Origin: Chthoniobacter sp.
Lineage (GTDB): Bacteria > Verrucomicrobiota > Verrucomicrobiia > Chthoniobacterales > Chthoniobacteraceae
Length of the DNA: 64,000 nucleotides
NCBI RefSeq assembly: GCF_040003245.1
Contig: NZ_JBDUCX010000002.1
Coordinates: forward strand, 1,519-65,518
Reading direction: 5' to 3'
Every line of letters begins with the position of its first letter. Positions within the stretch are counted from its first letter, which is position 1. The notes under the pieces are model-generated. The model saw only the letters and a program-made list of their open reading frames with translations. It made no database searches and was not told where the DNA came from. Of the stretch, positions 1-64,000 are shown piece by piece. Position numbers and translations under genes: made by a program.

Positions 1-335
1 GGAAGCGGGGGTTCCACTGCGACCTGCGACGGAGCGGGTTTTTTGCTGCGCAATTCGGCCACGGCCATCGGGATCGCGTCGGTGATCGACACGTGAACCA
101 GGCCCTTGGCCTTGTCGATCCAGCCTTCGGAAGTGAGTTTCTCCTGCGCTTCGTTCTCGAGGCGCGTGCGCACCTCGATGCGGCCGGCGGCGCGGCGCTC
201 CTCGAGAGTCTGTCCGCTCTTGCCGGAGAAAGCCAGGACGGCCACGGCGATCACCACCACGCCGAACAAAAGCGCGGTGACGCCGAGAAAACCGAGGAAG
301 CCGTTGGACGTGCGATGGGTAGATTCGGGCGCCAT
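1..335 (-). CDS. Partial small single-TM protein downstream of actF (ActG-like or oxidase-associated); runs off the window start
   Basis: Not in the ORF track. ATG at 335, 1 nt after the actF stop, reads MAPESTHRTSNGFLGFLGVTALLFGVVVIAVAVLAF...GWIDKAKGLVHVSITDAIPMAV, with no stop before position 1. Operon position fits ActG. Confidence 0.55.
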   Translation of the reverse strand, partial: MAPESTHRTSNGFLGFLGVTALLFGVVVIAVAVLAFSGKSGQTLEERRAAGRIEVRTRLENEAQEKLTSEGWIDKAKGLVHVSITDAIPMAVAELRSKKPAPSQVAVEPPL

Positions 336-336
336 A

Positions 337-1551
337 TCAATTGGTCAATTTCAGCGAGCCGAGGAGCCGCGGGTCGCGTGTCGGGAAAAGGAAGGACTTG
401 CCGATGTTCCGGAAGAACAGCCAGCCGAGGATGCCACCGACCGCCGCCAACGAGGTGAGATCGAAGATGCTGGGACTGAAGCCGGTGCGATGCAGGGCCG
501 GCAAAACGACGACGTAGATGTCGATGAGCTGCATAAACAAGATCCAGCAGGCCACCCAGTTGATCAGGTTCCATTTCTTGGTCATCTTCGTGTATTGGAA
601 GAGGAGCACCGGGAACGGCAGGAAGAAGCGGCAGACGACCAGCGCCTGGCTGAAGTACCACCACGATTCCGTGTTGCGCAGGCGGAAGTACATCGTCTCT
701 TCCGGGATGTTCGCGTACCAGATGAGCATGTACTGGTCGAAGCCGATGTAGGCCCAGAAAATCGTGAAGGCCAGCATGAACTTGCCCATGATGTGGTAGT
801 GCTCGTCGTTGACCACGCTGAGATAGCCCTGCTTCTTCAAACCCGTGACAATGAGCACGAGCAGCGACATCGAGCTGCCCGCGGCGCCGGCGAAGAGGTA
901 GACGCCCCACATGGTCGAGAACCAGTGGTAATCCAGGCCCATGAGCCAATCGACACCGGCAAAGGTGATGCACAGCGCGAGCGCGGGAATGCCGCCGACG
1001 CCAAACTTGCGCATGATCAAGGTATGCTTCGCCGCGCCGTCGGTATCCTGGGCGGTGGAGCGCTTCCAGAGCGTGGTGGCGATCCACGAGAGGAAGAAGA
1101 AATAGGCCACCGCGCGAATGTAGAAGAACTTGTGATTCAAGAATCCGCTCTTGCCATCGAGGAGCGGGTCTTCACCGGGCTGCATGTCCCACCACTTCCA
1201 CAAATCCTTCATGCAAAAGAGCAGGACGGGCAGGAAGATGATGGCGAAATACGGCAGGAGCTTGGCGATGTTCTCCATCTGCCGCCGGACGACGACCGAC
1301 CATTCCGCATCGGTGGCATGGTGCAGGCAGGTCCAGAAAAGGCCGCCGATGCAGATCGTGAAGAAGTAGAACGACGCGAACAGCCAGGAAAAGGCAAACT
1401 GCTGGTGCCACGCCGGAACGAAAAAGCCGATGAGGCTGCCGGCGATGCCGATGATGCCCACCGTGAGCAAGATCTTGGGCAGACCTCCCGCGTGCTTGGG
1501 ATCAAAGGTCTCCGGGGCGGGCGGAGTCGGTTCGTGAGAGTGGTCGCTCAT
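337..1551 (-). CDS. actF: Alternative complex III subunit F (NrfD-like membrane subunit)
   Basis: 404 aa polytopic membrane protein with WSVVVRR, DWLMGLDYHWFSTMWG and QYMLIWYANIPEET motifs; operon position. Confidence 0.9.
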   Translation of the reverse strand: MSDHSHEPTPPAPETFDPKHAGGLPKILLTVGIIGIAGSLIGFFVPAWHQQFAFSWLFASFYFFTICIGGLFWTCLHHATDAEWSVVVRRQMENIAKLLPYFAIIFLPVLLFCMKDLWKWWDMQPGEDPLLDGKSGFLNHKFFYIRAVAYFFFLSWIATTLWKRSTAQDTDGAAKHTLIMRKFGVGGIPALALCITFAGVDWLMGLDYHWFSTMWGVYLFAGAAGSSMSLLVLIVTGLKKQGYLSVVNDEHYHIMGKFMLAFTIFWAYIGFDQYMLIWYANIPEETMYFRLRNTESWWYFSQALVVCRFFLPFPVLLFQYTKMTKKWNLINWVACWILFMQLIDIYVVVLPALHRTGFSPSIFDLTSLAAVGGILGWLFFRNIGKSFLFPTRDPRLLGSLKLTN

Positions 1552-2228
1552 GGCTTGGATTGAAATTCCTTCTGCTTGGCCTCGGGCAGGTCAGCCAATT
1601 TAACGCTCTGGCTCTTTTGCAGCGTGCGCACGTAGGCGACGATGGCCCAGCGGTCCTCCACCGCGATGTTCGGGCCGTAGGCGCCCATGGTGTTCTTGCC
1701 GTTGGTGATCGTGGAGAAAATCTGGCCGTCCGGCATGGCGCGGATGCGGTCGTCCTGGAGATTGGCGATGGCCGCGATGCCAAACTGGCTGGTGATGCCA
1801 TTGGCCAGGCCCACTTTGCCGTGGCAGACCGCGCAATTGATATTGAACCGCTCCTGGCCGCGCTTGACCAGCGCTTCGGTCACATCCAGCGGGAAGCCGT
1901 CGCCGTAAACGTCGGCGAATTTGCCGGTGTTGTAATAGTTGGGCTCGTTGGTGAAGCCGGTTGGCTGGATGGTGCCATTCTTGGCGCCCGCCTGCAGGAA
2001 CGAACCAGGCAGGGTGTACCCCAACGGAATCGTGCCCGCGACCGGCCGGCGCGATGCGCTGCCATCCGCAAAGAACGTGCTCTCGTGCTGCGCGTCGTAA
2101 CGCGGCTGCTGCTTCATGTCCGGGAAGATCTGGATCTCCGGAAGGGCGCTATGCGTCCCGCGAAATCCGGCTAGAACGGCAATCGAAATGCCACCGAGAA
2201 TGAAGGCGATGAAAAAATAGCGAAGCAT
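1548..2228 (-). CDS. actE: ACIII subunit E, monoheme cytochrome c
   Basis: FPDM..QP motif, single CAVCH, distal Met in MGAY, DRWAIVAYVR; 4-nt overlap with actF. Confidence 0.88.
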   Translation of the reverse strand: MLRYFFIAFILGGISIAVLAGFRGTHSALPEIQIFPDMKQQPRYDAQHESTFFADGSASRRPVAGTIPLGYTLPGSFLQAGAKNGTIQPTGFTNEPNYYNTGKFADVYGDGFPLDVTEALVKRGQERFNINCAVCHGKVGLANGITSQFGIAAIANLQDDRIRAMPDGQIFSTITNGKNTMGAYGPNIAVEDRWAIVAYVRTLQKSQSVKLADLPEAKQKEFQSKP

Positions 2229-2230
2229 GA

Positions 2231-2776
2231 TCAGTCGTGGATAAGCGTGACGTGCTGGCCGCCGATTTCCTCGAGCAGGGTGCGGGTCTTGGTCTCCGAG
2301 AACTTCGGATCGCGCGCCTCGATGACGAGGAAGAAACCGTCATCGCTGACCCGGGAAAAACGCTCCCAGTTGAAGACCGGATGATACCACTTCGGAAGCT
2401 GGTTCATGATCATCAGCGAAAACACCGTGGTGAACGCCGAGAAGAGCACCGTCAACTCGAACATGATGGGGAAAAACGCCGGCAAGGTGCGCCAGTCGTA
2501 CGGTTTGCCATGCACGATGAGCGGATAGAGACCGAAGGACGGGATGCAGGTCAGGAGCACGGCGGTGAGCAAGCCGGTGGAACCGCCGATGAAGACCGGG
2601 GCGCTCAGCCAGGATTTGCCGAGGCCCATGGCTTTGTCCATACCGTGCACCGGGAACGGCGTGTGCACGTCCCACTTGGTGAACCCGGCGTCGCGGATTT
2701 TCTCAGCGGCCGTCATGAGCGAGGCCGCGCTGTCGAACTCGGCGCCGAGGCCGTAAACTTTACGATATTCAGCCAT
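2231..2776 (-). CDS. actD: ACIII subunit D (DUF3341)
   Basis: DVHTPFPVHG, FFPIMFELTVLFSA and DDGFFLVIEARDPKF motifs; start re-called to ATG 2776, just after the actC stop. Confidence 0.9.
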   Translation of the reverse strand: MAEYRKVYGLGAEFDSAASLMTAAEKIRDAGFTKWDVHTPFPVHGMDKAMGLGKSWLSAPVFIGGSTGLLTAVLLTCIPSFGLYPLIVHGKPYDWRTLPAFFPIMFELTVLFSAFTTVFSLMIMNQLPKWYHPVFNWERFSRVSDDGFFLVIEARDPKFSETKTRTLLEEIGGQHVTLIHD

Positions 2777-2777
2777 C

Positions 2778-4205
2778 TTAGTGTTGCCCCTCCTTGGCTG
2801 GGTGCGGGTGAGCATGCGGATCGGCGGCCGGGGTCACGGCCTTCACTTCGAAGGCGCAGATCATCGGCAGGAAGCGCATAAAGAGCAGGAAGAGAGAGAG
2901 GAAAATCCCGAAGGTTCCGCAGAACGTCCAGATCTCCACCCACGACGGGTGATAGTGATGCCAGGAGCTCGGCAGGAAATCCTGGGCGAGCGAGGTCACG
3001 ATGATCACGAAGCGCTCGAACCACATGCCCACGTTTACGAACATGGACACCACGAACACCCAGATGTAGTTCGTGCGGGTCGACTTGATCCAGAAGACCT
3101 GCGGCGAAATGACGTTGCAGAACATCATGCAGTAATAGGCCCAGGAGTACCAGCCTTTCCCGTGCACCCCGACGCGCGCCTCGAGGAAGGTGAAGAGCTC
3201 GTATTTGTTCTGCCCGTAATAGGCGATGAACAACTCCATCAAGTAGGCGTAACCCACGATCGTGCCGGTGAGCAGGATGATCTTGGCCATCTTGTCCACG
3301 TGCTGGCGCGTGACCATGTCGTCGAGCTGCGGATACAGCAGCCGCGCCGGAAGCATGATGGTCAGCACCATGGCGAAGCCGCCGAAAATCGCGCCCGCGA
3401 CGAAGTAGGGCGGGAAGATGGTGGTGTGCCAGCCGGGCAGAATGGACGTGGCGAAGTCGAAGGACACGACCGAGTGCACCGAGAGCACCAGCGGCGTCGA
3501 GAGACCTGCGAGGAGCAGATACGCCATTTCGTAGTGCCGCCACTGGCGATTCGAACCACGCCACCCGAGAGCGAAGAGGCCGTAGGCGAATTTCTTGACG
3601 CGCGACTTGGCCCGATCGCGCAGCGAAGCAAGGTCAGGAATGAGGCCCGTGTACCAGAAGAGCACGGACACCGTGAAGTAGGTCGAGACCGCGAACACGT
3701 CCCAGAGCAGCGGCGAACGGAAGTTCGGCCAGATGCCGTAGGAGTTCGGGATCGGCGCGAGGAACCACGCCATCCACACGCGGCCCACGTGAATGCCGGG
3801 GAAGATACCGGCGCAAATCACCGCGAAGAGCGTCATCGCTTCCGCGGCACGGTTGATCGAGGTGCGCCACTTCTGCCGGGTGAGGAAAAGGATCGCCGAG
3901 ATGAGCGTGCCGGCGTGGCCGATACCGATCCAAAACACGAAGTTCGTGATGTCCCACGCCCAGCCCACCGTCTTGTTTTCTCCCCACACCCCGACGCCGT
4001 TGGAGATCTGGTAACCGATGCAGGTCAAACCCACGAGCGCAAGCAGCACGCAGGGGATGAACATCAACCACCACCAGATCGGCGTGCGCGCCTCGACGAT
4101 CGTCGAGACGTTGTCCGTAATCCAGTGCAGGCTGCGCTCGTTGGTCACCAGCGGGACACGCTGGAGTTCCTTGGGCGTTTCGAGAGTGACGGCGGCTTCC
4201 GACAT
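2778..4205 (-). CDS. actC: ACIII subunit C (NrfD/PsrC quinol-oxidising membrane subunit)
   Basis: [47 protein letters not shown] and WFERFVII motifs. Confidence 0.95.
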
Positions 4206-7200
4206 TACGCTTTGGTTTCTTTGGGCTCGGCGGCAGCTTCATGCTTTTCGCCACCGTGGTGAGGAGTTTTCATGGCCGCGCCGATTTTCTCCGCGCCGGG
4301 CATCTTGGGATTGGGATTGCGGATACGCGCCAGGTACGAGACGCGCGCCGAGATATTCAAATACTCGAGCAACCGGTAGCCGCGCTCGCTCTCCTTGAGT
4401 TTCGCCACGCTGCTCTTGGGATTGTTGATGTCGCCGAAGGTGATGGCATCCGCCGGGCAAACCTGCGCGCACGCCGAGGTGAAGGCGTCCGCCGGAATCT
4501 TGTATTCCGCGGAATCGCGGGCCGCCACTTTCGCGGCGATCTTCGCTTCCTGGATGCGCTGCACGCAGAAGGTGCATTTTTCCATGACGCCGCGCATGCG
4601 CACGGTGACGTTCGGATTCTTCTCCATCTTGATCGTGTCCTCGGTGCCCTTCGGCGCGATGAGGTTCCACTTGTGGAGACCGGTGAACCAGCCGCCATTC
4701 TTGCTGCCCATGGCGTCGCGCTGGTTGTAATCGAAAAAGTTGAACCGGCGCACCTTGAACGGGCAGTTGTTCGCGCAATAGCGCGTGCCGATGCAGCGGT
4801 TGTAGACCATCACGTTCAGGCCGTCTTCGCTGTGCACCGTGGCATTCACCGGGCACACGGTTTCACACGGCGCATTCTCGCAGTGCTGGCACATCATGGG
4901 CTGCGAGATCATCTCCGGGTCGGGATCGTTCTCGTCCACGCTGGCGAAATAACGGTCCGTGCGAATCCAGTGCATTTCGCGGCCGTTGATGACCTGTTCC
5001 TTGCCGACGATCGGAATATTGTTTTCCGCCTGGCAGGCGACCATGCACGCGGAACAACCGGTGCACGCATTCATGTCGACGACCATGCCCCAGCCGTGCG
5101 AATCCCAGTTGTGATTCGCGGCGTGCTCGGGATCCTGGGGATTGTTGAGCGGCGGATGGCTGTAGAGCGAAATGTTCGGCGGGATGTGCGCATCCATGCC
5201 CATCGTCTTGGCGAAATCGGGCTTGGCCTTGTACTCACTCACCGTTGCCTCGCGGGTCAGGTCGCCCCCGCGGCCTTCGAGCGCGAAATGCTCCTGCGTG
5301 AGCGCCAGCTTGTAGTGCTTGCCGGTCACCCGCAGCTTCGCGCCGACCGCAAAGTAAGGCTCGGCGGTCGTCCGCAGCGGATAGGCATTGAAACCGGTGG
5401 TGTCACCCACCTTGCCCACCACACTCCGGCCGTAGCCCAGCGGAATGGTCACGGAATTGTCGGCATGACCCGGCGCGATGATGATCGGGATCGAAAGCGA
5501 ACGCTTCTCGAGCAGGATCTGCACGATATCGCCCATCTCCACATCGAGCTTCTTCGCCGTGGCCAGGCTGATCTGCGCGGCGTTGTCCCACGTCAGCTTG
5601 GTGATCGGATCCGGAATTTCCTGCTGCCAGCCGTTGTTGTTGTAGCGGCCATCGTCCACCTTCGGGCAAGCCGTGAAGACCACTTCATAGGAGTCTTCGC
5701 CACCAGCCGGGGTGCTGAACTTGTCGGTGATGTACTGCGCCGCCGAGGCGCCGTTGTAAGTCAGCGTTTCGACCTTCGCCGCGCTGTCCGCCAGGAAGCC
5801 ATCATGCAGGAATTTCGACCACGCGGTCACAAAATCCGCCGGCTTGGCGATTTCCTTGAAAGTATCCTGGATCAACTCCGGTCCCGCGGGCTTCGCCAGT
5901 CCAGCGATCTTGGCCAGCAGGTCGAGTTCGCTCCACGCACCGAAGAGCGGGAGAATCATCGGCTGCACGGAAACGTAGCTGCCATCGGAGGCACGCCCGT
6001 CACCCCAGAATTCGAGGTAGTGCGCGAGCGGCACATTCCACTTCGACAGTTGCGACGTCTCGTCGATCTCCTGCCCGAGGCGAATCACCGTGGGCACCGA
6101 CTTCTGCAAGGCCGCCCAGTCGAGATCGGCCGGGGCATTGTAAACCGGGTTGCCGCCGACGATGAAGAGCGTCTGGATCTTCTTGTCATTGATCAACGGG
6201 ACCAATTCCGCAATCGAACCCATCGCCGCACCCGTCTTGCGGCCCGTGATCGTCTTGCCGATGTTGCCGAGCGCCGCATTGATGGCCGCGACCAGCACCT
6301 GGACCGCCGCCGGTTGCCGCGAACCCACCACGACGAGGCACTTGCCCTTCGCCGCCACGAGATCCTCGACGCAATACTTGATCCAATCGCCGCCGTCGTA
6401 CTTGGCCGCGGAAGCCGCAATGGTCTTGACCACGCCACCGAGGGCCGCGTCATTCGTGGCACCGGCGATCGCCGAGGCCAGCGCGAGCGCAAAGGCCCCG
6501 ATCTGGCTGGCCGGCAAACGCAGGCGATGGTCCGACATGCCGCCGGTCACCGTGTAGCGGTTCTCGACCACGTACAGCCGGTTCATCTTCGAGTCCGGCC
6601 CCGTCACCTTGCGGCGCGAGGAAAAGGCCCGGACCTGGCTGATGTCGCCATCACTACCGAGAAAATCACTGTCCAGCGAGAGCACCACGTCCGCCTTGTC
6701 AAACTGCGGGAGCGCCTCCACACCCTTGCCAAAAGCTTCGTCCGTGGCCACCGGGCCCAGCGGCTCGTAAACCGCCCAGGTGGCTTTCGGATACTTCTTC
6801 CCGATCAAGCCCTGCAAACGCAGGCGGGTCGGCGAATTGTCATCCTGCAACAGGAACGCCAGCCCGGAGCCGTCGCCGGCGTCCTTGAGAATTTCGTCCA
6901 GCGCCTTCTCGAACGCTGCTTCGTCCACCACCACGCCATCCCGGGTGATCTTCTTGGCGCGGTCCGGATCGTAGAGATCGAGGACCGAGGACTGCGAAAA
7001 GCTGTCCGTCGCTCCCTTGCTCACTGCGTGCAGCGGGTTGCCTTCGATCTTCGTCGGACGCCCGTCGTGCGTCGTCGCCACCAGCGGAGCATAGCCACGG
7101 CGCGTGGGCCGGGCGGTGGTGAAAAACAGGGGTTTGCCCGGGATCGACCATTCGACACCGCGGGTGAACGGCACGAGGTGCAACGTCGGGCGGCGGCAGG

Positions 7201-7414
7201 CCGTGAGGCCCAGGCCAGCCAGCGCCGTCGAGGCGCCCATCAGCTTCAGAAAGTTCCGGCGCGTCACATCGCCGCCCTGCAATTCTGCGGCGCCTTGCGG
7301 GAACTCGCGTTCCAGCCAGCCGCGGAATTCCGGCGTATCGGACAACTGCCCGAGGGAACGCCAGTACTTTTTGCCGGTCAACGGCTCCGAGGGATGCTCA
7401 AAAATTCGTTTCAT
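4205..7414 (-). CDS. actB: ACIII subunit B (molybdopterin-oxidoreductase-like domain plus Fe-S domain)
   Basis: KKYWRSL, Tat motif TRRNFLK, lipobox [14 protein letters not shown]; Fe-S motifs [47 protein letters not shown]. Confidence 0.95.
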
Positions 7415-8145
7415 CGATGACAGCCGGCGCAGTTTTTATCTGGTGGATTGATGTGCCACTTGTCCCGCAGGGTGGAACCGATGTCCTCCTGCGTGAGTTT
7501 GACCGTGGAGTTCGAGAAATCGTGGGCGTCCTTGCCGGGCGGCAGACCAAAGGTCGCCACAAATTTTTTCACGTCCTCATCCTCGGGCTTCCAGTTCAAG
7601 TTGGTGATCTGGTTCAGCGGGCGGAGCGCGCCGGCCGGGTCGCGATGGCAATTCAGGCACCAGTCCATCGAGTGCGGCTTGTCGTGATACACCACCGCCA
7701 TCTCATTGACCTTGCCGTGGCAGCTCACGCAGCTCACCCCGCGGTTCACGTGCGCCGAGTGGTTGAAGTAGACGAAATCCGAGGTCTTGTGAATCTGCAC
7801 CCATTCCATCGGCTTGCCGGTGGCCCAGGAGTCGCGGATCGGGGCCAGCTTCGGGTTATCCCGCTGCACCTGCGTGTGGCAGTTCATGCATACCTGGGTG
7901 GTCGGGATGTTCGAGTGGGCGGCCACTTCCACGAAGCTGTGGCAGTAGCGGCAATCCATGCCGAGCTGGGCGACATGCACGTCGTGCGGGAAAGGAACCG
8001 GTTGGGCGGGCTGATAGCCGACCCGGGTGTATTTGGGAGTAAAGTAATACCACATGCCCAGCGAAACGGCGTTCGCGAGCACCAGCACGCAAACCACGAG
8101 TTTGATGGGCAGGATATTGCTCCCGCGCGGAAAAATGTTCGCCAT
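7411..8145 (-). CDS. actA: ACIII subunit A, pentaheme cytochrome c
   Basis: N-terminal TM, QPVPFPH, five CxxCH (CRYCH, CMNCH, CVSCH, CLNCH, CAGCH). Confidence 0.93.
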   Translation of the reverse strand: MANIFPRGSNILPIKLVVCVLVLANAVSLGMWYYFTPKYTRVGYQPAQPVPFPHDVHVAQLGMDCRYCHSFVEVAAHSNIPTTQVCMNCHTQVQRDNPKLAPIRDSWATGKPMEWVQIHKTSDFVYFNHSAHVNRGVSCVSCHGKVNEMAVVYHDKPHSMDWCLNCHRDPAGALRPLNQITNLNWKPEDEDVKKFVATFGLPPGKDAHDFSNSTVKLTQEDIGSTLRDKWHINPPDKNCAGCHR

Positions 8146-8678
8146 GCCTAGATTTTTTCGGAGCTTCGGGAGTGGTGGAATTCAGCGTTTTGCATGCAGC
8201 GGGAAAACGGGTGAAGGCAACATTGTGATTTCATGGAAGGCATTGCAAGCGCAGTTTGTGAAAAATTTCACAAGCCACCCCTCCACGCCAAAAACGCGGA
8301 CGCTTTTCTCAAAAAGGGCCGCGATTTTTTGGCCGTCCGCCCCCCGAAGCAAGATCAAAAATGCGCCATTCCTGCGGCAAAGCCCCTCGCGCCCGCCGCC
8401 TCCCCGATAGGGACGCCGCCCCACAGTGGACGTCCTCGACCAGCAGCCGATTCCATCGTCTTCCATCTTCCATATTCCATTCCCCCTTTCCCCGTCCCAC
8501 CCCCGCCTTTCGCCTTTCCCTTCACCCCCGCCCTCTCCATCCTCCACTGGTGGTCACGGCTGAACTGAAATCCTCCCTGGAAAAATTCGTCCTCCCGGAA
8601 AAACTCAGCCCTGCATTTCACGCGATGCCGGAATCCTTACCCGATTTCGACAAAACTGGCGTCAAACCGATAAAAACC

Positions 8679-9773
8679 ATGGCAGAATCACAACATCTCG
8701 AGATCTTGGAGAGCGGCGTTGAGGCGTGGAACGAGTGGCGGAATGACAACCCGCAGGTGGTTCCCGATCTTCGTGGTGCGGACCTGAGCGACGGAGAATA
8801 TACGACTTACGATCCTGATGCTGGACTCATCGGAATCAACCTTGAAGGGGCAGACCTCAGAAACGCAAAGCTACGCGATGCTGACCTTTTTGAGGCCAAT
8901 ATGAGGTATGCCAATCTTGAAGGTGCTGATTTGTGTGGGGCTGGAATGAGCATGGCGGACTTAATCCGCACAAATTGCCAAGGCGCCCATCTACAAATGA
9001 CGGATCTGACCAACTCGCTATTATTTCAAGCAAAGCTTGTCGAATCAGACCTATGGCGAACTAACTTTTCGTGTGCTTGGCTCACGGAAACGGATTTCTC
9101 TAAGTCACGAATAGAAGGTACAATCTTCGACGAGGTCGATCTCAGTGAAGCGCGTGGACTCGAGACTGTCCGCCATAGCGGCCCGTCGGTAATTGGCATC
9201 TCTACCATTTACGCCTCGAAAGGTCGCATTTCGGAAGTTTTCCTTCGTGGATGCGGCGTGCCGGAAAGCCTCATCGACTATCTCCCCTCACTCGTCGGAG
9301 CGCAAGAAGGCATCCGGTTCTACTCCTGCTTCATTTCCTACAGTTCCGAAGACGAAGAATTCGCTAAGCGACTGCACAGTAAAATGCGAGACGCTCATTT
9401 GCGCGTCTGGTTTGCGCCGGAAGACATTCAGGGTGGAAAAAAGCTGCACGAGCAGATCGAGACGGCGATCCGCATTCATGACAAGCTGCTCATCGTCCTC
9501 TCCGAGGCGAGCCTCCAAAGCGAATGGGTGATGACCGAATTGCGTAAGGCCTTCAAAGCCGAGCGGCGGGAGGGGAAACGCAAACTTTTTCCCGTGCGAC
9601 TGGTGGACATGGAGACGATCAAGGCGTGGGAATGCTTCGATGCCGACAGCGGCAAGGATCTCGCCACCGAGCTGCGCGAATACTTCATCCCCGATTTCTC
9701 GCACTGGAAGGACCACGACAAGTTCGAGGAGTCATTCACCAGGCTGCTCAAAGATCTCAAGGCCAACGCGTAG
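8679..9773 (+). CDS. Pentapeptide-repeat protein with C-terminal TIR domain
   Basis: Start re-called to ATG 8679 (MAESQHLEILESGVEAWNEWR). A(D/N)L-type pentapeptide repeats, then TIR motifs CFISYS..D..FA.RL, VWFAPEDIQGG, LLIVLSEASLQSEWVMTEL. Confidence 0.88.
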   Translation: MAESQHLEILESGVEAWNEWRNDNPQVVPDLRGADLSDGEYTTYDPDAGLIGINLEGADLRNAKLRDADLFEANMRYANLEGADLCGAGMSMADLIRTNCQGAHLQMTDLTNSLLFQAKLVESDLWRTNFSCAWLTETDFSKSRIEGTIFDEVDLSEARGLETVRHSGPSVIGISTIYASKGRISEVFLRGCGVPESLIDYLPSLVGAQEGIRFYSCFISYSSEDEEFAKRLHSKMRDAHLRVWFAPEDIQGGKKLHEQIETAIRIHDKLLIVLSEASLQSEWVMTELRKAFKAERREGKRKLFPVRLVDMETIKAWECFDADSGKDLATELREYFIPDFSHWKDHDKFEESFTRLLKDLKANA

Positions 9774-9825
9774 CCTTTTCTCTCGTGGAAAAGTATAACC
9801 TTCAGCTCACCGACACCGACCAGCC

Positions 9826-10047
9826 ATGAAAGACTATCACATCAATATCTTCTACAGCGACGAGGACGGTGGTTACATTGCCGACCTTCCCGATTTGCCG
9901 CATTGCTCCGCCTTTGGCGCGACACCGGCGGAAGCCCTCGCCGAAGCCGAGCAGGCCCGGCAGGCCTGGCTCGAAGCGGCCCGCGCCGAGGGCAAGCCAA
10001 TCCCCGAACCCCGCTACCGCCCGGCGATTTACCAACTCGCCTCGTAG
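9826..10047 (+). CDS. hicB: HicB-family antitoxin, short form without DNA-binding domain
   Basis: 73 aa; DEDGGYIADLPDLPHCSAFGATPAEALAEAEQA..WLEAARAEGKPIPEP is the HicB RNase H-like fold pattern. Confidence 0.8.
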   Translation: MKDYHINIFYSDEDGGYIADLPDLPHCSAFGATPAEALAEAEQARQAWLEAARAEGKPIPEPRYRPAIYQLAS

Positions 10048-10105
10048 CCATCCGCCTCGCGGGGCTCCACTTGCTGATTTATTCGGATGACGCCAATATC
10101 CTCCT

Positions 10106-10327
10106 ATGAGCACTGTCGCCGATATCATCGATGCCGTGCAGCATCTCACCGATGAAGAGAAGGATGACTTTCTCGAAAAGCTGCGGGAGATCGAATTTGA
10201 GGATGTGTGGGAACGGCAGATGCAGGGCGATGCCAAGGCCGGCAAACTTGACTTCCTGATACGCGAGGCGGATGAAGCGATTCGGGGCGGGACATTGCGT
10301 GACTGGCCGGGTAAAGCGGGCCAATAA
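10106..10327 (+). CDS. Small acidic antitoxin-like protein
   Basis: 73 aa, MSTVADIIDAVQHLTDEE...WERQMQGDAKAGKLDFLIREA; resembles from memory small proteins that precede RelE/ParE-like toxins. Confidence 0.55.
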   Translation: MSTVADIIDAVQHLTDEEKDDFLEKLREIEFEDVWERQMQGDAKAGKLDFLIREADEAIRGGTLRDWPGKAGQ

Positions 10328-10332
10328 AATCC

Positions 10333-10758
10333 ATGCGAGTTCCCTTCCGTCGCCTGGCGCTGTGGTTTGTTTTCCTGCTCGTGGGAGCGGCTTTTCTGGG
10401 CTGCTGCTGGATGGCGGTGCAGGCCGCGATGCATCCCCGCTATTATTCGATCGCCACCATCGAATTGCGCGGGGGGGCTACCGCTGCACAGGCGGTCGCG
10501 GTGATGCCCCCTCAACCGAGTGGAGGGCCAACGGTCAGCTTCGCCGCGGTGCGCAATACCGGCCTCTTCGAGCTCACCGTCTGCGCGGAGCATCCCCAGG
10601 ACGCCGCCAATCAGGCCAACCAACTGGCAGTGGCTCTGCAAACTTCCCTCGCCCCCGGTTCGGTTCTGATCTGGGAGAAGGCCGAAGCGGCACGGTCGCC
10701 GGGATATCCCCGGCGCCGGCTATGGTGGCAGTTTTGGAAGGTGTGGATTCCCGGCTGA
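10333..10758 (+). CDS. Membrane-anchored protein resembling a minimal Wzz/PCP periplasmic domain
   Basis: N-terminal TM; RNTGLFELTV..EHPQDAANQANQLA and IWEKAE...P.YP resemble PCP base-domain segments; ends WWQFWK. Confidence 0.5.
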   Translation: MRVPFRRLALWFVFLLVGAAFLGCCWMAVQAAMHPRYYSIATIELRGGATAAQAVAVMPPQPSGGPTVSFAAVRNTGLFELTVCAEHPQDAANQANQLAVALQTSLAPGSVLIWEKAEAARSPGYPRRRLWWQFWKVWIPG

Positions 10759-10818
10759 TGGCTCCCTTCGGACGGATATCCGTGACGTGCCGCCTCCTCG
10801 CTTCCCAGCAGATTTAGA

Positions 10819-10847
10819 TTGACAAACTGGTCAATAGATGCTACACT
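10819..10847 (+). promoter_or_regulatory. Near-consensus sigma70 promoter overlapped by an inverted repeat (operator-like)
   Basis: TTGACA (10819-24), 17-nt spacer, TACACT (10842-47); palindrome ATTGAC-aaactg-GTCAAT (10818-10835) covers the -35. Confidence 0.65.
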
Positions 10848-11128
10848 CCGGCGTGTAAGAGTTGGAATAGGCCGATCGGCGATTCGGGCAGGCGGGTAGT
10901 GAACGGAGGGAGGGCCGGTTTCGAGGCTCTTGGGGATGGCAATTCAGATAATGACAGGAAAGACCAATGACGCGTTTTGACAGACCGACGACAGACAAAA
11001 TCACCGTCCCCTGCCCTCAAGGCCGGAGCCGCGGCCTCGCGTACCCGAGGCAGGGCAATCGCCTCCATCCGAGCGGAGGCGAGAAGCCAGCCGGCGGCTG
11101 CCCAAAGGGTGGCGACGGCGGTCGCCAG

Positions 11129-11592
11129 CAATCGTGCCCAATCGTGCCTAATCGAGCCTCCTATTTTTTCCCCGTGGCCGCAGCCCTCGAAAGCGGCAGG
11201 TCCGCGGTCGGCCACGAGAATTCAGGACCAGTTCACTCTGGAGCATCGAGAAGTTCCGACTAGTTCCGGGCCAGTCAAATGCCTCGCCTCCCACTCACTT
11301 CTCTCTCCGCGCCTCGGCGTCTCCGCGGTTCCCGATCTTTGGTATCCCCGCCATCCAAAGCGGCTTCCGACCAGTTCCGACCCTACAAAATGCCGGCCTC
11401 CGACCTTGATTTCACTCCTTCGTGCCTTCGCGTCTTCGTGGTGTCATTCCCGCCACGATTCAAAACCAGTTTACTCTGGAGCTCCGGCCAGTTCCGACCC
11501 ATGGACAAGCGTATCCTGAGCGCCACCTCCCTCCAGAGCAATCGCCGTCAATCGCCTCCAATCGTGCCTAATCGTGCCTCAAATTTTTTCCG
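11129..11592. repeat. Cluster of short tandem and duplicated non-coding repeats
   Basis: 3x CAATCGTGCC-like decamers plus T-tract (11129-11171), 4x again at 11539-11592; CCAGTT(C/T)ACTCTGGAGC..AGTTCCG at about 11228 and 11466; CTCCGCG/CTTCG-periodic stretches at 11305-11330 and 11418-11443. Confidence 0.8.
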
Positions 11593-11683
11593 ACCTCGCT
11601 TGCCCGGCTCCTGGCGCTTCTTTGAGTTTCTGCAACGAAACTCGCCGTCCGCGGGTTGATGTCCTACACCTCCCATTCTCCTC

Positions 11684-13261
11684 ATGATCCGAATCGCTTC
11701 CCTCCCCCGTCTGCTCCTTCCCCTCATCCTGGCCGGCGCGACACTCGCCCTGCGCGCCGCCGATGCCCCCTTTCAGCCCAAGGCCGAGCACGTGCTCCTC
11801 GTCATCTGGGACGGGATGCGGCCGGATTTCATCAATGCCCAAAACACGCCGAACCTTCAGGCGCTGCTCGAGCGCGGGACGTTCTTTGCCAATAATCATT
11901 CGTTCTGGCCGACGACGACGGAGGTCAATGGCACGGTGCTGGCCACGGGAGCGTTTCCCGCGCGCAGCCATGTGGTCGCCAATCAGGAGTACCGGCCCGA
12001 CATCAATCCGCGCGGCCCGGTGCACACCGAGGACGCCGAGACGATGCGCAAGGGCGATGAACTGACCGGCGGCAAGTATCTCGGCGTAAAGACCGTCGCG
12101 GAGGTCGCGCATCAGGCCGGGCAGTCCACGGTCGTGGCGGGCACCAAACCCGTGGCGCTCATTCAGGACCGCGCTCCCGAGCGCCCGGCGCAGCCCCGGT
12201 CGGCCACGCTTTTCGCCGGGAAGACCTACCCCGCGGCCCTGCTCGATGCGATCGTCGCCGCGCTCGGACCGAATCCTCCCTACAAGCCGGACCCGACTCA
12301 CCCGGGGCCGAACACCGACGAGAACAACTGGACGACGCACGCGCTGCTCGAGCATCTCTGGCACGATGGCGTGCCGCGCTACTCGGTGCTGTGGCTCAGC
12401 GACCCGGATTTTCCACAGCACGTGAGCTCCCCCGGCGCCCCGGCGGCATTGACGGGCATTCACGACAGCGACACGAATCTCGGCCTGGTCGTCGCCGACC
12501 TGACCAAGCGCGGACTGCTCGACAAGACGGACATCTTCGTGGTGAGCGATCACGGCTTCAGCACCATCGGGCGCTCCGTGGATCCCGTGAAATACTACAA
12601 CGAGCACGGCGTAACCGTTTCCAAGCAATTCGCCTCCCCGCCGGCCAATGGGCAGGTGATGTCCGTCAGCGTCGGCGGCGCCACGGGGCTGTACGTCATC
12701 GGTCACGATGCGCCGACAATCGCCAAGCTCGTGGACCTGCTCCAGCAGAGCGATTTCGCCGGGCCGATCTTCACCCGCGACGCGCTGCCCGGCACCTTCG
12801 CGATCAACGCCGCGCATCTCGACAGCCCGGCGGCGCCTGACATCATTTTCAGCTTCCGCTGGAACGACGGCGCGAATGCGGTGGGCGCCCCCGGCCTGAT
12901 CACGGCGGAAGGCAAAGCCGGCCTCGGCATGCACGGTTCGCTCAGCAAATTCGACATTCACAACACGCTGGTGGCCGGCGGACCCGACATCCGCGCGGGC
13001 TATCGCGATGAGTTCCCCACCGGGAACATCGACGTGGCGCCCACGATCCTCCACCTGCTCGGGCTTACCTCACCGAATGGCGTGGATGGCCGCGTGCTCA
13101 CCGAGGCGCTCGCCGACACGCCCCTGCTCACGGAGAAACCGGTGACCAAGCGGCTCGAAGCCAGCAAGGATACCCACACCTGGCAGCAGTATTTGCAGAC
13201 CACCTCCTTCGCCGGCCGCACTTACTTCGACGAAGGCAACGCCTCCAGCGCGTCTCATTGA
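11684..13261 (+). CDS. Secreted alkaline phosphatase superfamily protein (nucleotide pyrophosphatase/phosphodiesterase type)
   Basis: Signal peptide; WDGMRPD, PTTT..N..LATG, DPDFPQH, SDHGF and MHG metal-ligand motifs. Confidence 0.85.
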   Translation: MIRIASLPRLLLPLILAGATLALRAADAPFQPKAEHVLLVIWDGMRPDFINAQNTPNLQALLERGTFFANNHSFWPTTTEVNGTVLATGAFPARSHVVANQEYRPDINPRGPVHTEDAETMRKGDELTGGKYLGVKTVAEVAHQAGQSTVVAGTKPVALIQDRAPERPAQPRSATLFAGKTYPAALLDAIVAALGPNPPYKPDPTHPGPNTDENNWTTHALLEHLWHDGVPRYSVLWLSDPDFPQHVSSPGAPAALTGIHDSDTNLGLVVADLTKRGLLDKTDIFVVSDHGFSTIGRSVDPVKYYNEHGVTVSKQFASPPANGQVMSVSVGGATGLYVIGHDAPTIAKLVDLLQQSDFAGPIFTRDALPGTFAINAAHLDSPAAPDIIFSFRWNDGANAVGAPGLITAEGKAGLGMHGSLSKFDIHNTLVAGGPDIRAGYRDEFPTGNIDVAPTILHLLGLTSPNGVDGRVLTEALADTPLLTEKPVTKRLEASKDTHTWQQYLQTTSFAGRTYFDEGNASSASH

Positions 13262-14367
13262 GAGCTAGGCGGCTCTCCGCCTTTCCTGCGCGCCAGCGTG
13301 CGGAGTTGGCGGACGGGTTGTAAAATCGGGCTGTGGCGCGCCCAGGCTTTGGCCCGATTGCGGAGTGACATCAGGCCCGCCCGAAAGGGCGACGCGGGCA
13401 CTTCGCCCTCGGCGATGGCGATCTCGTGGTTCATCAGCCGGCTTTTGTAGAAGGTGCTGCCGTTGCCGAGGTCGATCATCCGCAAGCCCAAGTCGGATGC
13501 GCCTTCGGCCATGCCGAGCAGGAGCAAGATGCCGGGAGAATAGCGGGCAAAGGCGGGATCGTAGGCCGGCAGCCAGTAGTGCCAGGTCGTCTGCGAGCGC
13601 AGCCCCATGTGCGCCGCCACCGGCCGGTCCCCGGCAAAGAGCACCGAGAGCATTCCCGCGAAATCCGCACCCCGAGTCGCCTGCATCCGTTCAATCACTT
13701 GCACCACCCACGACAGCGCAAAAATATCCGTCTTGCCCGAGGCCAGATACTGGGCCGATTTCCAGTGCATGAGCTGCTGGAGCAGCGCGGGATCGGCGGC
13801 CTGCGTTTCAATTCGCACCACGCCCGCTTCGCGCTCCAGTTTGCGGCGCAAGCCCAAGGCTTTCTTGATCTGCTCCGTGCCGGCGCCCTGGCGCGCCGCA
13901 ACGTAGGCGGCATAGCCATCCGACAAATCCATCACCGGCGACGACATCGTCACGCGATGAAAGGGGGCAAACGCTTTCTGCTCCGCCAGCAAATGATCGA
14001 AGCGCCACGACCGGAGCCCGCAGCGCTGAACCAACTTCACGGCATCCCATTGCAATCCCACCCGCCCGATCATTCCCTGGTAGTCCGACAACAGCCCGCC
14101 CATGGGACGGCCGACTCCATCCTGCCCGGCCTCAAAGGGAAAGAAGCCGGCCACGCCCTCATCATCTTCCATGATCGCCACCCGGGCATCTTCCCGAGAG
14201 CCCGCGACGGCCATCGTAAACTCGGGACGAAAAAAGGGACTGGCTAACGATGGATCGGCCTTCTGCAAAACCGACCAGGCCGCCACCTCCGCCGGCGTCA
14301 ATTCCCGCGCGACCACGACGCGCTGGCGCGCCGGAGCGCCCGGGACGCGCGAAGGCGCGGCGCTCAT
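13255..14367 (-). CDS. CelD/BcsL-type GNAT acetyltransferase
   Basis: LSDYQG, WYWLP-like HYWLPAYDPAFARYSPGILLL, IDLGNG..YK; ATGA overlap with the upstream stop fixes the start at 14367. Confidence 0.85.
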   Translation of the reverse strand: MSAAPSRVPGAPARQRVVVARELTPAEVAAWSVLQKADPSLASPFFRPEFTMAVAGSREDARVAIMEDDEGVAGFFPFEAGQDGVGRPMGGLLSDYQGMIGRVGLQWDAVKLVQRCGLRSWRFDHLLAEQKAFAPFHRVTMSSPVMDLSDGYAAYVAARQGAGTEQIKKALGLRRKLEREAGVVRIETQAADPALLQQLMHWKSAQYLASGKTDIFALSWVVQVIERMQATRGADFAGMLSVLFAGDRPVAAHMGLRSQTTWHYWLPAYDPAFARYSPGILLLLGMAEGASDLGLRMIDLGNGSTFYKSRLMNHEIAIAEGEVPASPFRAGLMSLRNRAKAWARHSPILQPVRQLRTLARRKGGEPPSSQ

Positions 14368-16451
14368 GTCGTCACCAACCGTCGAAACTTCCAATGCCAC
14401 GCCGAGGCGAGACCGCTTTCCTGCGCGCTGAGATTGCTCACCACGGGATAATTGCCACTCATGCCCAGCCGTGGCAGGCGATCGAGCAACTCACCGTGCT
14501 CGGGAAACAGATTGGCCATGCGCGTCGTCAGCATCGTCGCAAAGCCACACGTGCGGGCGATTTCAAACTCACGCTCATTCACTGCGCTGCGTCCCCCGAA
14601 AGGATAGGCGAAATGCCGGACCTCCCGTTTGAGCTCTGCTTCGATTTCGAGCTTGGAGTCGAGCATCTCCGCCCGCACTTCCGGGTCGGTCAGTCGATTC
14701 AGGCTGTGATGACCTACCGTATGCGCGCCGATCGTGGCCAGCGGATCGGCGGCCAGCGTGCGCACTTCGTCCCAGGTCATCATCAGCCGGCTGGTTTCCT
14801 TCATCGGATCATGCCCGGTGGCCTCGCCCAGCGTCGCCAGCAGTGCCTCGCGGTCCCCGCGGCCTTGCTGCCGAATCAAGCTGGCCAACTGCTCAAAAGT
14901 CCGCTGCCGGGCGGCTGTCGAGTCGCAAGGCAACTTGTAATGGGTTCCCGCCCACGTGAACCGGAGCGTCTCGGTCGAGGCCGTCATGACCTCGATCTCA
15001 TGCCACCAGGCGCTCGCCGTCCGCGAAGGGAATCCCGTGGCAATGTTGACCGTGAATGGAATCTCGAACTCCTGAAACAGCGGCAACGCATGCAGCAAAT
15101 TGTCGCGGTAGCCATCGTCCAGGGTGATCGAGATGAACTTCTTGGGGAGCGGCTGCGCGAGCCGTGCCGGCACCTCGTCGAGCGCCACCGGTTCGAGACC
15201 CACCCGCCAGATCCATTCGAGAATCGCGCGCAGATCGTCGACGGTGATTTCCAGCGCGCGGTTGCTCGGCTGCTGGGATGTCTCCCCGAACCGCACAATC
15301 CGGTGCAGGACGATAATGCTGCCGATCCCCGAATAGACCGGACGCAAAAACGCCTCGAGCAGCGGCTGGGTACTGTCGCGAAAAGTACGCGGCCGCGCGG
15401 GCAGCGCTTCGAAACGCCTGGTCGACGTTTCCGGGGGGGGCGAGGGCGGAATCTCACCCACCCGCACCACACCGGTTCGCGGTTCACTCGCCGAGGCCCG
15501 GATGGCGGCCTCCACATCGCTGACCGCAATCATCCTCATGCATTTCAATTCATACGGACAATCTTCCCGCAACCAGCATGGCGCACACGGAACCGCCCGG
15601 TAAAAAACCCGGGTCCGGGGGAAGTGATAGCCATCCGGAGACTCGTACCCGCCGTGCAAAATAACACTGGGCACCCGAAAAGCGTTGGCCAGGTGCATCC
15701 CCCCCGAGGGCGGCCCGACAAAGACCGTGGCCTGGCTCACCGTCCAGACAAAATCCGCCAGGGAAGTCGTTCCCGCCCACGTATGAAATCCCGGACCAAA
15801 ATCATCCTGCCCAAAGAGGGCTTCGGTCCCAGCCTCGATGACGTCAAAATCAGGGAGCAGCCCGCGAATCAATTCACGCCACAATTCTTTGGGCCAGACT
15901 TTGTTGGGCGTCCACCGACTGGCGAGGGGCTGGATCACCACCACCGGGCGGGAGATGGCCGCAACCCGCCGCTGAATCTCCGCGCTGGGATCGATCTGCG
16001 GTGGATCCAGTTGGTTGTCGAAAAAGGAAAAACCCACGCACTCACCGAGCAAGGTAATCAACGGCCGCTTGGGCGGTATGACCCAGCCGTACGTCAACGG
16101 CACGGCCCGCAACAGCGCGCTCTTTTCGAAAGGCTCGACCGCGCTCAAGGCGGGATGGTCCCGGAACAAATCCGGGCGGCGCGCGATAAACGTCAAATGG
16201 CACTGCGGATTGCGACGCCGGATCTCCCGGAAGACAGGCGTGCACATCAGTTCGTCGCCCAGCCCACCGCCGACCGAGTACACCCGCAGATGGGACCGTT
16301 CGTACGGCTTGCGCAACGGCCAGGGCCATCGTCCATGAATCGCTCCCGCGGGACCACGCTCGGTCAGCCACCGCCGCATCGGTTCCATGGTCCGCTCCCG
16401 CCGCCAGACGATCGCCTCGATCAAGCGAGTGGCCATCTTCTCAGGTAACAT
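14364..16451 (-). CDS. Fusion of GT9 (heptosyltransferase-like) and CE4/NodB polysaccharide deacetylase
   Basis: N-half: GGLGDELMCTP, NKVWP, GTTSL, SGGMHLANAF, CAPCW..C. C-half: LHRI, ITLDDGYRDN, GAHTVGH, FAYPFG. Confidence 0.8.
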   Translation of the reverse strand: MLPEKMATRLIEAIVWRRERTMEPMRRWLTERGPAGAIHGRWPWPLRKPYERSHLRVYSVGGGLGDELMCTPVFREIRRRNPQCHLTFIARRPDLFRDHPALSAVEPFEKSALLRAVPLTYGWVIPPKRPLITLLGECVGFSFFDNQLDPPQIDPSAEIQRRVAAISRPVVVIQPLASRWTPNKVWPKELWRELIRGLLPDFDVIEAGTEALFGQDDFGPGFHTWAGTTSLADFVWTVSQATVFVGPPSGGMHLANAFRVPSVILHGGYESPDGYHFPRTRVFYRAVPCAPCWLREDCPYELKCMRMIAVSDVEAAIRASASEPRTGVVRVGEIPPSPPPETSTRRFEALPARPRTFRDSTQPLLEAFLRPVYSGIGSIIVLHRIVRFGETSQQPSNRALEITVDDLRAILEWIWRVGLEPVALDEVPARLAQPLPKKFISITLDDGYRDNLLHALPLFQEFEIPFTVNIATGFPSRTASAWWHEIEVMTASTETLRFTWAGTHYKLPCDSTAARQRTFEQLASLIRQQGRGDREALLATLGEATGHDPMKETSRLMMTWDEVRTLAADPLATIGAHTVGHHSLNRLTDPEVRAEMLDSKLEIEAELKREVRHFAYPFGGRSAVNEREFEIARTCGFATMLTTRMANLFPEHGELLDRLPRLGMSGNYPVVSNLSAQESGLASAWHWKFRRLVTT

Positions 16452-16681
16452 AAGGATGGCGTCGCGTGAGGTAGCGCAGATACATGCGGCGGGAATCTAT
16501 AGAGCAATTTCACCCCCGACAAGGGAGCACCCGCGGACGCTCCAAAAATTCCCTGCTCCCAACGCCCTCGCTTTGTTTCAATTCGGGAGATCCATAAAAA
16601 AGCAAAACAAGGGTGACATTCGACAATCAGCCCCAGCGTTCTCTTGAATGGCGTCCACGTGATCGGTAAAGACAGCTACCA

Positions 16682-18316
16682 ATGCACAAGCAATTTCCTT
16701 TCTGGCCTCTGCTTGGTGCAGCGGGGATCGGAGCCATCTTCCTATTCTTATTAACACCCCACGGGCTGACCGTCACCGGCGGCGACGAATTGACTTACAT
16801 CAACGGCGCGAAAAGTCTGCGCCATGGACTTGGGTTCGTCGTCGACGGAATCCCGATCACGCATTTTCCACCGTTTTACTCACTTACCCTGGCGGCGGCG
16901 ATGTTCGTCTTCCACGATACCTGGGAGGCCGCGCGATGGGAACAAGTGGCGCTGTTTGCCGGCACCGTCTTCGCCGCGGGCGCATTTGCCTGGGGAATAC
17001 GCCGGCAGTCTGCAGCCGTGGCCGTGATCACGGCCCTGGTGCTGGCCACGAATAATCTCGGCACCCTCTACGCCAGCGCTTTGTCCGAGGGGCTGTTCCT
17101 GCTGGTGGGTCTGTGCGGGCAACTCGCGCTTCTCCGTGGCTTGGAGCGCCGGTCGCAGCCGATGCTCGCCCTCGCCGGCGCGCTGTTCGGCATCAGTGCA
17201 CTCACGCGTTACTCGGGGGTCGTGTGGATCGGCGCGGGTATCGCCTGTCCGCTCCTCTGGTTTCCCGGCAGGATGTTAGCGCGCGTGAAAGCCGCCGCCG
17301 TCGTCGCCGCGCCTTCCCTCTTGCTGGTCGGGGCGCTCTTTTTGCATAACCGCCTCAGTTCAGGCTCCGCGGCGCACCGCTCGTTCGGATTCCATTTGAT
17401 ATCCAAAAGTCACATCACCGAGGCCTTCTCGACCATCCCCTCCTGGTTCCTGCCGGATCGCTTCGCCAACGTGGGAACGGGTGCCGTCGTCGCGCTCGTC
17501 GTTGCCGTGTTGATTGCCGCCGCCGCGCGATCCGTGTTTCGTGGAAATCCGGGCGCGGATCGCGCAGAGTCCCGGTCTGCGCGGCTGGCCTTTGGAACAG
17601 CGCTCGTCTTTCTGCTGCTTTACACCGCCCATCTCTTCATTGCGATTTCGCTTCTGCACTTCAACACTCCTTTGGATTACCGCCTGCTCGCACCTGTCCA
17701 ACTCATCGTGCTGCTGCTGCTGCCGCCTTCCATTGCGGAAATCTCCGGATCCTTGCTGGCGACCACTGGCGGCCGATGGCTGGCCGGCGCGGTCGCCGCG
17801 GTGTTTCTGCTCGTTTCCACCGGCCGCGCGACCAATGCGATCGAATTCACGAGACGCGAGGGTCGAGGATTCCACAGCGTCTATTTTCAAAAGTGCGCAC
17901 TGGTGACCAGCCTGCGTTCGATACCCGCCTCGATCATTCTCTACTCCAATAAGCCCGAGGCGATCGAAGGCGCCCTCGATCGCCGGGCAGTTCCGCTGCC
18001 GTTTAAAGAGAACCCCATGACGCTTCTGCCGAATGCCCAGTTGCCAGAGGATCTCACTCGCGTGACGGAACAATTGCAAAGCGGCCATGCTCTGCTCGTT
18101 TATTTTTTTGAAGAGGGCCTGAAAGCACCGCCAGAAACCGAGCCCCCGACCTTGAGCCGCCGCCACCAGTTCAACGAAAAGGAGCTACTGAAGCTCCTGC
18201 CGCTGGCCGTGCAGCAGCGCACGAAGGAAGGCGCGATTTATCGGTTCCGAAAGAGTGACTCGGAGGCCAGCCGCGCGCCGCAGGTTCCATCCAGCCCGGC
18301 CGGAACAACTCACTGA
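16682..18316 (+). CDS. Polytopic membrane protein, probable GT-C (ArnT/PMT-like) glycosyltransferase
   Basis: First-loop DE plus Y (GDELTY), HFPPFYS, LSEGLF, ALTRYSG; about 11 hydrophobic segments then a soluble tail. Confidence 0.65.
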   Translation: MHKQFPFWPLLGAAGIGAIFLFLLTPHGLTVTGGDELTYINGAKSLRHGLGFVVDGIPITHFPPFYSLTLAAAMFVFHDTWEAARWEQVALFAGTVFAAGAFAWGIRRQSAAVAVITALVLATNNLGTLYASALSEGLFLLVGLCGQLALLRGLERRSQPMLALAGALFGISALTRYSGVVWIGAGIACPLLWFPGRMLARVKAAAVVAAPSLLLVGALFLHNRLSSGSAAHRSFGFHLISKSHITEAFSTIPSWFLPDRFANVGTGAVVALVVAVLIAAAARSVFRGNPGADRAESRSARLAFGTALVFLLLYTAHLFIAISLLHFNTPLDYRLLAPVQLIVLLLLPPSIAEISGSLLATTGGRWLAGAVAAVFLLVSTGRATNAIEFTRREGRGFHSVYFQKCALVTSLRSIPASIILYSNKPEAIEGALDRRAVPLPFKENPMTLLPNAQLPEDLTRVTEQLQSGHALLVYFFEEGLKAPPETEPPTLSRRHQFNEKELLKLLPLAVQQRTKEGAIYRFRKSDSEASRAPQVPSSPAGTTH

Positions 18317-18342
18317 ATCACGAGGCGAATCCAAATTGCGCT

Positions 18343-19368
18343 CTATCCCCCGTTCGGTGGCCCATCCGCAGGAATGAATCCGGCGTTTTCTCTCGCCCGG
18401 CGGGAAATCCTTCGGGCCAGCGAATGAGATGGCATTTCGACCAACGCGTAGAAAACAACGCCTACCAAAAGGGCGCAACCGATCTCCCCTGCCCACATCC
18501 AGAACTTCGTTTTTCCGAAGAAGTCGTCCCAAACAAACCGCGTCAATAGATGCGTCAAATACATGGAATACGCCGCACCACCGAACCATTCGAGGAGCCG
18601 ATTCGCGGGCTTGGTTCGATGCCACGCGATCTCGCACCGAATCCAGAGATAGGCGTAGAGGGCAAAGATTTGCAGGGAAATGAGGAAGGCGACTCCGTAG
18701 TTGCGCATCGCATATTGCGCAGCGAATGCGAGGCCGGCTGCCCCGGCGCGATAACTCCACACGACGAGTGCTCCAGGTTCTTCATTCTCCTTCGATCGGG
18801 AAATTTGCTCCGCCAGGTGGCAGCCCAATAACCAGCACGGCAATCCGACCAGCCAGGTCAGGTTTCCCGCACTGAAAAAATTCATGGCACTGTCCAATTT
18901 GACCATGGTGACCAAAGCTGCTGCAACATAGGATAGGAGGAGGATCGTGAGCACGGAAGTCTTTGCGAAAGACGCGCGCAAGACCGGGTAGAGCGCGTAG
19001 TAAATCATCTCGCAATAGATGCTCCACAGCAACGCCGTCAGGTTCTCTGTCCGCTGGGTCACGCGCAGGAGAATCAAATAGCCGACCACGGGAATACCAA
19101 TGCGGACCAACCGGGCCAGCAGGAACGGCATCGCCGTAAAGCGACGTCCTGACGCGTAGGGATAGTGGATGCAAAATCCCGAAATCAGAAAGAACGTGAT
19201 CACCGCGGCCTGCCCGTTGAACCCGGAGGAGTACAACTCGATGAGTATTCGACCGAAGTGGGTATCCTTCGCTGAGGAAAAAACGCGAAAGGGGTTCGAC
19301 TTATGATAGAAGACGACGATCAGCGCACAAACAAACCGGATGCTATCAAGCCCAGCGACACGTCGCAT
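18343..19368 (-). CDS. Acyltransferase family 3 (OafA-like O-acetyltransferase)
   Basis: GLDSIRF..ALIVVFYH, AVITFFLISGF, RLVRI, WSIYCE, YSMYLTH. Confidence 0.85.
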   Translation of the reverse strand: MRRVAGLDSIRFVCALIVVFYHKSNPFRVFSSAKDTHFGRILIELYSSGFNGQAAVITFFLISGFCIHYPYASGRRFTAMPFLLARLVRIGIPVVGYLILLRVTQRTENLTALLWSIYCEMIYYALYPVLRASFAKTSVLTILLLSYVAAALVTMVKLDSAMNFFSAGNLTWLVGLPCWLLGCHLAEQISRSKENEEPGALVVWSYRAGAAGLAFAAQYAMRNYGVAFLISLQIFALYAYLWIRCEIAWHRTKPANRLLEWFGGAAYSMYLTHLLTRFVWDDFFGKTKFWMWAGEIGCALLVGVVFYALVEMPSHSLARRISRRARENAGFIPADGPPNGG

Positions 19369-19410
19369 GGTAATCCTCGGTCGCAGAGGTCCTCGGGGCG
19401 CCTGGCAGTG

Positions 19411-21210
19411 TCATCGTTTCCAGCATACCCAGAATGTGCTTTCGCCAACAGCATGAAAATCCGTTCCCAAGCCTTGGCCATACATCCGGACCATGTATTC
19501 ACGTTGCTCCAGCCAGTCGGCTCGCTTGGGAACCATGAATATAGTCACCTCGGACAGCGTCCGCTGCACGTCCGGGTGAATGTGCGTATCGACAACCCGG
19601 TCGTAATCCCAGTGCATCCCACCTCCGCTCGCGGGCGGGATGCGCAGGCCCAGATTGAAGGGGTTAAACCATGCCGCGACAAAGATGCGATCGGCCGGGC
19701 CAGCGTTCTTCGCCAGCAATTCCATCCCGTCCTCCACCCAGCGAGCCGTTTGACGCGATGTCATGAAATTGTCTGTTCCGGTGTTCGCCCACGGACCACT
19801 GCGCCGCCGCGTAATCGCCTTGTCCACCTCGCTGTTTTCGGTCGGTTCGTTGAAATAAACCGGAATAGGAATCACGGAGAGCATGCCCGGCAGTCGCTCG
19901 GATTCCTTCGCCCAATCGGGCTTTCGTATTTTCCAAAGCGCGGCATAAGCAAGACTTCCCCAGTCGTAGCAAATTCCCGACATCACAAAAACCGCGCAGA
20001 GCGCCTTGGCCACGAGGCATTTTGTCAAAAGCGCTTCCCTCTTTTCCGGTGCAGCGCCCATCGGATCCTGCGCCATGGCGCGAAGAGCCATCTCCACCGT
20101 GATCAAGCCCGCGACCAGGAAGCCCGGCACCTCGCCGCGCTGGGTGTTAAATGTCGTGACGAACAAACTGACTCCCAGTGCAACGAAGAAATTCATCGGC
20201 AACCATCCCCATCCGACCTGCACCGAGGCTTGCCTTCGTTTGCATTCCACCAGCAGCGAAATATGGCCGCCCACCAAGATCAGGAGCCAGGACCAGTTTG
20301 CCCGCAAGCGCACGAGCAGACTCTGCACGTGAGACTCCGTGCGGCTCACATGAAGAAGACGCCATTGATCCACAAAATACGCGAGAACCCCACCGGGCTT
20401 GATCGCAAGGAGAACGCTAATCAAAAGAAAGCCTGCCAGCAAAGCGGCGGCACGCCTCGCCCGCTGCTCGCTGCTATACAGCCACCACACGCACAGGAAA
20501 CCCGTGCCCAACAAGAAGTTGATTTTGCAGAAGACACAAAGCGCCACCATCATCCCCGCGAGAACCGCATCCCCGACCATCTGCCGGGTCGTTTCGGCGC
20601 TCCTGCGAGGAAGAAGCATGATCAGCATCTGATTCAAGAGTGCCGCCCAACCCATGCGGTTGTATTGCATCGCGTAACTCGTGTGAAAAGCGAATCCGAA
20701 CGGAGGCCCTTCGCCGCCACCGATATCGGTCCCACCACCCAGGAAGGTGACAGCGACCGGCAAAAGCAGGGTTTGGAACGCGACGGCCAGCCTCCACCAC
20801 AGCGTCAGTCGCCCTTGCGTGGCGCGCCATGATATGGCCGACATGACGACCCCGACGCACAGCAAGGCCAGCGGCAATCCCGAAACGTCGGAACCACGCA
20901 GCGCAAATCCGAGAGCGAAAACACCCAATGGATAGGGACCGATCACCGAATAGAAATCACGATGCGGAACTTGTCCGTTCCAAACGCGCCAGCCGCCATC
21001 CAAAAGCACTAGCACATCGTTAAGTTTCTCCCACATGACGGGAAAGCCCGTCAGCCAAATCATCACCGCAAGAGCCACCACCCCTGATACCCAGAGGCCG
21101 GCGATCGAGAGACGTTTCGCCCGGGACTCCGGTTCGCCTCCACCTCCCAAACGGTGTTCCAGACTGGCGAGACAAGTGATGAAATTCATGCGGGCGGACA
21201 ATTTGCTCAC
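19411..21210 (-). CDS. Polytopic membrane protein, GT-C-like (uncertain)
   Basis: 599 aa, GTG start overlapping the wzt stop; DGGWRV..GQVPHRDF first loop, many TM segments, soluble C-terminus. Confidence 0.55.
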   Translation of the reverse strand: MSKLSARMNFITCLASLEHRLGGGGEPESRAKRLSIAGLWVSGVVALAVMIWLTGFPVMWEKLNDVLVLLDGGWRVWNGQVPHRDFYSVIGPYPLGVFALGFALRGSDVSGLPLALLCVGVVMSAISWRATQGRLTLWWRLAVAFQTLLLPVAVTFLGGGTDIGGGEGPPFGFAFHTSYAMQYNRMGWAALLNQMLIMLLPRRSAETTRQMVGDAVLAGMMVALCVFCKINFLLGTGFLCVWWLYSSEQRARRAAALLAGFLLISVLLAIKPGGVLAYFVDQWRLLHVSRTESHVQSLLVRLRANWSWLLILVGGHISLLVECKRRQASVQVGWGWLPMNFFVALGVSLFVTTFNTQRGEVPGFLVAGLITVEMALRAMAQDPMGAAPEKREALLTKCLVAKALCAVFVMSGICYDWGSLAYAALWKIRKPDWAKESERLPGMLSVIPIPVYFNEPTENSEVDKAITRRRSGPWANTGTDNFMTSRQTARWVEDGMELLAKNAGPADRIFVAAWFNPFNLGLRIPPASGGGMHWDYDRVVDTHIHPDVQRTLSEVTIFMVPKRADWLEQREYMVRMYGQGLGTDFHAVGESTFWVCWKR

Positions 21211-22430
21211 GGCTCGCCGGAGACGTCGAGTGACCAGGCACTCTTGGTCAGGAAGGCAGCGGGTTGGTGTGCCCGGCGACCATTGCCAAAAAAGTCACCG
21301 TCATGAACCTCAAAATCCAAGGCCCCCGGTATGTGATCGGCCACCTCGTCGGAGGTCAACGCCATCAATTCAATGGAATAGCGGCCCGGCACCAGCGACA
21401 CATCGGAGGGTATTTTCACCGTGATGCTCCCCGTCGAAGGGCAAAGGTACGGGAAACTGTCGTCCGTATGACTATCGATCACCAGCAACCGCACCTGCTG
21501 TTGATCATGGATGTTGATCAAGAAGCGGGCCGGAATTCCCTCCGTAACGGCTTTATAGGTAAAACGAAATGTCATCTCGTCGCCGCAGACGAGAGACGCA
21601 TTGGCCGTCCCCGGCCCGATGTTCAGCGAAGTGAACCAAATTCGCCCGCTCCCGCGCACCTTGCCCCGTCGAAATTCGAACTGCCCTTTGCTGGAAAAAG
21701 CATCGGCCAGGTAAGTCTCGGAAATCTCCCGCATCGGACCAACAGCCTTCAACTGTCCCCGCTCCAAATACAACCCGCGGGAACAGAAGGCCGTAACCGC
21801 CGACATATTGTGACTCACAAAAAGCACCGTCCGCCCGGCCCGTGCGACCTCCGTCATGCGCCCGATGCATTTTTTTTGAAAGGCCGCATCCCCGACGGCG
21901 AGCACTTCGTCGATAATCAAAATCTCCGGATCGAGATGGGCCGCGACCGCAAACGCGAGCCGCGTCGTCATGCCGCTGGAATAATGCTTCACCGGCGTAT
22001 CCAGAAAAGTGTCCATCTCCGCAAAGGCGGCAATCTCATCAAACTTTCGCGTAATCTCCGCCCGCGTCATCCCGAGAATCGCTCCGTTTAGGAAGGTGTT
22101 CTCCCGCCCCGTTAACTCGGGATGAAACCCCGTGCCGACTTCGAGTAAACTGGCGATGCGCCCCCTGATCCGAATCTCCCCCTCGGTCGGCTCGGTGATC
22201 TGGCTGAGAATTTTCAGCAGGGTCGATTTGCCCGCGCCATTGCGGCCGATAATGCCGACGCAATCGCCTTGCTCGACGTCGAAACTCACATCACGCAAAG
22301 CCCAGAATTTCTCCGCCGGCTGCTTCTTTCGACCGCGAAACAACGCCGTGATCTGATCCCGCAGGGTGTCGTGCACCTGCGTCCCCAGCCGATATTCCTT
22401 GCCCAGTTGTCGAACGGAAATGACAGCCAT
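21207..22430 (-). CDS. wzt: Wzt ABC transporter ATPase with C-terminal Wzt_C domain
   Basis: Start re-called to ATG 22430 (MAVISVRQLGKEY). FWALRDVSF, Walker A GRNGAGKST, YSSGM, IIDEVLAVGDAAFQKKC, VSH; about 150 aa beta-rich C-terminal extension. Confidence 0.93.
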   Translation of the reverse strand: MAVISVRQLGKEYRLGTQVHDTLRDQITALFRGRKKQPAEKFWALRDVSFDVEQGDCVGIIGRNGAGKSTLLKILSQITEPTEGEIRIRGRIASLLEVGTGFHPELTGRENTFLNGAILGMTRAEITRKFDEIAAFAEMDTFLDTPVKHYSSGMTTRLAFAVAAHLDPEILIIDEVLAVGDAAFQKKCIGRMTEVARAGRTVLFVSHNMSAVTAFCSRGLYLERGQLKAVGPMREISETYLADAFSSKGQFEFRRGKVRGSGRIWFTSLNIGPGTANASLVCGDEMTFRFTYKAVTEGIPARFLINIHDQQQVRLLVIDSHTDDSFPYLCPSTGSITVKIPSDVSLVPGRYSIELMALTSDEVADHIPGALDFEVHDGDFFGNGRRAHQPAAFLTKSAWSLDVSGEP

Positions 22431-22432
22431 CG

Positions 22433-23278
22433 TCAGACGATATCCGCGAAGGTTTTTTCGGTGTTCCGAAAATAGACGAGTCCCGTCACCAGCAAAACAA
22501 GACCCACCCCCAGGCTCAGCGCAAAGCCCGGCCAGTAGGGCGTGAATTGCGGCCCGAGGATGCACCACCGAAAGCCATCGATAACGGCAACCAGCGGATT
22601 GAGGCAAAACCACATCCACCAGCGCTCCGGCACCACATCGGTCCAGACAAAGCCGACCGGAGTCACATACATGCCCAGCCGCGTGATGAAGGGAACGATG
22701 TAACGGACATCGCGATACTTCACGTTCAGCGCGCTGAACCAGGCCCCAGCCGCGAAGGTCACAAAGAATGTCATTAGCAAGAACACCGGCAACAGCAGCA
22801 GTTGGATCCGCACGGCCACCCCAAAAATGAGCATGAGGATAAGCAGCACAATAAAGGAAATCCCCGCCTCGACAAAGCCACTGCACACCACGCTCGCCGG
22901 AATGATGAGCCGCGGAAAATACACCCGCGAGATGATCCGCGCCGAGGCGACCATCGAGTTGCTACTCTCCGCCAGGGTGTTGGCAAAGAACTGCCACGGC
23001 AGCAAACCCGCGAAAGTCAGAATCTCGTAAGGCGCGCCGTGCGAGGGAAACTTCGCGAAACGCCCGAAGAGCACGGTGAAGACCAGCATCGTCAACACCG
23101 GTTGCAGCACGACCCACGTCACCCCGAGATAGGTCTGCTTGTAGCGCAGCAAGATGTCACGCCAGGCTAGGAAACCGAACAATTCGCGATAGCGCCAAAG
23201 CTCGGCGAAATTGACGGAGATCATTCCCCGCTGCGGGCGGATGACGCGCTCGCCCAGCGCCGCGGGATCAGCGGACAT
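22433..23278 (-). CDS. wzm: Wzm ABC transporter permease
   Basis: RDILLRYKQTYLG..W..LQP, RVYFPRLIIP, YRDVRY, LNPL..VIDGFR. Confidence 0.93.
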   Translation of the reverse strand: MSADPAALGERVIRPQRGMISVNFAELWRYRELFGFLAWRDILLRYKQTYLGVTWVVLQPVLTMLVFTVLFGRFAKFPSHGAPYEILTFAGLLPWQFFANTLAESSNSMVASARIISRVYFPRLIIPASVVCSGFVEAGISFIVLLILMLIFGVAVRIQLLLLPVFLLMTFFVTFAAGAWFSALNVKYRDVRYIVPFITRLGMYVTPVGFVWTDVVPERWWMWFCLNPLVAVIDGFRWCILGPQFTPYWPGFALSLGVGLVLLVTGLVYFRNTEKTFADIV

Positions 23279-23311
23279 TGGCGGAAAAGACGAACGGCCG
23301 GCAAGAGTCGA

Positions 23312-24799
23312 TCATCGGGAAGAAGTGCTGAGTTGCTCCGCCACCTGGCTGGCCGGATCGCTGGGCGGCGCCGACGTCGCGGCCGCCTTTCGCCCGATGA
23401 CCACCGTGGAAAGCCCGCTCGTGGGCAGTATCCCATCGAGCACCCGAAAGATCGGCGTCAGAATCCCGTAGATCCGCAACTGCCAGGGTTTGAGCGCTTT
23501 CTGCCCTCCCAGGGTGTTCGCCACGTACCACGCCCACACGCCGACTTTGTTGAAAAAAAATTGCTTCTCCACTTCCAGCCCGGCCTCGTTCATTTTCCCC
23601 TCGAGTTCGCCTTTCGCATAGCGCCGGAAATGCCCGAGTGCCTTGTCGAATTCGCTGTAGAGCTTCATGTTATACGGCACGAGCACCACGATGCGGCAGC
23701 CGGCGGGTACGGTCTCAAATAAATTGCGCAAGACCGCGCGATCATCTTCCAAGTGCTCCAGCACGTTGAGAAAGACCACGCTGTCGGGTGCAAAAGCGCG
23801 CAACTGCTCGTAGTCCCCGCGCTCTGTCATATCGAGTTTCCCGATCTGGAGATTTTTCTGTGTCGCCCACTTGCCCTTCAATTCGGTCAGATAGTCGATG
23901 CGATAATCGGTCAGCAAAACCTGTCCGTGCAGCCGGATATGCCTGCTCAGGTTCCCCCGCCCCACTCCGAGTTCCGCAACCCGGTCGCCCAGCCACGGCT
24001 TCACGCTCTCGTACATCCACAGATTGAATTGCGGCGCCTGCTCCAGCGCATCAAGCGTCACTTTTCCCGCGTCGGAATAGTTGCTCGAGAAGCGATACTT
24101 GAAGATGAACCACAGCGCGGCCAGTCCATCGCGCCAGGTGATTTTCTTTCCCTCGTCATAGCTCCGGCCATTGTAGTTGATCGGCACCTCAAACATGCGC
24201 AGGCGATTGCGCGCCACTTTGGCGGCAATTTCCGGCTCGATGCCGAAGCGGTCCGATTCCAGCGGAATCGCCCGCAGCGAGGCGGCGGTGAACGCTTTGT
24301 AGCACGTCTCCATATCGGTGAAGTTCGTGTCATTGAGCATGTTCGAGAGCAGCGTCAAAAAGCGATTCGCCAGCGTGTGCCAGAAATAGAGCACCTTGCG
24401 CTCTTCCCCCGTAAAGCGGCTGCCGAAAACGACCTCCGCTTTCCCTTCGAGAATCGGCCGCAGCATCCGTGGATAATCCTGGGGCTCGTATTCCAGGTCG
24501 GCATCCTGGAAAATCACCAGGTCGCCGCTCATCTCCTGGATCGCCCGGCGCAGAGCCGCACCCTTGCCCATGTTCTGGGGCTGCTGAAAAACGCGCACAT
24601 CCGGATAGTCCGCGGCCAGTTGCTGGGCAATTTCCCACGTGCGATCGCGCGACCCGTCGTTCACCACCACGATCTCCCGCTCCAACCCCGCCGGTAAAGT
24701 CACCGCGCGCACCGCCTGCAGGCAATCCGCCAGCGTCTCTTCTTCGTTGTAGGCCGCAACGAGAATGGAAAGTTTGCGAAAGGTGGGTGTGGGAGACAT
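23312..24799 (-). CDS. DPM1-like GT2 fused to a class I SAM-methyltransferase-like domain
   Basis: AYNEE, NDGSRD, NMGKGAA, QDADLEY, GSRF, TDMETCYK; C-half ELGVGRG, NVLEHLEDD. Confidence 0.85.
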   Translation of the reverse strand: MSPTPTFRKLSILVAAYNEEETLADCLQAVRAVTLPAGLEREIVVVNDGSRDRTWEIAQQLAADYPDVRVFQQPQNMGKGAALRRAIQEMSGDLVIFQDADLEYEPQDYPRMLRPILEGKAEVVFGSRFTGEERKVLYFWHTLANRFLTLLSNMLNDTNFTDMETCYKAFTAASLRAIPLESDRFGIEPEIAAKVARNRLRMFEVPINYNGRSYDEGKKITWRDGLAALWFIFKYRFSSNYSDAGKVTLDALEQAPQFNLWMYESVKPWLGDRVAELGVGRGNLSRHIRLHGQVLLTDYRIDYLTELKGKWATQKNLQIGKLDMTERGDYEQLRAFAPDSVVFLNVLEHLEDDRAVLRNLFETVPAGCRIVVLVPYNMKLYSEFDKALGHFRRYAKGELEGKMNEAGLEVEKQFFFNKVGVWAWYVANTLGGQKALKPWQLRIYGILTPIFRVLDGILPTSGLSTVVIGRKAAATSAPPSDPASQVAEQLSTSSR

Positions 24800-24843
24800 C
24801 ACGCGGAAGGGGAACAATGTTCCAAATTATCAGGGGCAAACAA

Positions 24844-26442
24844 TCAATTCTTCGGGGAGATCAGGTAAAGTTTGGCGGTGATCGGCTGGCGCGTGCCGCG
24901 GCGCCAGACGTCGGATTCGCCGATCATCGAAAAGCGATCAGGATACGTCGCGACCAATCGCTTGAGTTGATCGTGATGCTCGCGACGTTTGTCGTCCGGC
25001 ACCGCATCGTCGAGGATCAGGTAACGAATCTTGCCGCTGGCGAGAAAATGGAGGATGTCCTCCTCCTTGTCGAATGCCGGGACATAGCCGCTGCCGCTCC
25101 ACGTGCTGCTGGCCAGGGATTTGCTCGCCCGCTGGATCACGTGCCCGGGACGGGACTCGTGCAGGGCGACCTCGGCGATGAACATTCCCTCCCCCGTCGC
25201 ATCGGACGAAACGAGCGCCACCTCGTCGGGCGAAGCTTCGGCCAGCATCTGTTGAGCGAGAGGAGCAAAGCCGGAGGATCCTTTGGTGGTGATCGGTAAA
25301 ATTGTGAGAAACATTCCCGCCAGAACAAGCACGGACAGCCCCGCGACGCGGCGGCCATCGGCCAGTTTCCCGGCGATGAAATTGAATCCCGCCGCCGCAA
25401 ACATCAACGCGGCGGGCAGGGCAGGAATGAGATGCCGCGCTTCGAGCCCCACCGGCGCGATGGATTGGAAGATAAGCACAGACAGGATCAACGCTCCGGC
25501 CGCCGTCCATCGGCCCTGCTGCGGGGATCCACGGCGGATTTTGACCACCACCCCCACGCCAAAGAGCAGCAACAGCACAGCACCCAGACCCAGGCCAAAT
25601 TTTCCCGCATAATACGGCAGAGCCTCGAGAGTGAAACTCCAGGAGGGGTTGGGCTGCAGCCATCCGCCTTTGCCCAAGTCGCGTGTCTTCCACGTCCATG
25701 GCCCCGCGACCACGAGGACGATGAATACCGCCAGCCACAGTGCGGGACGCTTGAGCAAGGACAGCCGCCGGGCGAAAACCAACGCCAACGGTGCGGCCAG
25801 CGCCAGAGCCAGGCCGGTTCCCTTCGTGAGAATGGCCAGCGCCGCGAGCACCCCAAACCAGATCGCATCGGACCGTTTCTCCCGGTCCAGAAAATCGCCG
25901 AAGGCCACGATCGCCGCAAACATGAGCACGGCGCTGAGCGTTTCCGCCATGACCATTCCATAATAACTGCGTACCAGCGGCAGGGAGATCAACACCGCGG
26001 CACAAGCCGCCGCGAGCCAGATCCCGAATTCTTCACGCAAGACACGGAATTCCAGCCACGCAAGAATCGCCGCCAGGGAGCACAATAGAAACAGTAGCGA
26101 GGTGCGCGATGCGCCGAGGGGCAAGGTCCACGCCGACTGGACGACATAGAAAAAAGGCGGCCAGACTCCCAAGCCGATTTTCGGATAGTGCGTGTAGTAG
26201 CGTTCGGCAAACTCTTTGCCGATGCGGATCGGCGAGCCATGGAAGCCGCCGGCGGCATAATGCCCCGCCTCGACCAACGCGTCGCGAATGAATAGACCCG
26301 TGACGACGTGCGCGGCTTCGTCGGGATGACCTCCAAATTCGCTTTTGTAGGCCCCGAAGCTCCACTGCCAAAAAAAGGCGAGATCGAAGGCGAGAACGAG
26401 AACGATGAGACTGACGACCCAAGGGCGAGCGCTTTTAAACAT
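24844..26442 (-). CDS. GT-C (ArnT/PMT-like) membrane glycosyltransferase
   Basis: HPDEAAH first loop, WPPFF, MAE, LTKGTG, RHLIP; polytopic. Confidence 0.65.
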   Translation of the reverse strand: MFKSARPWVVSLIVLVLAFDLAFFWQWSFGAYKSEFGGHPDEAAHVVTGLFIRDALVEAGHYAAGGFHGSPIRIGKEFAERYYTHYPKIGLGVWPPFFYVVQSAWTLPLGASRTSLLFLLCSLAAILAWLEFRVLREEFGIWLAAACAAVLISLPLVRSYYGMVMAETLSAVLMFAAIVAFGDFLDREKRSDAIWFGVLAALAILTKGTGLALALAAPLALVFARRLSLLKRPALWLAVFIVLVVAGPWTWKTRDLGKGGWLQPNPSWSFTLEALPYYAGKFGLGLGAVLLLLFGVGVVVKIRRGSPQQGRWTAAGALILSVLIFQSIAPVGLEARHLIPALPAALMFAAAGFNFIAGKLADGRRVAGLSVLVLAGMFLTILPITTKGSSGFAPLAQQMLAEASPDEVALVSSDATGEGMFIAEVALHESRPGHVIQRASKSLASSTWSGSGYVPAFDKEEDILHFLASGKIRYLILDDAVPDDKRREHHDQLKRLVATYPDRFSMIGESDVWRRGTRQPITAKLYLISPKN

Positions 26443-26457
26443 GACAAAAATTTGGCA

Positions 26458-27597
26458 TTAGCCCGTGGGTTGCGGCTCAAAGCGCGCGAAGACCGCCTTG
26501 TGCTGCGACTTGTTACCCGGCTCAGGGCGGCATTCCGTGACCCGCCAGCCTCGGCCGACGAAGAAGTAGTCGATGCGCAGCCACGGTCCAAAGAAGGAAA
26601 TCGGATTGTGCGTGGAGCCCGGAAAGGTCAGCCCCCAGCCACGTCCGGCATGCGCAAAGGCATCGGTCATTCCACCGGCCAACAGGTGGTAGATATGGCC
26701 GTGGTCGGGCGTATTGAAATCGCCTCCGACGATCATCGGTTCTTTTTCCTCCGCCAGGACGGCCGCCAGCGCCTGCGCCAGGCGGATCCGTTCCTGAATC
26801 CATTCCCGATAATCCCCGTACGCCGGAGCGCGATGTCTGGATCCTACGAGATCGCCCAACACGCGCCGTCCCCCGATGAAGCGGGAGAGTTGGTCCCGGG
26901 GCGTGGGCAAATGGACGCTATAGACAGCGGTCGTGCGACCTTGAAACACGATCTCGCAGCGGGCGGCCACCGGTGCGCCCTGCGACTTCACGCTCTCCAC
27001 CAGAGAGGCCTTTTGGATGGGAAATTTGCTCACGAAAGCGAATTGTCCCAAATCACTCGAATACATCCCCGGAAACTTCATCACGAGATTTGCGCCGGAG
27101 TTCCGCGCGTCTTGCAGGATAATCAGATCGGGCTTTTCCGCTTCGAGAAATGAAATGAACTGAGGGCGATTGCTCTCACCGCAATTAAAAGTCACTGCCT
27201 TCAATTCTGACCCGGTAACCGGCGGAACGGATGACCAGCGGAAGGTCATGAATCCGAAGACCAAAATGATGGCGGCGCCGAAATGCCAGAGGATCAACCG
27301 CCATCGGAAGAGAAGGCAGACCGGCGTGAGCGCGGCGAGAGGAAGAAGGCATGTCTGGATCGGCGCATAGAGCAACACACTGAAGATCCAGCTCCGCTCA
27401 CCCCACCATTCCAAGCCGATCAGCAGGGCCAGCAGGCCGATCACGTATCCGGCGGTGAGCCACCCCAGAGCGCGGCGAAACCAATGCAAGGCACGGGCCA
27501 GCGTGCCGGAAGTGACTTGGAAGAGAACCTGATCCTCGCGGGCTCCAGTCGACGCTGCGGGTTGCCCCTGGTCCGGGAGGGATGCCGGCTCGTTCAT
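26458..27597 (-). CDS. Membrane-anchored endonuclease/exonuclease/phosphatase (EEP) family protein
   Basis: Three N-terminal TMs; TFN, ILQD, VGGDFN, RIDY, SQH; ATGA coupling to the upstream ligase. Confidence 0.8.
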   Translation of the reverse strand: MNEPASLPDQGQPAASTGAREDQVLFQVTSGTLARALHWFRRALGWLTAGYVIGLLALLIGLEWWGERSWIFSVLLYAPIQTCLLPLAALTPVCLLFRWRLILWHFGAAIILVFGFMTFRWSSVPPVTGSELKAVTFNCGESNRPQFISFLEAEKPDLIILQDARNSGANLVMKFPGMYSSDLGQFAFVSKFPIQKASLVESVKSQGAPVAARCEIVFQGRTTAVYSVHLPTPRDQLSRFIGGRRVLGDLVGSRHRAPAYGDYREWIQERIRLAQALAAVLAEEKEPMIVGGDFNTPDHGHIYHLLAGGMTDAFAHAGRGWGLTFPGSTHNPISFFGPWLRIDYFFVGRGWRVTECRPEPGNKSQHKAVFARFEPQPTG

Positions 27598-29516
27598 GGC
27601 TCGCTCAGGATCCACTCCGCGGGCAGATTCAATTGCGGCTCGGTAAAGTGAGAGAATAAGGTCTGCGCCATCGGGTCCGCCTTGAGCTGCTCGAGGTTTT
27701 GCAGGCTCTTGGGAGAAATCTCCGTCTCACCCAGTTTCTTCGCGACCCGGAAGCAGAGTTCGGCCGCCTTCATCCGTTTCTGCAACTGCCAATGCAAGCC
27801 GTAGAAGGCGTAAACGTTTCCGAACAGGGGATCGCACTTGAACAGTCGCTGGAAGACGTCCTCGGCGTCGGCATAGCGTCCCATCAAATCCAGAATTTGC
27901 GCCTCCTTCAAAAGCAAGCCGGTGTCTTGCGGGAAGAGTTTCAGGGCTCTCTCGTAGTCGGTCGCCGCATCCTCGTGCAAGATATGCGCTGCCACTTCGT
28001 CCGGTGCGCTCAAGGTGAGAAAATGCTCCGCCTCCCCGCGATACCCATAGAGAAAGGGGTTTTTCTTTTCCCACGCAAGGCCGCGGTTCGCCAATGCCAA
28101 AGCATCGCTATTACGGTCGTCGCGCAAGGCTACGCGGGCCTTCTCCGCGAGAATTTCGCCCGGTAACAATCGAGCCGAAAGTCCCAGCAGGACGACTGCG
28201 ACCGCCGCGGCCAGCCAGCGCCACCAGCCTGCGGCCTGGACGGGTTGGCCACTCTCCCCCTCCGAATCCCCCATGGGGCGGGCCAATATCCCAAATAGGA
28301 AGGCCACGACCAGCGCATTGGCGGGAATGTGCATGTTGAAATCCACCACGGAATGCATCAGTAGCGCCGCGATCGCCGCGAGCGCTCCGATATCCAATGC
28401 CAGATCGTTGCTCAATCGTGGAGTGCCGGGTCGAATCTGCTCGAGGACAATCTTCCTCAAACCGGCCATCCCGGAAACAAGGTGCACGAGGAGGAACGCA
28501 CCACACAGCACTGTCCCGATCAGGCCATATTCCGCCAATAGCTCCAGATAGTCATTGTGGACGTGCATCGGGTCGTTCTGCACCAAGGGGGAACGAAATT
28601 GCCGCCCGTAGAAGAGGTACGTGCCGCTGCCGGTACCGGTCAGCGGCTCCAGATGATATTGCGTCACCGCCGCTTTCCACATCAGCAGCCGCATGTTCGA
28701 GGGGTCATACACTTGCATCAGTCGCGTGTAGATAGTCTCGCTCTGCGACATGACAAAAAGCGCTCCGCCGAGAATGACGACGGCGCCGGCGAGGATACCC
28801 GCGAACATCACCCAAAAGCCGCCGCGACGGGTGAGTTTCACGGCCCACAGACTCAGGATGGCAAATACGCCGAGTCCAAAGACGACCGAGAGATAGCCGC
28901 CACGACTGCCGGTGACGGCCAGCCCAGCCAGACACATCAGGGCGCAATAACCCGCCAGGATCCTGATCGCGGGGCGGCTGCTTCCCCAGCACGCCTGCCC
29001 CACGGCCAGCATGGCCAGCATTTCCAACAGGCCGGCCAGATGGTTTGGGCAGATATAAAAGCCGCTCGCCCTCCAGCCGTACGGGGAGCGCATGATCCCG
29101 GGAAGCAGCATGAACTCATCTCCCTGCTTGAATTGAATCGCGCCGATGGCGACATGCACCAGCGCGAAAAGGAGCAGGATGCCAACCAGGATATGACGCG
29201 TCCGCGTGGCGGTGAGGTGCATCACCGTCAGCAGATACACCAACACGGCCCCGAGAATCATGAATAGGTCGGCGCGAGCGAGATAGACCACCGGGGAGGA
29301 AAGGGCGCGTCCCACCACCCACGCCGCCAGAAGCGATGCCGTCAAGGCGCAGAGCAGCGGCGGACGCGCCAGCTTTTTGAAGGCCAGAAAAGTGAGCAGC
29401 GAAGCGCTGGCCAAAAGGAAGTAAGCGGGCAAGCTAAAGACCAGCCTCACCCCGCCGATCATGACTTGAATGCAGACTAACGACAGCGCGAGGAGCGTGA
29501 GGGTAAGGTAACGCAC
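27594..29516 (-). CDS. O-antigen ligase / O-oligosaccharyltransferase family (Wzy_C) with C-terminal TPR-like region
   Basis: PNHLAG, TGSRGG, R..MW, GTGSGTY, HVHNDYL..LAEYGLIG, DFNMHIPAN; helical C-terminal domain. Confidence 0.85.
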   Translation of the reverse strand: MRYLTLTLLALSLVCIQVMIGGVRLVFSLPAYFLLASASLLTFLAFKKLARPPLLCALTASLLAAWVVGRALSSPVVYLARADLFMILGAVLVYLLTVMHLTATRTRHILVGILLLFALVHVAIGAIQFKQGDEFMLLPGIMRSPYGWRASGFYICPNHLAGLLEMLAMLAVGQACWGSSRPAIRILAGYCALMCLAGLAVTGSRGGYLSVVFGLGVFAILSLWAVKLTRRGGFWVMFAGILAGAVVILGGALFVMSQSETIYTRLMQVYDPSNMRLLMWKAAVTQYHLEPLTGTGSGTYLFYGRQFRSPLVQNDPMHVHNDYLELLAEYGLIGTVLCGAFLLVHLVSGMAGLRKIVLEQIRPGTPRLSNDLALDIGALAAIAALLMHSVVDFNMHIPANALVVAFLFGILARPMGDSEGESGQPVQAAGWWRWLAAAVAVVLLGLSARLLPGEILAEKARVALRDDRNSDALALANRGLAWEKKNPFLYGYRGEAEHFLTLSAPDEVAAHILHEDAATDYERALKLFPQDTGLLLKEAQILDLMGRYADAEDVFQRLFKCDPLFGNVYAFYGLHWQLQKRMKAAELCFRVAKKLGETEISPKSLQNLEQLKADPMAQTLFSHFTEPQLNLPAEWILSEP

Positions 29517-29592
29517 GAATTCAGCAGGAGGAAGGGGATGGTAGTTACCGGCTATATCCGGTGCAAGAGCGGGTGGGCTGCTTATTCAAGCA

Positions 29593-29632
29593 AAACAAAA
29601 CGCCCCTGCAACGGTTGTCGCAGGGGCGTTTT
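29593..29632 (-). terminator. Rho-independent terminator after the large secreted protein gene
   Basis: Minus strand AAAACGCCCCTGCGAC-AACC-GTTGCAGGGGCGTTTTGTTTT: long GC stem (one G:U) followed by a U-tract, 17 nt after the stop. Confidence 0.85.
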
Positions 29633-29649
29633 AGAAGACTTCGCGACGG

Positions 29650-32600
29650 TTACAGATTGAAGATGTTCGTCACCGGAACGCCAGTAGCGCTGGCGTGGAT
29701 GTAGAAATCACCTTTGGGATTCCCCGCCGGGGCGACGACCAACGTGCCGTCGGTCAAGCCCTTGGCATTCAAGCCGAGAGCGCCGGCTCCAATGGTGCCG
29801 TTATTCGCTTCCGTAATACCAAAGAAGGCCGCGTTTTCCAACTGCGCCATCGTCACACCGGTAACCCCACCAGCGAACAAGGCGTTGGCAATCGCCCAGA
29901 CCGGATTATCAGGGTGCGCTGCGTTATCCAGCGGGATAGCGAAATTGTAGGAAAAGACGGCGCCAGGAGCGGGACCAGCTGAAACCCAGGCGAACGCTTG
30001 AGCTGCGGCTTGCGCCATTTGCAAGCCGTACGCCTTGGCGGAGGTTCCTGCCTGGGTGAGGACGGCCGCGGTGACCGCACTGATCGTGCTATCATTCTGG
30101 GAGGTCAACTGGGCGACAAAACCCGTCACAGCACCGGCGGCACCCACAGTACGCCGATTGTTGCCAGTCGTGTAAAATGAGGTTGTGCTCGTGCCATCGC
30201 TTTGACGGAAATAATTCGAGTATCCCGGGGAAGTGGCATTGAAGACCTCCTGTGAACTGCCGGTAGCTGGAATCGGACCTTGGAGATTGGTCCCGGATTG
30301 GGTGATGGACGCGGCCACTGCAGCGCCGACGACGTTCTTCAGGTTGGTCAACGTCGTTGCATTGATCGCAGAAGTCGCAACGCCAAACCGGAACGTCTGG
30401 TCCGATTCTAGGATACCCGTCACATAGCCAGCGGTAATCGCGGCAGCCGCAGCGGGTTGATCAATGACGGTGCCGCGAGTGCCTGGAAAGGCCTTGCTGC
30501 CCAGGATGCCTCCCTGAGAGTGAGGCGTCGCGTTGGTGATCTGGGTATATTGGAAGACTGCCGAAACCGTCGTGTTGGCGGTGTTGGGCTGGGCAAAGGC
30601 GACCGCCGTCGCCACATAATGCGCATGATCCGGATCCACGACCGTCCAGGCAATGGCGATATCCCGAACCAGTGACGGATAGGCAATCGTCTCCGTGCCG
30701 ATGTAAGGGAAAAGCTGCACCGATGCCCCTGCCCCCAAGTTCGTCTTGGCGATGCTGGCAATCTTGGAAACTTCCGTCAAAACTTGCGCGCTGTTGGCAT
30801 TGAAAGGCGTATTCACCCCGATCGCAGTCGCGGTCAGCGCGGCGGGATTAACACCGCTTTCCTTGATGGCGACGGCCAGTGCGGCGTCGGCCTCACCATT
30901 GTTCGCCAGAATCGCCCCAATCAAGTCGGCATTCACGCTGCTGGCACCAGCGACCGCAGCGTCGCTGAACTTGGTCAACGTATTGTAAAACCGATGCTGC
31001 GTGTCTGTCTGGAGGGACTGAACCAAGTCAGCGCCATTATTCGCTGCGGTGATGTCCGCGATGACGCCCGGCGTATTGACCGTAGCATCGAGAATCGCCT
31101 GCCGATAGGCGCCGCCATTGCCAGCCAAAGCCGCGACCACCGCGATATAGTTTGCCGCCGGCCCGAGGTCGGGTGTGGCCGCAATGGCGTCAGCGGCCGC
31201 CCGGGCCACCGGGCCGGAGTAGCCGACTGCAGATCCTTTGGTGGAACTGGCCGCTTGGTAAATGATATCGGCAATGATGCCCGCTTTTCCGCCGGCATCC
31301 GCTCCTCCCACCGCACCGGCAACGAGTTTCGTCACCGCGTCGAGAGTGCTGGTGAAGATGGGACCACTGGCAGCCAGAGTTCCCGCCCGCCCGATGAGCA
31401 ATTGAATCGAGCCGATGGCCGAGGTGTTCGGACCGGCTTGGTAAATGCCCCACGCGACGTCCAAAAAGGACCCACCACCGTATGGAGCAGGAATTCCACC
31501 GGGACCACCGGTGGGGTTGATGGCGCCGACAATCGCATTATTCACCGAAGTCGGGCTCGCCAGAACGGAAGCAAATACAACGTCCCTCGTTTGCGTGGTG
31601 GGCGCGGCGGTGAGCGCAGCCTGGACAAAGCTTCCAATCAGACCGGCGTTTTTCGTGACCGCTCCGGAAGCCGCTGCCGCAATGGCAGAGGCCGAGGGCG
31701 CCGCATACCCCGGGGCCGTCCCGGCGAGGTAGGAGGAGAAGCCTGCCGCCGTCGTCCCGTTGAGATAGCCATTGGCCACCGCAGTGGTGTAGGATGAATA
31801 CGCGACTCCCAGATAGGTGGTGCCGACGATCGCATTCGAATTGAGATAATCGCGGATACCGGCCGCATTCGAGGCACCTTGGGCAGAGAGTGCACCATCC
31901 GTCAAAGCAATCAAATTGTATCGATCAAGCGTGTCTTGGGCGGTGTTGGTCGGAGGGACAAACTGAAGCGCATTCACGGCAGCACCCAAGATCTGGCCGA
32001 TGGACGAACCCGGATTGGAAACCGGCAACGCCGGCGCGGTGGGAGGCACCAAACTAATAGCAACCGTCGACAAAAGGTTCTTAACGATGGTGGCCACGTT
32101 GGCCTGATTGTTTTGCGCGCCCGAGGAACTTAAGACGATTTGCACCAGTCCGTTGCTGGAGTCGATGACGGCTGCACTCTTTTGGACCGCGGAAAGATTC
32201 GCGGCAGAGATCGCACCCACCCCAGTACCGAGCACGGAATTAATTCCTGCGGTATCCGTCGAAATCGCGGCAATGGTCTCGGCAACAATGTCGGCAATCA
32301 CATGAGCCCCGGCGGTATTAAACGCCACCGAGCCGACTGCAGTCTTACCGGTCGCATCCGTTCCCAACATCCCTTGAATCGTGGCCACCGCCAAGGTCGG
32401 CTGAGACAAGGCCAGCGCATCAACCACCGAGGTTAGCAGGCTGCTGGCCGTAGCCGGATCCGCCGCATATTTCGTGACAATCGCCCTGGATACCTGGTTG
32501 CCAAGGGCAACACGATCCGCCGGCATGTACTGGGTCGCAGCGAGTACCAGCGACTGCAAGGTAACCCCCGGAATGCCATCATTGACCAAGGCCGATACAC

Positions 32601-32934
32601 TGCGATTCAACGCCGCTTCAAACACCGCAGCCGTCGGTGGCGAGTAACCAGCCGGAGTCGGAATGTAAATCGACATCAACTGCGGCGTCGGCAAGGCGGC
32701 GGCGGCGTTCCGGACCTCCCCATCCAAGGCGGCGTACTCAGGAATGCCAGCATAGGGCTGGAAATTATAAACCGGAGCCGAGGTGGTCGTCGCCGGGGTA
32801 TATACTGGGTAATAATAACCTTGGGCACGGACCGAATCGACGTGCGAAAAGCTCAACAACGCGGGAAGCGCCCAGAAGGGCAGGCTTTTACGAATCAAAC
32901 CATGGACAGCAGCGAGCACAGGAACGGTTTTCAT
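29650..32934 (-). CDS. Large secreted Ala/Thr/Ser/Gly-rich protein (candidate S-layer or surface protein)
   Basis: Start re-called to ATG 32934 (1094 aa). Signal peptide ending VRA|Q, no Cys, few charged residues, amphipathic helical character, no recognisable domain. Confidence 0.75.
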   Translation of the reverse strand: MKTVPVLAAVHGLIRKSLPFWALPALLSFSHVDSVRAQGYYYPVYTPATTTSAPVYNFQPYAGIPEYAALDGEVRNAAAALPTPQLMSIYIPTPAGYSPPTAAVFEAALNRSVSALVNDGIPGVTLQSLVLAATQYMPADRVALGNQVSRAIVTKYAADPATASSLLTSVVDALALSQPTLAVATIQGMLGTDATGKTAVGSVAFNTAGAHVIADIVAETIAAISTDTAGINSVLGTGVGAISAANLSAVQKSAAVIDSSNGLVQIVLSSSGAQNNQANVATIVKNLLSTVAISLVPPTAPALPVSNPGSSIGQILGAAVNALQFVPPTNTAQDTLDRYNLIALTDGALSAQGASNAAGIRDYLNSNAIVGTTYLGVAYSSYTTAVANGYLNGTTAAGFSSYLAGTAPGYAAPSASAIAAAASGAVTKNAGLIGSFVQAALTAAPTTQTRDVVFASVLASPTSVNNAIVGAINPTGGPGGIPAPYGGGSFLDVAWGIYQAGPNTSAIGSIQLLIGRAGTLAASGPIFTSTLDAVTKLVAGAVGGADAGGKAGIIADIIYQAASSTKGSAVGYSGPVARAAADAIAATPDLGPAANYIAVVAALAGNGGAYRQAILDATVNTPGVIADITAANNGADLVQSLQTDTQHRFYNTLTKFSDAAVAGASSVNADLIGAILANNGEADAALAVAIKESGVNPAALTATAIGVNTPFNANSAQVLTEVSKIASIAKTNLGAGASVQLFPYIGTETIAYPSLVRDIAIAWTVVDPDHAHYVATAVAFAQPNTANTTVSAVFQYTQITNATPHSQGGILGSKAFPGTRGTVIDQPAAAAAITAGYVTGILESDQTFRFGVATSAINATTLTNLKNVVGAAVAASITQSGTNLQGPIPATGSSQEVFNATSPGYSNYFRQSDGTSTTSFYTTGNNRRTVGAAGAVTGFVAQLTSQNDSTISAVTAAVLTQAGTSAKAYGLQMAQAAAQAFAWVSAGPAPGAVFSYNFAIPLDNAAHPDNPVWAIANALFAGGVTGVTMAQLENAAFFGITEANNGTIGAGALGLNAKGLTDGTLVVAPAGNPKGDFYIHASATGVPVTNIFNL

Positions 32935-33208
32935 AATATTATACGCACAGACTCTTCGGATCGGGGAAATCAGTATGGGGGGGCAAGAAGTAGTTTTGAC
33001 CTGCTTTGGAACTACTAGACCAAAGCCCACCGGCCAAGGTCAACAAGTTTTTGGGATATCTTTCTCAGTGTTTTTACGCTGCCGGACCCGGAAATTGCTA
33101 CACGGATGACTTTATCTTGCCAATCAGCCCAATTTCAGCGCAAAAAGAGTCAGCTCCGCCTCGGCGGCAGTAGCGCTACGCAACTCCGCGAATTCCTTCC
33201 CCATATTC

Positions 33209-33523
33209 ATGAGTGAGATCCTGAACAGATTCAGCCTCGAAGCTGCCAAATTCAACAGTCAAGTCTTTTTGTCTTTGCTGTTGATCTGGATGGCCATGGT
33301 TTATTGCGCGACTATCAGCATCAATTCGCAAGGGTTTAGCGCGCGTCAACGCCGTTTGTGGATCTGGATCGTGGCCTCCGTACCGCTCTTGGGATTGCTG
33401 GCCTATTTGCCATTTTCAATTCGGCGAGAAGACCTTCCGCAGGTCTTTCTGATGAAGATTAACAAGGATCGCGCCGCGAAACGGCTGAGGAGTGTCGGCC
33501 CCACTGGAGATCTCACCGATTGA
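33209..33523 (+). CDS. Small two-TM protein, PLDc N-terminal-like
   Basis: 104 aa; R.LWIWIVASVPLLGLLAYL resembles the PLDc_N motif. Confidence 0.6.
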   Translation: MSEILNRFSLEAAKFNSQVFLSLLLIWMAMVYCATISINSQGFSARQRRLWIWIVASVPLLGLLAYLPFSIRREDLPQVFLMKINKDRAAKRLRSVGPTGDLTD

Positions 33524-35280
33524 GACGCGCGCACCCGAAGGGGCCAGCCGCCGTCCGGCGGCCAGCCAAGAAAAATCCGATTTTCCTACAGATGGCCTTC
33601 GCCGCCAAGGCAATCGGCGTGTTTTTCCTCCTTCTTTCGCCGTCGGTTCTCCGCGGCCAGCAGCCAAAATTTCATACCAGCAGCCCGTCGCCCATTCTCG
33701 ATTACCCAACCACCAATCGAGGTTTCACCGGCAGCGCTCTGACTACCCTCCCCCAAGGAGCATTCCAACCCGATCGGACTGGCATCTCGCAGGCCACTCT
33801 GTTCCGGAATACGCAGCTCCCGGATGTCGGGGTTTATCTCCCTCCCGTGGAACCTTCGGTGCGAACGGAATCGGCTACCTTGGATTTCAGACTAACCCTT
33901 CCCTCGCTGAACGCCGGCGTACCCTTGTTTCAACGCGGCTTTGAACCGCAGGAGGCGGATCTCAAGCTCGGACCACTTTTTTTCAAGCTCCGCGCCTTGG
34001 AGGCCGCTGTCCTCCACAGCGATAATATCAATCTCACACCCGATAATACGGAGTCCGGGACGATCGCATACCTAGGGTTGACACTCGATGTCGTGGCGCA
34101 ATTTACCGAGGATTTGAGGTTGGCGGCCTCCTTCACCTTGGTCTACCTCCCGCTCGAGAACCGAGGCGGCATTGTCGGTTTCAATTCGGGAGCCGATCTT
34201 TTCAATTTCGGCCTCGCCACCGGACCCCTGACTCATGTGCAGGCCACATGGGACACCGACATCGGCGGCTGGCATGTCGTCTTCACCGACGACTTCCAAA
34301 TCTCGACCGGATACTACTCGGGCGGCATCGATGGCAATTATGTCCTCTTTGAAGGAAGCCCGTTCGACGAGAATCTCCAGACCCGCACTGGGCGCTATGC
34401 GCTCGGGCCAGCCTCCGGAGGCGCCCTGCGGAGGGGCGATGCCAATTTCGACAATCAGTTGGACGCCGGCCGCCAATCCGACGTCATCGTTTTCAGCAAC
34501 ATCATCAGCGCCGACGCGGAACGGCTGGATCCGGGCTCCATCCTTCTGCGCGCGAGGGTCTACCACGAAGACTTGTGGTACAACCAGGGCAACCGTGGGC
34601 TGCCGAGTTTGCGGGAAGGCGCCACCATCAGCTTGATCTCTCAACGAGAGAATATGCGCTTTAAGCCGTATGTCGTTTATGACCTCTTTCACACCAAGGT
34701 CGAAGATCAGAATCTGGTGCAAAACATCGTCCGGGCGGGTTTCGCCGGTCCCATTACCGAACAGCTTCGTCTTCAGGCCGAGCTGGGCTACTTCAACGGG
34801 GGGCAGGCAGATAGCGGATGGTTGTGGCGCGTCGCACTCGATCACAACGCCGGCCCTTACACTCAGGAATCCCTCATTTACGCACGGACGTTCAATTACT
34901 TTCACAACGAGATCAATGAGGGTGTCGGCTACACCATCCACCAGGTCTTGGGACCGCGCCTCGATGCCAGTGCCTACACCTACCGCCTGCGGGTGCAGGA
35001 TTACTTCGATGGCGAGCAGGCCACGCGCGACGAGTGGCTCTTCGGCCTGCGCGTCACCTTTATCGCCGGCCCGAAGACGACCGTCCAACTGACGGGCGAA
35101 TACACCGCGGAAGACAGCGGAACCCGGCAAATGATCGGGCGGGCGGATATCGGCTACAACTTGACGGACACGCTGCTCCTCCATCTGGCCTACCAGTATC
35201 AAGAGAGTAAATCAGACGTATTCGACCTGAATTTTAGGGAAAACCTGATTTTCCTGAGCGTAACCAAATACTTCAGATGA
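33520..35280 (+). CDS. Outer-membrane beta-barrel protein associated with polysaccharide export
   Basis: Signal peptide (alternative start ATG 33592), alternating aromatic/hydrophobic strands, C-terminal NLIFLSVTKYF(R); directly upstream of OPX. Confidence 0.72.
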   Translation: MRRAHPKGPAAVRRPAKKNPIFLQMAFAAKAIGVFFLLLSPSVLRGQQPKFHTSSPSPILDYPTTNRGFTGSALTTLPQGAFQPDRTGISQATLFRNTQLPDVGVYLPPVEPSVRTESATLDFRLTLPSLNAGVPLFQRGFEPQEADLKLGPLFFKLRALEAAVLHSDNINLTPDNTESGTIAYLGLTLDVVAQFTEDLRLAASFTLVYLPLENRGGIVGFNSGADLFNFGLATGPLTHVQATWDTDIGGWHVVFTDDFQISTGYYSGGIDGNYVLFEGSPFDENLQTRTGRYALGPASGGALRRGDANFDNQLDAGRQSDVIVFSNIISADAERLDPGSILLRARVYHEDLWYNQGNRGLPSLREGATISLISQRENMRFKPYVVYDLFHTKVEDQNLVQNIVRAGFAGPITEQLRLQAELGYFNGGQADSGWLWRVALDHNAGPYTQESLIYARTFNYFHNEINEGVGYTIHQVLGPRLDASAYTYRLRVQDYFDGEQATRDEWLFGLRVTFIAGPKTTVQLTGEYTAEDSGTRQMIGRADIGYNLTDTLLLHLAYQYQESKSDVFDLNFRENLIFLSVTKYFR

Positions 35281-35334
35281 GGTGCGAACGAATCCTGCTA
35301 CGCAGAAATTCGCACCTTTGCCCCTAATACTGAA

Positions 35335-35364
35335 TTGACGCCTTAACCTGTGCTCGACTACAAC
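35335..35364 (+). promoter_or_regulatory. Possible sigma70 promoter for the OPX-wzc cluster
   Basis: TTGACG, 18 nt, TACAAC, 14 nt before the GTG start. Confidence 0.35.
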
Positions 35365-35378
35365 GCATCCAACAGCTT

Positions 35379-36698
35379 GTGACCCCTCACCACATTTTAC
35401 ATGGTCGAAACGGACCCCCTTCCCAGAAGGCGTATTGGTCCGTATCCCCTTTCCTCATCATTGCCACATGCCTGGAGCTTGCCTTCTTGAGCACACAGGC
35501 GGCAGCGGCGGATCCCGGCGGTAAACCGGGCGTCGGCTTCCGCAAGCCACAGGTCGACCTGGCCTCCAGCCGGGCGCAGAGCAACAACCCGGCCGCGCAA
35601 CCCACAGCCGATGCTCTCACCGCACCCATGATCGCCGCGCCGGGCAAACCGTCGCAGAGTGACTTGGAGGACCTGAGTGAGAAGCGCCAAACGCTACAGG
35701 GCGAGGTTCGTTACGCCAAAGCCAAATTGGAAGCCGCTCAAAAGCAATTTGCCCTCCAGACCGCCGCCGGCGATCTCGAGAAAGCCGAGCACCTCGATCA
35801 GGAAGTCAAAGACTGGCAGGCCCGATACTCCTCTGCCAGGGCACAACTCGACGAAGCGGAAAAGCAGGTCGCGGAAGTCTCCCAAGGCCGCGGCGGCGCC
35901 GGCAGCGCGCCGGGCGAAGAAGTCGTTGTGCCCGGGGAAAACCTCGAGGTTTTCGTCAACGAAGACCCTTCCTTCAACGGCATCTATCAGGTTCGTCGCG
36001 GAGGTTATATTATCATGCCGCAGGTGGGACGCATCGCCGTCGCCGGGAAATCCCTTTCCGCGGCCGAAGCCGCTGTGAAGCGGGCTTTGCAAAGTTCGCA
36101 GTTGCACAGCGCCTCGGTGATGATCGAGCAAAAGCAGGGCGCCGACATTGAGAATGGCCCGCTCATCTACCTTTCCGGTGAATTTCGTTCGCCGGGCCAA
36201 TGGCATATCCCGAGTGGGATCACTCCCACTTTGGTCAACGTGATTCTCAGTTCTGGTGGTGTCTCCGACAAAGCCGATCTGACCCGTGTCCGGGTGATGC
36301 GCATCGCCGCCAGCAAGAGCGTCGTGGAGGAAGTCAATGTGGCGAAAATCCTCGAAGGCGGCGGACTGACTTCCGACATCACCTTGGGAGAAGGCGACGT
36401 CATCACGATTCCCGCCGGCCCGGCCAACCTTGTCTATATTACCGGCAACGTCCAGCACCAGGGCAGCTTCCCACTCAAGCAGGGTGAAAGGATCAGCGCC
36501 TACGCGGCCATTCTCCAGAATGGCGGTTTCGCCCGCTTCGCCGATCAAAAGAGCGTCTACGTCCTGCGGGCTCTCCCCGATGGCACCAAGGCCAAGCTCC
36601 CGGTCGACATCAGCGCGATCAAACGGGGCCAGCGACCCGACGTCCAGCTCCAGAGCAACGACATCCTCGTTGTTCCGGAGAAGTGGTTCAGTTGGTAG
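35379..36698 (+). CDS. wza: Polysaccharide export protein (OPX/Wza family, Poly_export plus two SLBB domains)
   Basis: PGENLEVFV, G.I.MPQVGRIAVAGKS, SLBB segments IYLSGEFRSPG and VYITGNVQHQG, ends DILVVPEKWFSW. Confidence 0.85.
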   Translation: MTPHHILHGRNGPPSQKAYWSVSPFLIIATCLELAFLSTQAAAADPGGKPGVGFRKPQVDLASSRAQSNNPAAQPTADALTAPMIAAPGKPSQSDLEDLSEKRQTLQGEVRYAKAKLEAAQKQFALQTAAGDLEKAEHLDQEVKDWQARYSSARAQLDEAEKQVAEVSQGRGGAGSAPGEEVVVPGENLEVFVNEDPSFNGIYQVRRGGYIIMPQVGRIAVAGKSLSAAEAAVKRALQSSQLHSASVMIEQKQGADIENGPLIYLSGEFRSPGQWHIPSGITPTLVNVILSSGGVSDKADLTRVRVMRIAASKSVVEEVNVAKILEGGGLTSDITLGEGDVITIPAGPANLVYITGNVQHQGSFPLKQGERISAYAAILQNGGFARFADQKSVYVLRALPDGTKAKLPVDISAIKRGQRPDVQLQSNDILVVPEKWFSW

Positions 36699-36838
36699 TT
36701 TCGACTCGCGTCCCTCCGCCCAGGGGTCTTCACCCTTTCGCGGAATCTTTAGTTCGCGCCCTATCTGAATTCTGCTAGGATTCGGCCGTTTTTGGTGCCC
36801 GCCCCCGTGCGCACCCTTACTTACTTTCGCTCACTCTC

Positions 36839-39001
36839 ATGATCCCAGGAACGAAAAAGGCCGCTTTCACGCTGCACGATATCATTCTCTATGTCGCGAT
36901 CGCGTCGAAGCACCTGCGGCTCATGATCCTCTTGATCTGCTTCTGTCTCACGGTCGGTCTGACGTATTACGTTTTTGCCAAGCCCGTCTATTACGCGCAC
37001 GCCCTCATCCACATGGAGGAGCTGTCTCGCCCGCTCGACACCGATAAACTTTACGAGGACGGGCGCATGTCTGCGTTCTTCGCCCAATTCACCCAGCCGC
37101 AGATCATGCTGCGCACGGCCCGCGCGCTCGGCATTGACACCGACAGCCGCTCGCTGGAACGGAAGTACCTGTTCAAATTCCGCGCCGGCTTCAACTCGGA
37201 GAAAAACATCGACGTCGAAGTCTGGCCCTGGACCGCCGATTGGGCGCATCGCTGGACAGAAACGATGGTCCGCGAATATCTCGCCTTCCGCCAGGAAAAG
37301 CGCAATGAGGACAAGAACCTCATCATCAACACCTACTCCGCCGAGCTAAAGGAGATGGTCGGCCGGCTCGACCAGCAATTCTCCGAGAAGCTCGATTTTC
37401 AGGATCAGCAGGATTTCACCAAGACGCTCATCCTCGTCAATTCCATCACCAATCTGCCCGCGGAACTGACCCGGCTGCAAATGCGCCTCGACGAACTGGG
37501 CCGCGTGCGCGTTCGCCTGCAGGACACCGGGCTGGATTCCGTGGCCAAACTTTCTCTCATCTCTACGGCGGACGACGCCGAGACGCGCCTCAGCGTCGGA
37601 CAAACCATCGCCCCACCCCAATCCGAGCAAAAAGGCGACAAAAAGGAAACCAGCTCCAGCAGCAACAATGTGGTCGTGGTGCCTTCCATGTTGAAATCTC
37701 TGCACCCTTGGGACGCCCTGGCCCAGGAACAGCAGCAAATCAGAAAGCAAATCGAAGAGGCCTCGCGCATCTATCTGCCCGGCCACCGGAAGATGCTCGA
37801 TTTGAACAAGCAATTGGAGGTGGTGAATCAACGACTCGACTCCGAACTCGAAGTCGCGCAGAGCCGTTTCGATCTCCAGTATCAGGAGTTGCTCAACAAG
37901 AAGCACGATCTCGAAGGCAAGTTACCCGAATACCAGGAGCTGAGTCGCAAACACGCCAAGCTGCTCTCGCAACTTTCGATCTTCGAGATGTCACGTCTGC
38001 CCTACGAAGGTTACCTGGCGAACATGAAAAGGGAGATCAGCGAAGTGGAGTTCGCCGGGGAAAAGGAGCGCATCAATCTCAAGTACGAAGGCTTGCTCGA
38101 GGTCCGCGACGATCCTGTTTCTCCCAACCGTCTGCGTCTCATGATTCTCTCTCTCGGCGCCGGTCTCGTCCTGGCCGTGGTCGTCCCCTTCGTGATCGAA
38201 TACCTCGACCACACGATGACCAATCTGGAGGAGGTCGAGCATTCCTTCCGCCTGCGCGGGCTGGGCGTGGTCCCGCAAACGGATTCCACGGAAATGTTTC
38301 AACCCGGCGATACCGACGACACCTTCAAGCGGGGGCTGGTCGAGAATTTCCGCGTCATTCGCACCAACACCATTTCGATGGGCGCCTTGAGCAAACCACC
38401 CCACGTGGTCATGGTCACCAGCGCGATGCCGAAAGAGGGCAAGACCGTCGTTTCCTCCAATCTGGCCGCCTCTTTCGCTCTCACCGGCGCCAAGACCCTT
38501 TTGATCGACACCGATCTGCGCCGCGGCCGTCTGCATCGCCTCTTCGGCTACCGCAAGGAACCCGGCCTGAGCAACGTCCTCCTCGGCGAGGCCACCCTGG
38601 AGGAAGCGTTTCGCCCGTCGCCCCAGGAAAATCTCACCATCCTCAGTGCCGGCCGCCATCTCGAAAGCGGCACCGAATTGCTGGCGTCCTTGCAGTTTGC
38701 CTCGCTCATCACGAGCCTGCGTGATCGCTTTGAACGCATCGTGATCGATACGCCTCCGGTGCTCGGTCTTTCCGAGACCTCGATCATGCAAAATATGGTC
38801 GATGGCGTGATCTTTGTCATCTGGACCGGTCACACGCCAGTGCGTGGCGTCCAGTCCGCCATCGAAACGCTGCGCGCCAATGGCGCAAATTTTTACGGCT
38901 TCGTGCTCAACCGTCTCGACCTCACGACGACGCAAAACTACTACCAGTACTACTACTACTCGCACGATTACTACTACCAGAACGCGATCGAGGGGACGTA
39001 G
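36839..39001 (+). CDS. wzc: Wzc polysaccharide co-polymerase / BY-kinase
   Basis: Two TMs flanking a coiled coil; Walker A SAMPKEGKT, LLIDTDLRR, IVIDTPP; C-terminal cluster NYYQYYYYSHDYYY (9 Tyr). Confidence 0.93.
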   Translation: MIPGTKKAAFTLHDIILYVAIASKHLRLMILLICFCLTVGLTYYVFAKPVYYAHALIHMEELSRPLDTDKLYEDGRMSAFFAQFTQPQIMLRTARALGIDTDSRSLERKYLFKFRAGFNSEKNIDVEVWPWTADWAHRWTETMVREYLAFRQEKRNEDKNLIINTYSAELKEMVGRLDQQFSEKLDFQDQQDFTKTLILVNSITNLPAELTRLQMRLDELGRVRVRLQDTGLDSVAKLSLISTADDAETRLSVGQTIAPPQSEQKGDKKETSSSSNNVVVVPSMLKSLHPWDALAQEQQQIRKQIEEASRIYLPGHRKMLDLNKQLEVVNQRLDSELEVAQSRFDLQYQELLNKKHDLEGKLPEYQELSRKHAKLLSQLSIFEMSRLPYEGYLANMKREISEVEFAGEKERINLKYEGLLEVRDDPVSPNRLRLMILSLGAGLVLAVVVPFVIEYLDHTMTNLEEVEHSFRLRGLGVVPQTDSTEMFQPGDTDDTFKRGLVENFRVIRTNTISMGALSKPPHVVMVTSAMPKEGKTVVSSNLAASFALTGAKTLLIDTDLRRGRLHRLFGYRKEPGLSNVLLGEATLEEAFRPSPQENLTILSAGRHLESGTELLASLQFASLITSLRDRFERIVIDTPPVLGLSETSIMQNMVDGVIFVIWTGHTPVRGVQSAIETLRANGANFYGFVLNRLDLTTTQNYYQYYYYSHDYYYQNAIEGT

Positions 39002-39043
39002 CCGCCGCGCCTCGCAGAGCCCGTTCGCGCCCCGCCTTCCGGC

Positions 39044-39979
39044 ATGCCGTCACCCGCTTTGTCCGATCAGGTTTCCGTCGTCATCCCGGCTTACAATTAC
39101 GCGCAGTTCCTCCCCGAGGCGATCGCCTCGGTGCTCGCGCAGACCTGGAAACATTTTGAGCTCATCGTGGTCGATGATGGTTCGACCGATGACACGCCCG
39201 ACGTCTGCGCGCGCTGCACCGATCCGCGCGTTCGGACCGTGCGTCAGCCCAATGCCGGTCTCTCCGCCGCGCGCAACACCGGCATCCGCGAAGCCCGCTT
39301 TGCCCACGTGGCCTTTCTCGACGCGGACGATCGTTGGGAGCCCGGGTTTCTCACCGCGGTATTTCGGGAATTTCACCGTCTCGGGCCGGCCTTCGCCGCC
39401 GTCGGCACGGCCTGCTCGCGAATGAATGCCAGCGGCGATCCGCTCCCGCCTCCCCGGCAGAACTTCCTGCACACCGGCGAACTCACGGCCGCCTCTTTCT
39501 GCCTGCGCAACCGTCCACTTTCCTCGTCGATCGTCCTCCGGCGGGAAGTTTTCGCCGAATGCGGCCCCTTCGATACCGCGCTGCGCAGCTCCGAGGACCG
39601 CGACATGTGGATCCGCGTTGCCGCCCGCGGGCATCGTTTCCACTACCTCGGCGAGCCGCTCGCGGTCATTCGCCGGCATCCGCAAAACATGAGCAAGAAT
39701 GCACCGCGCATGAAACACAATTCCGGTCTCGTGTTGCGCCGGGCGTGGCGCTCCGGGGCCGTCGCGCGCTGGCATTTCCCCTTCTGGCTGCGCGCCGCTT
39801 CCATCCACTATTTCCTCGTGGCCTGGACTCATTTCGACGATGGGCTGCGGGCGCGCGCGTGGATGTATCTGCTCACTTCCGTCCTCCTTTGGCCCGTTTT
39901 CCTCCGCGCGCACCGCGTCGCGGAACCGCCGCTCTTTCGCCTGCGGGCCGCGGCCCATTTCCTGCACGCTCACTCGTGA
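39044..39979 (+). CDS. Glycosyltransferase family 2
   Basis: VVIPAYN, VDDGSTD, NAGLSAARN, FLDADD, EDRDMW. Confidence 0.9.
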   Translation: MPSPALSDQVSVVIPAYNYAQFLPEAIASVLAQTWKHFELIVVDDGSTDDTPDVCARCTDPRVRTVRQPNAGLSAARNTGIREARFAHVAFLDADDRWEPGFLTAVFREFHRLGPAFAAVGTACSRMNASGDPLPPPRQNFLHTGELTAASFCLRNRPLSSSIVLRREVFAECGPFDTALRSSEDRDMWIRVAARGHRFHYLGEPLAVIRRHPQNMSKNAPRMKHNSGLVLRRAWRSGAVARWHFPFWLRAASIHYFLVAWTHFDDGLRARAWMYLLTSVLLWPVFLRAHRVAEPPLFRLRAAAHFLHAHS

Positions 39980-41079
39980 AAATTCTCCACGTCGTCAATT
40001 CGCTCGATCCCGGCGGAATGGAAAATGGGGTCGTCAACCTGGCCCGTGGGCTCGAATCGCGGGGCTTCGAAACGCACGTCGCCTGCCTCGAGCGCCGCGG
40101 GGTCTTCTCCGGGCGGCTTCCCGCCTCCAGCAAGGTCCTGCTGCTCGGCAAGAGCGGTGGCTTCTCCCCGGGCGCCGCCTGGCGCCTGGCCCGCGCGATC
40201 ACGCAACTTCGACCCGACGTCATCCACAGTCACAATCTCGGCCCGCTGATCTACAGCGGCCTGGCGACGGCCGGGGGGCGCCGCTGCCCGTGGCTACAAG
40301 GGGAGCACAGCCAGCTCACCGCAGAGGAGCGCCTGCCCCGTCGCCTGCGGCAACGTCGCTGGCTCTATCGCGGCTGCCACACCATCCACACCGTCTCCAC
40401 GGCTATGCGCGAGGAATTGGTCGCGTGCGGCTTTCCCGCCCAAAAGATCGTGGCCATCGCCAATGGGGTGGATACCGGGCGCTTTGCCCCGGGCGGTCGG
40501 ATCGCCGCCCGCGCCGCACTGGGAGTGCCGCCGGATGCCCTGTGCATCGGCATCGTCGGTCGATTCGGCCCCTTTAAGCGCCACCGGCAGTTGATTGAGG
40601 CCTTCGAGCAAATCGTCCCTCGATTGCCTCGGGCGCGCTTGCTCATCGCCGGCGGCGGGGGCAGCGAGGAAGCCGCCGTCCACCAGCGCGTGCAAGCGAG
40701 TTCCTTTCGCCCGCTGATTCATCTGGCCGGATTTCAAAACGAACCCCGCGCCTGTTATCAAGCCATGGACCTGTTGGTCGTCCCCTCCATCAATGAAGGG
40801 CTTTCCAACGCCGCCCTCGAGGCCATGGCTTGCGGCGTGCCCGCTCTCGTCCGCTCCGGGTGCGGCCACGAACAGATCATCACCCACGGCCACGATGGCT
40901 GGATCGCCGGCCTGGACTCCTCCGCGGACCTGGCCGGGAGCCTCGCCGAAATCCTCGCTGAACCCATCCGTCTCGTTGACTTCGGTCGAAACGCGCGGAA
41001 GAAAGTGACTTCGCACTTTTCCCTCGAGTCGATGATCACCTCCTACGAACATCTTTACCGCGCCTCCGCACCGCGCTGA
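39976..41079 (+). CDS. Glycosyltransferase family 4
   Basis: GTG start at 39976 (MKILHVVNSLDPGGMENG), NGVD, K.H, EGLSNAALEAMACG. Confidence 0.9.
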   Translation: MKILHVVNSLDPGGMENGVVNLARGLESRGFETHVACLERRGVFSGRLPASSKVLLLGKSGGFSPGAAWRLARAITQLRPDVIHSHNLGPLIYSGLATAGGRRCPWLQGEHSQLTAEERLPRRLRQRRWLYRGCHTIHTVSTAMREELVACGFPAQKIVAIANGVDTGRFAPGGRIAARAALGVPPDALCIGIVGRFGPFKRHRQLIEAFEQIVPRLPRARLLIAGGGGSEEAAVHQRVQASSFRPLIHLAGFQNEPRACYQAMDLLVVPSINEGLSNAALEAMACGVPALVRSGCGHEQIITHGHDGWIAGLDSSADLAGSLAEILAEPIRLVDFGRNARKKVTSHFSLESMITSYEHLYRASAPR

Positions 41080-42596
41080 TGGATCTCGTCATCGTCATCC
41101 TCTTTCTCTGCCTCTACTACCTGCGCCCGCAGGAGTGGTCCGGCATGTTCTCGACGATCCATTTCGTCCAGATCGTCATGCTCTCCGGCGTCGCCGCGCT
41201 CTTCTTGCGGGAGCAGAGCTATCGGCCCCGGGACATGTTCCGCACCCCTCATGATTGGGCGGTCTTCGGCTTCTGGGCGTGGCTCGTCCTCTCGGCGGTG
41301 CATCCTTGGGATACCTTCAAGGACAACGCCAACCTCTACATTTTCTACCTCGTGATCGTCCAGATCCTGACCTCGGTGCCGCGCATGAAAATCTTCGTCG
41401 CCTGGTGGACGATGCTCATCGTGACGGTCGCCCTGCTGGCCCTGGCGAGCACGTGGGGTTTCGATCCCCTCGACAGCTTGGAAATGACGAACGGCGTGAT
41501 GAAGGGCCGCCTGGTCCTGAACCTTTCGATCTTCAATAATCCCAATGCCTTGGGGCACAGCGTGGTTCCGGCCATCCCGATGCTCTACTACTATCTCGTC
41601 TGGAAGCGGCCGGTCGCGTCGCGCATCCTGGGCTTCGCGTTGCTGGCGATCCCGCTCTATTGCATCTATTTGACGGTCTCGAAGGGCGCGTTCCTCTGCG
41701 CCGGCATCACGTCGATCGCCACCATGGCCTTCGGCCGTCCTAAAAGCGTCCAGGTCGCCATTGGCGTGGCGGCAGTGCTGTTCGGCACCACCGCTCTCTT
41801 CATGCTCCCGCGCATGAATGAGCTCAACAACTCCAAGAGCGACGCCGCCATTCAAGGGCGCGTCCTCGCCTTCAAGCACGGCTATGGCATCCTCCAGACG
41901 AAATTCCGGGGCATCGGCAAAGGCGAATGGGGCAAGGATGCCTTCATCACCGATTACGTGCGCCGGCCCGCGCCGGCCAGGAAAAGCAGTGAAGGCACCG
42001 CGCCCCATTTCGTCATGAAACCGGTTCGCCACGGCAAGGCGCCGCACTCCACCTACGTTTGCATCGGCGCGGAACTCGGGAAGCCGGGCCTCTATTTGAT
42101 GATGGCGGTGCTCTTTTATTGCTTGAAGACGACCATGACCGCGAAGACCCAGACGCCCGACGAAGAACGCATCAGGCGCATGCTGTTCGTCCTCGTCGTC
42201 TCTTATATTGTTTCGTCCTGGATGGTGGATTTTGAATATCGGCCGACCTTCTTCATGTTTGCTGCCGCCATCGCCGCCCTGCATCGCCACCTCATGGGCA
42301 TGCTCACCGAGAAGGAGGAGGAGTCCGGCGAAGAGCCTGTCCTCGAAACCTACGTCCCGGTCTGGCAAAGCCCGCAATTGCTCCCCCAGCCGGCGATGGC
42401 CTCGGCGCTGCCGGATTCCCGGTTGGCCCGGCAGGTTTTTTCGCCGGAGCCGGAACCGGGCGGGGCGTCGGTCTCCACCTCGCCGAAGATGTTGGGGATC
42501 GACTGGAATCGGATCGGCTGGATCGACGGCGTGATGATTTTCTTCCTCACTTGGGGCGTCATCCGGTTCTGGGCCTATATCATGGATCGCATGTAG
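41079..42596 (+). CDS. Wzy-like polymerase (O-antigen ligase family membrane protein)
   Basis: Polytopic; FNNPNALG, TVSKGAF, GR..AF, HSTYV..GAELG.PG. Confidence 0.7.
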   Translation: MDLVIVILFLCLYYLRPQEWSGMFSTIHFVQIVMLSGVAALFLREQSYRPRDMFRTPHDWAVFGFWAWLVLSAVHPWDTFKDNANLYIFYLVIVQILTSVPRMKIFVAWWTMLIVTVALLALASTWGFDPLDSLEMTNGVMKGRLVLNLSIFNNPNALGHSVVPAIPMLYYYLVWKRPVASRILGFALLAIPLYCIYLTVSKGAFLCAGITSIATMAFGRPKSVQVAIGVAAVLFGTTALFMLPRMNELNNSKSDAAIQGRVLAFKHGYGILQTKFRGIGKGEWGKDAFITDYVRRPAPARKSSEGTAPHFVMKPVRHGKAPHSTYVCIGAELGKPGLYLMMAVLFYCLKTTMTAKTQTPDEERIRRMLFVLVVSYIVSSWMVDFEYRPTFFMFAAAIAALHRHLMGMLTEKEEESGEEPVLETYVPVWQSPQLLPQPAMASALPDSRLARQVFSPEPEPGGASVSTSPKMLGIDWNRIGWIDGVMIFFLTWGVIRFWAYIMDRM

Positions 42597-42612
42597 CGCC
42601 GGGCTCTTTGCC

Positions 42613-43749
42613 ATGCTGTTTCACTATGGGACGGTGCTCACTTTTTGGATCTCCTGCGGTCTGCTCGTTTATACTTTCTGTGGCTACGGCTGGTTGATTT
42701 CCGCCCTCGCCCGCTGGCGGCCGCAAGCCCTTTCTTCGCCCGACGCCGCGGGGTCTCCACCCTCGGTGGGTGTCGTGCTCGTCGCCTGCAATGAGGAAAC
42801 GCCCATCGTCGAGCGCCTCCGCAATCTCCTCACTTCGCGATATCCGCCCGAAAAGCTGCAGGTCCTCCTGGTCTCCGACGGTTCCACCGATGCCACTGTC
42901 GCCCAGGCGCGCACCATCGGCGATGCGCGTCTCGAAATCATCGAATGCCCGGACCGCGCCGGCAAAGCGGCCGGCCTGAATCTCGCCTTGTCCGGCTGTA
43001 CCGCGGAAATCGTCATCTTCACCGACGCCCGCCAGCGTTTCGACCCGGAAGCCATCGCCCGCCTCGCCGCGCATTTCGCTGATCCCGCCATCGGGGCGGT
43101 CAGCGGTGAACTGGAGATTGCCTCCGCCGCCAGCGTCACGGGTTCCGGGGTCGATGCCTACTGGCGTTACGAGCGATCCCTGCGCGCCGCGGAATCGCGC
43201 TTCGATTCCTGCATTGGCTGCACCGGCGCCATCTACGCGCTGCGCCGCAGTTTGTTCGTTCCCATTCCCGAGGACACGCTGCTCGACGACGTCGTCATTC
43301 CCCTGCAAGCCGCCGTCCAGGGCGCGCGTGTCATCCACGACTCCACCGCTCTCGCGCACGACCCGCGCCCTCTCGAGCCCAAGGCCGAACTCCGTCGCAA
43401 GCAGCGCACGCTCGCCGGTGGGTTTCAAATGGCCTTCCGCTATCCGCAATGGCTGGCCCCGGGAAAGAACCGCCTGTGGTGGCAGCTCCTTTCTCACAAG
43501 TACCTCCGCCTCTTGGGACCGTTCTTTCTGGTCGCGGCTTTCCTCTCCAACTTTGAACTCCGCGGCTCCTTTTTCTACGACCTCAGCCTCGCCGCTCAAG
43601 TCGCCCTCTACATTTTCGCCGGGCTCGGCATGGCGGGTTGGCGCACCCGCCTCGGCACCCTCGCCTCGGGCTTCGTCTTCCTCAATGCCATGACCGTCAT
43701 GGGCCTCATTTACTACACCACCCGCAACGCCCAACGCGGCTGGCGTTAA
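42613..43749 (+). CDS. Glycosyltransferase family 2 (CESA/IcaA-like) with TM segments
   Basis: ACNEE, SDGSTD, GKAAGLN, FTDAR, GAIYALRR, DD, R..RT..G. Confidence 0.88.
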   Translation: MLFHYGTVLTFWISCGLLVYTFCGYGWLISALARWRPQALSSPDAAGSPPSVGVVLVACNEETPIVERLRNLLTSRYPPEKLQVLLVSDGSTDATVAQARTIGDARLEIIECPDRAGKAAGLNLALSGCTAEIVIFTDARQRFDPEAIARLAAHFADPAIGAVSGELEIASAASVTGSGVDAYWRYERSLRAAESRFDSCIGCTGAIYALRRSLFVPIPEDTLLDDVVIPLQAAVQGARVIHDSTALAHDPRPLEPKAELRRKQRTLAGGFQMAFRYPQWLAPGKNRLWWQLLSHKYLRLLGPFFLVAAFLSNFELRGSFFYDLSLAAQVALYIFAGLGMAGWRTRLGTLASGFVFLNAMTVMGLIYYTTRNAQRGWR

Positions 43750-43770
43750 AGGCAGAGCCTTCTCCTCCCT

Positions 43771-43812
43771 GCGTCCTCCGCGCCTCTGCGTCTCTGCGTC
43801 TCTGCGGTTAAA
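43771..43812. repeat. Short periodic repeat (CTCTGCGT)n, one arm of a REP-like element
   Basis: GCGTCCTCCGCGCCTCTGCGTCTCTGCGTCTCTGCGGTTAAA between convergent genes; similar to 11305-11330. Confidence 0.7.
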
Positions 43813-43849
43813 TCCCCATCCCGTCATTCGCCAGATTCGGCGACGCTGT

Positions 43850-45529
43850 CTATTGGCCCGCTCTCGGAAAATAGGGCACCGGCTGCGGATCAGCCCTATC
43901 CGGCTCCACCACCCAAACCGTGCGGCCGGTGTAATAATCGATGACCTGCTGATCCGTCTCCGCGGTCATCTCTCGCGACCAAAGAACCTTCGTCTGCTGC
44001 AAATCCGCGCCGTTGAAAACCCATTCCCGATTGGGATTGTGGCCGGCTGAATAGCGCATGAAGACCAACTGCTTGCCGGGCAATCCTTCGAGCTTGGCCA
44101 GCACCCGTGCCCGGTCGCGAAACCATCCCTCGGCATTCTTGCTCAACAACCGGCTCCAGACCACCGGGACAGTGAGGACGCAGAGCAGGCACAGCCAGCG
44201 GACGAAGGCCTTCCCCGTGCCGTGCTCCTGCCGCCAGAGGCATAGTTGCCGCAGTCCCTCGACCACGACAAAGATGTAGAGCGCCACTCCCGGTCCGGCG
44301 TAGTGGGGAAAGATGCCGGGGCCAATCAGCAACCCCAGAAAAAGGCCGCCCAGGCACACGATGGCGACTCGCAGCCAACGGTCCCGCCGCGCGCGCCAGG
44401 GCAGAGCGATCAACGGCGGAATCCACAAGCCCATCCACAGCCAGCCTTGCGCCTGGGCGCCGAACTTGAGCAGCAGGTTGCCGATCAAGCTCTTCTTCGA
44501 CCCCATCAAATCCACCTCCGAGTCCGTGTGAAACTCCCGGATCTCGCGGTGTCGATAGACTGGTTCGGGGCGAAACGACTGCCCGAGGAAGATCGGCGCC
44601 ACCATGTACTCCTTCACGTGCACGGCGTAAGGCATCTCCGTCGGTTGGCCGGTCACGCGGTAGTTGTAGAATCCCACGCCGGCCACGATGACGACCGCGG
44701 AAAGCACGAGGGGAAACCCGCATTGGCGAACCGTCTTCCACACCGCCTCACGTCCGGCTTGGACGATCAAGAAGGCACCCGCTCCGACGACAAAAACGCT
44801 CGTGACCAGTCCCTCGTAGGGCCGGCTATTGGCCAGGATCAACAGGCCCGCGCCCAGCGTCCACGCTCCTTCCCGTGACGTCTCGACAATCCTCCGCATG
44901 CCCCTCGCCAGCAACGCGCCCCCGATCGTCGCCACCGCCCCGCCGCAGTAATTGTAGCCCCACGTGATCATCTGCGGATGCAGCGCCACGAGCAGGCCGC
45001 CGAGCAGCGCCCAGCGCGGCGGCAGCCACGCTTGCAACATCCAGCACACCGCCGCGGCGGCCAGACCGAGACCGAGCCACACCCCGAGGATCGGATGCCC
45101 GAGAAGTTGCCCCGCCGCCAGCAGCGCGCCCTGCCCCGGCGGATACTTGGAATTGTAGGTCGGACGCAGGATGATGTGGATGCTCTCGAAGTGCTCCCAA
45201 AACGGCGGCGTGGGATTGGTCAGCCGCCCATGCGCAAACGTATCCGCCGCCAGCAAGTAGCTGAATTCATCGTGGATCTTCGGCGCGGGCATGCGGATCA
45301 AGCCTGGCACCGCGCCGGCGATCAGACCGACGACGCCGACCAACAACACCGCCAACCGCGGTCGATCGGCCACCCGTGCGAAGAGCGCCTCCACCCGGCT
45401 GAAAAATCCACGACCCCAACCCGGCCGAAAAAAAGCGGCCAGGAGCAGCAGCGGAAGCAGGAGGTAGAACTTAAACTCGGAAGAGAACACCGGGAGAATC
45501 GCGACGCTGACAGAATGCCATTCTCCCAT
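43850..45529 (-). CDS. Polytopic membrane protein, probable GT-C fold
   Basis: [13 protein letters not shown] first loop, [16 protein letters not shown]; start uncertain (ATG 45529 chosen, ORF open to 45700); antisense to the surrounding cluster. Confidence 0.6.
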
Positions 45530-45742
45530 ACACGCCAAAATGAATCCCAGCGCTTTTCTCCGGGTGCGGGCACGCGCGAAACGCTCCCAAGGACTCAGGA
45601 ATAGGCCCCGGCACGCAAAAGAAATTGCAACCGCTTCGACGATCAGTATCACTGCCGTGTCTTCGATGTTGCCCCCCCTCACCACGAACCAAGCCGCCAT
45701 TCAAGATCCCGTCCCAGTCGGCGGGGCAATGCGGCCCCGTGC

Positions 45743-46867
45743 ATGATCCGGGCGCTCGACATCTGGCTTCCCGCCTGGCGCGGCCGGCAGAAGTACGTGC
45801 AGCATACTCTGGGCACGCGCCACGTGATGCTGGCGGTCTGCGATCACTTCGAGCCGTTTCATGGCGTGGGAAAACCGGAGGCACTGGCGCGCGTGGAAAC
45901 CTGGCAGCGCGAATTTCCGAAGCTCGCCGGGGAATTCCGGGACGCGGACGGCGTGGCGCCGAAGCACACTTTTTTCTATCCGATCGAGCAATACGACCGC
46001 GACGTCGTCCAGGGCATCGCCGACGTCTGCGCGGCCACTGGGAGCGAAACGGAAGTCCACCTGCACCACGAAAACGACACCGCCGAAAACATGCGGCGCA
46101 CGCTGGAGCAAGGCGTCGAGCGGCTCTCCAGCCATGGCCTCCTGTCGCGCGACCAGGCCGGAACCTTGCGCTATGGCTTCGTTCACGGCAACTGGGCGCT
46201 CGACAACTCCCATCCCGAGGGCCGCCACTGCGGCGTGCGCAACGAACTCCGCGTGCTCCGGCAGACCGGCTGCTATGCGGACTTCACCATGCCCTGCGCG
46301 CCGGAGCGCATGCAGACGCGCATCATCAACAGCGTCTACTATGCGCGCGGCACGGATCAGCCCAAGTCCCACGATCAGGGCCGGCGGGTCGTGGCGGATC
46401 GCGCCGTGCCCGACCGGCACGAGGATGAATTGCTCATGGTGCAAGGTCCGCTCGCCTTGAACTGGCAGCGCAAGAAATTCGGCCTCCTCCCGCGCGTCGA
46501 GAACAGCGATCTGACCGCCGCCAACCCTCCCACTATCGAACGCCTGCGCCTGTGGCTCGATTGCCAGGTGGCCGTGGAAGCCCGCCCGAATTGGGTCTTC
46601 GTCAAATTGCACACCCACGGCGCCAAACCCGAGAACACCCGCATGCTGCTCGGCGAGCCGATGCGCGCTTTTCACCGGGCCCTGGCCAACCTGACGGCGA
46701 AAGATCCGCACATCTGCATCCACTACGTGACCGCCCGCGAGCTCGTGAACATCCTGCACGCCGCGGAGGCGGGCCACTCCGGGCATCCCGGCCAGTTTCG
46801 CGACTTCCGCTACCGGCGCGTGACCTCCGGCGAAACTGAGGGCAGCATGGCGGACACACGCCATTGA
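45743..46867 (+). CDS. Uncharacterised deacetylase/hydrolase-like protein (NodB-like Asp/His motifs)
   Basis: VCDHFEP, EVHLHH, FVHGNWALDN, GCYADFT, VKLHTHG, HYVTARE. Confidence 0.55.
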   Translation: MIRALDIWLPAWRGRQKYVQHTLGTRHVMLAVCDHFEPFHGVGKPEALARVETWQREFPKLAGEFRDADGVAPKHTFFYPIEQYDRDVVQGIADVCAATGSETEVHLHHENDTAENMRRTLEQGVERLSSHGLLSRDQAGTLRYGFVHGNWALDNSHPEGRHCGVRNELRVLRQTGCYADFTMPCAPERMQTRIINSVYYARGTDQPKSHDQGRRVVADRAVPDRHEDELLMVQGPLALNWQRKKFGLLPRVENSDLTAANPPTIERLRLWLDCQVAVEARPNWVFVKLHTHGAKPENTRMLLGEPMRAFHRALANLTAKDPHICIHYVTARELVNILHAAEAGHSGHPGQFRDFRYRRVTSGETEGSMADTRH

Positions 46868-48012
46868 AGCTGCTCTTCGTCTCGAATCTTTTCCCCGACA
46901 CCGCCGAGCCCTATCGCGGACTCGACAACGCCACCTTGCTCCATCATCTCGCGGATCGCTGGGACATCCGTGCGCTGGCCGTGCGGCCGTCGTTGCTTCC
47001 CCGCAGGTGGCAGCCGCGTGAGCAGGACGCAAAATTCGCGCCGCAGTACATCGCCACGCCTTACATCCCGAAGATTGGCAGTTGCTGGAACCACCGGATC
47101 ATGGCGCATACGCTGCGCGGCCATCTGCAGGGAATTCGCCAACAGTTTTCCTTCGATGTCGTCCTCAGCTCGTGGATTTTTCCCGATAGCTGCGCCATCG
47201 CCGAGCTGGCCCGGGAATTGGATTTCCCATTCATCGCCATCGCCCAAGGGTCGGACGTCCACCAATACCTGCAAATGCCGGCCCGCCGGGAGATCATCAC
47301 CCGACTGCTCCCCCGCGCCGCCGCCGTGATCACGCGCAGCGGCGAACTGGCCCGCCTGCTGGCCCACGCCGGCCTGCCCCGCGAGCGCCTGCATCCCATC
47401 TACAACGGCGTGGACCTTGATCTCTTCCGACCGGCCGACAAAGCCGCCGCGCGGCGCGAGCTCGATCTCCCACCCGACGCCCCGCTGATCCTCTTCGTTG
47501 GTAATTTCTACGAAATAAAAAACCCGCTGCTTCCGCCCCTTGCCCTGGCCAATCTGTCATCGGTCTCCTTCCCGATTCCGCCCGTGCTTGTCATGGTCGG
47601 CGGCGGCGGATTGGAGCAGCGCGTGCGCGAACTTGCGGGCCGCCTCCCCGTCCGCGAACGCGTGATCCTGCCCGGCCGCACCGATGCCGCCGGGGTCGCC
47701 CGTTACATGCAGGCCGCGGACGTCCTTTGCCTGCCCAGCCAAAACGAGGGCGTCCCCAACGTCATCCTGGAAGCCTTCGCCTGCGGACTGCCGGTCATTG
47801 CCAGCCGGGTCGGCGGGATTCCGGAAGTGCATCCCGGGGACGATTTCGGGCGCCTCGTGGCGACTACGGAACCCGCGGCCTTCGCCACCGCTTTTCAGGA
47901 AGTCCTGCTCTCCCCCCCTTCGGCGGAACGGATTCGCCAACACGCCCTGCAATTCTCGTGGCAGCGCACCGCCACCGCCTGCCATGAACTGCTGATGCAG
48001 GCCCGTCGATGA
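46864..48012 (+). CDS. Glycosyltransferase family 4 (TuaC-like)
   Basis: SNLFP, QGSDV, NGVD, FVGN..EIK, EGVPNVILEAFACG. Confidence 0.9.
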   Translation: MKLLFVSNLFPDTAEPYRGLDNATLLHHLADRWDIRALAVRPSLLPRRWQPREQDAKFAPQYIATPYIPKIGSCWNHRIMAHTLRGHLQGIRQQFSFDVVLSSWIFPDSCAIAELARELDFPFIAIAQGSDVHQYLQMPARREIITRLLPRAAAVITRSGELARLLAHAGLPRERLHPIYNGVDLDLFRPADKAAARRELDLPPDAPLILFVGNFYEIKNPLLPPLALANLSSVSFPIPPVLVMVGGGGLEQRVRELAGRLPVRERVILPGRTDAAGVARYMQAADVLCLPSQNEGVPNVILEAFACGLPVIASRVGGIPEVHPGDDFGRLVATTEPAAFATAFQEVLLSPPSAERIRQHALQFSWQRTATACHELLMQARR

Positions 48013-49166
48013 ACATCCTCTTCCATTTCCGCACCCAGGGCACCGGCGCCGAAGGGGTGCACATCGCCGGGATGGCCGGCGCCTTCCGACGCCTCGGCCA
48101 CAGCGTGGTCTTTTCCAGCCCTTCGTCGATCGACCCCTCGGCCACCGCGGGCGAAAACCCCTTTCTCCCCCGCCAACGCAGCCTCCTGGCGCGGCTCGCG
48201 GCCCATGCGCCGGCCGTCCTCTTCGAACTGCTCGAGATCGCTTACAACGCCCTGGCCGGCGTCCGCCTCGGCGCATTGCTCCGACGCGAACACTTCGACC
48301 TCATCTACGAGCGCCACGCCTTCTTCCTCTGCATCACCGCCTTTCTCGCGCAGCGCCACCGAGTGCCTCTGGTCGTCGAGGTCAACGAATTGGCCGGCGA
48401 TGAGCGCGTCCGGGCCGATCCCTGGCTTCTGCCCCTCGCCCGGTTGGCCGACCGCTTCACGTTTCAGCGCGCCCGCCTCATCGTCGTCGTGTCGCCCCAC
48501 CTCCAGCGCCGCATCGAGGCCATGGGCATCCGCAAGGAGAAGATCCTCGTCCTGCCCAACGCCATCGACGAGGAAACCCTCCACGTGCTTCCCGACGGCA
48601 CATCGATCCGCCGCCGCTACCAGTGTGAAAGCGCGGTCGTCGTCGGCTTCGCCGGATGGTTCGTCCCGTGGCATCGGCTCGATGTTCTGGTCGCTGAGTT
48701 CGCAGCCCTGGCCCCTGGGAAAGCGGAGCTGCGCCTGATGCTGGTGGGCGACGGGACATTGCGAGTGAACCTCGAAGCCCAAGCCTCCGCGCTCGGAATC
48801 CGCGATCGGCTCATCCTTCCGGGCGCCGTCCCGCACGCCGAAATGCCCGATTACCTGGCCGCCATGGATATCTGCGTCATTCCGCACAGCAACGCCTACC
48901 GCTCGCCGATCAAGCTCTTCGAATACATGGCTGGTGCCCGCGCGATCGTAGCGCCCTGCACGGAGCCCATTGCACTGGTCCTTCGCGACGGCGAAAACGG
49001 TCTGCTGTTCGACCCCTCAAACGACGGCGCTCTCCGCATCCAACTCGCCGCCCTCGTCGACAGTCCCGCATTTCGCTCCCGGTTGGGCCAGCAGGCCCGC
49101 GAAGACGTCTGCCAAAAACATACTTGGACGCAAAATGCACGGGAATTGCTATTAAGGCTCGGATGA
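48009..49166 (+). CDS. Glycosyltransferase family 4
   Basis: EVN, PNAID, GFAGWF.PWH, SPIKLFEYMA. Confidence 0.9.
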   Translation: MNILFHFRTQGTGAEGVHIAGMAGAFRRLGHSVVFSSPSSIDPSATAGENPFLPRQRSLLARLAAHAPAVLFELLEIAYNALAGVRLGALLRREHFDLIYERHAFFLCITAFLAQRHRVPLVVEVNELAGDERVRADPWLLPLARLADRFTFQRARLIVVVSPHLQRRIEAMGIRKEKILVLPNAIDEETLHVLPDGTSIRRRYQCESAVVVGFAGWFVPWHRLDVLVAEFAALAPGKAELRLMLVGDGTLRVNLEAQASALGIRDRLILPGAVPHAEMPDYLAAMDICVIPHSNAYRSPIKLFEYMAGARAIVAPCTEPIALVLRDGENGLLFDPSNDGALRIQLAALVDSPAFRSRLGQQAREDVCQKHTWTQNARELLLRLG

Positions 49167-49340
49167 GTTCAAAACCCCTGTCATCCGCCTTTTCTCGGAA
49201 GGACTTCTCCGCAAATCCCCGTAGTGAAATGCCTTGCAAAGCCGCCCGCTCCAGACCAAACTTGGCGCACGCTGATATAAACTTATTAGCGACATTCTAA
49301 GAACCGCCGAAATGCCCCATCTCTTCCAGAGACATTTTCG

Positions 49341-50819
49341 ATGAATACCAGCGGCCTTCTCCGAAAACACTGGTTTCACGTCTCGATGCATTTCGTGACG
49401 GACGCCCTGCTTTTCACCCTGGCGTTCGTTACGGCCATGTTTCTTCGTTTCGGCGGCGAAAGCGCCGGATCGCTTTGGGCGCATTGGCCCTTCTTCATTT
49501 TCGGCGGCATCGTCTTTTCCGCGACCATTTACATCGCCGGCCTTTACTCCACACACAGCGCCGGCCGCGGTGTCTTGGAACGCTCCCTGGTGTTGGTCGT
49601 CTGCGTGCTCCTCGCCGTCCTCATTGTCATTGGCGGCACTTACTTGAATTCCGCCCGTCCCTTGGGCCGCGGCATCATGCTGCTGGCCGCGATCACTTCC
49701 TACCTCACGGCGTTGCTCCACCACATCGTCATCGTGCACGATCTGCGCAATTCCAAGGAGCGCGTCGTCTACGTCGTCTGCAGCGCGTTCGACGAGGCGG
49801 AGACCCGCCTCTTCGCAAGCTTCGGCGGACGCAATCTGGAATTCGCCGGGGTGGTCCTCTACGGCGCCTATCGGCCGAAGAGCAATCTGCGCGTGCTGGG
49901 GACCGTCGAAGACCTCGCCGCGATCGTCCAAAAGGAGAAAATCTCCCGCGTGCTCTGCACCCACAAGAGCATGGGTGACACCACGCTCACCCGGCACTTC
50001 TGCAAACTGCGCTATTCCGGCATCTCGGTGATGCCTCTGGTTTCCCTCTGCGAGGAGATCGAGCAGTACGTCCCCCTGGAATTGATCAGCTCCGAGTGGC
50101 TGCTCAATGCCAGCGGTGAGCCCCAGCACATTTACATCAAGAAGCTCAAGCGGCTCTTCGACATTGTTTGCTCCGCGATCGGCCTCACCCTCGGCCTGCC
50201 CGCCGTGGCCCTGGCCGCCGTCGCCATCCGGCTCACTTCCCCGGGCCCGATCTTTTACCGGCAGACCCGCAGCGGCCGTTTCGGACGCGCTTTCCAGATG
50301 ACCAAGCTGCGCACCATGCACGTCAATGCCGAGAAGGACGGCGCGGTCTGGAGCGGCAAGGACGATCCGCGGGTGACGTTCGTGGGCCGCACGCTCCGCC
50401 GCTACCGCATCGATGAGATCCCGCAGCTCTGGCACGTGCTCTGTGGCCACATGTCCTTCGTCGGTCCGCGCCCCGAGCGCCCGGAAATCATCACCCAGCT
50501 CGCCCGCGAAGTTCCCTATTACGAAGAGCGCCTCATGGTGCAGCCGGGTCTCACCGGCTGGGCGCAGGTCAGCTATCCCTACGGCGCCTCCGCCCTCGAT
50601 TCCCGGCGCAAGCTGGAATACGACCTCTACTACATGAAACACATGAGCTTGTTCCTCGATGTGTTCATTCTCCTCGATACCGTCCGCATCATCCTCACCG
50701 GCGGCGCCCAACCGGCCACCCGCGCCATCACCGCCGACGAAACGATCCAGGAGTGGGAGCGCCTCAAGGAACAGCCCGCCCCCTCGACCAAGCCCAAGCT
50801 GGAACTCGAAACGGCGTAG
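49341..50819 (+). CDS. Priming polyprenyl-phosphate glycosylphosphotransferase (WcaJ/EpsB-like)
   Basis: Four N-terminal TMs; KRLFDI, KLRTM, DPRVT.VG..LRRYRIDEIPQLW, MSFVGPRPE, PGLTGWAQV, DLYY. Confidence 0.93.
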   Translation: MNTSGLLRKHWFHVSMHFVTDALLFTLAFVTAMFLRFGGESAGSLWAHWPFFIFGGIVFSATIYIAGLYSTHSAGRGVLERSLVLVVCVLLAVLIVIGGTYLNSARPLGRGIMLLAAITSYLTALLHHIVIVHDLRNSKERVVYVVCSAFDEAETRLFASFGGRNLEFAGVVLYGAYRPKSNLRVLGTVEDLAAIVQKEKISRVLCTHKSMGDTTLTRHFCKLRYSGISVMPLVSLCEEIEQYVPLELISSEWLLNASGEPQHIYIKKLKRLFDIVCSAIGLTLGLPAVALAAVAIRLTSPGPIFYRQTRSGRFGRAFQMTKLRTMHVNAEKDGAVWSGKDDPRVTFVGRTLRRYRIDEIPQLWHVLCGHMSFVGPRPERPEIITQLAREVPYYEERLMVQPGLTGWAQVSYPYGASALDSRRKLEYDLYYMKHMSLFLDVFILLDTVRIILTGGAQPATRAITADETIQEWERLKEQPAPSTKPKLELETA

Positions 50820-50910
50820 GGTTGGCCTGAACTTAGGAAACTGAGGACTTCGGTGGGGCCGCAGGCAGTGCCTTTAGGGATTGTCCCACAGAAAGCGCGC
50901 GCCCGAGGGC

Positions 50911-50996
50911 GGTGTAATCCTGAAATCTTGTAATCCTGTAATCCTGTCTAAAAAGGGGAGACAGGATTGACCAGATTATCAGGATTTCAGGATTAC
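50911..50996. repeat. Imperfect palindrome built from AATCCTG units (REP-like)
   Basis: GTAATCCTGAAATCTTGTAATCCTGTAATCCTGTCT...AGACAGGATTGACCAGATTATCAGGATTTCAGGATTAC; a degenerate relative lies at about 63195-63285. Confidence 0.8.
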
Positions 50997-51064
50997 GCGC
51001 ACCCACCTGCGATGATAGTTCCCGAACGCCAGGAGGGGAAGCCAGCAGCGCCGCTGAAGTTCTC

Positions 51065-51556
51065 TCAACGCGAGCCAGGGCTCACGGCGCGCTCGATATC
51101 TGCGATGACGATTTTTTTCATCTCGAACATCGCGCGCATGGCGTTGGCGGCGATCGTGCGATCCTCGCCGGAGATCAATTCCAGCAACCGGGCGGGGGTG
51201 ATCTGCCAGGCCAATCCAAACCGGTCGATCAACCAACCGCAGGGACGTTCTTCGCCGCCCTCGGTGAGCTTGCTCCAGAGCTCATCGATTTCGCCTTGGG
51301 TTTCGCATTCGACGAGGAGCGAGATCGCGTCGGTAAACTGGTTATCCGACCCCGCGTTCATGGCATAGAATTGCTGACCAGCCAGCTCGAAGGTGACGAG
51401 CATGACCGTCCCGGCGCGGTCGGGAACGGCGTCCGGGTAGCGGGTGATGGCGACGATGCGGCTGTTGGCAAACAGGGAGGTGTAGAAGCGGGCGGCTTCT
51501 TCGGCCTGGGTCTCGAACCAGAGGAACGTGGTGATTTTTTGGCGGAGCTGGATCAT
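51065..51556 (-). CDS. VOC/PhnB-like protein (3-demethylubiquinone-9 3-methyltransferase family)
   Basis: Start re-called to ATG 51556; QKITTFLWF..QAEEAA.FY.SLF, AISLLV.CETQ.EID..W..L, CGWLIDRFGLAWQI. Confidence 0.88.
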   Translation of the reverse strand: MIQLRQKITTFLWFETQAEEAARFYTSLFANSRIVAITRYPDAVPDRAGTVMLVTFELAGQQFYAMNAGSDNQFTDAISLLVECETQGEIDELWSKLTEGGEERPCGWLIDRFGLAWQITPARLLELISGEDRTIAANAMRAMFEMKKIVIADIERAVSPGSR

Positions 51557-51710
51557 TTTCGTTTCGGTTTTCGCATGGGAGGAGATGGATGCGTGCGGTT
51601 CAGATCCGGGCATGGAAACCCCGTACCTGTTTAGCCGAGCGCAGAGAAGAAGTCCAAGCCAGCCCAAGCACGGCAGCGCCTACGCCCTGCTGCTCCTTCC
51701 GCCATTCCAT

Positions 51711-52220
51711 CCATTTTGAGGCCGCAAAGTGAGATTTTCCGCAATGGAGCCCATAGAGCCAATGGAGCAATGCACTTTTTTCGCCGAGTCATGCCACACT
51801 TCCCCGCATGAACACCGAGGACTTTCCACCACGCCCCCCACCACCAGGCCGCCCACTTCCCAGCGACTATGTAGGAATCAGGAAAGCAGGAGCCGAGACT
51901 TGGCGAACCGCAGATGATGCCAGGGCGGAGGCGTGCAGCCCGATGCCGAAGGCATCCCAGCGCCCATAGCCGGTGGTTGAGCGAAGCGACACCACCGGAA
52001 AGGATGCGGCAAAACGGCTCACCCCAAGGGGATGGCAGCCCTTGTTCAATTCAAGCCGAATCAAGGTAAATCAAGGCAATCAAGGTGCGAAAAAATGGGC
52101 AGCAGTACTGGACAACCGCGCTCGAGGGCCGACGTACGTCAAGAGGTCCCGTGGGCGAAGAAAAGGAGCCGTTTTAAGGTGCCTTAAGCCCTCTTAAGCC
52201 AATTTAAGGTGCGAGTTTTT
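51711..52220 (+). repeat. Modular non-coding element, copy A
   Basis: Co-linear with the reverse complement of 63047-63869; includes a 43-bp block with 1 mismatch (52173-52215 vs 63055-63097) and a 25-bp identical block TCAAGCCGAATCAAGGTAAATCAAG. Confidence 0.88.
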
Positions 52221-52253
52221 AAAAAACAGCGGTCTTGGACCCTTGAATACTGC

Positions 52254-53318
52254 CTAGCCGACCGTCTCCCCCGCGGACCCGAAGGCCTGCGTGATCCAGC
52301 GGCGCATCTGCTTCGCCGGGCGGATGTGCTCGAGATAGTACGCATGGTTCGCCCGCGACATCGCCCGCGCTTCCTCGTCGTTTTCCAGAAGACGCACACA
52401 ATGCACCACACATTGCTCCGGCGTCTCATACTCCCGGTAATTGCGCGGCGCGGTAAATGGCTCGACCAAGGTATGGCGAAATCCGGAAGCCACGATGCAC
52501 ATCGAAGCCGCCGTGTACTCACCCAGCTTCCAGGCCATGGCGTGATGCAGGCCCTTCGTATAAATTCCCACCCGGCACGTCTGCATCGTCTTCAAATATG
52601 CGGAACGCCGGGTGTCCCAATGGCAGACGACATCGGGATACTTCTCGCGCGCGAAGGGCGTCGGCACGGCTCCACCCACGAAGCGTTCCCCCAGTTCCTT
52701 GCGCAAGGCGCGCACCACCCCCACGCGCTCCTCGTTGATCTCCGGGGCAAACGGCGCGCCGGTCACTTCCGACTCCATCCACAGCCGCGTCTGGAGCAGA
52801 ACGCGCGGCGGCAGATCGTGGTCCGGCGGTCGCTCAAAATCGCGAGTGACCGGCAGCCGCAAATAATCGCTCAAATGACGCAGGCTCTCCTTCGCCCGCT
52901 TCGGTCGCTGGCTCGCGTAGCGCACCCAACCCGCGAGCAGCGACAGCATGCCCCGGCGATTGCCGGGTCCGAAGATGGGGCCGAATGGCGAGACCTTGCA
53001 GCGCGCTTCGGGCTCCAGCTTGGCGACATCCGGTGGGTAGTGGCTGCGCTTGAAATACACGTCACTGGCGCGCAGTTCCGCTGCACTGAAAAGGTAACTG
53101 CGGTCGTGAATATCGAAGCACACCCGGAGCCGCGCACCGTCCGCGATGCGCTCGATTTCAGTGACGATCGTGTACTCCTCGACCTGGCTGCGCGCGTCCC
53201 ACGACAGCTCGATCTCCCCGGCTTGCGCCAGCTCGAGGAACGCGGTGTAGAGGTAGAAGACCTGCGTCGATTCCAGCAGCGGCAGCAGCGACGCCGAGAC
53301 GCGATAGGCGGCAGCCAT
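52254..53318 (-). CDS. Hypothetical protein with GT-B-like C-terminal region
   Basis: Start re-called to ATG 53318; DVYFKRS, YL..MQ.CRVGI...GLH...WKLGEY resemble Glyco_trans_1_2-type proteins. Confidence 0.55.
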   Translation of the reverse strand: MAAAYRVSASLLPLLESTQVFYLYTAFLELAQAGEIELSWDARSQVEEYTIVTEIERIADGARLRVCFDIHDRSYLFSAAELRASDVYFKRSHYPPDVAKLEPEARCKVSPFGPIFGPGNRRGMLSLLAGWVRYASQRPKRAKESLRHLSDYLRLPVTRDFERPPDHDLPPRVLLQTRLWMESEVTGAPFAPEINEERVGVVRALRKELGERFVGGAVPTPFAREKYPDVVCHWDTRRSAYLKTMQTCRVGIYTKGLHHAMAWKLGEYTAASMCIVASGFRHTLVEPFTAPRNYREYETPEQCVVHCVRLLENDEEARAMSRANHAYYLEHIRPAKQMRRWITQAFGSAGETVG

Positions 53319-53322
53319 CCCG

Positions 53323-54423
53323 CTAGTAGATTTCCACCGGCGAGCGCTTGCCGTCCTCGGGGCTGCGCTGCCCCGCCGCCTCCGCGCCGAGCACCGCCAC
53401 GCGCAAGTCCAACACTTCCGCATCGCGACGCGCAAATTCGGCTTCGCTCCACGCATCGGGCGGCGACTGCTTCGCCTTGAATTTCGCGACGTTCTCCAGC
53501 GCCCGGTCCAGGTCCGCCGCCGGCAGGCCCGCCAGGTAGCCATGCGCCTCCTCGACCACGGCCACCCGGTGGCAGATCATCGCCAGGTCATTGCCCGCCG
53601 TGATAGCCAGCCGGATCGTCTCCTCGAGCCCGTAGTGATTCAGGATCGCCCCCATGTCGAGGTCGTCCGTCATCACCAATCCTTGGAAGCCCTGCTCGCC
53701 ACGGAGCAGGTCGGTGATCACCCGGCGCGACAGCGAGGACGGCGTCTTCGAGCTTTCCAGCGCGGGATAAAAGCCGTGGCCGATCATCATCGAGTCGACT
53801 TTGTCCGCAAAATGCCGGAAGACGGCCAGTTCGTGGGTCTCGAGCTCCTCGCGGCTCAAGGCAATCTCCGGCAATTCGTGGTGGGCATCCAGCGGGGCGC
53901 GCGAGTAGCCGGGGAAATGTTTGCCGCAGCTCAGGATGCCGCCGGCGCGCAGGGCGTCGTTGAAGGCCCCGGCGTTGCGATTGACTTGGGCGACGTCGTT
54001 GCCATAGCAGCGGCCGCGCAGGGAATTGTCCGCCTCGTCGTCGAACGAAATGTCCAGCACCGGGCACAGGTCGAGGTTGAAGCCGAAGATACGCAACAGC
54101 CGGGCGGTGATCGTGCCGTGGCGGGCGATCAGGCTGAGGTCGTTCTTGTCACGCAGGTCGTTGGCATTCGGCGGCTCGTTGCCCACGAGTTTCAGGCGCG
54201 AGACGCGGCCGCCTTCCTGGTCGATGGTGATGATCGGCTCGACCACCGAAAGGTCGCGCAGGTCATCGATCAGCTTGCGCAACTGGCCAGCCGTCTTGAT
54301 GTTGCGTCCGAAAAGAATGTATCCACCGGGCTGCAACTTGCGAAACTGCGCAGCGGTGGCGGCATCGAGTTCCGGGCCGGGGACGCCGGTGAGGAGTAAT
54401 TGACCAAGGGAAGATCGTTCCAT
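53323..54423 (-). CDS. nagZ: Beta-N-acetylhexosaminidase (GH3)
   Basis: ILFGRN, IDQEGGRVSR, CPVLD, CGKHFPGY, MTDDLDM, D.HHELP. Confidence 0.88.
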   Translation of the reverse strand: MERSSLGQLLLTGVPGPELDAATAAQFRKLQPGGYILFGRNIKTAGQLRKLIDDLRDLSVVEPIITIDQEGGRVSRLKLVGNEPPNANDLRDKNDLSLIARHGTITARLLRIFGFNLDLCPVLDISFDDEADNSLRGRCYGNDVAQVNRNAGAFNDALRAGGILSCGKHFPGYSRAPLDAHHELPEIALSREELETHELAVFRHFADKVDSMMIGHGFYPALESSKTPSSLSRRVITDLLRGEQGFQGLVMTDDLDMGAILNHYGLEETIRLAITAGNDLAMICHRVAVVEEAHGYLAGLPAADLDRALENVAKFKAKQSPPDAWSEAEFARRDAEVLDLRVAVLGAEAAGQRSPEDGKRSPVEIY

Positions 54424-54498
54424 ATAGCCAGCGCAGCGTAGCGATTCAGCAAAGCAAACCTACTTTTTTTCGCGGAAGAATCGAAATTCGAACATCCC

Positions 54499-55077
54499 AT
54501 GCGTCTCGCCCTTTACGGAGGAACTTTTGACCCGGTGCACCACGGGCACCTCGTTCTGGCGCGCGATGCCCTCGAGGAGCTCCAGCTCGACCGCGTCATC
54601 TTCATCCCCGCCGGCCTCTCCCCCCACAAGCTTGCCACCTCTCCCGCCCCGGCTGCCCTGCGCCGCGAGATGCTCGCCGCCGCCCTCGCCGATGAACCCG
54701 GTTTTACTCTGGATGACTCGGAACTGAACGCCACCGGCCCCAGCTTCACAATCGATACCGTGGAACGCGTCCGCGGCATTCATCCCGAGGCGCAAATCTA
54801 CTACCTGATCGGCGCCGACAACCTCCGCGAACTGCACACCTGGCGCCGCATCGAAGACCTGCGCCGCCTCGTCGAATTCGTCGTTTTCGGCCGCGGCGAT
54901 GCTGCCGCAAAAGGCACTGCGCCCTTCCGTACGCTCTCGCGCCGGATCGATATCTCCGCGACAGAAGTCCGCCAACGGGTTGCACGCGGGGATTCCATCC
55001 GCTATCTCGTTCCGGAGCCCGTGCGCTCCCTTATCGCCGCCCATCACCTTTACCAGGACCCGCCCCATCAAATCTGA
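54499..55077 (+). CDS. nadD: Nicotinate-nucleotide adenylyltransferase
   Basis: GGTFDPVHHGH, SPHK, SFTIDT, IGAD, ISATEVR. Confidence 0.95.
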   Translation: MRLALYGGTFDPVHHGHLVLARDALEELQLDRVIFIPAGLSPHKLATSPAPAALRREMLAAALADEPGFTLDDSELNATGPSFTIDTVERVRGIHPEAQIYYLIGADNLRELHTWRRIEDLRRLVEFVVFGRGDAAAKGTAPFRTLSRRIDISATEVRQRVARGDSIRYLVPEPVRSLIAAHHLYQDPPHQI

Positions 55078-55414
55078 CTCCCTCGCCCGCCTCTGCGCCA
55101 AGATCATCGCCGAGAAAAAAGCCGAAGACATCGTCGCCATCGACCTCCGTGGTATTTCCACTTTCACGGATTTCTTCGTCATTTGTTCCGGCACCTCCGA
55201 GCCGCACCTCAAAGCCATCGCCGGCGAATTGCGCGATCGCTTGAAAGAAGACCACGACATCAAGCCCTTCGCCGTGGACGGCTTCCCGACCAGCCAATGG
55301 ATCGTCGCCGACTACTCCGGCGTGATCGTGCACATCTTCCACCACGAGAAGCGTTCCTTCTACAGCCTCGAGGACCTGTGGAGCGACGCTCCCCGGCTCA
55401 AGCTCAAGGTGTGA
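55067..55414 (+). CDS. rsfS: Ribosome silencing factor (start codon uncertain)
   Basis: EKKAEDIVAIDL, DFFVICSG.S..H.KAI, WIVADYSGVIVHIF...RSFYSLEDLW; follows nadD. Confidence 0.9.
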   Translation: MKSDSLARLCAKIIAEKKAEDIVAIDLRGISTFTDFFVICSGTSEPHLKAIAGELRDRLKEDHDIKPFAVDGFPTSQWIVADYSGVIVHIFHHEKRSFYSLEDLWSDAPRLKLKV

Positions 55415-55596
55415 GCTACCTCGTCGAAACTGAAGTCGGCTGCCCGTGGTGCGGCGAGTATTTCCCGACGACCGTCGACACCTCGCAGGGCGACTACAAC
55501 ACCATCGAGGACTGCAACGTCTGCTGCCGCCCCATCTCGCTCACCATCACCTGCGAGCCGGGCGAACTGACGGACGTGCAGGCGGAGCGGGCCTGA
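55411..55596 (+). CDS. CPXCG-motif cysteine-rich small protein
   Basis: GTGA overlap with the rsfS stop; CPWCGE...EDCNVCCRPI. Confidence 0.85.
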   Translation: MSYLVETEVGCPWCGEYFPTTVDTSQGDYNTIEDCNVCCRPISLTITCEPGELTDVQAERA

Positions 55597-55694
55597 TTCT
55601 GGAATCGCGGAGCGAGCGAGGCGTGGCAAACGTCGCCCCGCGACGCATGAACCTAACTTTACCGAACCCGACGAGGTTCTGCAGGGATACCCAC

Positions 55695-57158
55695 ATGAGA
55701 TCGCCCCTCCCCACTTTCGCGGCTCGCCTGTCGATTCTGCTCTCGGCGGTTCTTTTGACGGCCCAAGCCCTGCAGGCCGCGGAACGCCTGCCTAACGTGA
55801 TCCTCATCGTCGCGGATGATCTCGGCTATGCGGATGTCGGCGTGTACGGCGCGCAGGGGTTTGCGACGCCGAACTTCGACCGGCTCGCGCAGGAGGGGCG
55901 GCGCTTCACGGACTTCCACGTCGCGCAGGCGGTATGCTCGGCGTCGCGCGCGGCCATCATGACGGGTTGTTATCCCAATCGCATCGGCATCGAGGGCGCG
56001 ATGGAGCCGTGGTATAAATTCGGTATCAACGAGCACGAGCTGACGATGCCCCAGATGTTCCAGCAAAAGGGCTACGCGACGGGCATGGTGGGCAAATGGC
56101 ACCTCGGCACACCGACGGAATTCCTGCCCACGCACCGCGGGTTCGACGAGTGGTTCGGCCTGCCCTACTCGAACGATCAATGGCCGTTGCACCCGGAGAA
56201 GCCCGGGAAATTCCCACCGTTGCCACTCTACGATGGCGACAAGATCGTCAATCCCGGCATCAGCCATCGCGACATGGAGCAGCTCACGACGCAATACACG
56301 GAGCGGGCGGTGAGCTTCATCGACCGCAACCACGACAAGCCCTTCTTTCTCTACGTCGCGCAGACCATGCCGCACGTGCCGCTGGCCGTGAGCGAAAAGT
56401 TCCGCGGCACAACGAAGCGCGGCCTCTACGGCGATGCGGTCGAGGAAATCGACTGGAGCACCGGCGAGATCCTGACGGCGCTGAAAAAGCATGGCCTGGA
56501 AAAGGACACCATCATCATCTTCCTCTCCGACAACGGCCCGTGGCTCATCTTTGGGAACCACGCCGGCTCGGCGTATCCGCTGCGCGAAGGCAAAACGACG
56601 ACGTGGGACGGCGGCACGCGCGTGCCGTTCATCATTTCGTGGCCGGGACACATCCCCGCCGGCACCACGTGCGACGAGATGGCCTGCGCGATCGATCTGC
56701 TGCCGGCCCTGGCGAAGCTCATCAGCGCCAAGTTACCCGACCACAAGATCGATGGCCTCGACATCTGGCCCCTGCTGGCCGGGGACAAGGACGCCAGGAA
56801 TCCGCACGAGGCCTATTTCTTCTACGGCGTTCCGTTTGGCAGTTGGAGCGGGGCGGAACTCGAATCCGTGCGCTTGCGCGAGTGGAAGCTCATCCTGCCG
56901 CACACCTTCCGCACGCTCGGCGGCCACAAGCCCGGCATGGACGGCTGGCCCGCCGAGTATGTGAAGCAACCCATCCTCGAGCCGGAACTCTACGACATGC
57001 GCAACGACATCGAGGAAAAGCACGACGTCGCCGGGCAGCACCGGGAAATCGTGAAACACCTGCTCGACCTGGCCGAGCAATGCCGCATCGACTTGGGCGA
57101 CACCACGCTCAACCGCAAAGGAATGGGCGTGCGCGCACCGGGCGGGGTCAAGGACTGA
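55695..57158 (+). CDS. Arylsulfatase A-like sulfatase (formylglycine type)
   Basis: Signal peptide; PNVILIVADDLGY, CSASRAAIMTG, GKWHLG, PHVP, SDNGP, GGTRVP; start re-called to ATG 55695. Confidence 0.92.
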   Translation: MRSPLPTFAARLSILLSAVLLTAQALQAAERLPNVILIVADDLGYADVGVYGAQGFATPNFDRLAQEGRRFTDFHVAQAVCSASRAAIMTGCYPNRIGIEGAMEPWYKFGINEHELTMPQMFQQKGYATGMVGKWHLGTPTEFLPTHRGFDEWFGLPYSNDQWPLHPEKPGKFPPLPLYDGDKIVNPGISHRDMEQLTTQYTERAVSFIDRNHDKPFFLYVAQTMPHVPLAVSEKFRGTTKRGLYGDAVEEIDWSTGEILTALKKHGLEKDTIIIFLSDNGPWLIFGNHAGSAYPLREGKTTTWDGGTRVPFIISWPGHIPAGTTCDEMACAIDLLPALAKLISAKLPDHKIDGLDIWPLLAGDKDARNPHEAYFFYGVPFGSWSGAELESVRLREWKLILPHTFRTLGGHKPGMDGWPAEYVKQPILEPELYDMRNDIEEKHDVAGQHREIVKHLLDLAEQCRIDLGDTTLNRKGMGVRAPGGVKD

Positions 57159-57230
57159 TCGCATCGCCAGCAGAACGGGATGTTCCGCATTGCATCCGCC
57201 GCTCATCTCCGCATCGTCGTCGACCACCTC

Positions 57231-58466
57231 ATGCGCATCGAAGTCCTCAATACCGGTACGGAACTGCTCCTCGGCAGCGTGCTCAACACCCACCTGCAGT
57301 TTCTCGCCCAGGCATTGTTCCCACTCGGCTTGCGCATCGAGCGCCAGGTGACCGTGCCCGATGGCGACGCCATCCGCGTGGCGGTCGCCGAAACCTTCGG
57401 CCGCGCCGAGGTGGTGCTGATCACCGGCGGGCTGGGCCCGACCACGGATGACATCACCCGCGAGGCGGTCGCCGAGTTGCTGGGCCTCGAACTGATCCAT
57501 GATGAAACGGTCATGGCCGCCATCGAACGGCGCTTCGCCCGGCGCAATCTGACCATGAGCGCGCGCAATGCCCGGCAAGCGCAGCGCCCCGCGGAGGCCA
57601 TCGTCCTCCACAATCCTAACGGCACCGCCCCAGGGCTCTACCTGGCGGCGCGCCCGCACGGGACGATCACCACGCCGCACCTTTTCCTGCTGCCCGGTCC
57701 GCCGCGCGAATTGCAGCCCATGGTCACCGATCAAGTGCTGCTGTTGCTGGCCAAGCTGCTGCCGGCGCGCCCGGCGGTCGAGATGCGCGTCGCGCGCATT
57801 GCCGGCCTCGGCGAATCGGCCGTGGAGGAATTGGTCGGGGGACCGCTGCTCGCCCTGGGCCTCGAGCTGGGCTATTGCGCGCGTCCCGGCGAGGTGGATC
57901 TGCGCACCATCGGCTCGCCCGCGATCCTCGATCAAGCCGGGCGGATCATTGCCGAAAAGCTCGGCCCCCACATCGTTTCCCATGATCAACGCCCCCTGGA
58001 AAAAGTGCTCGTCGATCTGCTCACCGAGCGCGGCGAGACCCTCGCCTGTGCGGAATCCTGCACCGGCGGATTTCTCGCGCACCGCATCACCAACGTGCCA
58101 GGAGCCTCGGCTGTCTTCCTCGGCGGTTACGTCACCTACGCCAACGCGGTCAAGACGAGCGCGCTCGGGGTCGATGCGGGGCTCATCGAAGCCCACGGGG
58201 CCGTGAGTGAGCCCGTCGCCGTCGCCATGGCGGAAGGCGCCCGCCAAAAGGCCGGTGCGGACTACGCGCTCTCCACGACGGGCATTGCCGGCCCAGACGG
58301 AGGAAGCGAGGAAAAGCCCGTGGGCACCGTCTTCATCGCCCTGGCCGGGAAAATGGGTGCGACCCTCGTCGAGCGAAACCGCTTTCCCACCGATCGCCAG
58401 ACCTTCAAGGATCTCGTGAGCCTCACCGCCTTTGAACTCCTCCGCCGCCAGCTTACTGCTCGATGA
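57231..58466 (+). CDS. cinA: CinA (MoCF-like domain plus PncC NMN deamidase domain)
   Basis: MRIEVLNTGTELLLG, TGGLGPT.DDITRE, NGTAPG, LPGPPREL, AESCTGG, STTGIAGP.GG; start re-called to ATG 57231. Confidence 0.93.
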   Translation: MRIEVLNTGTELLLGSVLNTHLQFLAQALFPLGLRIERQVTVPDGDAIRVAVAETFGRAEVVLITGGLGPTTDDITREAVAELLGLELIHDETVMAAIERRFARRNLTMSARNARQAQRPAEAIVLHNPNGTAPGLYLAARPHGTITTPHLFLLPGPPRELQPMVTDQVLLLLAKLLPARPAVEMRVARIAGLGESAVEELVGGPLLALGLELGYCARPGEVDLRTIGSPAILDQAGRIIAEKLGPHIVSHDQRPLEKVLVDLLTERGETLACAESCTGGFLAHRITNVPGASAVFLGGYVTYANAVKTSALGVDAGLIEAHGAVSEPVAVAMAEGARQKAGADYALSTTGIAGPDGGSEEKPVGTVFIALAGKMGATLVERNRFPTDRQTFKDLVSLTAFELLRRQLTAR

Positions 58467-59073
58467 CGGCCGACGTGCCGACTTTCACCTTCTGGTAGAT
58501 CAACGGGGCAATATCCGCCGGCAAACGCACACAGCCGTGCGAGGCCGCATACCCGGGCAGGATGCCGACATGCATGCCCACACCGCCACTCGTCAGGCGG
58601 CAAAACCACTTCATCGAGGCGCCCACGTAGTGCGTGCCGCTCGGCGCCGAGTCAATCTGCGTGCTCACCCCCGAACGGACCGTGCGGCCACTGTGGTCCA
58701 CGAAATCGCCGTAGATGCTCGAGCGGTGGTTCGGATCTTTTTCCATCACGTGCCACGAGCCGGCGGGCGTCTCGTGCCCCCGCTTGCCCGAGGAGATCGG
58801 CGAATCGATGTAGATTTGGTCCCCCACCATCAAATAGACGCGCTGCTTGCTCAGCGAGACGATCACGTGGGAGTTGTCCGGGGTGATCACCGACTCCAGG
58901 CTCTTGTCGATCTTCGGGCCCGGCTGCCCGCGACGGATCAAGTCCGACGGCTTTTTCATCGGGGGGCCGGGATTTCGCGACCCGAAGAGTTGCGCCGACG
59001 CCTGTTGCTCGAAGACACCAAAAGTGCAAAAAAGGACGGCTAGGAGCGGTTTGAAGTAGCCAGCGAATCTCAT
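58453..59073 (-). CDS. L,D-transpeptidase (YkuD family)
   Basis: Signal peptide; VSLSKQR, SPISSGK, TPAG, GMHVG....ASHGCVRL. Confidence 0.88.
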   Translation of the reverse strand: MRFAGYFKPLLAVLFCTFGVFEQQASAQLFGSRNPGPPMKKPSDLIRRGQPGPKIDKSLESVITPDNSHVIVSLSKQRVYLMVGDQIYIDSPISSGKRGHETPAGSWHVMEKDPNHRSSIYGDFVDHSGRTVRSGVSTQIDSAPSGTHYVGASMKWFCRLTSGGVGMHVGILPGYAASHGCVRLPADIAPLIYQKVKVGTSAVIEQ

Positions 59074-59204
59074 GCGTCGGAAAAAGTTGCTGTTTCATAC
59101 GGAGCCTGCCGCGCGGCGGCAATCACATAAATCGCGCCCAGTTTGAAAGCCGTGGTGAAAAGTTTTGGACGTGAACGCCGGTTCACAGCAACGTTGTCGC
59201 CGTC

Positions 59205-61028
59205 GTGCCCCTAACCATCCCCCGCCTCTCTCTGATTTTCTACGTGCTTTGCCTTGGCCTCGGGGTTCCGGTTCATGCCGAACGCAAGCCGGCGGTCATC
59301 GTCGGGGCCGCCCCACCGCAGCCGGTCGAGTTGAACATCAAGGTTCGGCGCGAAGGCAAAACGGAAATCCCCCTGCGTATCTACGGCAAAGCCGGTGAGC
59401 CCTTGAAATATCTCATTCGCGTTCCTCCCGCGCATGGGCGCCTTTCCGATCCACGGGCCACGGAGCGTGAAGTTTCCGTCGTCGTCTACGAACCGCCGGC
59501 CGATCTCGGCATCACGACGGACAAGTTTTCCTTCGCCGTCCAGAGCGCCGTTGGGGTTTCCGCGGCGGTCGAGGTGGCGATGACCATCGTCGATCAACCT
59601 CCCCAGCTCGCCATCCAGGACGCCATCGATTTCTCCACCGTCCGCGCGGGGGCCAGCAATTTCCGCCTGCTGGAGATCAGCAATCATGGCGGCCTCATCG
59701 CCTCGGGCGATGTCATCGTGGACCCACCGTGGAAGATCGACGGCAAGGCCGGCTACCGCCTGCGCAACGGCGATGTGGCCGTGTTCAAGATCGTCTTTTC
59801 GCCCAGCGTCGGCGGAAAATTCGAGGGCGTGGCGCGCTTCACCTCCGAGCCGGAGCACAGCACCACCTTGCGCGGCGTCTCCGAATCGGCCATCACCGCG
59901 GAGCCCGCTCAATGGGTCTTGCAGCAGATTCCCGGCGATTCCACCCGCTCCGGCAACTTCGAGCTCACCAACCAGCTCGACGAACCGCGCACGCTCCGCC
60001 TGAAAACCGACGCGCGCCTCAAGATTCCCGCGCAGGTCACCATCCCGCCCCACGGCCGGGCCACGATCCCGGTCGAGGCTTCGTCCCAGGACGCGCAGGC
60101 GATGGACACGGAGATTCAGCTCGAGGCCAGTGATTTTTCCATCGCCATCCCGGTGCGTGTGCCCGTGCTTGCCGCCGTGTTTCGAGCGACCACCCCCCTC
60201 GTGTCGTTTGGACGCCTCGCCGCCGGACACCCCGCCAGTGCTCGCTTCCAGTTGGAAAACATCGGCGGGACGTCGGGCAAAGTGTCGTGGGAAATCATCC
60301 CGCCCTTCCGGGTGACGGAGAACTCGGCGACGATTCAGCCGGGCGATAAGAAGGAATTCCCCGTCGAGATCGAGAGCACGGTCCCCGGCCGATATCGCAC
60401 TTGGCTAAAACTCCGGGCCGGTGATCAATCGTTCGACATCCCCGTAGAGGCCGAAGTGGCCGGCGCCGCACGATCATCGACCCGCATGGCCGGCGTGCCT
60501 GGCAGCACGGCCACAGTCGACCTCAGCGCTTTGCCCGAGCCGCCGGAGGCCACTCCTGTCGTGGCCACTCCTCTCATCCCCTTCGATTGGGACATGGACC
60601 CCCGGGTGCCGAGTGGCGTGGAAGTCTCCCAAATCACCCCGACGAGTGCCATCGTCGAATGGCCGGCCGTCCTCTCTCCGGCAGCGCGTTTCCGCGTGGA
60701 CATGCGGCAACTCAAGGTCGATCCCGATGGCAGGATCGAGACCATCTGGCTCCAGCCCACCGGCATTCCCATTGAGGCTCGCGGGAAAAATTACGCCGCT
60801 ATCCTCACCGGTCTACAGCCCGGCGAGCCGTGGGCGGTCCGCATCATGACCCTGCCCCCCAGCGGCGAAGCAACCCGACTCTTCACCGTGACTTTTCAGA
60901 CTCCACCGAAAACGGCGCTGCTGGCGCAATTGCCCAGGCCCTCGCTCCTGCAATGCCTGCTGGTCGCCTTGCTCGGCCTCGCGGCCTGGCACGGCTGGCA
61001 GTGGTGGCGGCGGCGCCCAGTGATCTGA
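59205..61028 (+). CDS. Secreted or type I membrane protein with tandem Ig-like domains and an FN3-like domain
   Basis: Signal peptide; beta-sandwich segments (L.ISNHGG, F.LENIGG), ITPTSAIVEWP...GLQPGEPW; C-terminal TM plus RRR. Confidence 0.65.
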   Translation: MPLTIPRLSLIFYVLCLGLGVPVHAERKPAVIVGAAPPQPVELNIKVRREGKTEIPLRIYGKAGEPLKYLIRVPPAHGRLSDPRATEREVSVVVYEPPADLGITTDKFSFAVQSAVGVSAAVEVAMTIVDQPPQLAIQDAIDFSTVRAGASNFRLLEISNHGGLIASGDVIVDPPWKIDGKAGYRLRNGDVAVFKIVFSPSVGGKFEGVARFTSEPEHSTTLRGVSESAITAEPAQWVLQQIPGDSTRSGNFELTNQLDEPRTLRLKTDARLKIPAQVTIPPHGRATIPVEASSQDAQAMDTEIQLEASDFSIAIPVRVPVLAAVFRATTPLVSFGRLAAGHPASARFQLENIGGTSGKVSWEIIPPFRVTENSATIQPGDKKEFPVEIESTVPGRYRTWLKLRAGDQSFDIPVEAEVAGAARSSTRMAGVPGSTATVDLSALPEPPEATPVVATPLIPFDWDMDPRVPSGVEVSQITPTSAIVEWPAVLSPAARFRVDMRQLKVDPDGRIETIWLQPTGIPIEARGKNYAAILTGLQPGEPWAVRIMTLPPSGEATRLFTVTFQTPPKTALLAQLPRPSLLQCLLVALLGLAAWHGWQWWRRRPVI

Positions 61029-61077
61029 CTGCAAATCCCTCTCGACGCCGGCGAGTGCGTTGCAAGATTCTGACCCG

Positions 61078-62205
61078 ATGCAAGTCCCTCTTCTCGATCT
61101 CAAGCTCCAGTACGCTCCGCTCAAGGCCCAACTACTGAAGGAGATCGAAGCCGTCGCCGATTCCCAGGCCCTCCTGCTCGGGCCGCAGACCGAGAAGCTG
61201 GAAAAGGCGGTCGCCGCTTATTGCGGCGCGGGCCACGCCATCGGTGTCTCCTCAGGCACCGACGCCCAGCTCGTGCTCCTCATGGCGCTGGGGATCGCCC
61301 CGGGCGACAAGATCATCACCACCCCATACACTTTTTTCGCGACCGCCAGTTGCGTGGCGCGCCTCGGAGCGACCCCGATTTTCGTCGATATCGATCCCGT
61401 CACTTTCAATATCTCGGTCCCGGCCCTCGAAGCGGCCCTCGCCCGCACGCCCGACGCAAAAGCCATCATCCCGGTGCACCTCTATGGCCAGTGCGCCGAC
61501 ATGGCGGGCATCATGGCCTTGGGAAAAAAATACGGCGTCCCCGTGCTGGAGGACGCCGCCCAGGCGCTCGGCGCGCGGCATCCTCTCGGCGCGGCGGGGG
61601 CGATCGGCGAAGCGGGCTGGTTCTCTTTCTATCCGACTAAGAATCTCGGGGCCTTCGGCGATGCCGGCATGGTCGTGTGCCAGGACGCGGCGCTCGCGGC
61701 GAAAATCCGGGCGCTGCGCAATCACGGGATGGAAGTGCGCTATTTTCACAAGTGGATCGGCGGCAATTTCCGCATCGATGCCATCCAATCCGCCGTGCTC
61801 AACGTGAAGCTGCCGCATCTCGATGAATGGGGCGCCGGACGTCGCGCCCGCGCCGCCTTCTACCGCACCGCCTTCGCCGCCCATACCCTGCCGATCACGC
61901 TCCCTGCGGAAGTGTATGCCGATAGCGGAGTGGCGAATCACCACATCTACAACCAGTTCATCATCCGCGCGCCGCGGCGCGAAGACCTGCGCGCCCATCT
62001 CACGAAGGCCGGCATCGCCACGGAAATCTACTATCCGCTGTCGCTGCACATGCAGGAGTGCTTCGCGTATCTGGGCCATCGCGAAGGCGAATTCCCCGAG
62101 TCCGAACGCGCCGCCAAGGAAACCCTCGCCCTCCCCATCTTCCCCGAGCTCACCGAAGACCAGCAAGCCTACGTCGTCGCGCAGATCGCCGCCTTTTACC
62201 AGTAA
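61078..62205 (+). CDS. DegT/DnrJ/EryC1/StrS PLP-dependent aminotransferase
   Basis: VPLLDL, SSGTDA, VHLYGQ, EDAAQA, SFYPTKNLGAFGDAG, NFRIDAIQ. Confidence 0.92.
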   Translation: MQVPLLDLKLQYAPLKAQLLKEIEAVADSQALLLGPQTEKLEKAVAAYCGAGHAIGVSSGTDAQLVLLMALGIAPGDKIITTPYTFFATASCVARLGATPIFVDIDPVTFNISVPALEAALARTPDAKAIIPVHLYGQCADMAGIMALGKKYGVPVLEDAAQALGARHPLGAAGAIGEAGWFSFYPTKNLGAFGDAGMVVCQDAALAAKIRALRNHGMEVRYFHKWIGGNFRIDAIQSAVLNVKLPHLDEWGAGRRARAAFYRTAFAAHTLPITLPAEVYADSGVANHHIYNQFIIRAPRREDLRAHLTKAGIATEIYYPLSLHMQECFAYLGHREGEFPESERAAKETLALPIFPELTEDQQAYVVAQIAAFYQ

Positions 62206-62212
62206 GAGGTAA

Positions 62213-62311
62213 TTCGCGCCAAGGACGCCAGGCTCGCCAAGGACGCGAGCAAAGCGACCAGTTGAAAAGCCCCCTTTAGTTCCTTGGCGCCCTTAGCGTT
62301 CTTGGCGCGAA
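62213..62311. repeat. Imperfect palindrome of CGCCAAG units (REP-like)
   Basis: TTCGCGCCAAGGACGCCAGGCTCGCCAAGGA ... TCCTTGGCGCCCTTAGCGTTCTTGGCGCGAA, just after the aminotransferase stop. Confidence 0.8.
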
Positions 62312-62354
62312 ACCCAAACTCGACGGGCGGCGGCTAATTAACCATCCTGACGCC

Positions 62355-62900
62355 ATGCGTTCCTCCCTTGTTCTCCTGATCGCCCTCGCCGCGTTCATCA
62401 GCGGCCACGCGTCCGCTGCGGACAAAAAGCCCGTCGATCCTGCCTTGGTGCGCACCTTCACCGCGAAGCAATCGATCAAGCTCGGCGACGCCGTGGCCAG
62501 CTTCGTCATCGATCTCATCCACAAGGACACCGCCGGCGTGCAGCAGGCCTACGCGAAGCTCACCGCCGACACCGAAGCGGACGCGGGTGGGCGCTACGAG
62601 ACGCACCCCTTCGAGGGCATCCAGTGGTTCGTCGTCGAAGTCTCCTGGGACAATGCCGACAAATACAATACATCCGAGGAAGGCGAATACATCTACCTCG
62701 CCCGGCAGCAACTCGTCTCCGGCATCCATCGCGGCTATGGCGTGCCCACCAACGTCGTCGCCCAGGTCCGCGTCGTCACCTCCTTCGCCGGCAAAGCCGC
62801 CAAATCACTCAAGCCCGACCAAGTCGCCCCCGGCACGAAGATCACCCTCACCTTCGAGGGCTTCCTCGACAAGATTCCGCTGACCCTCCTGCACAACTGA
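62355..62900 (+). CDS. Secreted hypothetical protein
   Basis: 181 aa, clear signal peptide (ASA|AD), C/G-ending codons like neighbouring genes, no recognised domain. Confidence 0.7.
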   Translation: MRSSLVLLIALAAFISGHASAADKKPVDPALVRTFTAKQSIKLGDAVASFVIDLIHKDTAGVQQAYAKLTADTEADAGGRYETHPFEGIQWFVVEVSWDNADKYNTSEEGEYIYLARQQLVSGIHRGYGVPTNVVAQVRVVTSFAGKAAKSLKPDQVAPGTKITLTFEGFLDKIPLTLLHN

Positions 62901-63046
62901 TACCCCGTCCGCTCAAAGTAGGCTGGACCACCTTCGCGCCCATCGGCAAACCAGATGAAGTGTCCTATTTTGGAGATTGAGCCCACTCCCGACGGCTCGC
63001 TGGCGGGGCGTTAGCCCCCAAGCGGAAGCTTGGCGGTGAAGGTCTC

Positions 63047-63869
63047 AAAAAAATCTCGCACCTTAAATCGGCTTAAGAGGGCTTAAGGCACCTTAAATCC
63101 GCAGCCTTTTTTTGCCGAGAGGCTTCCGATCTGGCTCGAGCAGGCCCCGGGGCGACAACCGAAATACGAGAATCAGCGGCGGAAGTCGCCTGCCCCGTAT
63201 CCTGAATCTCCTGAGAATTTGGCAATCCCGTCTGCCGCCTTTAGACAGGATTAGCGGACTCAACAGGATTCCAAGATTACACCGTCCTTGGGATACGCCC
63301 TTTCTGTTGCCGAGCAGGCACATGAGAAAACTCGGGACCTTGAGAATGCTTGATTTACCTTGATTCGGCTTGATTCCCGCGACCGCTGCCACCCCTTTGA
63401 GGTGCGCCGTTTCGGCATCATTTCCGATGGCGTCGCTTCGCTCAACCACCGGTTATGGGGCGCGGGGATGCCTCCCGCATGAAATTTGGGGATTCATACC
63501 GCCCTTTTGTAGTCAACCTGACGGAACCACGTGACCCTGGTCTCCGAAGAGGAATCAATCAGGAACCGGGCGAACCACCTCCGCCCGCCTCCGGGATTTG
63601 ACCCATCGCACCCTGAGCGTTTATGCCTCGCGCCTCCGCCCACGGCATTATCTGCGGTTGGCCCAGCCTCGGCTTCTACTTCCTGCTTTCCTGCTTTCCT
63701 GATTCCTAAATAGCAGACGGAAAGTGGACGGCCCGGCGGTGGTGGGCGTGGTGGAAAATCCTCGGAGTTCATGCGGGCAAGTGTGGCATAACCCGGCGGA
63801 AAATGTGCATCGCTCCATGGGTTCCATTGGCTCCATTGCGGAAAATCCACTCGGCGCCCCTCAAAATGG
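63047..63869 (-). repeat. Modular non-coding element, copy B (inverted, with two insertions relative to copy A)
   Basis: Reverse complement aligns block by block with 51711-52220; extra segments at about 63100-63335 and 63480-63625. Confidence 0.88.
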
Positions 63870-63884
63870 GCCATCCACCGCGTC

Positions 63885-64000
63885 GGGGCACCGCTTAAAG
63901 ACCGCCGAAGCGTTGGTGCGGACGGGACTGGCGGAAACCGGGCTCGCCGAAGAGGACCTGGCCGGGTTGCCCGGCAGCGATCCTCGCAAGGTCCGCATCG
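63885..64000 (+). mobile_element. Probable C-terminal fragment of an IS200-like/RAYT tyrosine transposase, truncated by the window end
   Basis: Open frame GHRLKTAEALVRTGLAETGLAEEDLAGLPGSDPRKVRI resembles from memory the ..DL....K(G/S)DPRKV.IA tail of such transposases; no start codon seen, only about 38 aa visible. Confidence 0.45.

Follow-up and report, generated by a model that had tools for sequence, protein, structure and literature searches.

Two inverted intergenic repeats of a Chthoniobacter genome are shrunken copies of a single-gene cassette and probable members of a miniature mobile element family

Introduction

Two diverged copies of a modular sequence (copies A and B) lie in opposite orientation, about 11 kb apart, in a 64,000-nucleotide stretch of a Chthoniobacter sp. 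genome, hereafter the window, raising the questions of what the modules are, whether the two copies stand alone, and how they came to occupy their sites. The initial annotation, made from the letters of the window, had described them as an element assembled from REP-like modules. In this work, we characterized both copies together with their relatives in the same genome, a draft of 408 contigs (90.6% complete) in which several element copies are found at contig ends, and in 28 congeners.

Results

Collinearity of copies A and B

The inverted arrangement proposed in the initial annotation was confirmed by a repeat search of the window and by BLASTN, both copies being collinear (Table 1) with 80-89% identity in blocks. 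The repeat search recovered six inverted pairs whose order is the same in A and B, including 51733-51891/63689-63847 (159 nt, 86%), 51963-52012/63410-63459 (88%), 52012-52075/63349-63412 (81%) and 52154-52220/63050-63116 (87%). By joining such pairs, BLASTN produced three collinear blocks, namely A 51711-51933 with B 63869-63631 (80%), A 51943-52075 with B 63480-63349 (83%), and A 52158-52220 with B 63113-63050 (89%). All the motifs previously named were located at their expected places in both copies: CCATTTTGAGG, the 9-mer array with its T-tract, TAGGAATCAGGAAAGCAGG, AACCGCAGAT, the CCGGTGGT..ACCACCGG hairpin, and the TCAAG and TTAAG arrays; the similarity continues for about 30-35 nt past the T-tract. 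Copy B does carry the two extra inserts reported for it, and the second holds a 79% relative of the AATCCTG palindrome listed in Table 1.

Table 1. Features of copies A and B and of the block that contains copy A, in window coordinates
Feature	Position	Strand	Description
Copy A	51711-52226	+	Collinear with copy B
Copy A 5' fringe (CCATTTTGAGG...GTGAGA)	51711-51734	+	Weakly conserved; mean pairwise identity 0.34-0.42
Copy A head core	51735-51781	+	TTTTCCGC, three 9-mers (AATGGAGCC type), ATGCAC and T6; pairwise identity 0.82-0.90 among copies
Copy A leader (GTCATGCCACACTTCCCCGC) and ORF remnant	51788-51871	+	ATG at 51808, then frameshifted codons 1-21; identity 0.67-0.78 vs other element copies
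Copy A truncated block X (AGGAAAGC array-palindrome repeat)	51872-51935	+	Only the first ~60-80 nt left
Copy A three-hairpin REP-like unit	51936-52040	+	Nested in ORF remnant
Copy A hairpins	hp1 51942-51956, hp2 51970-51998, hp3 52020-52033	+	
Copy A TCAAG array and A-tract	52046-52095	+	3' end region of ancestral gene
Copy A tail	52173-52226	+	Four TTAAG 10-11-mers, GCGAG, T/A tract; pairwise identity 0.83-0.95 among copies
Copy A post-tail extension	52227-52253	+	Up to stop codon (52254) of convergent glycosyltransferase gene
Copy B	63047-63869	-	Collinear with copy A, plus two extra inserts
Copy B 5' fringe and head core	63800-63869	-	TTTTCCGC 63845-63838; 9-mers 63837-63811; ATGCAC and T-tract 63810-63800
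Copy B leader and ORF remnant	63709-63792	-	ATG at 63772, frameshifted codons 1-21
Copy B complete block X	63482-63708	-	3' part (63482-63630) is the first extra insert
Copy B three-hairpin REP-like unit	63391-63481	-	
Copy B TCAAG array	63339-63378	-	
Copy B second extra insert	63114-63338	-	Includes AATCCTG-type array palindrome 63199-63288
Copy B tail	63047-63113	-	TTAAG array 63097-63055, T-tract 63059-63047
Block missing in at least 7 congeners	50820-52253	.	Palindrome, gene and copy A, with a convergent stop codon on either side
AATCCTG palindrome	50905-51000		Within block 50820-52253
3-dmu-9_3-mt-family gene	51065-51613	-	Within block 50820-52253

Derivation from a gene cassette and nested repeats

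Both copies retain 63 nt of an ORF start (51808-51871 in A, 63772-63709 in B), i.e., its first 21 codons with a common +1 frameshift at codon 6; in copy A this remnant was defined by alignment with intact and semi-intact cassette copies. The earlier description of the element as non-coding does not wholly apply to its origin, these codons being the beginning of a gene family. The consensus interior of the elements translates as MNSDDSH.ARHGKIAHFP.AIRQELNERL..., and tblastn with this interior gave 53 matches, about 19 of them to apparently intact paralogues of 210-350 aa, which are preceded by the head and have TCAAG/TTAAG-type arrays on their 3' side, these arrays overlapping or following the stop codon at C346, C207 and C284. 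The intact cassette (1.1-1.3 kb) consists of a leader with the 9-mer array, a gene of about 300 aa, the TCAAG/TTAAG arrays and a T-tract, and parent copies persist at C346, C120 and C99, among others. These alignments indicate that the head, the ORF remnant, the TCAAG array and the TTAAG tail derive from one cassette, of which they represent the 5' leader, the start of the coding region and the 3' flank, and that at least 69 shrunken copies of it are dispersed in the genome, A and B among them. A backbone built from unrelated REP-like modules can accordingly be set aside, given that the cassette is still intact in the genome and the backbone is its deletion derivative.

In length, the copies fall into a graded set: about 1.1 kb, 1160, 666, about 505 and about 252 nt. 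More than 20 short forms at unrelated loci have both the deletion junction and the length (~252 nt) in common, and the majority cluster together in the tree; their sequences indicate internal deletion as the source of the short forms. Pairwise identity reaches 0.82-0.95 at the ends vs 0.56-0.68 in the interior.

The view of a composite dispersed element with fixed module order, which accretes modules, was in turn upheld, as block X, the three-hairpin unit and the AATCCTG-type palindrome each represent a repeat family of their own, nested within the element. Stand-alone copies of block X occur at C386, C107, C44, C363 and C259; the three-hairpin unit occupies an identical position in 16 long-form copies and was found independently in congener G018, with hp2 widespread across the genus; the AATCCTG-type family comprises, besides 63199-63288 and 50905-51000, members at C339:605-692 and C193. 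The extra modules of copy B belong to independent families of small palindromic repeats that inserted into the element.

Family size and species restriction

Copies A and B are not the isolated pair first presented, since about 145 related loci exist in this genome; of the outcome that the initial annotation had named as refuting, only two copies aligning to a decayed protein-coding gene, the gene was borne out but not the number. The head motif was found 148 times here vs 0-8 times per genome in the 28 congeners, and the tail motif 69 vs 0-2 times. Heads contain from 1 to 10 9-mers (three in 107 copies), and the gene-less forms, of which at least 67 are complete, measure 183-820 nt and are all intergenic. 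This distribution indicates that the cassette family multiplied recently in one Chthoniobacter species, inserting between genes. No pair of assembled copies is more than about 85% identical, all copies being at least 15% diverged, and there is therefore no sign of current activity. The draft assembly may have collapsed young copies.

Filled and empty sites

Comparisons with congeners revealed empty counterparts of four sites, namely those of two short forms, of a full cassette and of locus A, each lying between convergent stop codons. The flanks of short form C71 are 338 nt apart here vs 30-46 nt in G024, G016 and G003; those of short form C274, 327 nt vs 24 nt in G018; those of full cassette C120, 1431 nt vs 117 nt in G018; and those of locus A, 1.43 kb vs 10-110 nt in 7 congeners. 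At C71, C274 and C120 the insertions fit exactly between the stop codons and brought no flanking DNA, while in all four comparisons target duplications or motifs were unreadable because the short spacers of the congeners are too diverged for base-level alignment. Copy B lies within DNA missing from G018, in a region that is locally duplicated and rearranged. At loci A and B the element arrived with or beside other genes, so these two sites do not establish that it inserted on its own in one step. The pair had also been considered a possible substrate for inversion, which found no support: the A-B segment is collinear and has the same orientation in G018, a genome with neither copy. One cassette was located at a synteny breakpoint.

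The cassette gene and its product

The cassette contains no transposase or recombinase gene, and its protein displayed neither a transposase domain or fold nor any catalytic fold, and matched no structure or profile significantly. The best score against PF11985 (phage Mu gp27) was 19.9 bits, below the cut-off of 28, spanning profile positions 1-161 of 173; sub-threshold matches (E<=0.1) were obtained in 8/32 family members, and the top match genome-wide was the cassette gene itself. The AF2 model (pLDDT 82) combines short helices at the N-terminus with very long ones, on the basis of which a small N-terminal HTH-like domain is predicted; the likeness of the protein to Mu gp27 is faint. The same head is found upstream of a Mu-type portal gene (PF06074, E 6.6e-75) and of a gpI protease gene (PF10123, 32.3 bits), and for this reason the cassette probably comes from a Mu-like head-morphogenesis gene set. 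No large terminase was found beside the cassette genes, paralogues and foreign homologues being flanked by unrelated housekeeping genes, and where the gene has homologues in other organisms, these do not carry the arrays.

Comparison with known element classes

In agreement with the initial annotation, the element differs from classical MITEs and BIMEs. It resembles MITEs and internally deleted IS derivatives in its small size (about 250-800 nt), high copy number, intergenic location, lineage-specific burst, size classes produced by internal deletion from a gene-bearing parent, conserved ends with degenerate interior, and filled and empty sites among relatives. However, the absence of terminal inverted repeats, already noted, was confirmed by the repeat search and consensus profiles, head and tail being unrelated sequences; no target-site duplication was seen, the congener spacers being unalignable, and the sole gene of the parent encodes a helical DNA-binding-type protein rather than a recognisable transposase. 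A classical MITE was rejected for lack of terminal inverted repeats and of a transposase-encoding parent. An IS110 DEDD transposase (PF01548) was not matched in this 90.6% complete genome, whereas control genomes gave matches.

A REP/BIME/REPIN unit, i.e., a GTAG-tagged imperfect palindrome of 20-40 bp, was likewise rejected, as the element (250-800 nt) is 10-20 times longer, non-palindromic, and has ends devoid of the GTAG tag; shared with REPIN-RAYT systems are the REP-like hairpins nested in or adjoining the element, the presence of Y1 genes, the lack of TIRs and of readable TSDs, and a preference for gene 3' ends (PMC3733652). Pneumococcal BOX elements, organized as boxA-(boxB)n-boxC, range from tens to about 640 nt and have no known dedicated transposase (PMC3049150). 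Similarly, our element is composite, with constant head and tail, a variable interior and a variable count of short tandem units (1-10 9-mers), but BOX elements have no gene-cassette origin and have a predicted stable RNA stem-loop (PMC3049150), whereas the middle of the element corresponds to an ORF remnant with nested foreign repeats, and no conserved stem-loop was detected: RNAalifold returned neither a consensus fold nor covarying structure, and the complementarity of the putative head stem was not copy-specific (own -13.1 vs cross -12.8 kcal/mol, p=0.27).

Rolling-circle elements of the IS91/ISCR/Helitron type share the sharp conserved 3' end, the lack of TIRs and of readable TSDs, and the fuzzy 5' side, which here sometimes takes in a REP, array palindromes, or the cargo genes of loci A and B. 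No Y2 HUH (PF04986) or Rep-type transposase was matched in the genome, a search to which the control genomes were likewise silent, and no ori/ter-like signatures were recognised.

Discussion

Considering these findings together, copies A and B are probably sister members of a miniature, non-autonomous mobile element family that underwent a burst in one Chthoniobacter species. Internal deletion of the cassette gave rise to discrete forms, a long one of about 505 nt and a short one of about 252 nt, which then multiplied as units; the three-hairpin unit, block X and the AATCCTG palindrome were inserted later in some lineages, hence the modular appearance. Copies settle in the spacers between genes, where they typically occupy the interval from one stop codon to the convergent next. 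Given their strong conservation, the head core and the tail may act in cis as sites that copying requires. They would probably serve as phased arrays to which a DNA-binding protein attaches, and the product of the cassette, acting in trans, is the most plausible such protein. The candidate cut-and-join enzymes, the only ones seen, are the RAYT/IS200-type Y1 transposases of the genome (Y1_Tnp, PF01797; 8 genes above cut-off). Alternatively, a host function instead of a mobility requirement could account for the conservation of the termini.

An odd intergenic pair thus becomes a defined repeat family with a traceable parent, a burst dated to one species within the genus, and clean filled and empty sites, illustrating a route to "modular" repeats by way of a gene cassette, deletion, and nested insertion of other small repeats. 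Since the parent has no recognisable transposase and yet insertion between convergent genes is precise, the family constitutes a tractable case in which a new trans-mobilisation route (e.g., by RAYT-type enzymes) or a new role of small-terminase-like proteins might be found. The family also disrupts genome assemblies in the genus, many copies being at contig ends, and serves as a marker of islands specific to the species and of at least one synteny breakpoint.

A different possibility, to which we assign a low probability, is that the arrays of head and tail (period of 9-11 bp, with a T/A tract) are selected in place as putative phased binding or bending sites, pac-like or regulatory, for the gp27-like/small-terminase-like family or a nucleoid protein, and matter without moving. 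The superior conservation of head core and tail is compatible with this, as are the recurrence of the array and T-tract layout, with other cores, beside other paralogues and elsewhere in the window, the protein model with its N-terminal HTH-like domain and long helices, and the precedent of the SPP1-type pac, in which direct repeats around the small-terminase start codon are read by an HTH-domain ring that selects bent DNA (PMC4737164). The cassette resembles the SPP1/SF6 pac sites in its short direct repeats, located where a small gene begins, and its product may, like the small terminases (PMC4737164), have an N-terminal HTH and an oligomerising helical region; its leader also precedes the Mu-type portal and gpI genes of this genome. 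Nevertheless, such host use leaves unexplained both the presence of about 70 copies at unrelated intergenic sites in a single species and the retention of a useless ORF remnant; the Pfam gp27 match is sub-threshold, the cassette genes have no neighbouring large terminase, and about 19 apparently intact stand-alone paralogues with some 70 scattered gene-less derivatives are unprecedented for pac sites.

More speculatively, and with a similarly small likelihood, the full cassette might represent a new kind of selfish element, whose sole gene encodes a Mu gp27/small-terminase-like DNA-binding protein wrapping the phased-array ends. Together with the stand-alone portal and protease genes bearing the same leader, it would form a dispersed phage-derived system in which cassettes and gene-less miniatures, devoid of an enzyme of their own, spread by hijacking Mu-like packaging/transposition machinery or a resident Y1 transposase.

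We consider it very unlikely that the copies are passive relics, in which a multi-copy gene family would have left prophage debris or segmental duplicates that decayed, scattered by ordinary recombination and rearrangement with no dedicated mobility. The pseudogene interior, the rearranged surroundings of copy B, the cassette at the synteny breakpoint and the divergence of at least 15% among all copies would be expected under such an origin, but the single junction and length of more than 20 short forms at unrelated loci, mostly clustering in the tree, the exact fit at C71, C274 and C120, and the selective conservation of the termini argue against it. Least credible of all are structured ncRNA genes, such as protein-sponge RNAs with repeated GGA motifs, transcribed from head to tail T-tract: the short repeated motifs do include GGA or AAGG, a T-tract is present at the 3' end and the orientation seems independent of adjacent genes (by a crude gene call), but no Rfam family was matched at gathering or E<=1, the folding results given above are negative, neither a sigma-70-like promoter nor a canonical terminator was found, and the interior is a decaying ORF. 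Across the window Rfam gave 0 matches at gathering, and only chance miRNA-hairpin matches (E 0.014-0.9) on the palindrome.

The genome also harbors about 118 GTAG-tagged REPs, separate from the element and forming doublets. None of the 67 elements had REPs on both sides, and in 13/67 a GTAG-REP was located 15-77 nt upstream, always in identical orientation.

The inverted pair and its family

The two inverted copies of the non-coding element in the window, A and B, are probably sisters within a family of miniature elements, non-autonomous and derived from a Mu-like cassette with a single gene; this family would have undergone a burst in this species. The inverted relationship reported in the initial annotation is real and is now better explained than from the sequence alone: a repeat search linked 51733-52220 with 63050-63847 through six inverted pairs in consistent order (78-88% complementarity), BLASTN joined the copies into three collinear blocks (see the table), and all the motifs originally listed are present in both copies in identical order. 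The two extra segments described in copy B were likewise recovered, the second containing a relative of the palindrome found at locus A. The suggestion that the pair could be a substrate for inversion received no support, as no sign of inversion was found and the flanking and intervening genes are collinear and equally oriented in G018, the closest congener, which lacks both copies.

Dispersal of the element was also borne out, with ~145 loci found using copy A as query in the draft genome (6.68 Mb, 408 contigs, 62% G+C, 90.6% complete), in which the window belongs to contig C140. Sharp conservation was observed in two parts, namely a 5' head, composed of TTTTCCGC, a run of AATGGAGCC-type 9-mers, ATGCAC and a T-tract, and a 3' tail, composed of GATTTAAGGTGCCTTAAGCCCNCTTAAGCCGATTTAAGGTGCGAG and a T-tract. 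Motif scanning identified 148 heads, 107 of them with three 9-mers (range 1-10), and 69 tails; 67 head and tail pairs on the same strand span 183-1160 nt. Named homologues identify the genus as Chthoniobacter, and scans of 28 of its other species gave counts per species of 0-8 for the head motif and 0-2 for the tail motif, close to the reversed-pattern control; G018 is the only congener with a few occurrences. No earlier description of this family was found in the literature.

Coordinates in the window, size series of the family, and filled sites compared with congeners
Feature	Position or contig	Strand	Size, identity or comparison
Copy A	51711-52226	+	
Copy B	63047-63869	-	
Block 1	A 51711-51933 = B 63869-63631		80% (BLASTN)
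Block 2	A 51943-52075 = B 63480-63349		83% (BLASTN)
Block 3	A 52158-52220 = B 63113-63050		89% (BLASTN)
First extra segment of B	63482-63630		
Second extra segment of B	63114-63338		contains palindrome relative, 63199-63288 (79%)
Palindrome at locus A	50905-51000		
3-dmu-9_3-mt-family (PF06983) gene	51065-51613	-	
DegT-type aminotransferase gene end, 181-aa gene	62030-62204, 62343-62906		
Their duplicates (window-equivalent, past window end)	65646-65820, 65991-66554		91%
Y1-like fragment, running past window end	63897-64000	+	83% (DNA) to C263:1212-1413
Miniature units with other cores	11489-11580; 11129-11171		
Full cassette			~1.1-1.3 kb
Deletion derivative	C206		1160 nt
Deletion derivative	C125		666 nt; ORF 179-199 aa, reads into tail
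Long form			~505 nt
Short form			~252 nt; codons 1-27 fused to pre-tail sequence, single common junction
Short form, filled site	C71		flanks 338 nt apart vs 30-46 nt in G024, G016, G003
Short form, filled site	C274		flanks 327 nt apart vs 24 nt in G018
Full cassette, filled site	C120		flanks 1431 nt apart vs 117 nt in G018
Locus A, filled site	sugar-transferase/glycosyltransferase genes		1.43 kb apart vs 10-110 nt in at least 7 congeners

The backbone as a shrunken gene cassette

The backbone of the element is a shrunken gene cassette. Alignment of the two commonest size classes, the short and long forms, revealed a conserved ATG downstream of the head and an interior translating as MNSDDSH.ARHGKIAHFP.AIRQELNERLATGERSQRLVKWLNSLP..., a peptide which in tblastn searches matches 53 places in the genome, ~19 of them apparently intact genes of 210-350 aa. 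In one subfamily (contigs C99, C120, C346, C288, C108, C207, C261 and C385) the head lies directly upstream of the gene, which accounts for many of the apparently solitary heads, and TCAAG- or TTAAG-type arrays lie downstream; on C346, a four-unit array followed by a T-tract displays an architecture identical to the tail. The full cassette and its derivatives constitute a deletion series (see the table), within which A and B retain 63 nt of the ORF start, with a common +1 frameshift at codon 6 and an identity of 0.67-0.78 to the other copies in this remnant. In a tree of the shared regions, A, B and the copy on C309 group together. A 62-aa ORF across the head of A and B was rejected, since its stops are not the same and the heads vary in the length of the T-tract and the number of 9-mers.

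Among the short forms and among the long forms, mean pairwise identity reaches 0.82-0.95 in the head core and tail, 0.56-0.68 in the interior, and just 0.34-0.42 in the outermost 20 nt of the 5' side. Judged from sequence comparison, this pattern shows signs of cis-acting ends, and uniform pseudogene decay would not yield it. Most short forms cluster together in the tree, as expected if one deletion product then multiplied. Across the shared parts, no pair of assembled copies is more than ~85% identical; since several copies fall at the ends of contigs, younger ones may be absent from the draft.

Nested repeats

Accretion of modules, as put forward in the initial annotation, applies to the extra modules, because each of them is a foreign repeat nested in the element, and not to the backbone, which is the gene cassette. 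In 16 long-form copies, the three-hairpin unit (105 nt, including CCGGTGGT..ACCACCGG) always occupies the same site and cuts the ORF short; G018 has the unit independently of the element, and the middle hairpin is found widely across the genus. Block X (~205-240 nt, with AGGAAAGC units in inverted arrays) stands alone on contigs C386, C107, C44, C363, C259 and others, and within the family is found only in A, B and the copies on C74 and C309, being whole in B and limited to its first 60-80 nt in A. The palindrome in the second insert of B belongs to a small family with members at locus A and on C339 and C193. Thus, the modular look of A and B corresponds to a cassette derivative decorated by nested palindromic repeats.

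Filled and empty sites

At every insertion site, the additional DNA occupies the space separating two convergent stop codons. The congener spacers are short and diverged, so that a target duplication or motif is not readable; similarity among copies stops ~30-35 nt beyond the T-tract. The 1.43 kb at locus A holds the palindrome, the PF06983 gene and copy A, and copy B is located within DNA absent from G018, along with a duplicate of the 181-aa gene preceding it, a Y1-transposase-like 3' fragment, and further genes. Both loci share a layout in which the tail forms the outer boundary and the extra genes lie on the side of the head. Orientation statistics came from a crude codon-usage gene caller; a check of one locus (C71) showed them to be unreliable there, and they were used only loosely.

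The duplicated segment, comprising the aminotransferase gene end and the 181-aa gene, is single-copy in G018, and its second copy lies ~3.6 kb downstream, the pair bracketing copy B and two genes. The Y1-like fragment, directly beside the head of B, resembles the 3' portion of a Y1 (RAYT/IS200-like) transposase gene coding for 340 aa, and no Pfam domain was found in it. For the intact cassette on C207 (L094, ~4800-5800), no empty site was found, each congener having the two flanks unlinked, on separate contigs; hence, either the cassette marks a synteny breakpoint or the contig is chimeric.

The cassette protein and its probable phage connection

No Pfam domain above threshold was found in the cassette protein, and searches against Pfam, NCBIfam and PHROGs returned faint matches only. 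The only recurrent signal was Phage_Mu_Gp27 (PF11985), matched at E<=0.1 by 8 of the 32 family members (best E 7.6e-4), and the best PF11985 match genome-wide is the C207 cassette gene (19.9 bits over profile positions 1-161 of 173, below the cut-off of 28); in addition, one PHROG small-terminase family matches the protein with an E of 0.004. The AlphaFold (AF2) model is all-helical (pLDDT 82), with a small N-terminal bundle followed by helices as long as 80 residues and a disordered tail; Foldseek retrieved no significant match to it in PDB and BFVD, and the family profile matched no PDB sequence.

The head was also found upstream of Mu-type portal genes on C263 (PF06074, E 6.6e-75), C92 and C3, and of a Mu gpI-type protease gene (PF10123, 32.3 bits). 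The portal genes of C92 and C3 stand alone, with housekeeping-gene neighbours and no prophage. Contig C263 (L045, 6.6 kb) carries, in addition to an HTH gene, one head with a Mu-type portal gene (776-850 aa) and another with a Mu gpI-type protease gene, as well as two transposase genes of the Y1 type.

In other organisms, the homologues likewise stand alone between housekeeping genes and are devoid of AATGGAGCC and TTAAG arrays, for which reason the view of the arrays as intrinsic to the gene family was rejected. Further paralogues encoded here have arrays built on alternative cores (TAATCGTGCC, CATCCAA, GACAAT, AATCGCACCC and CCAGTTCCGA). The most interesting option, raised here as a possibility, is that a small-terminase-like protein with phased arrays represents a new type of selfish cassette.

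The window also holds miniature units of the same architecture and other cores. The one at 11489-11580 has two of the alternative cores listed above and comprises CCAGTTCCGACCC, an ATG, ~15 codons, four CAATCG(T/C)GCC units and T6, with the leader core of the C241 paralogue and a 3' array like those after the C288 and C108 genes; tblastn detected no protein remnant in it.

Comparison with known element classes and candidate helpers

The family behaves like a MITE, but lacks the features defining that class, as there are no inverted termini, in agreement with the initial annotation, and no transposase-bearing parent. It also behaves like a BOX element, although the conserved fold that defines BOX is absent here; an RNAalifold run on 88 heads returned no consensus structure. 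As for an RNA reading, Rfam searches returned nothing real over the whole window (gathering threshold) or over 50800-52350 (E<=1), and neither a sigma-70-like promoter nor an intrinsic or canonical terminator was found within the elements at either copy. A head stem formed by GCGCAGAGTG and CACTTTTTGCGC was rejected, since arms from the same copy pair no more strongly than arms taken from different copies (p=0.27).

The genome encodes 8 Y1 (IS200/RAYT-type) transposases and contains ~118 GTAG-tagged REPs (GTAGGGCGCGTGTCCCCACGCGCC), arranged in typical inverted doublets with a spacer of ~30 nt (background in PMC3733652); together they amount to a textbook REPIN/RAYT system, here in a verrucomicrobial genome. 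A REP lies 15-77 nt upstream of the head in 13 of the 67 complete elements, in constant orientation, and the Y1 transposases and REPs are possible helpers of the family. The element as cargo between two REPs was rejected, none of the 67 being flanked on both sides. No IS110-type transposase was found in this genome (90.6% complete), and a search for Y2-type transposases drew no match here, nor in the control genomes. Many other 'array palindromes' of 8-10 nt occur downstream of genes throughout the genome.

What the first reader, a model, noticed from the sequence alone, without database searches (positions are those of the whole stretch)
52048..52220. Microarrays with about 10-bp (one helical turn) period followed by an A/T tract, recurring with different core sequences
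Seen: TTTAAGGTGC/CTTAAGCCCT/CTTAAGCCAA/TTTAAGGTGC-GAG-TTTTT (52173-52220, inverted at 63047-63097); TCAAGCCGAA/TCAAGGTAAA/TCAAGGCAA/TCAAGGTGCG-AAAAAA (52051-52095, inverted at about 63338-63374); CAATCGTGCC x3-4 plus T6 (11129-11171, 11539-11592); CCAGTTCCGA units (11361-11390); CAATGGAGC x3 plus T6 (51742-51782). The architecture is shared while the core differs, and the TTAAG array is the best-conserved part of the inverted element (42/43 bp). Established: iterons, phased operators and centromere-like sites use helical phasing, and A-tracts bend DNA. Inference: selected protein-binding or bending arrays of an undescribed family.
Basis: partly seen in the sequence, partly recalled or inferred. 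Interest (0 to 1): 0.62.

Follow-up and report, generated by a model that had tools for sequence, protein, structure and literature searches.

The report
Dispersed phased decamer-array intergenic repeats
The 10-base "microarrays" are real, but they are the conserved cores of a large family of non-coding repeat modules scattered between the genes of this soil Verrucomicrobium (genus Chthoniobacter), not control sites for the neighbouring genes; what binds them, if anything, is still unknown.

Summary
Observation confirmed, with one correction: the CAATGGAGC array has period 9, not 10. Each array is the core of a dispersed repeat module. In this 6.7-Mb genome nhmmer finds 159 CAATGGAGC, 91 TCAAG, 78 TTAAG and 86 AATCGTGCC modules. 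Intergenic arrays with a 10-bp lag number 278, against 10 at lag 11. A/T tails follow 74-80% of period-9/10 arrays, against 28% of random intergenic windows, and sit in phase with the units. The flagged stretch belongs to a mosaic element found 68 times: CAATGGAGC module at one end, TTAAG module at the other, with an optional REP-like hairpin and TCAAG array between. Sister species lack these elements at orthologous sites. Copy numbers swing from 137 to 0-6 within the genus, and 150 sampled genomes of the phylum have none. Iterons, centromeres, gene-specific operators, MITEs, structured RNAs and canonical terminators are not supported; predicted curvature is modest. Conserved cores with variable spacers, strict 10-bp phasing and orientation bias still favour recognition by some factor. 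This scan noted the same kind before in another soil Verrucomicrobium (e1-3189229). Closest published analogues are TAACTGA, STRR, STAR and BIME repeats.

The parts
51711..51830 (+). Module M1, the left end of the mosaic element. It holds a head with CAAAGTGAG/ATTTTCCG, CAATGGAGC x3 at period 9 (51742-51768), ATGCAC, T6 (51776-51781), an extended -10-like TGcCACACT (51792-51800) and a conserved CATGAAC (51807-51813).
   Evidence: 159 nhmmer copies. The information profile peaks on the array, on TG..A..ACT and on GCATGAAC.
51963..52012 (+). Module M2, a REP-like hairpin (CCGGTGGT-TGAGCGAAGCGAC-ACCACCGG) that is optional inside the mosaic element.
   Evidence: About 25 copies in this genome. The 34-nt hairpin recurs at 88-94% identity in many genomes of the genus and in one genome of another family. 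Similar hairpins flank the RAYT-like Y1_Tnp genes.
52051..52095 (+). Module M3: a TCAAG decamer array (4 units, the third spaced by 9) followed by A6.
   Evidence: 91 copies; ATCAAG core conserved, spacers variable; 3-8 units per array.
52145..52226 (+). Module M5, the right end of the mosaic element. It holds a head GGCGAAGAAAAGGAGCCG, TTAAG x4 at exactly 10 bp (52173-52215), then T5A6.
   Evidence: 78 copies; nearly invariant; 68 co-oriented M1->M5 pairs; 4 units in 72 of 78 arrays.
63047..63116 (-). Second, inverted copy of module M5.
   Evidence: (I2, 87% over 67 nt).
63338..63412 (-). Second, inverted copy of module M3 (TCAAG array) with its flank.
   Evidence: (I3).
63750..63865 (-). Second, inverted copy of module M1.
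   Evidence: (I1, 159 nt at 86%).
11109..11171 (+). Module M6: an AATCGTGCC decamer array (3 units) followed by TATTTTTT.
   Evidence: (86 copies).
11534..11592 (+). Module M6: head CCAGAG, 4 AATCG(C/T)(C/G)CC units, then CAAATTTTTT. It ends 92 nt upstream of the start of the co-oriented gene at 11684.
   Evidence: (downstream gene co-oriented in 64 cases against 20).
11229..11500 (+). Chain of smaller modules of the same grammar. Heads CAGTT(C/T)ACTCTGGAGC precede CAGTTCCGA units, and there are two octamer arrays (CCGCGNCT, CTTCGTGN).

Best explanation
The arrays are the cores of short non-coding modules belonging to a lineage-specific, dispersed mosaic repeat system. It resembles BIME/STAR/STRR/TAACTGA repeats, but is built from 9-10-bp units.

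A module has three parts: a short head (CAGAG/CTCTG type), 3-8 head-to-tail units, and an A/T tail. Each unit has a conserved 5-8-nt core that starts with AAT/TT, plus a variable 2-5-nt spacer. The tail occupies the place where the next unit's A/T-rich core would be.

Modules are copied as wholes to new intergenic sites and are combined into mosaics. The flagged stretch is the right half of one such mosaic. That mosaic has a CAATGGAGC module at the left end and a TTAAG module at the right end, with an optional REP-like hairpin and a TCAAG array in between.

Arrays other than TTAAG gain and lose units by slipped-strand mispairing.

The mechanism I consider most likely is inferred, not shown. 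A sequence-specific protein binds head to tail, once per helical turn, on one face of the DNA. The A/T tail serves as the terminal, easily deformed element. Such a platform would serve the element's own maintenance or spread, or a general nucleoid or transcription-linked role, not the control of particular neighbouring genes.
For: Shown:
- High copy numbers per module: 159, 91, 78 and 86.
- Arrays are the most repeated segments of the intergenic regions.
- 93% of period-10 arrays are intergenic.
- 68 co-oriented M1->M5 composites fall in two size classes. They favour convergent (23) over divergent (6) gaps.
- Genes beside AATCGTGCC modules are unrelated.
- The elements are absent at orthologous sites in the two closest species. 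There the two genes flanking 50820-52253 are convergent, with only a short gap between them.
- Copy number turns over within the genus: TCAAG arrays 137 here, 6 in the nearest relative, 0-2 elsewhere; TCGTG arrays 54 here, 100 in the nearest relative, 0 in G031.
- 0 of 150 sampled genomes of the phylum carry the array.
- Unit number varies from 3 to 8.
- Strict lag: 48 hits at period 10 against 0 at period 11.
- Cores are conserved while spacers vary, both among copies and among Verrucomicrobiota of other orders.
- The A/T tail is specific to periods 9-10.
- Orientation bias relative to neighbouring genes: AATCGTGCC 64:20; stand-alone TCAAG 32:12 with the upstream gene; TCAAG arrays in other genomes 35:8 and 29:10.
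- One AATCGTGCC array is kept upstream of the orthologous LacI-like gene in Chthoniobacter sp. bin.029, although the rest of that intergenic region no longer aligns.
Against: - No binding protein, mobilising enzyme, target-site duplication or terminal inverted repeat was found.
- The RAYT-like genes are flanked by hairpin REPs, not by arrays.
- Orientation bias differs between families and is absent for the mosaic as a whole.
- Periods 7 and 8 are also enriched, so helical phasing is not universal.
- Predicted curvature is weak.
- The TTAAG array has a fixed unit number and is partly palindromic, so it behaves differently from the other arrays.
- The same cores occur in distant Verrucomicrobiota. 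This could mean a conserved host factor, not a selfish element.
- Gene calls used for the orientation tests were my own crude ORF model.
Confidence: 0.55

Rival explanations
1. RNA-level elements. The mosaic would be a small transcription unit: the extended -10-like motif in M1 drives a short non-coding RNA that ends at the TTAAG module's weak hairpin plus U run. The polar stand-alone arrays would be unstructured protein-binding tracts in 5' leaders or 3' UTRs, as proposed for TAACTGA repeats.
For: In M1 the most conserved positions outside the array are TG, A and ACT, spaced as TGnNAnACT, and CATGAAC 7 nt further on. M1 and M5 are always co-oriented, in 68 pairs. RNAalifold draws a 10-bp stem GUGCCUUAAG/UUUAAGGUGC, then 3 nt, then U6-8. 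Arrays are unstructured as RNA. Orientation bias relative to transcription is seen. Strong sigma-70-like promoters lie upstream of array chains at 10819-10847 and in bin.029. The analogy is PMC4679880.
Against: The consensus scan finds no promoter or terminator in 50800-52300. No -10-like hexamer shows sense/antisense asymmetry genome-wide. The hairpin is no more stable than shuffled sequence, z about 0. There is no covariation and no Rfam match. The mosaic shows no orientation bias.
Confidence: 0.15
2. Gene-specific operator arrays. Each core family would be the regulon of one DNA-binding regulator that binds tandem direct repeats, such as an OmpR/PhoB-type response regulator or a ribbon-helix-helix protein like ParR, MetJ or omega. 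The A/T tail would be a -10 or UP-like element.
For: The geometry fits: a 6-7-nt conserved core plus a 3-4-nt spacer, repeated 3-5 times at 10 bp. This matches what I know of Pho boxes and ParR iterons. AATCGTGCC arrays point at the downstream gene (64:20). Several amino-acid biosynthesis genes are among them, judged by eye from N-termini. In some other Verrucomicrobiota the A/T tail abuts a TTGACA-like hexamer. One array is kept at an orthologous gene.
Against: Whole modules, flanks included, are homologous copies. There are 78-159 sites per family next to unrelated genes. Arrays are absent upstream of orthologues in sister species. The families are nearly absent from most of the genus. Mosaics prefer convergent gaps, 23:6. 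Distances to start codons are broad.
Confidence: 0.1
3. Protein-independent structural DNA. Phased AAT/TTAA cores plus an AnTn tail would make intrinsically curved or easily melted DNA that acts by shape alone.
For: A/T-rich trinucleotides recur every 9-10 bp, and the tail falls in phase. A wedge-model estimate gives 28.5 and 28.9 degrees for the CAATGGAGC and AATCGTGCC modules, against 19.6 +/- 6.9 for random intergenic 80-mers.
Against: The TTAAG array scores 21.4, which is background, and the TCAAG array 24.2. Shape alone does not explain why specific G/C-containing cores are conserved across orders while spacers drift.
Confidence: 0.07
4. Functionless minisatellites. Slippage at short direct repeats next to A/T runs would create arrays, and ordinary duplication would scatter them, with no factor recognising them.
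For: Unit number varies, and some arrays are locally homogenised. Turnover between species is rapid. Stop codons in all three frames are about as frequent as I estimate, from base composition, for any 10-nt unit.
Against: Units within one array differ in their spacers but share the core. The same cores recur in distant orders with different spacers. Period 11 is at background. There is orientation bias. The TTAAG module is nearly invariant over 78 copies while its flanks are about 75% identical.
Confidence: 0.13

Closest known systems
TAACTGA direct repeats of marine Beggiatoaceae, Cyanobacteria and Bacteroidetes (PMC4679880), and the STRR heptamer repeats of heterocystous cyanobacteria (STRR from my own knowledge: Mazel et al. 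1990)
   Same: Both are short contiguous direct repeats of 2-6 or more copies at more than 100 intergenic sites per genome. They are polar relative to neighbouring genes and unstructured as RNA. Downstream genes show no functional pattern. Distribution across lineages is patchy, and function is unknown. TAACTGA repeats and the TTAAG array both place stop codons in all three frames.
   Different: Units here are 9-10 bp, not 7. Each unit is a conserved core plus a variable spacer, not an identical unit. There are several core families per genome. A head motif and an in-phase A/T tail are present. The arrays mostly lie 50-250 nt from start codons, not directly against them. They are combined into larger mosaics.
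BIMEs / REP elements of Enterobacteria and pseudomonads, with RAYT transposases
   Same: Both are extragenic mosaics built from a small set of modules. They are highly repeated, prefer gaps after gene ends, and are lineage-specific. The long form here even includes a REP-like hairpin, and the genome encodes 8 Y1_Tnp proteins, three of which are flanked by such hairpins.
   Different: The arrays are direct repeats with no significant hairpin. They do not flank the RAYT-like genes.
STAR elements of Staphylococcus aureus (PMC3532100)
   Same: Both are interspersed intergenic direct repeats. Loci expand and contract. Locations are not conserved between species, and copy number is unrelated to phylogeny.
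   Different: STAR repeats are separated by spacers, whereas here the units are contiguous with a 10-bp period and an A/T tail. That STAR units are GC-rich and the spacers about 40 bp is from my own knowledge, not from the part of the paper I read.
Tandem direct-repeat operators and centromeres (Pho boxes of PhoB/PhoP; parC iterons of ParR; omega heptads; MetJ boxes), from my own knowledge
   Same: Both have a conserved 6-8-nt core repeated head to tail at 7-11 bp, which in those systems is bound cooperatively on one face of the helix.
   Different: Those systems sit at one or a few loci, tied to a cognate gene or regulon. Here there are hundreds of homologous copies with no cognate gene nearby.
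   Same: It is apparently the same kind of element in the same phylum. TCAAA/TCAAG units co-occur in arrays I saw in other Verrucomicrobiota.
   Different: It is a different genome with a different core variant. It is an unchecked AI note, not an independent confirmation.

Membership tests
Plasmid/chromosomal iterons | A cluster of repeats at a replication origin beside a rep/dnaA gene and an A+T-rich unwinding element; one or a few loci per replicon. | tested here: not met
   There are 78-159 dispersed copies per family. Neighbouring genes are glycosyltransferase, VOC-family, DegT and similar. No rep gene is present.
Centromere-like par sites (parC/parS) | A repeat array adjacent to a parAB or parMR operon; few sites per replicon. 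| tested here: not met
   The same copy numbers apply, and no par genes flank either copy.
REP/BIME (REPIN) elements | The units are imperfect palindromes that form stable hairpins. | tested here: not met
   Fold z-scores range from -0.7 to +0.9 for all array modules on both strands. Only the separate M2 module is a hairpin.
REP/BIME (REPIN) elements | Association with a RAYT (Y1 transposase) gene that is flanked by the same repeats. | tested here: not met
   There are 8 Y1_Tnp matches. The three best-scoring matches are flanked by inverted hairpin repeats. One weaker match has direct TGCGATT arrays upstream, but none is flanked by arrays.
MITEs | Terminal inverted repeats and target-site duplications. 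| tested here: not met
   The ends of 68 mosaics show no TIR and no consistent duplicated flank. No inverted same-family pairs enclose a gene at 0.6-4 kb for M3, M5 or M6.
Interspersed short tandem direct repeats (STRR / TAACTGA / STAR kind) | Short contiguous direct repeats at many intergenic sites, non-coding, lineage-specific, with variable copy number. | tested here: met
   No frame conservation is seen.
Intrinsic (Rho-independent) terminators | A stable G+C-rich hairpin immediately followed by a U run, co-oriented with the upstream gene. | tested here: inconclusive
   The consensus scan finds none in the element. The TTAAG module can form a 10-bp A/U- and G.U-rich stem, then 3 nt, then U6-8, but its energy equals that of shuffles. 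The upstream gene is co-oriented in 42 cases against 27.
Response-regulator / RHH operator arrays (regulon) | Sites upstream of a functionally coherent gene set that is conserved between related species. | tested here: not met
   Downstream genes are unrelated by sequence. Arrays are absent at orthologous promoters in G015 and G031. One conserved case exists.
Known RNA families (Rfam 15) | A match to a curated covariance model. | tested here: not met
   No hits at the gathering threshold over the window, and none at E<=1 over 51650-52270.

The most novel reading that the evidence does not exclude
Soil Verrucomicrobiota carry a so far undescribed class of polar cis-elements. These would be head-to-tail decamer arrays with a conserved AAT-led core and an in-phase AnTn tail, serving as loading platforms for an unidentified oligomerising nucleic-acid-binding protein. 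That protein would act co-transcriptionally, for example in factor-dependent termination or insulation, or as a post-transcriptional regulator of the TRAP/HutP/CsrA type. Different core families would be read by paralogous factors.
Probability: 0.2. Interest if true: 0.7.

Novelty: new variant of a known kind. Interest (0 to 1): 0.45.

Why it matters
If a factor reads these arrays, hundreds of sites per genome would define a new genome-wide layer of DNA or RNA organisation in a poorly studied but abundant soil phylum. The strict 10-bp lag would point to how that factor binds. Even if the arrays are selfish or neutral, they matter in practice. They fill long intergenic regions and can mimic operators, iterons or ncRNA genes. 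They probably break short-read assemblies. They turn over fast enough to serve as strain markers. They also offer a natural series (3-8 units, several cores, fixed tail) for testing how tandem sites evolve.

Tried and rejected
- Composite transposon bounded by the two inverted copies: rejected. The 10.6 kb between them holds ordinary genes (GH3, sulfatase, CinA, YkuD, DegT).
- Small protein gene starting at the conserved ATG of M1: rejected. Copies differ by frameshifts and the ORFs end anywhere between 11 and 185 codons.
- Selection for stops in all six frames, since the TTAAG array places TAA in every frame on both strands. 54% of period-10 arrays stop all frames on one strand, against 1-6% of random windows. 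My own estimate from base composition is that any 10-nt unit does so about 45% of the time. I treat it as a by-product.
- Restriction-site decoy: CTTAAG is rare (265 sites, 162 intergenic, mostly from M5), but it is not depleted against a Markov expectation. Uninformative.
- Sigma-70 promoter or terminator scans: nothing found in the element.
- -10 hexamer strand asymmetry, to support the M1 promoter idea: none found.
- Structured RNA: no fold signal, no covariation and no Rfam hit.
- Curvature with a wedge model: weak (parameters from memory).
- Exact 19-mer of the TTAAG module in 185,579 species genomes: 0 hits. The period-9 pattern hits mostly unrelated phyla, probably coding repeats.
- Literature searches for Chthoniobacter or Verrucomicrobia intergenic repeats found nothing relevant.
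- Several early gene-calling scripts had a bug. The orientation statistics use the corrected calls.

Full report
**1. The observation**

All quoted arrays are present at the stated places.
- The TTAAG array (52173-52215) has its four TTAAG cores exactly 10 bp apart. T5A6 follows at the position where a fifth core would start.
- The TCAAG array (52051-52089) has cores at 0, 10, 20 and 29, and A6 follows at 39-41.
- In the AATCGTGCC arrays (11129-11171, 11539-11592) the AAATTTTTT tail again starts about one unit after the last AAT.
- The CAATGGAGC array (51742-51768) has period 9, not 10.
- The inverted copy of the TTAAG core differs at one base in 43.

**2. More than chance**

Genome-wide, a 5-mer repeated three times at a fixed lag gives these counts by lag:

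| Lag | 6 | 7 | 8 | 9 | 10 | 11 | 12 | 13 | 14 | 15 |
|---|---|---|---|---|---|---|---|---|---|---|
| Observed | 164 | 183 | 66 | 266 | 296 | 24 | 166 | 20 | 67 | 137 |

A third-order Markov control gives about 20 at each lag.

Restricted to intergenic DNA, the counts are 132 (p7), 52 (p8), 130 (p9), 278 (p10), 10 (p11) and 5 (p13). The exact pattern ATCAAG-N4 x3 occurs 48 times here. The period-11 version occurs 0 times and the reversed control 0 times.

But periods 7-9 are enriched too, each with its own core families such as AACATCC, CAGTGCT, CACGAAGG and CCGCGGAG.

The A/T tail is specific to periods 9-10. A run of five or more A/T lies within 18 nt of an array end in 80% of period-10 arrays and 74% of period-9 arrays. 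The figure is 18% for period 7 and 28% for random intergenic windows.

**3. What the arrays belong to**

The window lies in a 6.68-Mb, 62% G+C draft genome of 408 contigs.

BLAST of the 586-bp gap 51668-52253 against the genome gives about 220 HSPs on 132 contigs. Coverage peaks exactly on the arrays. Iterated nhmmer finds these module counts:

| Module | Core | Copies |
|---|---|---|
| M1 | CAATGGAGC | 159 |
| M2 | hairpin | 25 |
| M3 | TCAAG | 91 |
| M5 | TTAAG | 78 |
| M6 | AATCGTGCC | 86 |

M1 and M5 occur as 68 co-oriented pairs in two size classes, with spacing of about 75 nt or 245-500 nt. The flagged stretch is therefore the right half of one long-form mosaic element, and 63047-63865 is a second, inverted copy.

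Across families the grammar is the same:
- a head of the CAGAG/CTCTG type (CCAGAGT, TTTACAGAGG, TTTACTCTGGA);
- 3-8 units;
- a tail (AAATTTTTT, GAAAATTT or CATGAAT).

Intergenic regions such as 10759-11683 are chains of such modules.

**4. Not local regulatory sites**

The genes between the two copies are ordinary.

In the two closest species (88% and 84% amino-acid identity for the glycosyltransferase gene), that gene and the sugar-transferase gene are convergent, with only a short gap between them. Here a 1.4-kb segment lies between them. It holds an AATCCTG heptamer palindrome, a VOC-family gene and the mosaic.

The orthologous promoter region of the gene at 11684 has no arrays in those two species. 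Only the proximal 60 nt or so can be aligned by eye.

Genes downstream of M6 are unrelated.

Within the genus, array counts are as follows:

| Array family | This genome | G015 (nearest relative) | Other genomes |
|---|---|---|---|
| TCAAG, period 10 | 137 | 6 | 0-2 |
| TCGTG, period 10 | 54 | 100 | mostly 0, at most 5; 0 in G031 |

In G015 the TCGTG arrays are often long and homogeneous. A 250-kb sample of G031 has no decamer arrays but 112 heptamer arrays per Mb, mostly as inverted pairs. None of 150 evenly sampled high-quality genomes of the phylum has the ATCAAG triple.

Even so, the same cores occur in scattered Verrucomicrobiota of other orders, including subdivision 3, peat MAGs and Opitutales. 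There too the spacers vary and A/T tails follow. One M6 array is retained upstream of the orthologous LacI-like gene in Chthoniobacter sp. bin.029.

**5. Clues to how they work**

*Conservation is periodic.* ATCAAG and ATCGTGCC are conserved while the spacers drift, both among copies and among phyletically distant genomes. This is hard to explain by neutral slippage.

*Unit number.* It varies for TCAAG (3-8), TCGTG (3-5) and ATGGA (3-7). It is fixed at 4 in 72 of 78 TTAAG arrays.

*Orientation.*
- M6 points at the downstream gene, 64:20.
- Stand-alone TCAAG arrays are co-oriented with the upstream gene, 32:12.
- TCAAG arrays in other genomes are co-oriented with both neighbours, 35:8 and 29:10, with 21 same-sense against 0 antisense in co-directional gaps.
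- The mosaic as a whole shows no strand preference but favours convergent over divergent gaps, 23:6.

*No structure.* None of the modules folds better than shuffled sequence. There is no covariation and no Rfam match.

*Possible promoter in M1.* Outside the array, the most conserved positions spell TG-n-NAnACT, followed 7 nt later by CATGAAC. This is the profile of an extended -10 promoter and its start site. The consensus scan finds no promoter, and I could not establish the organism's -10 consensus.

*Possible terminator in M5.* The TTAAG module can be drawn as a 10-bp stem, then 3 nt, then U6-8, but the stem is weak.

*Not coding.* The ORF from the conserved ATG is not frame-conserved.

*Curvature.* Predicted curvature is only modestly raised for M1 and M6, and not raised for the TTAAG array.

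*Mobilising enzyme.* The genome's RAYT-like genes are flanked by hairpin REPs that resemble module M2, not by arrays.

**6. Reading**

The best-supported account is a lineage-specific, fast-turning-over mosaic repeat system. Its modules are built on 9-10-bp units. The mosaics behave like BIMEs in placement, and the arrays behave like STRR/TAACTGA/STAR repeats in form.

Three features make recognition by a factor the most likely reason for the architecture:
- the strict 10-bp lag;
- conserved cores with free spacers;
- the in-phase A/T tail.

I cannot decide from sequence whether that factor serves the element or the host, or whether it acts on DNA or RNA.

I used it as a lead, not as evidence.

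**7. Novelty and score**

I found no publication describing these elements. The nearest published kinds are TAACTGA repeats (PMC4679880), cyanobacterial heptamer repeats (10.1101/2022.06.06.494920) and STAR elements (PMC3532100). I rate this a new variant of a known kind, with interest 0.45.

Noticed in passing
window 50820-52253: This 1.4-kb segment is absent from the two closest species. There the flanking glycosyltransferase and sugar-transferase genes are convergent, with only a short gap between them. The segment holds an AATCCTG heptamer palindrome, a 3-demethylubiquinone-9 3-methyltransferase/VOC-family gene and the mosaic repeat.
   Followed up: partly
window 51963-52012 (also 63410-63459): The hairpin CCGGTGGT-TGAGCGAAGCGAC-ACCACCGG recurs at 88-94% identity in many genomes of the genus and in one genome of another family of the order. 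Similar hairpins flank RAYT-like Y1_Tnp genes at G000:C403 and C387. It is probably a REP/RAYT system separate from the arrays.
   Followed up: partly
window 50902-50996 and 63223-63292: An imperfect palindrome built from AATCCTG/CAGGATT heptamers sits just after the stop of the sugar-transferase gene. In relative G031 such inverted heptamer-array pairs are very common, at 112 heptamer arrays per Mb.
   Followed up: partly
window 10819-10847: A strong sigma-70-like promoter (TTGACA-17-TACACT with TG) lies about 830 nt upstream of the next credible gene (11684). The space between is a chain of array modules, so these may lie in a long 5' leader.
   Followed up: partly
window 11625-11670; L242 and L243: A short promoter-proximal motif is conserved upstream of the orthologous phosphodiesterase-like gene in three species: CTCGCCnTCsGCGGnTTkAwk...yAyACy. 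It may be the real core promoter.
   Followed up: no
G015 (e.g. C300:14112-14216, C304:19297-19401, C94:6209-6323): The nearest relative carries long, homogeneous TCGTGCCTGA or TCGTGCYCAG arrays of 10 or more units. In this genome the same family has 3-5 heterogeneous units.
   Followed up: no
whole genome: CTTAAG occurs only 265 times in 6.7 Mb, and 162 of these are intergenic. Most of the intergenic ones are the two palindromic sites inside each of the 78 TTAAG modules.
   Followed up: partly
L056 (Chthoniobacter sp. bin.029) vs G000:C114:7602-9000: An AATCGTGCC array with an A/T tail is kept about 140-160 nt upstream of an orthologous LacI-family regulator gene in two species, although the rest of the intergenic region no longer aligns.
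   Followed up: partly
It lies in a low-G+C stretch (55%) next to small antitoxin-like ORFs. I did not examine it.
   Followed up: no
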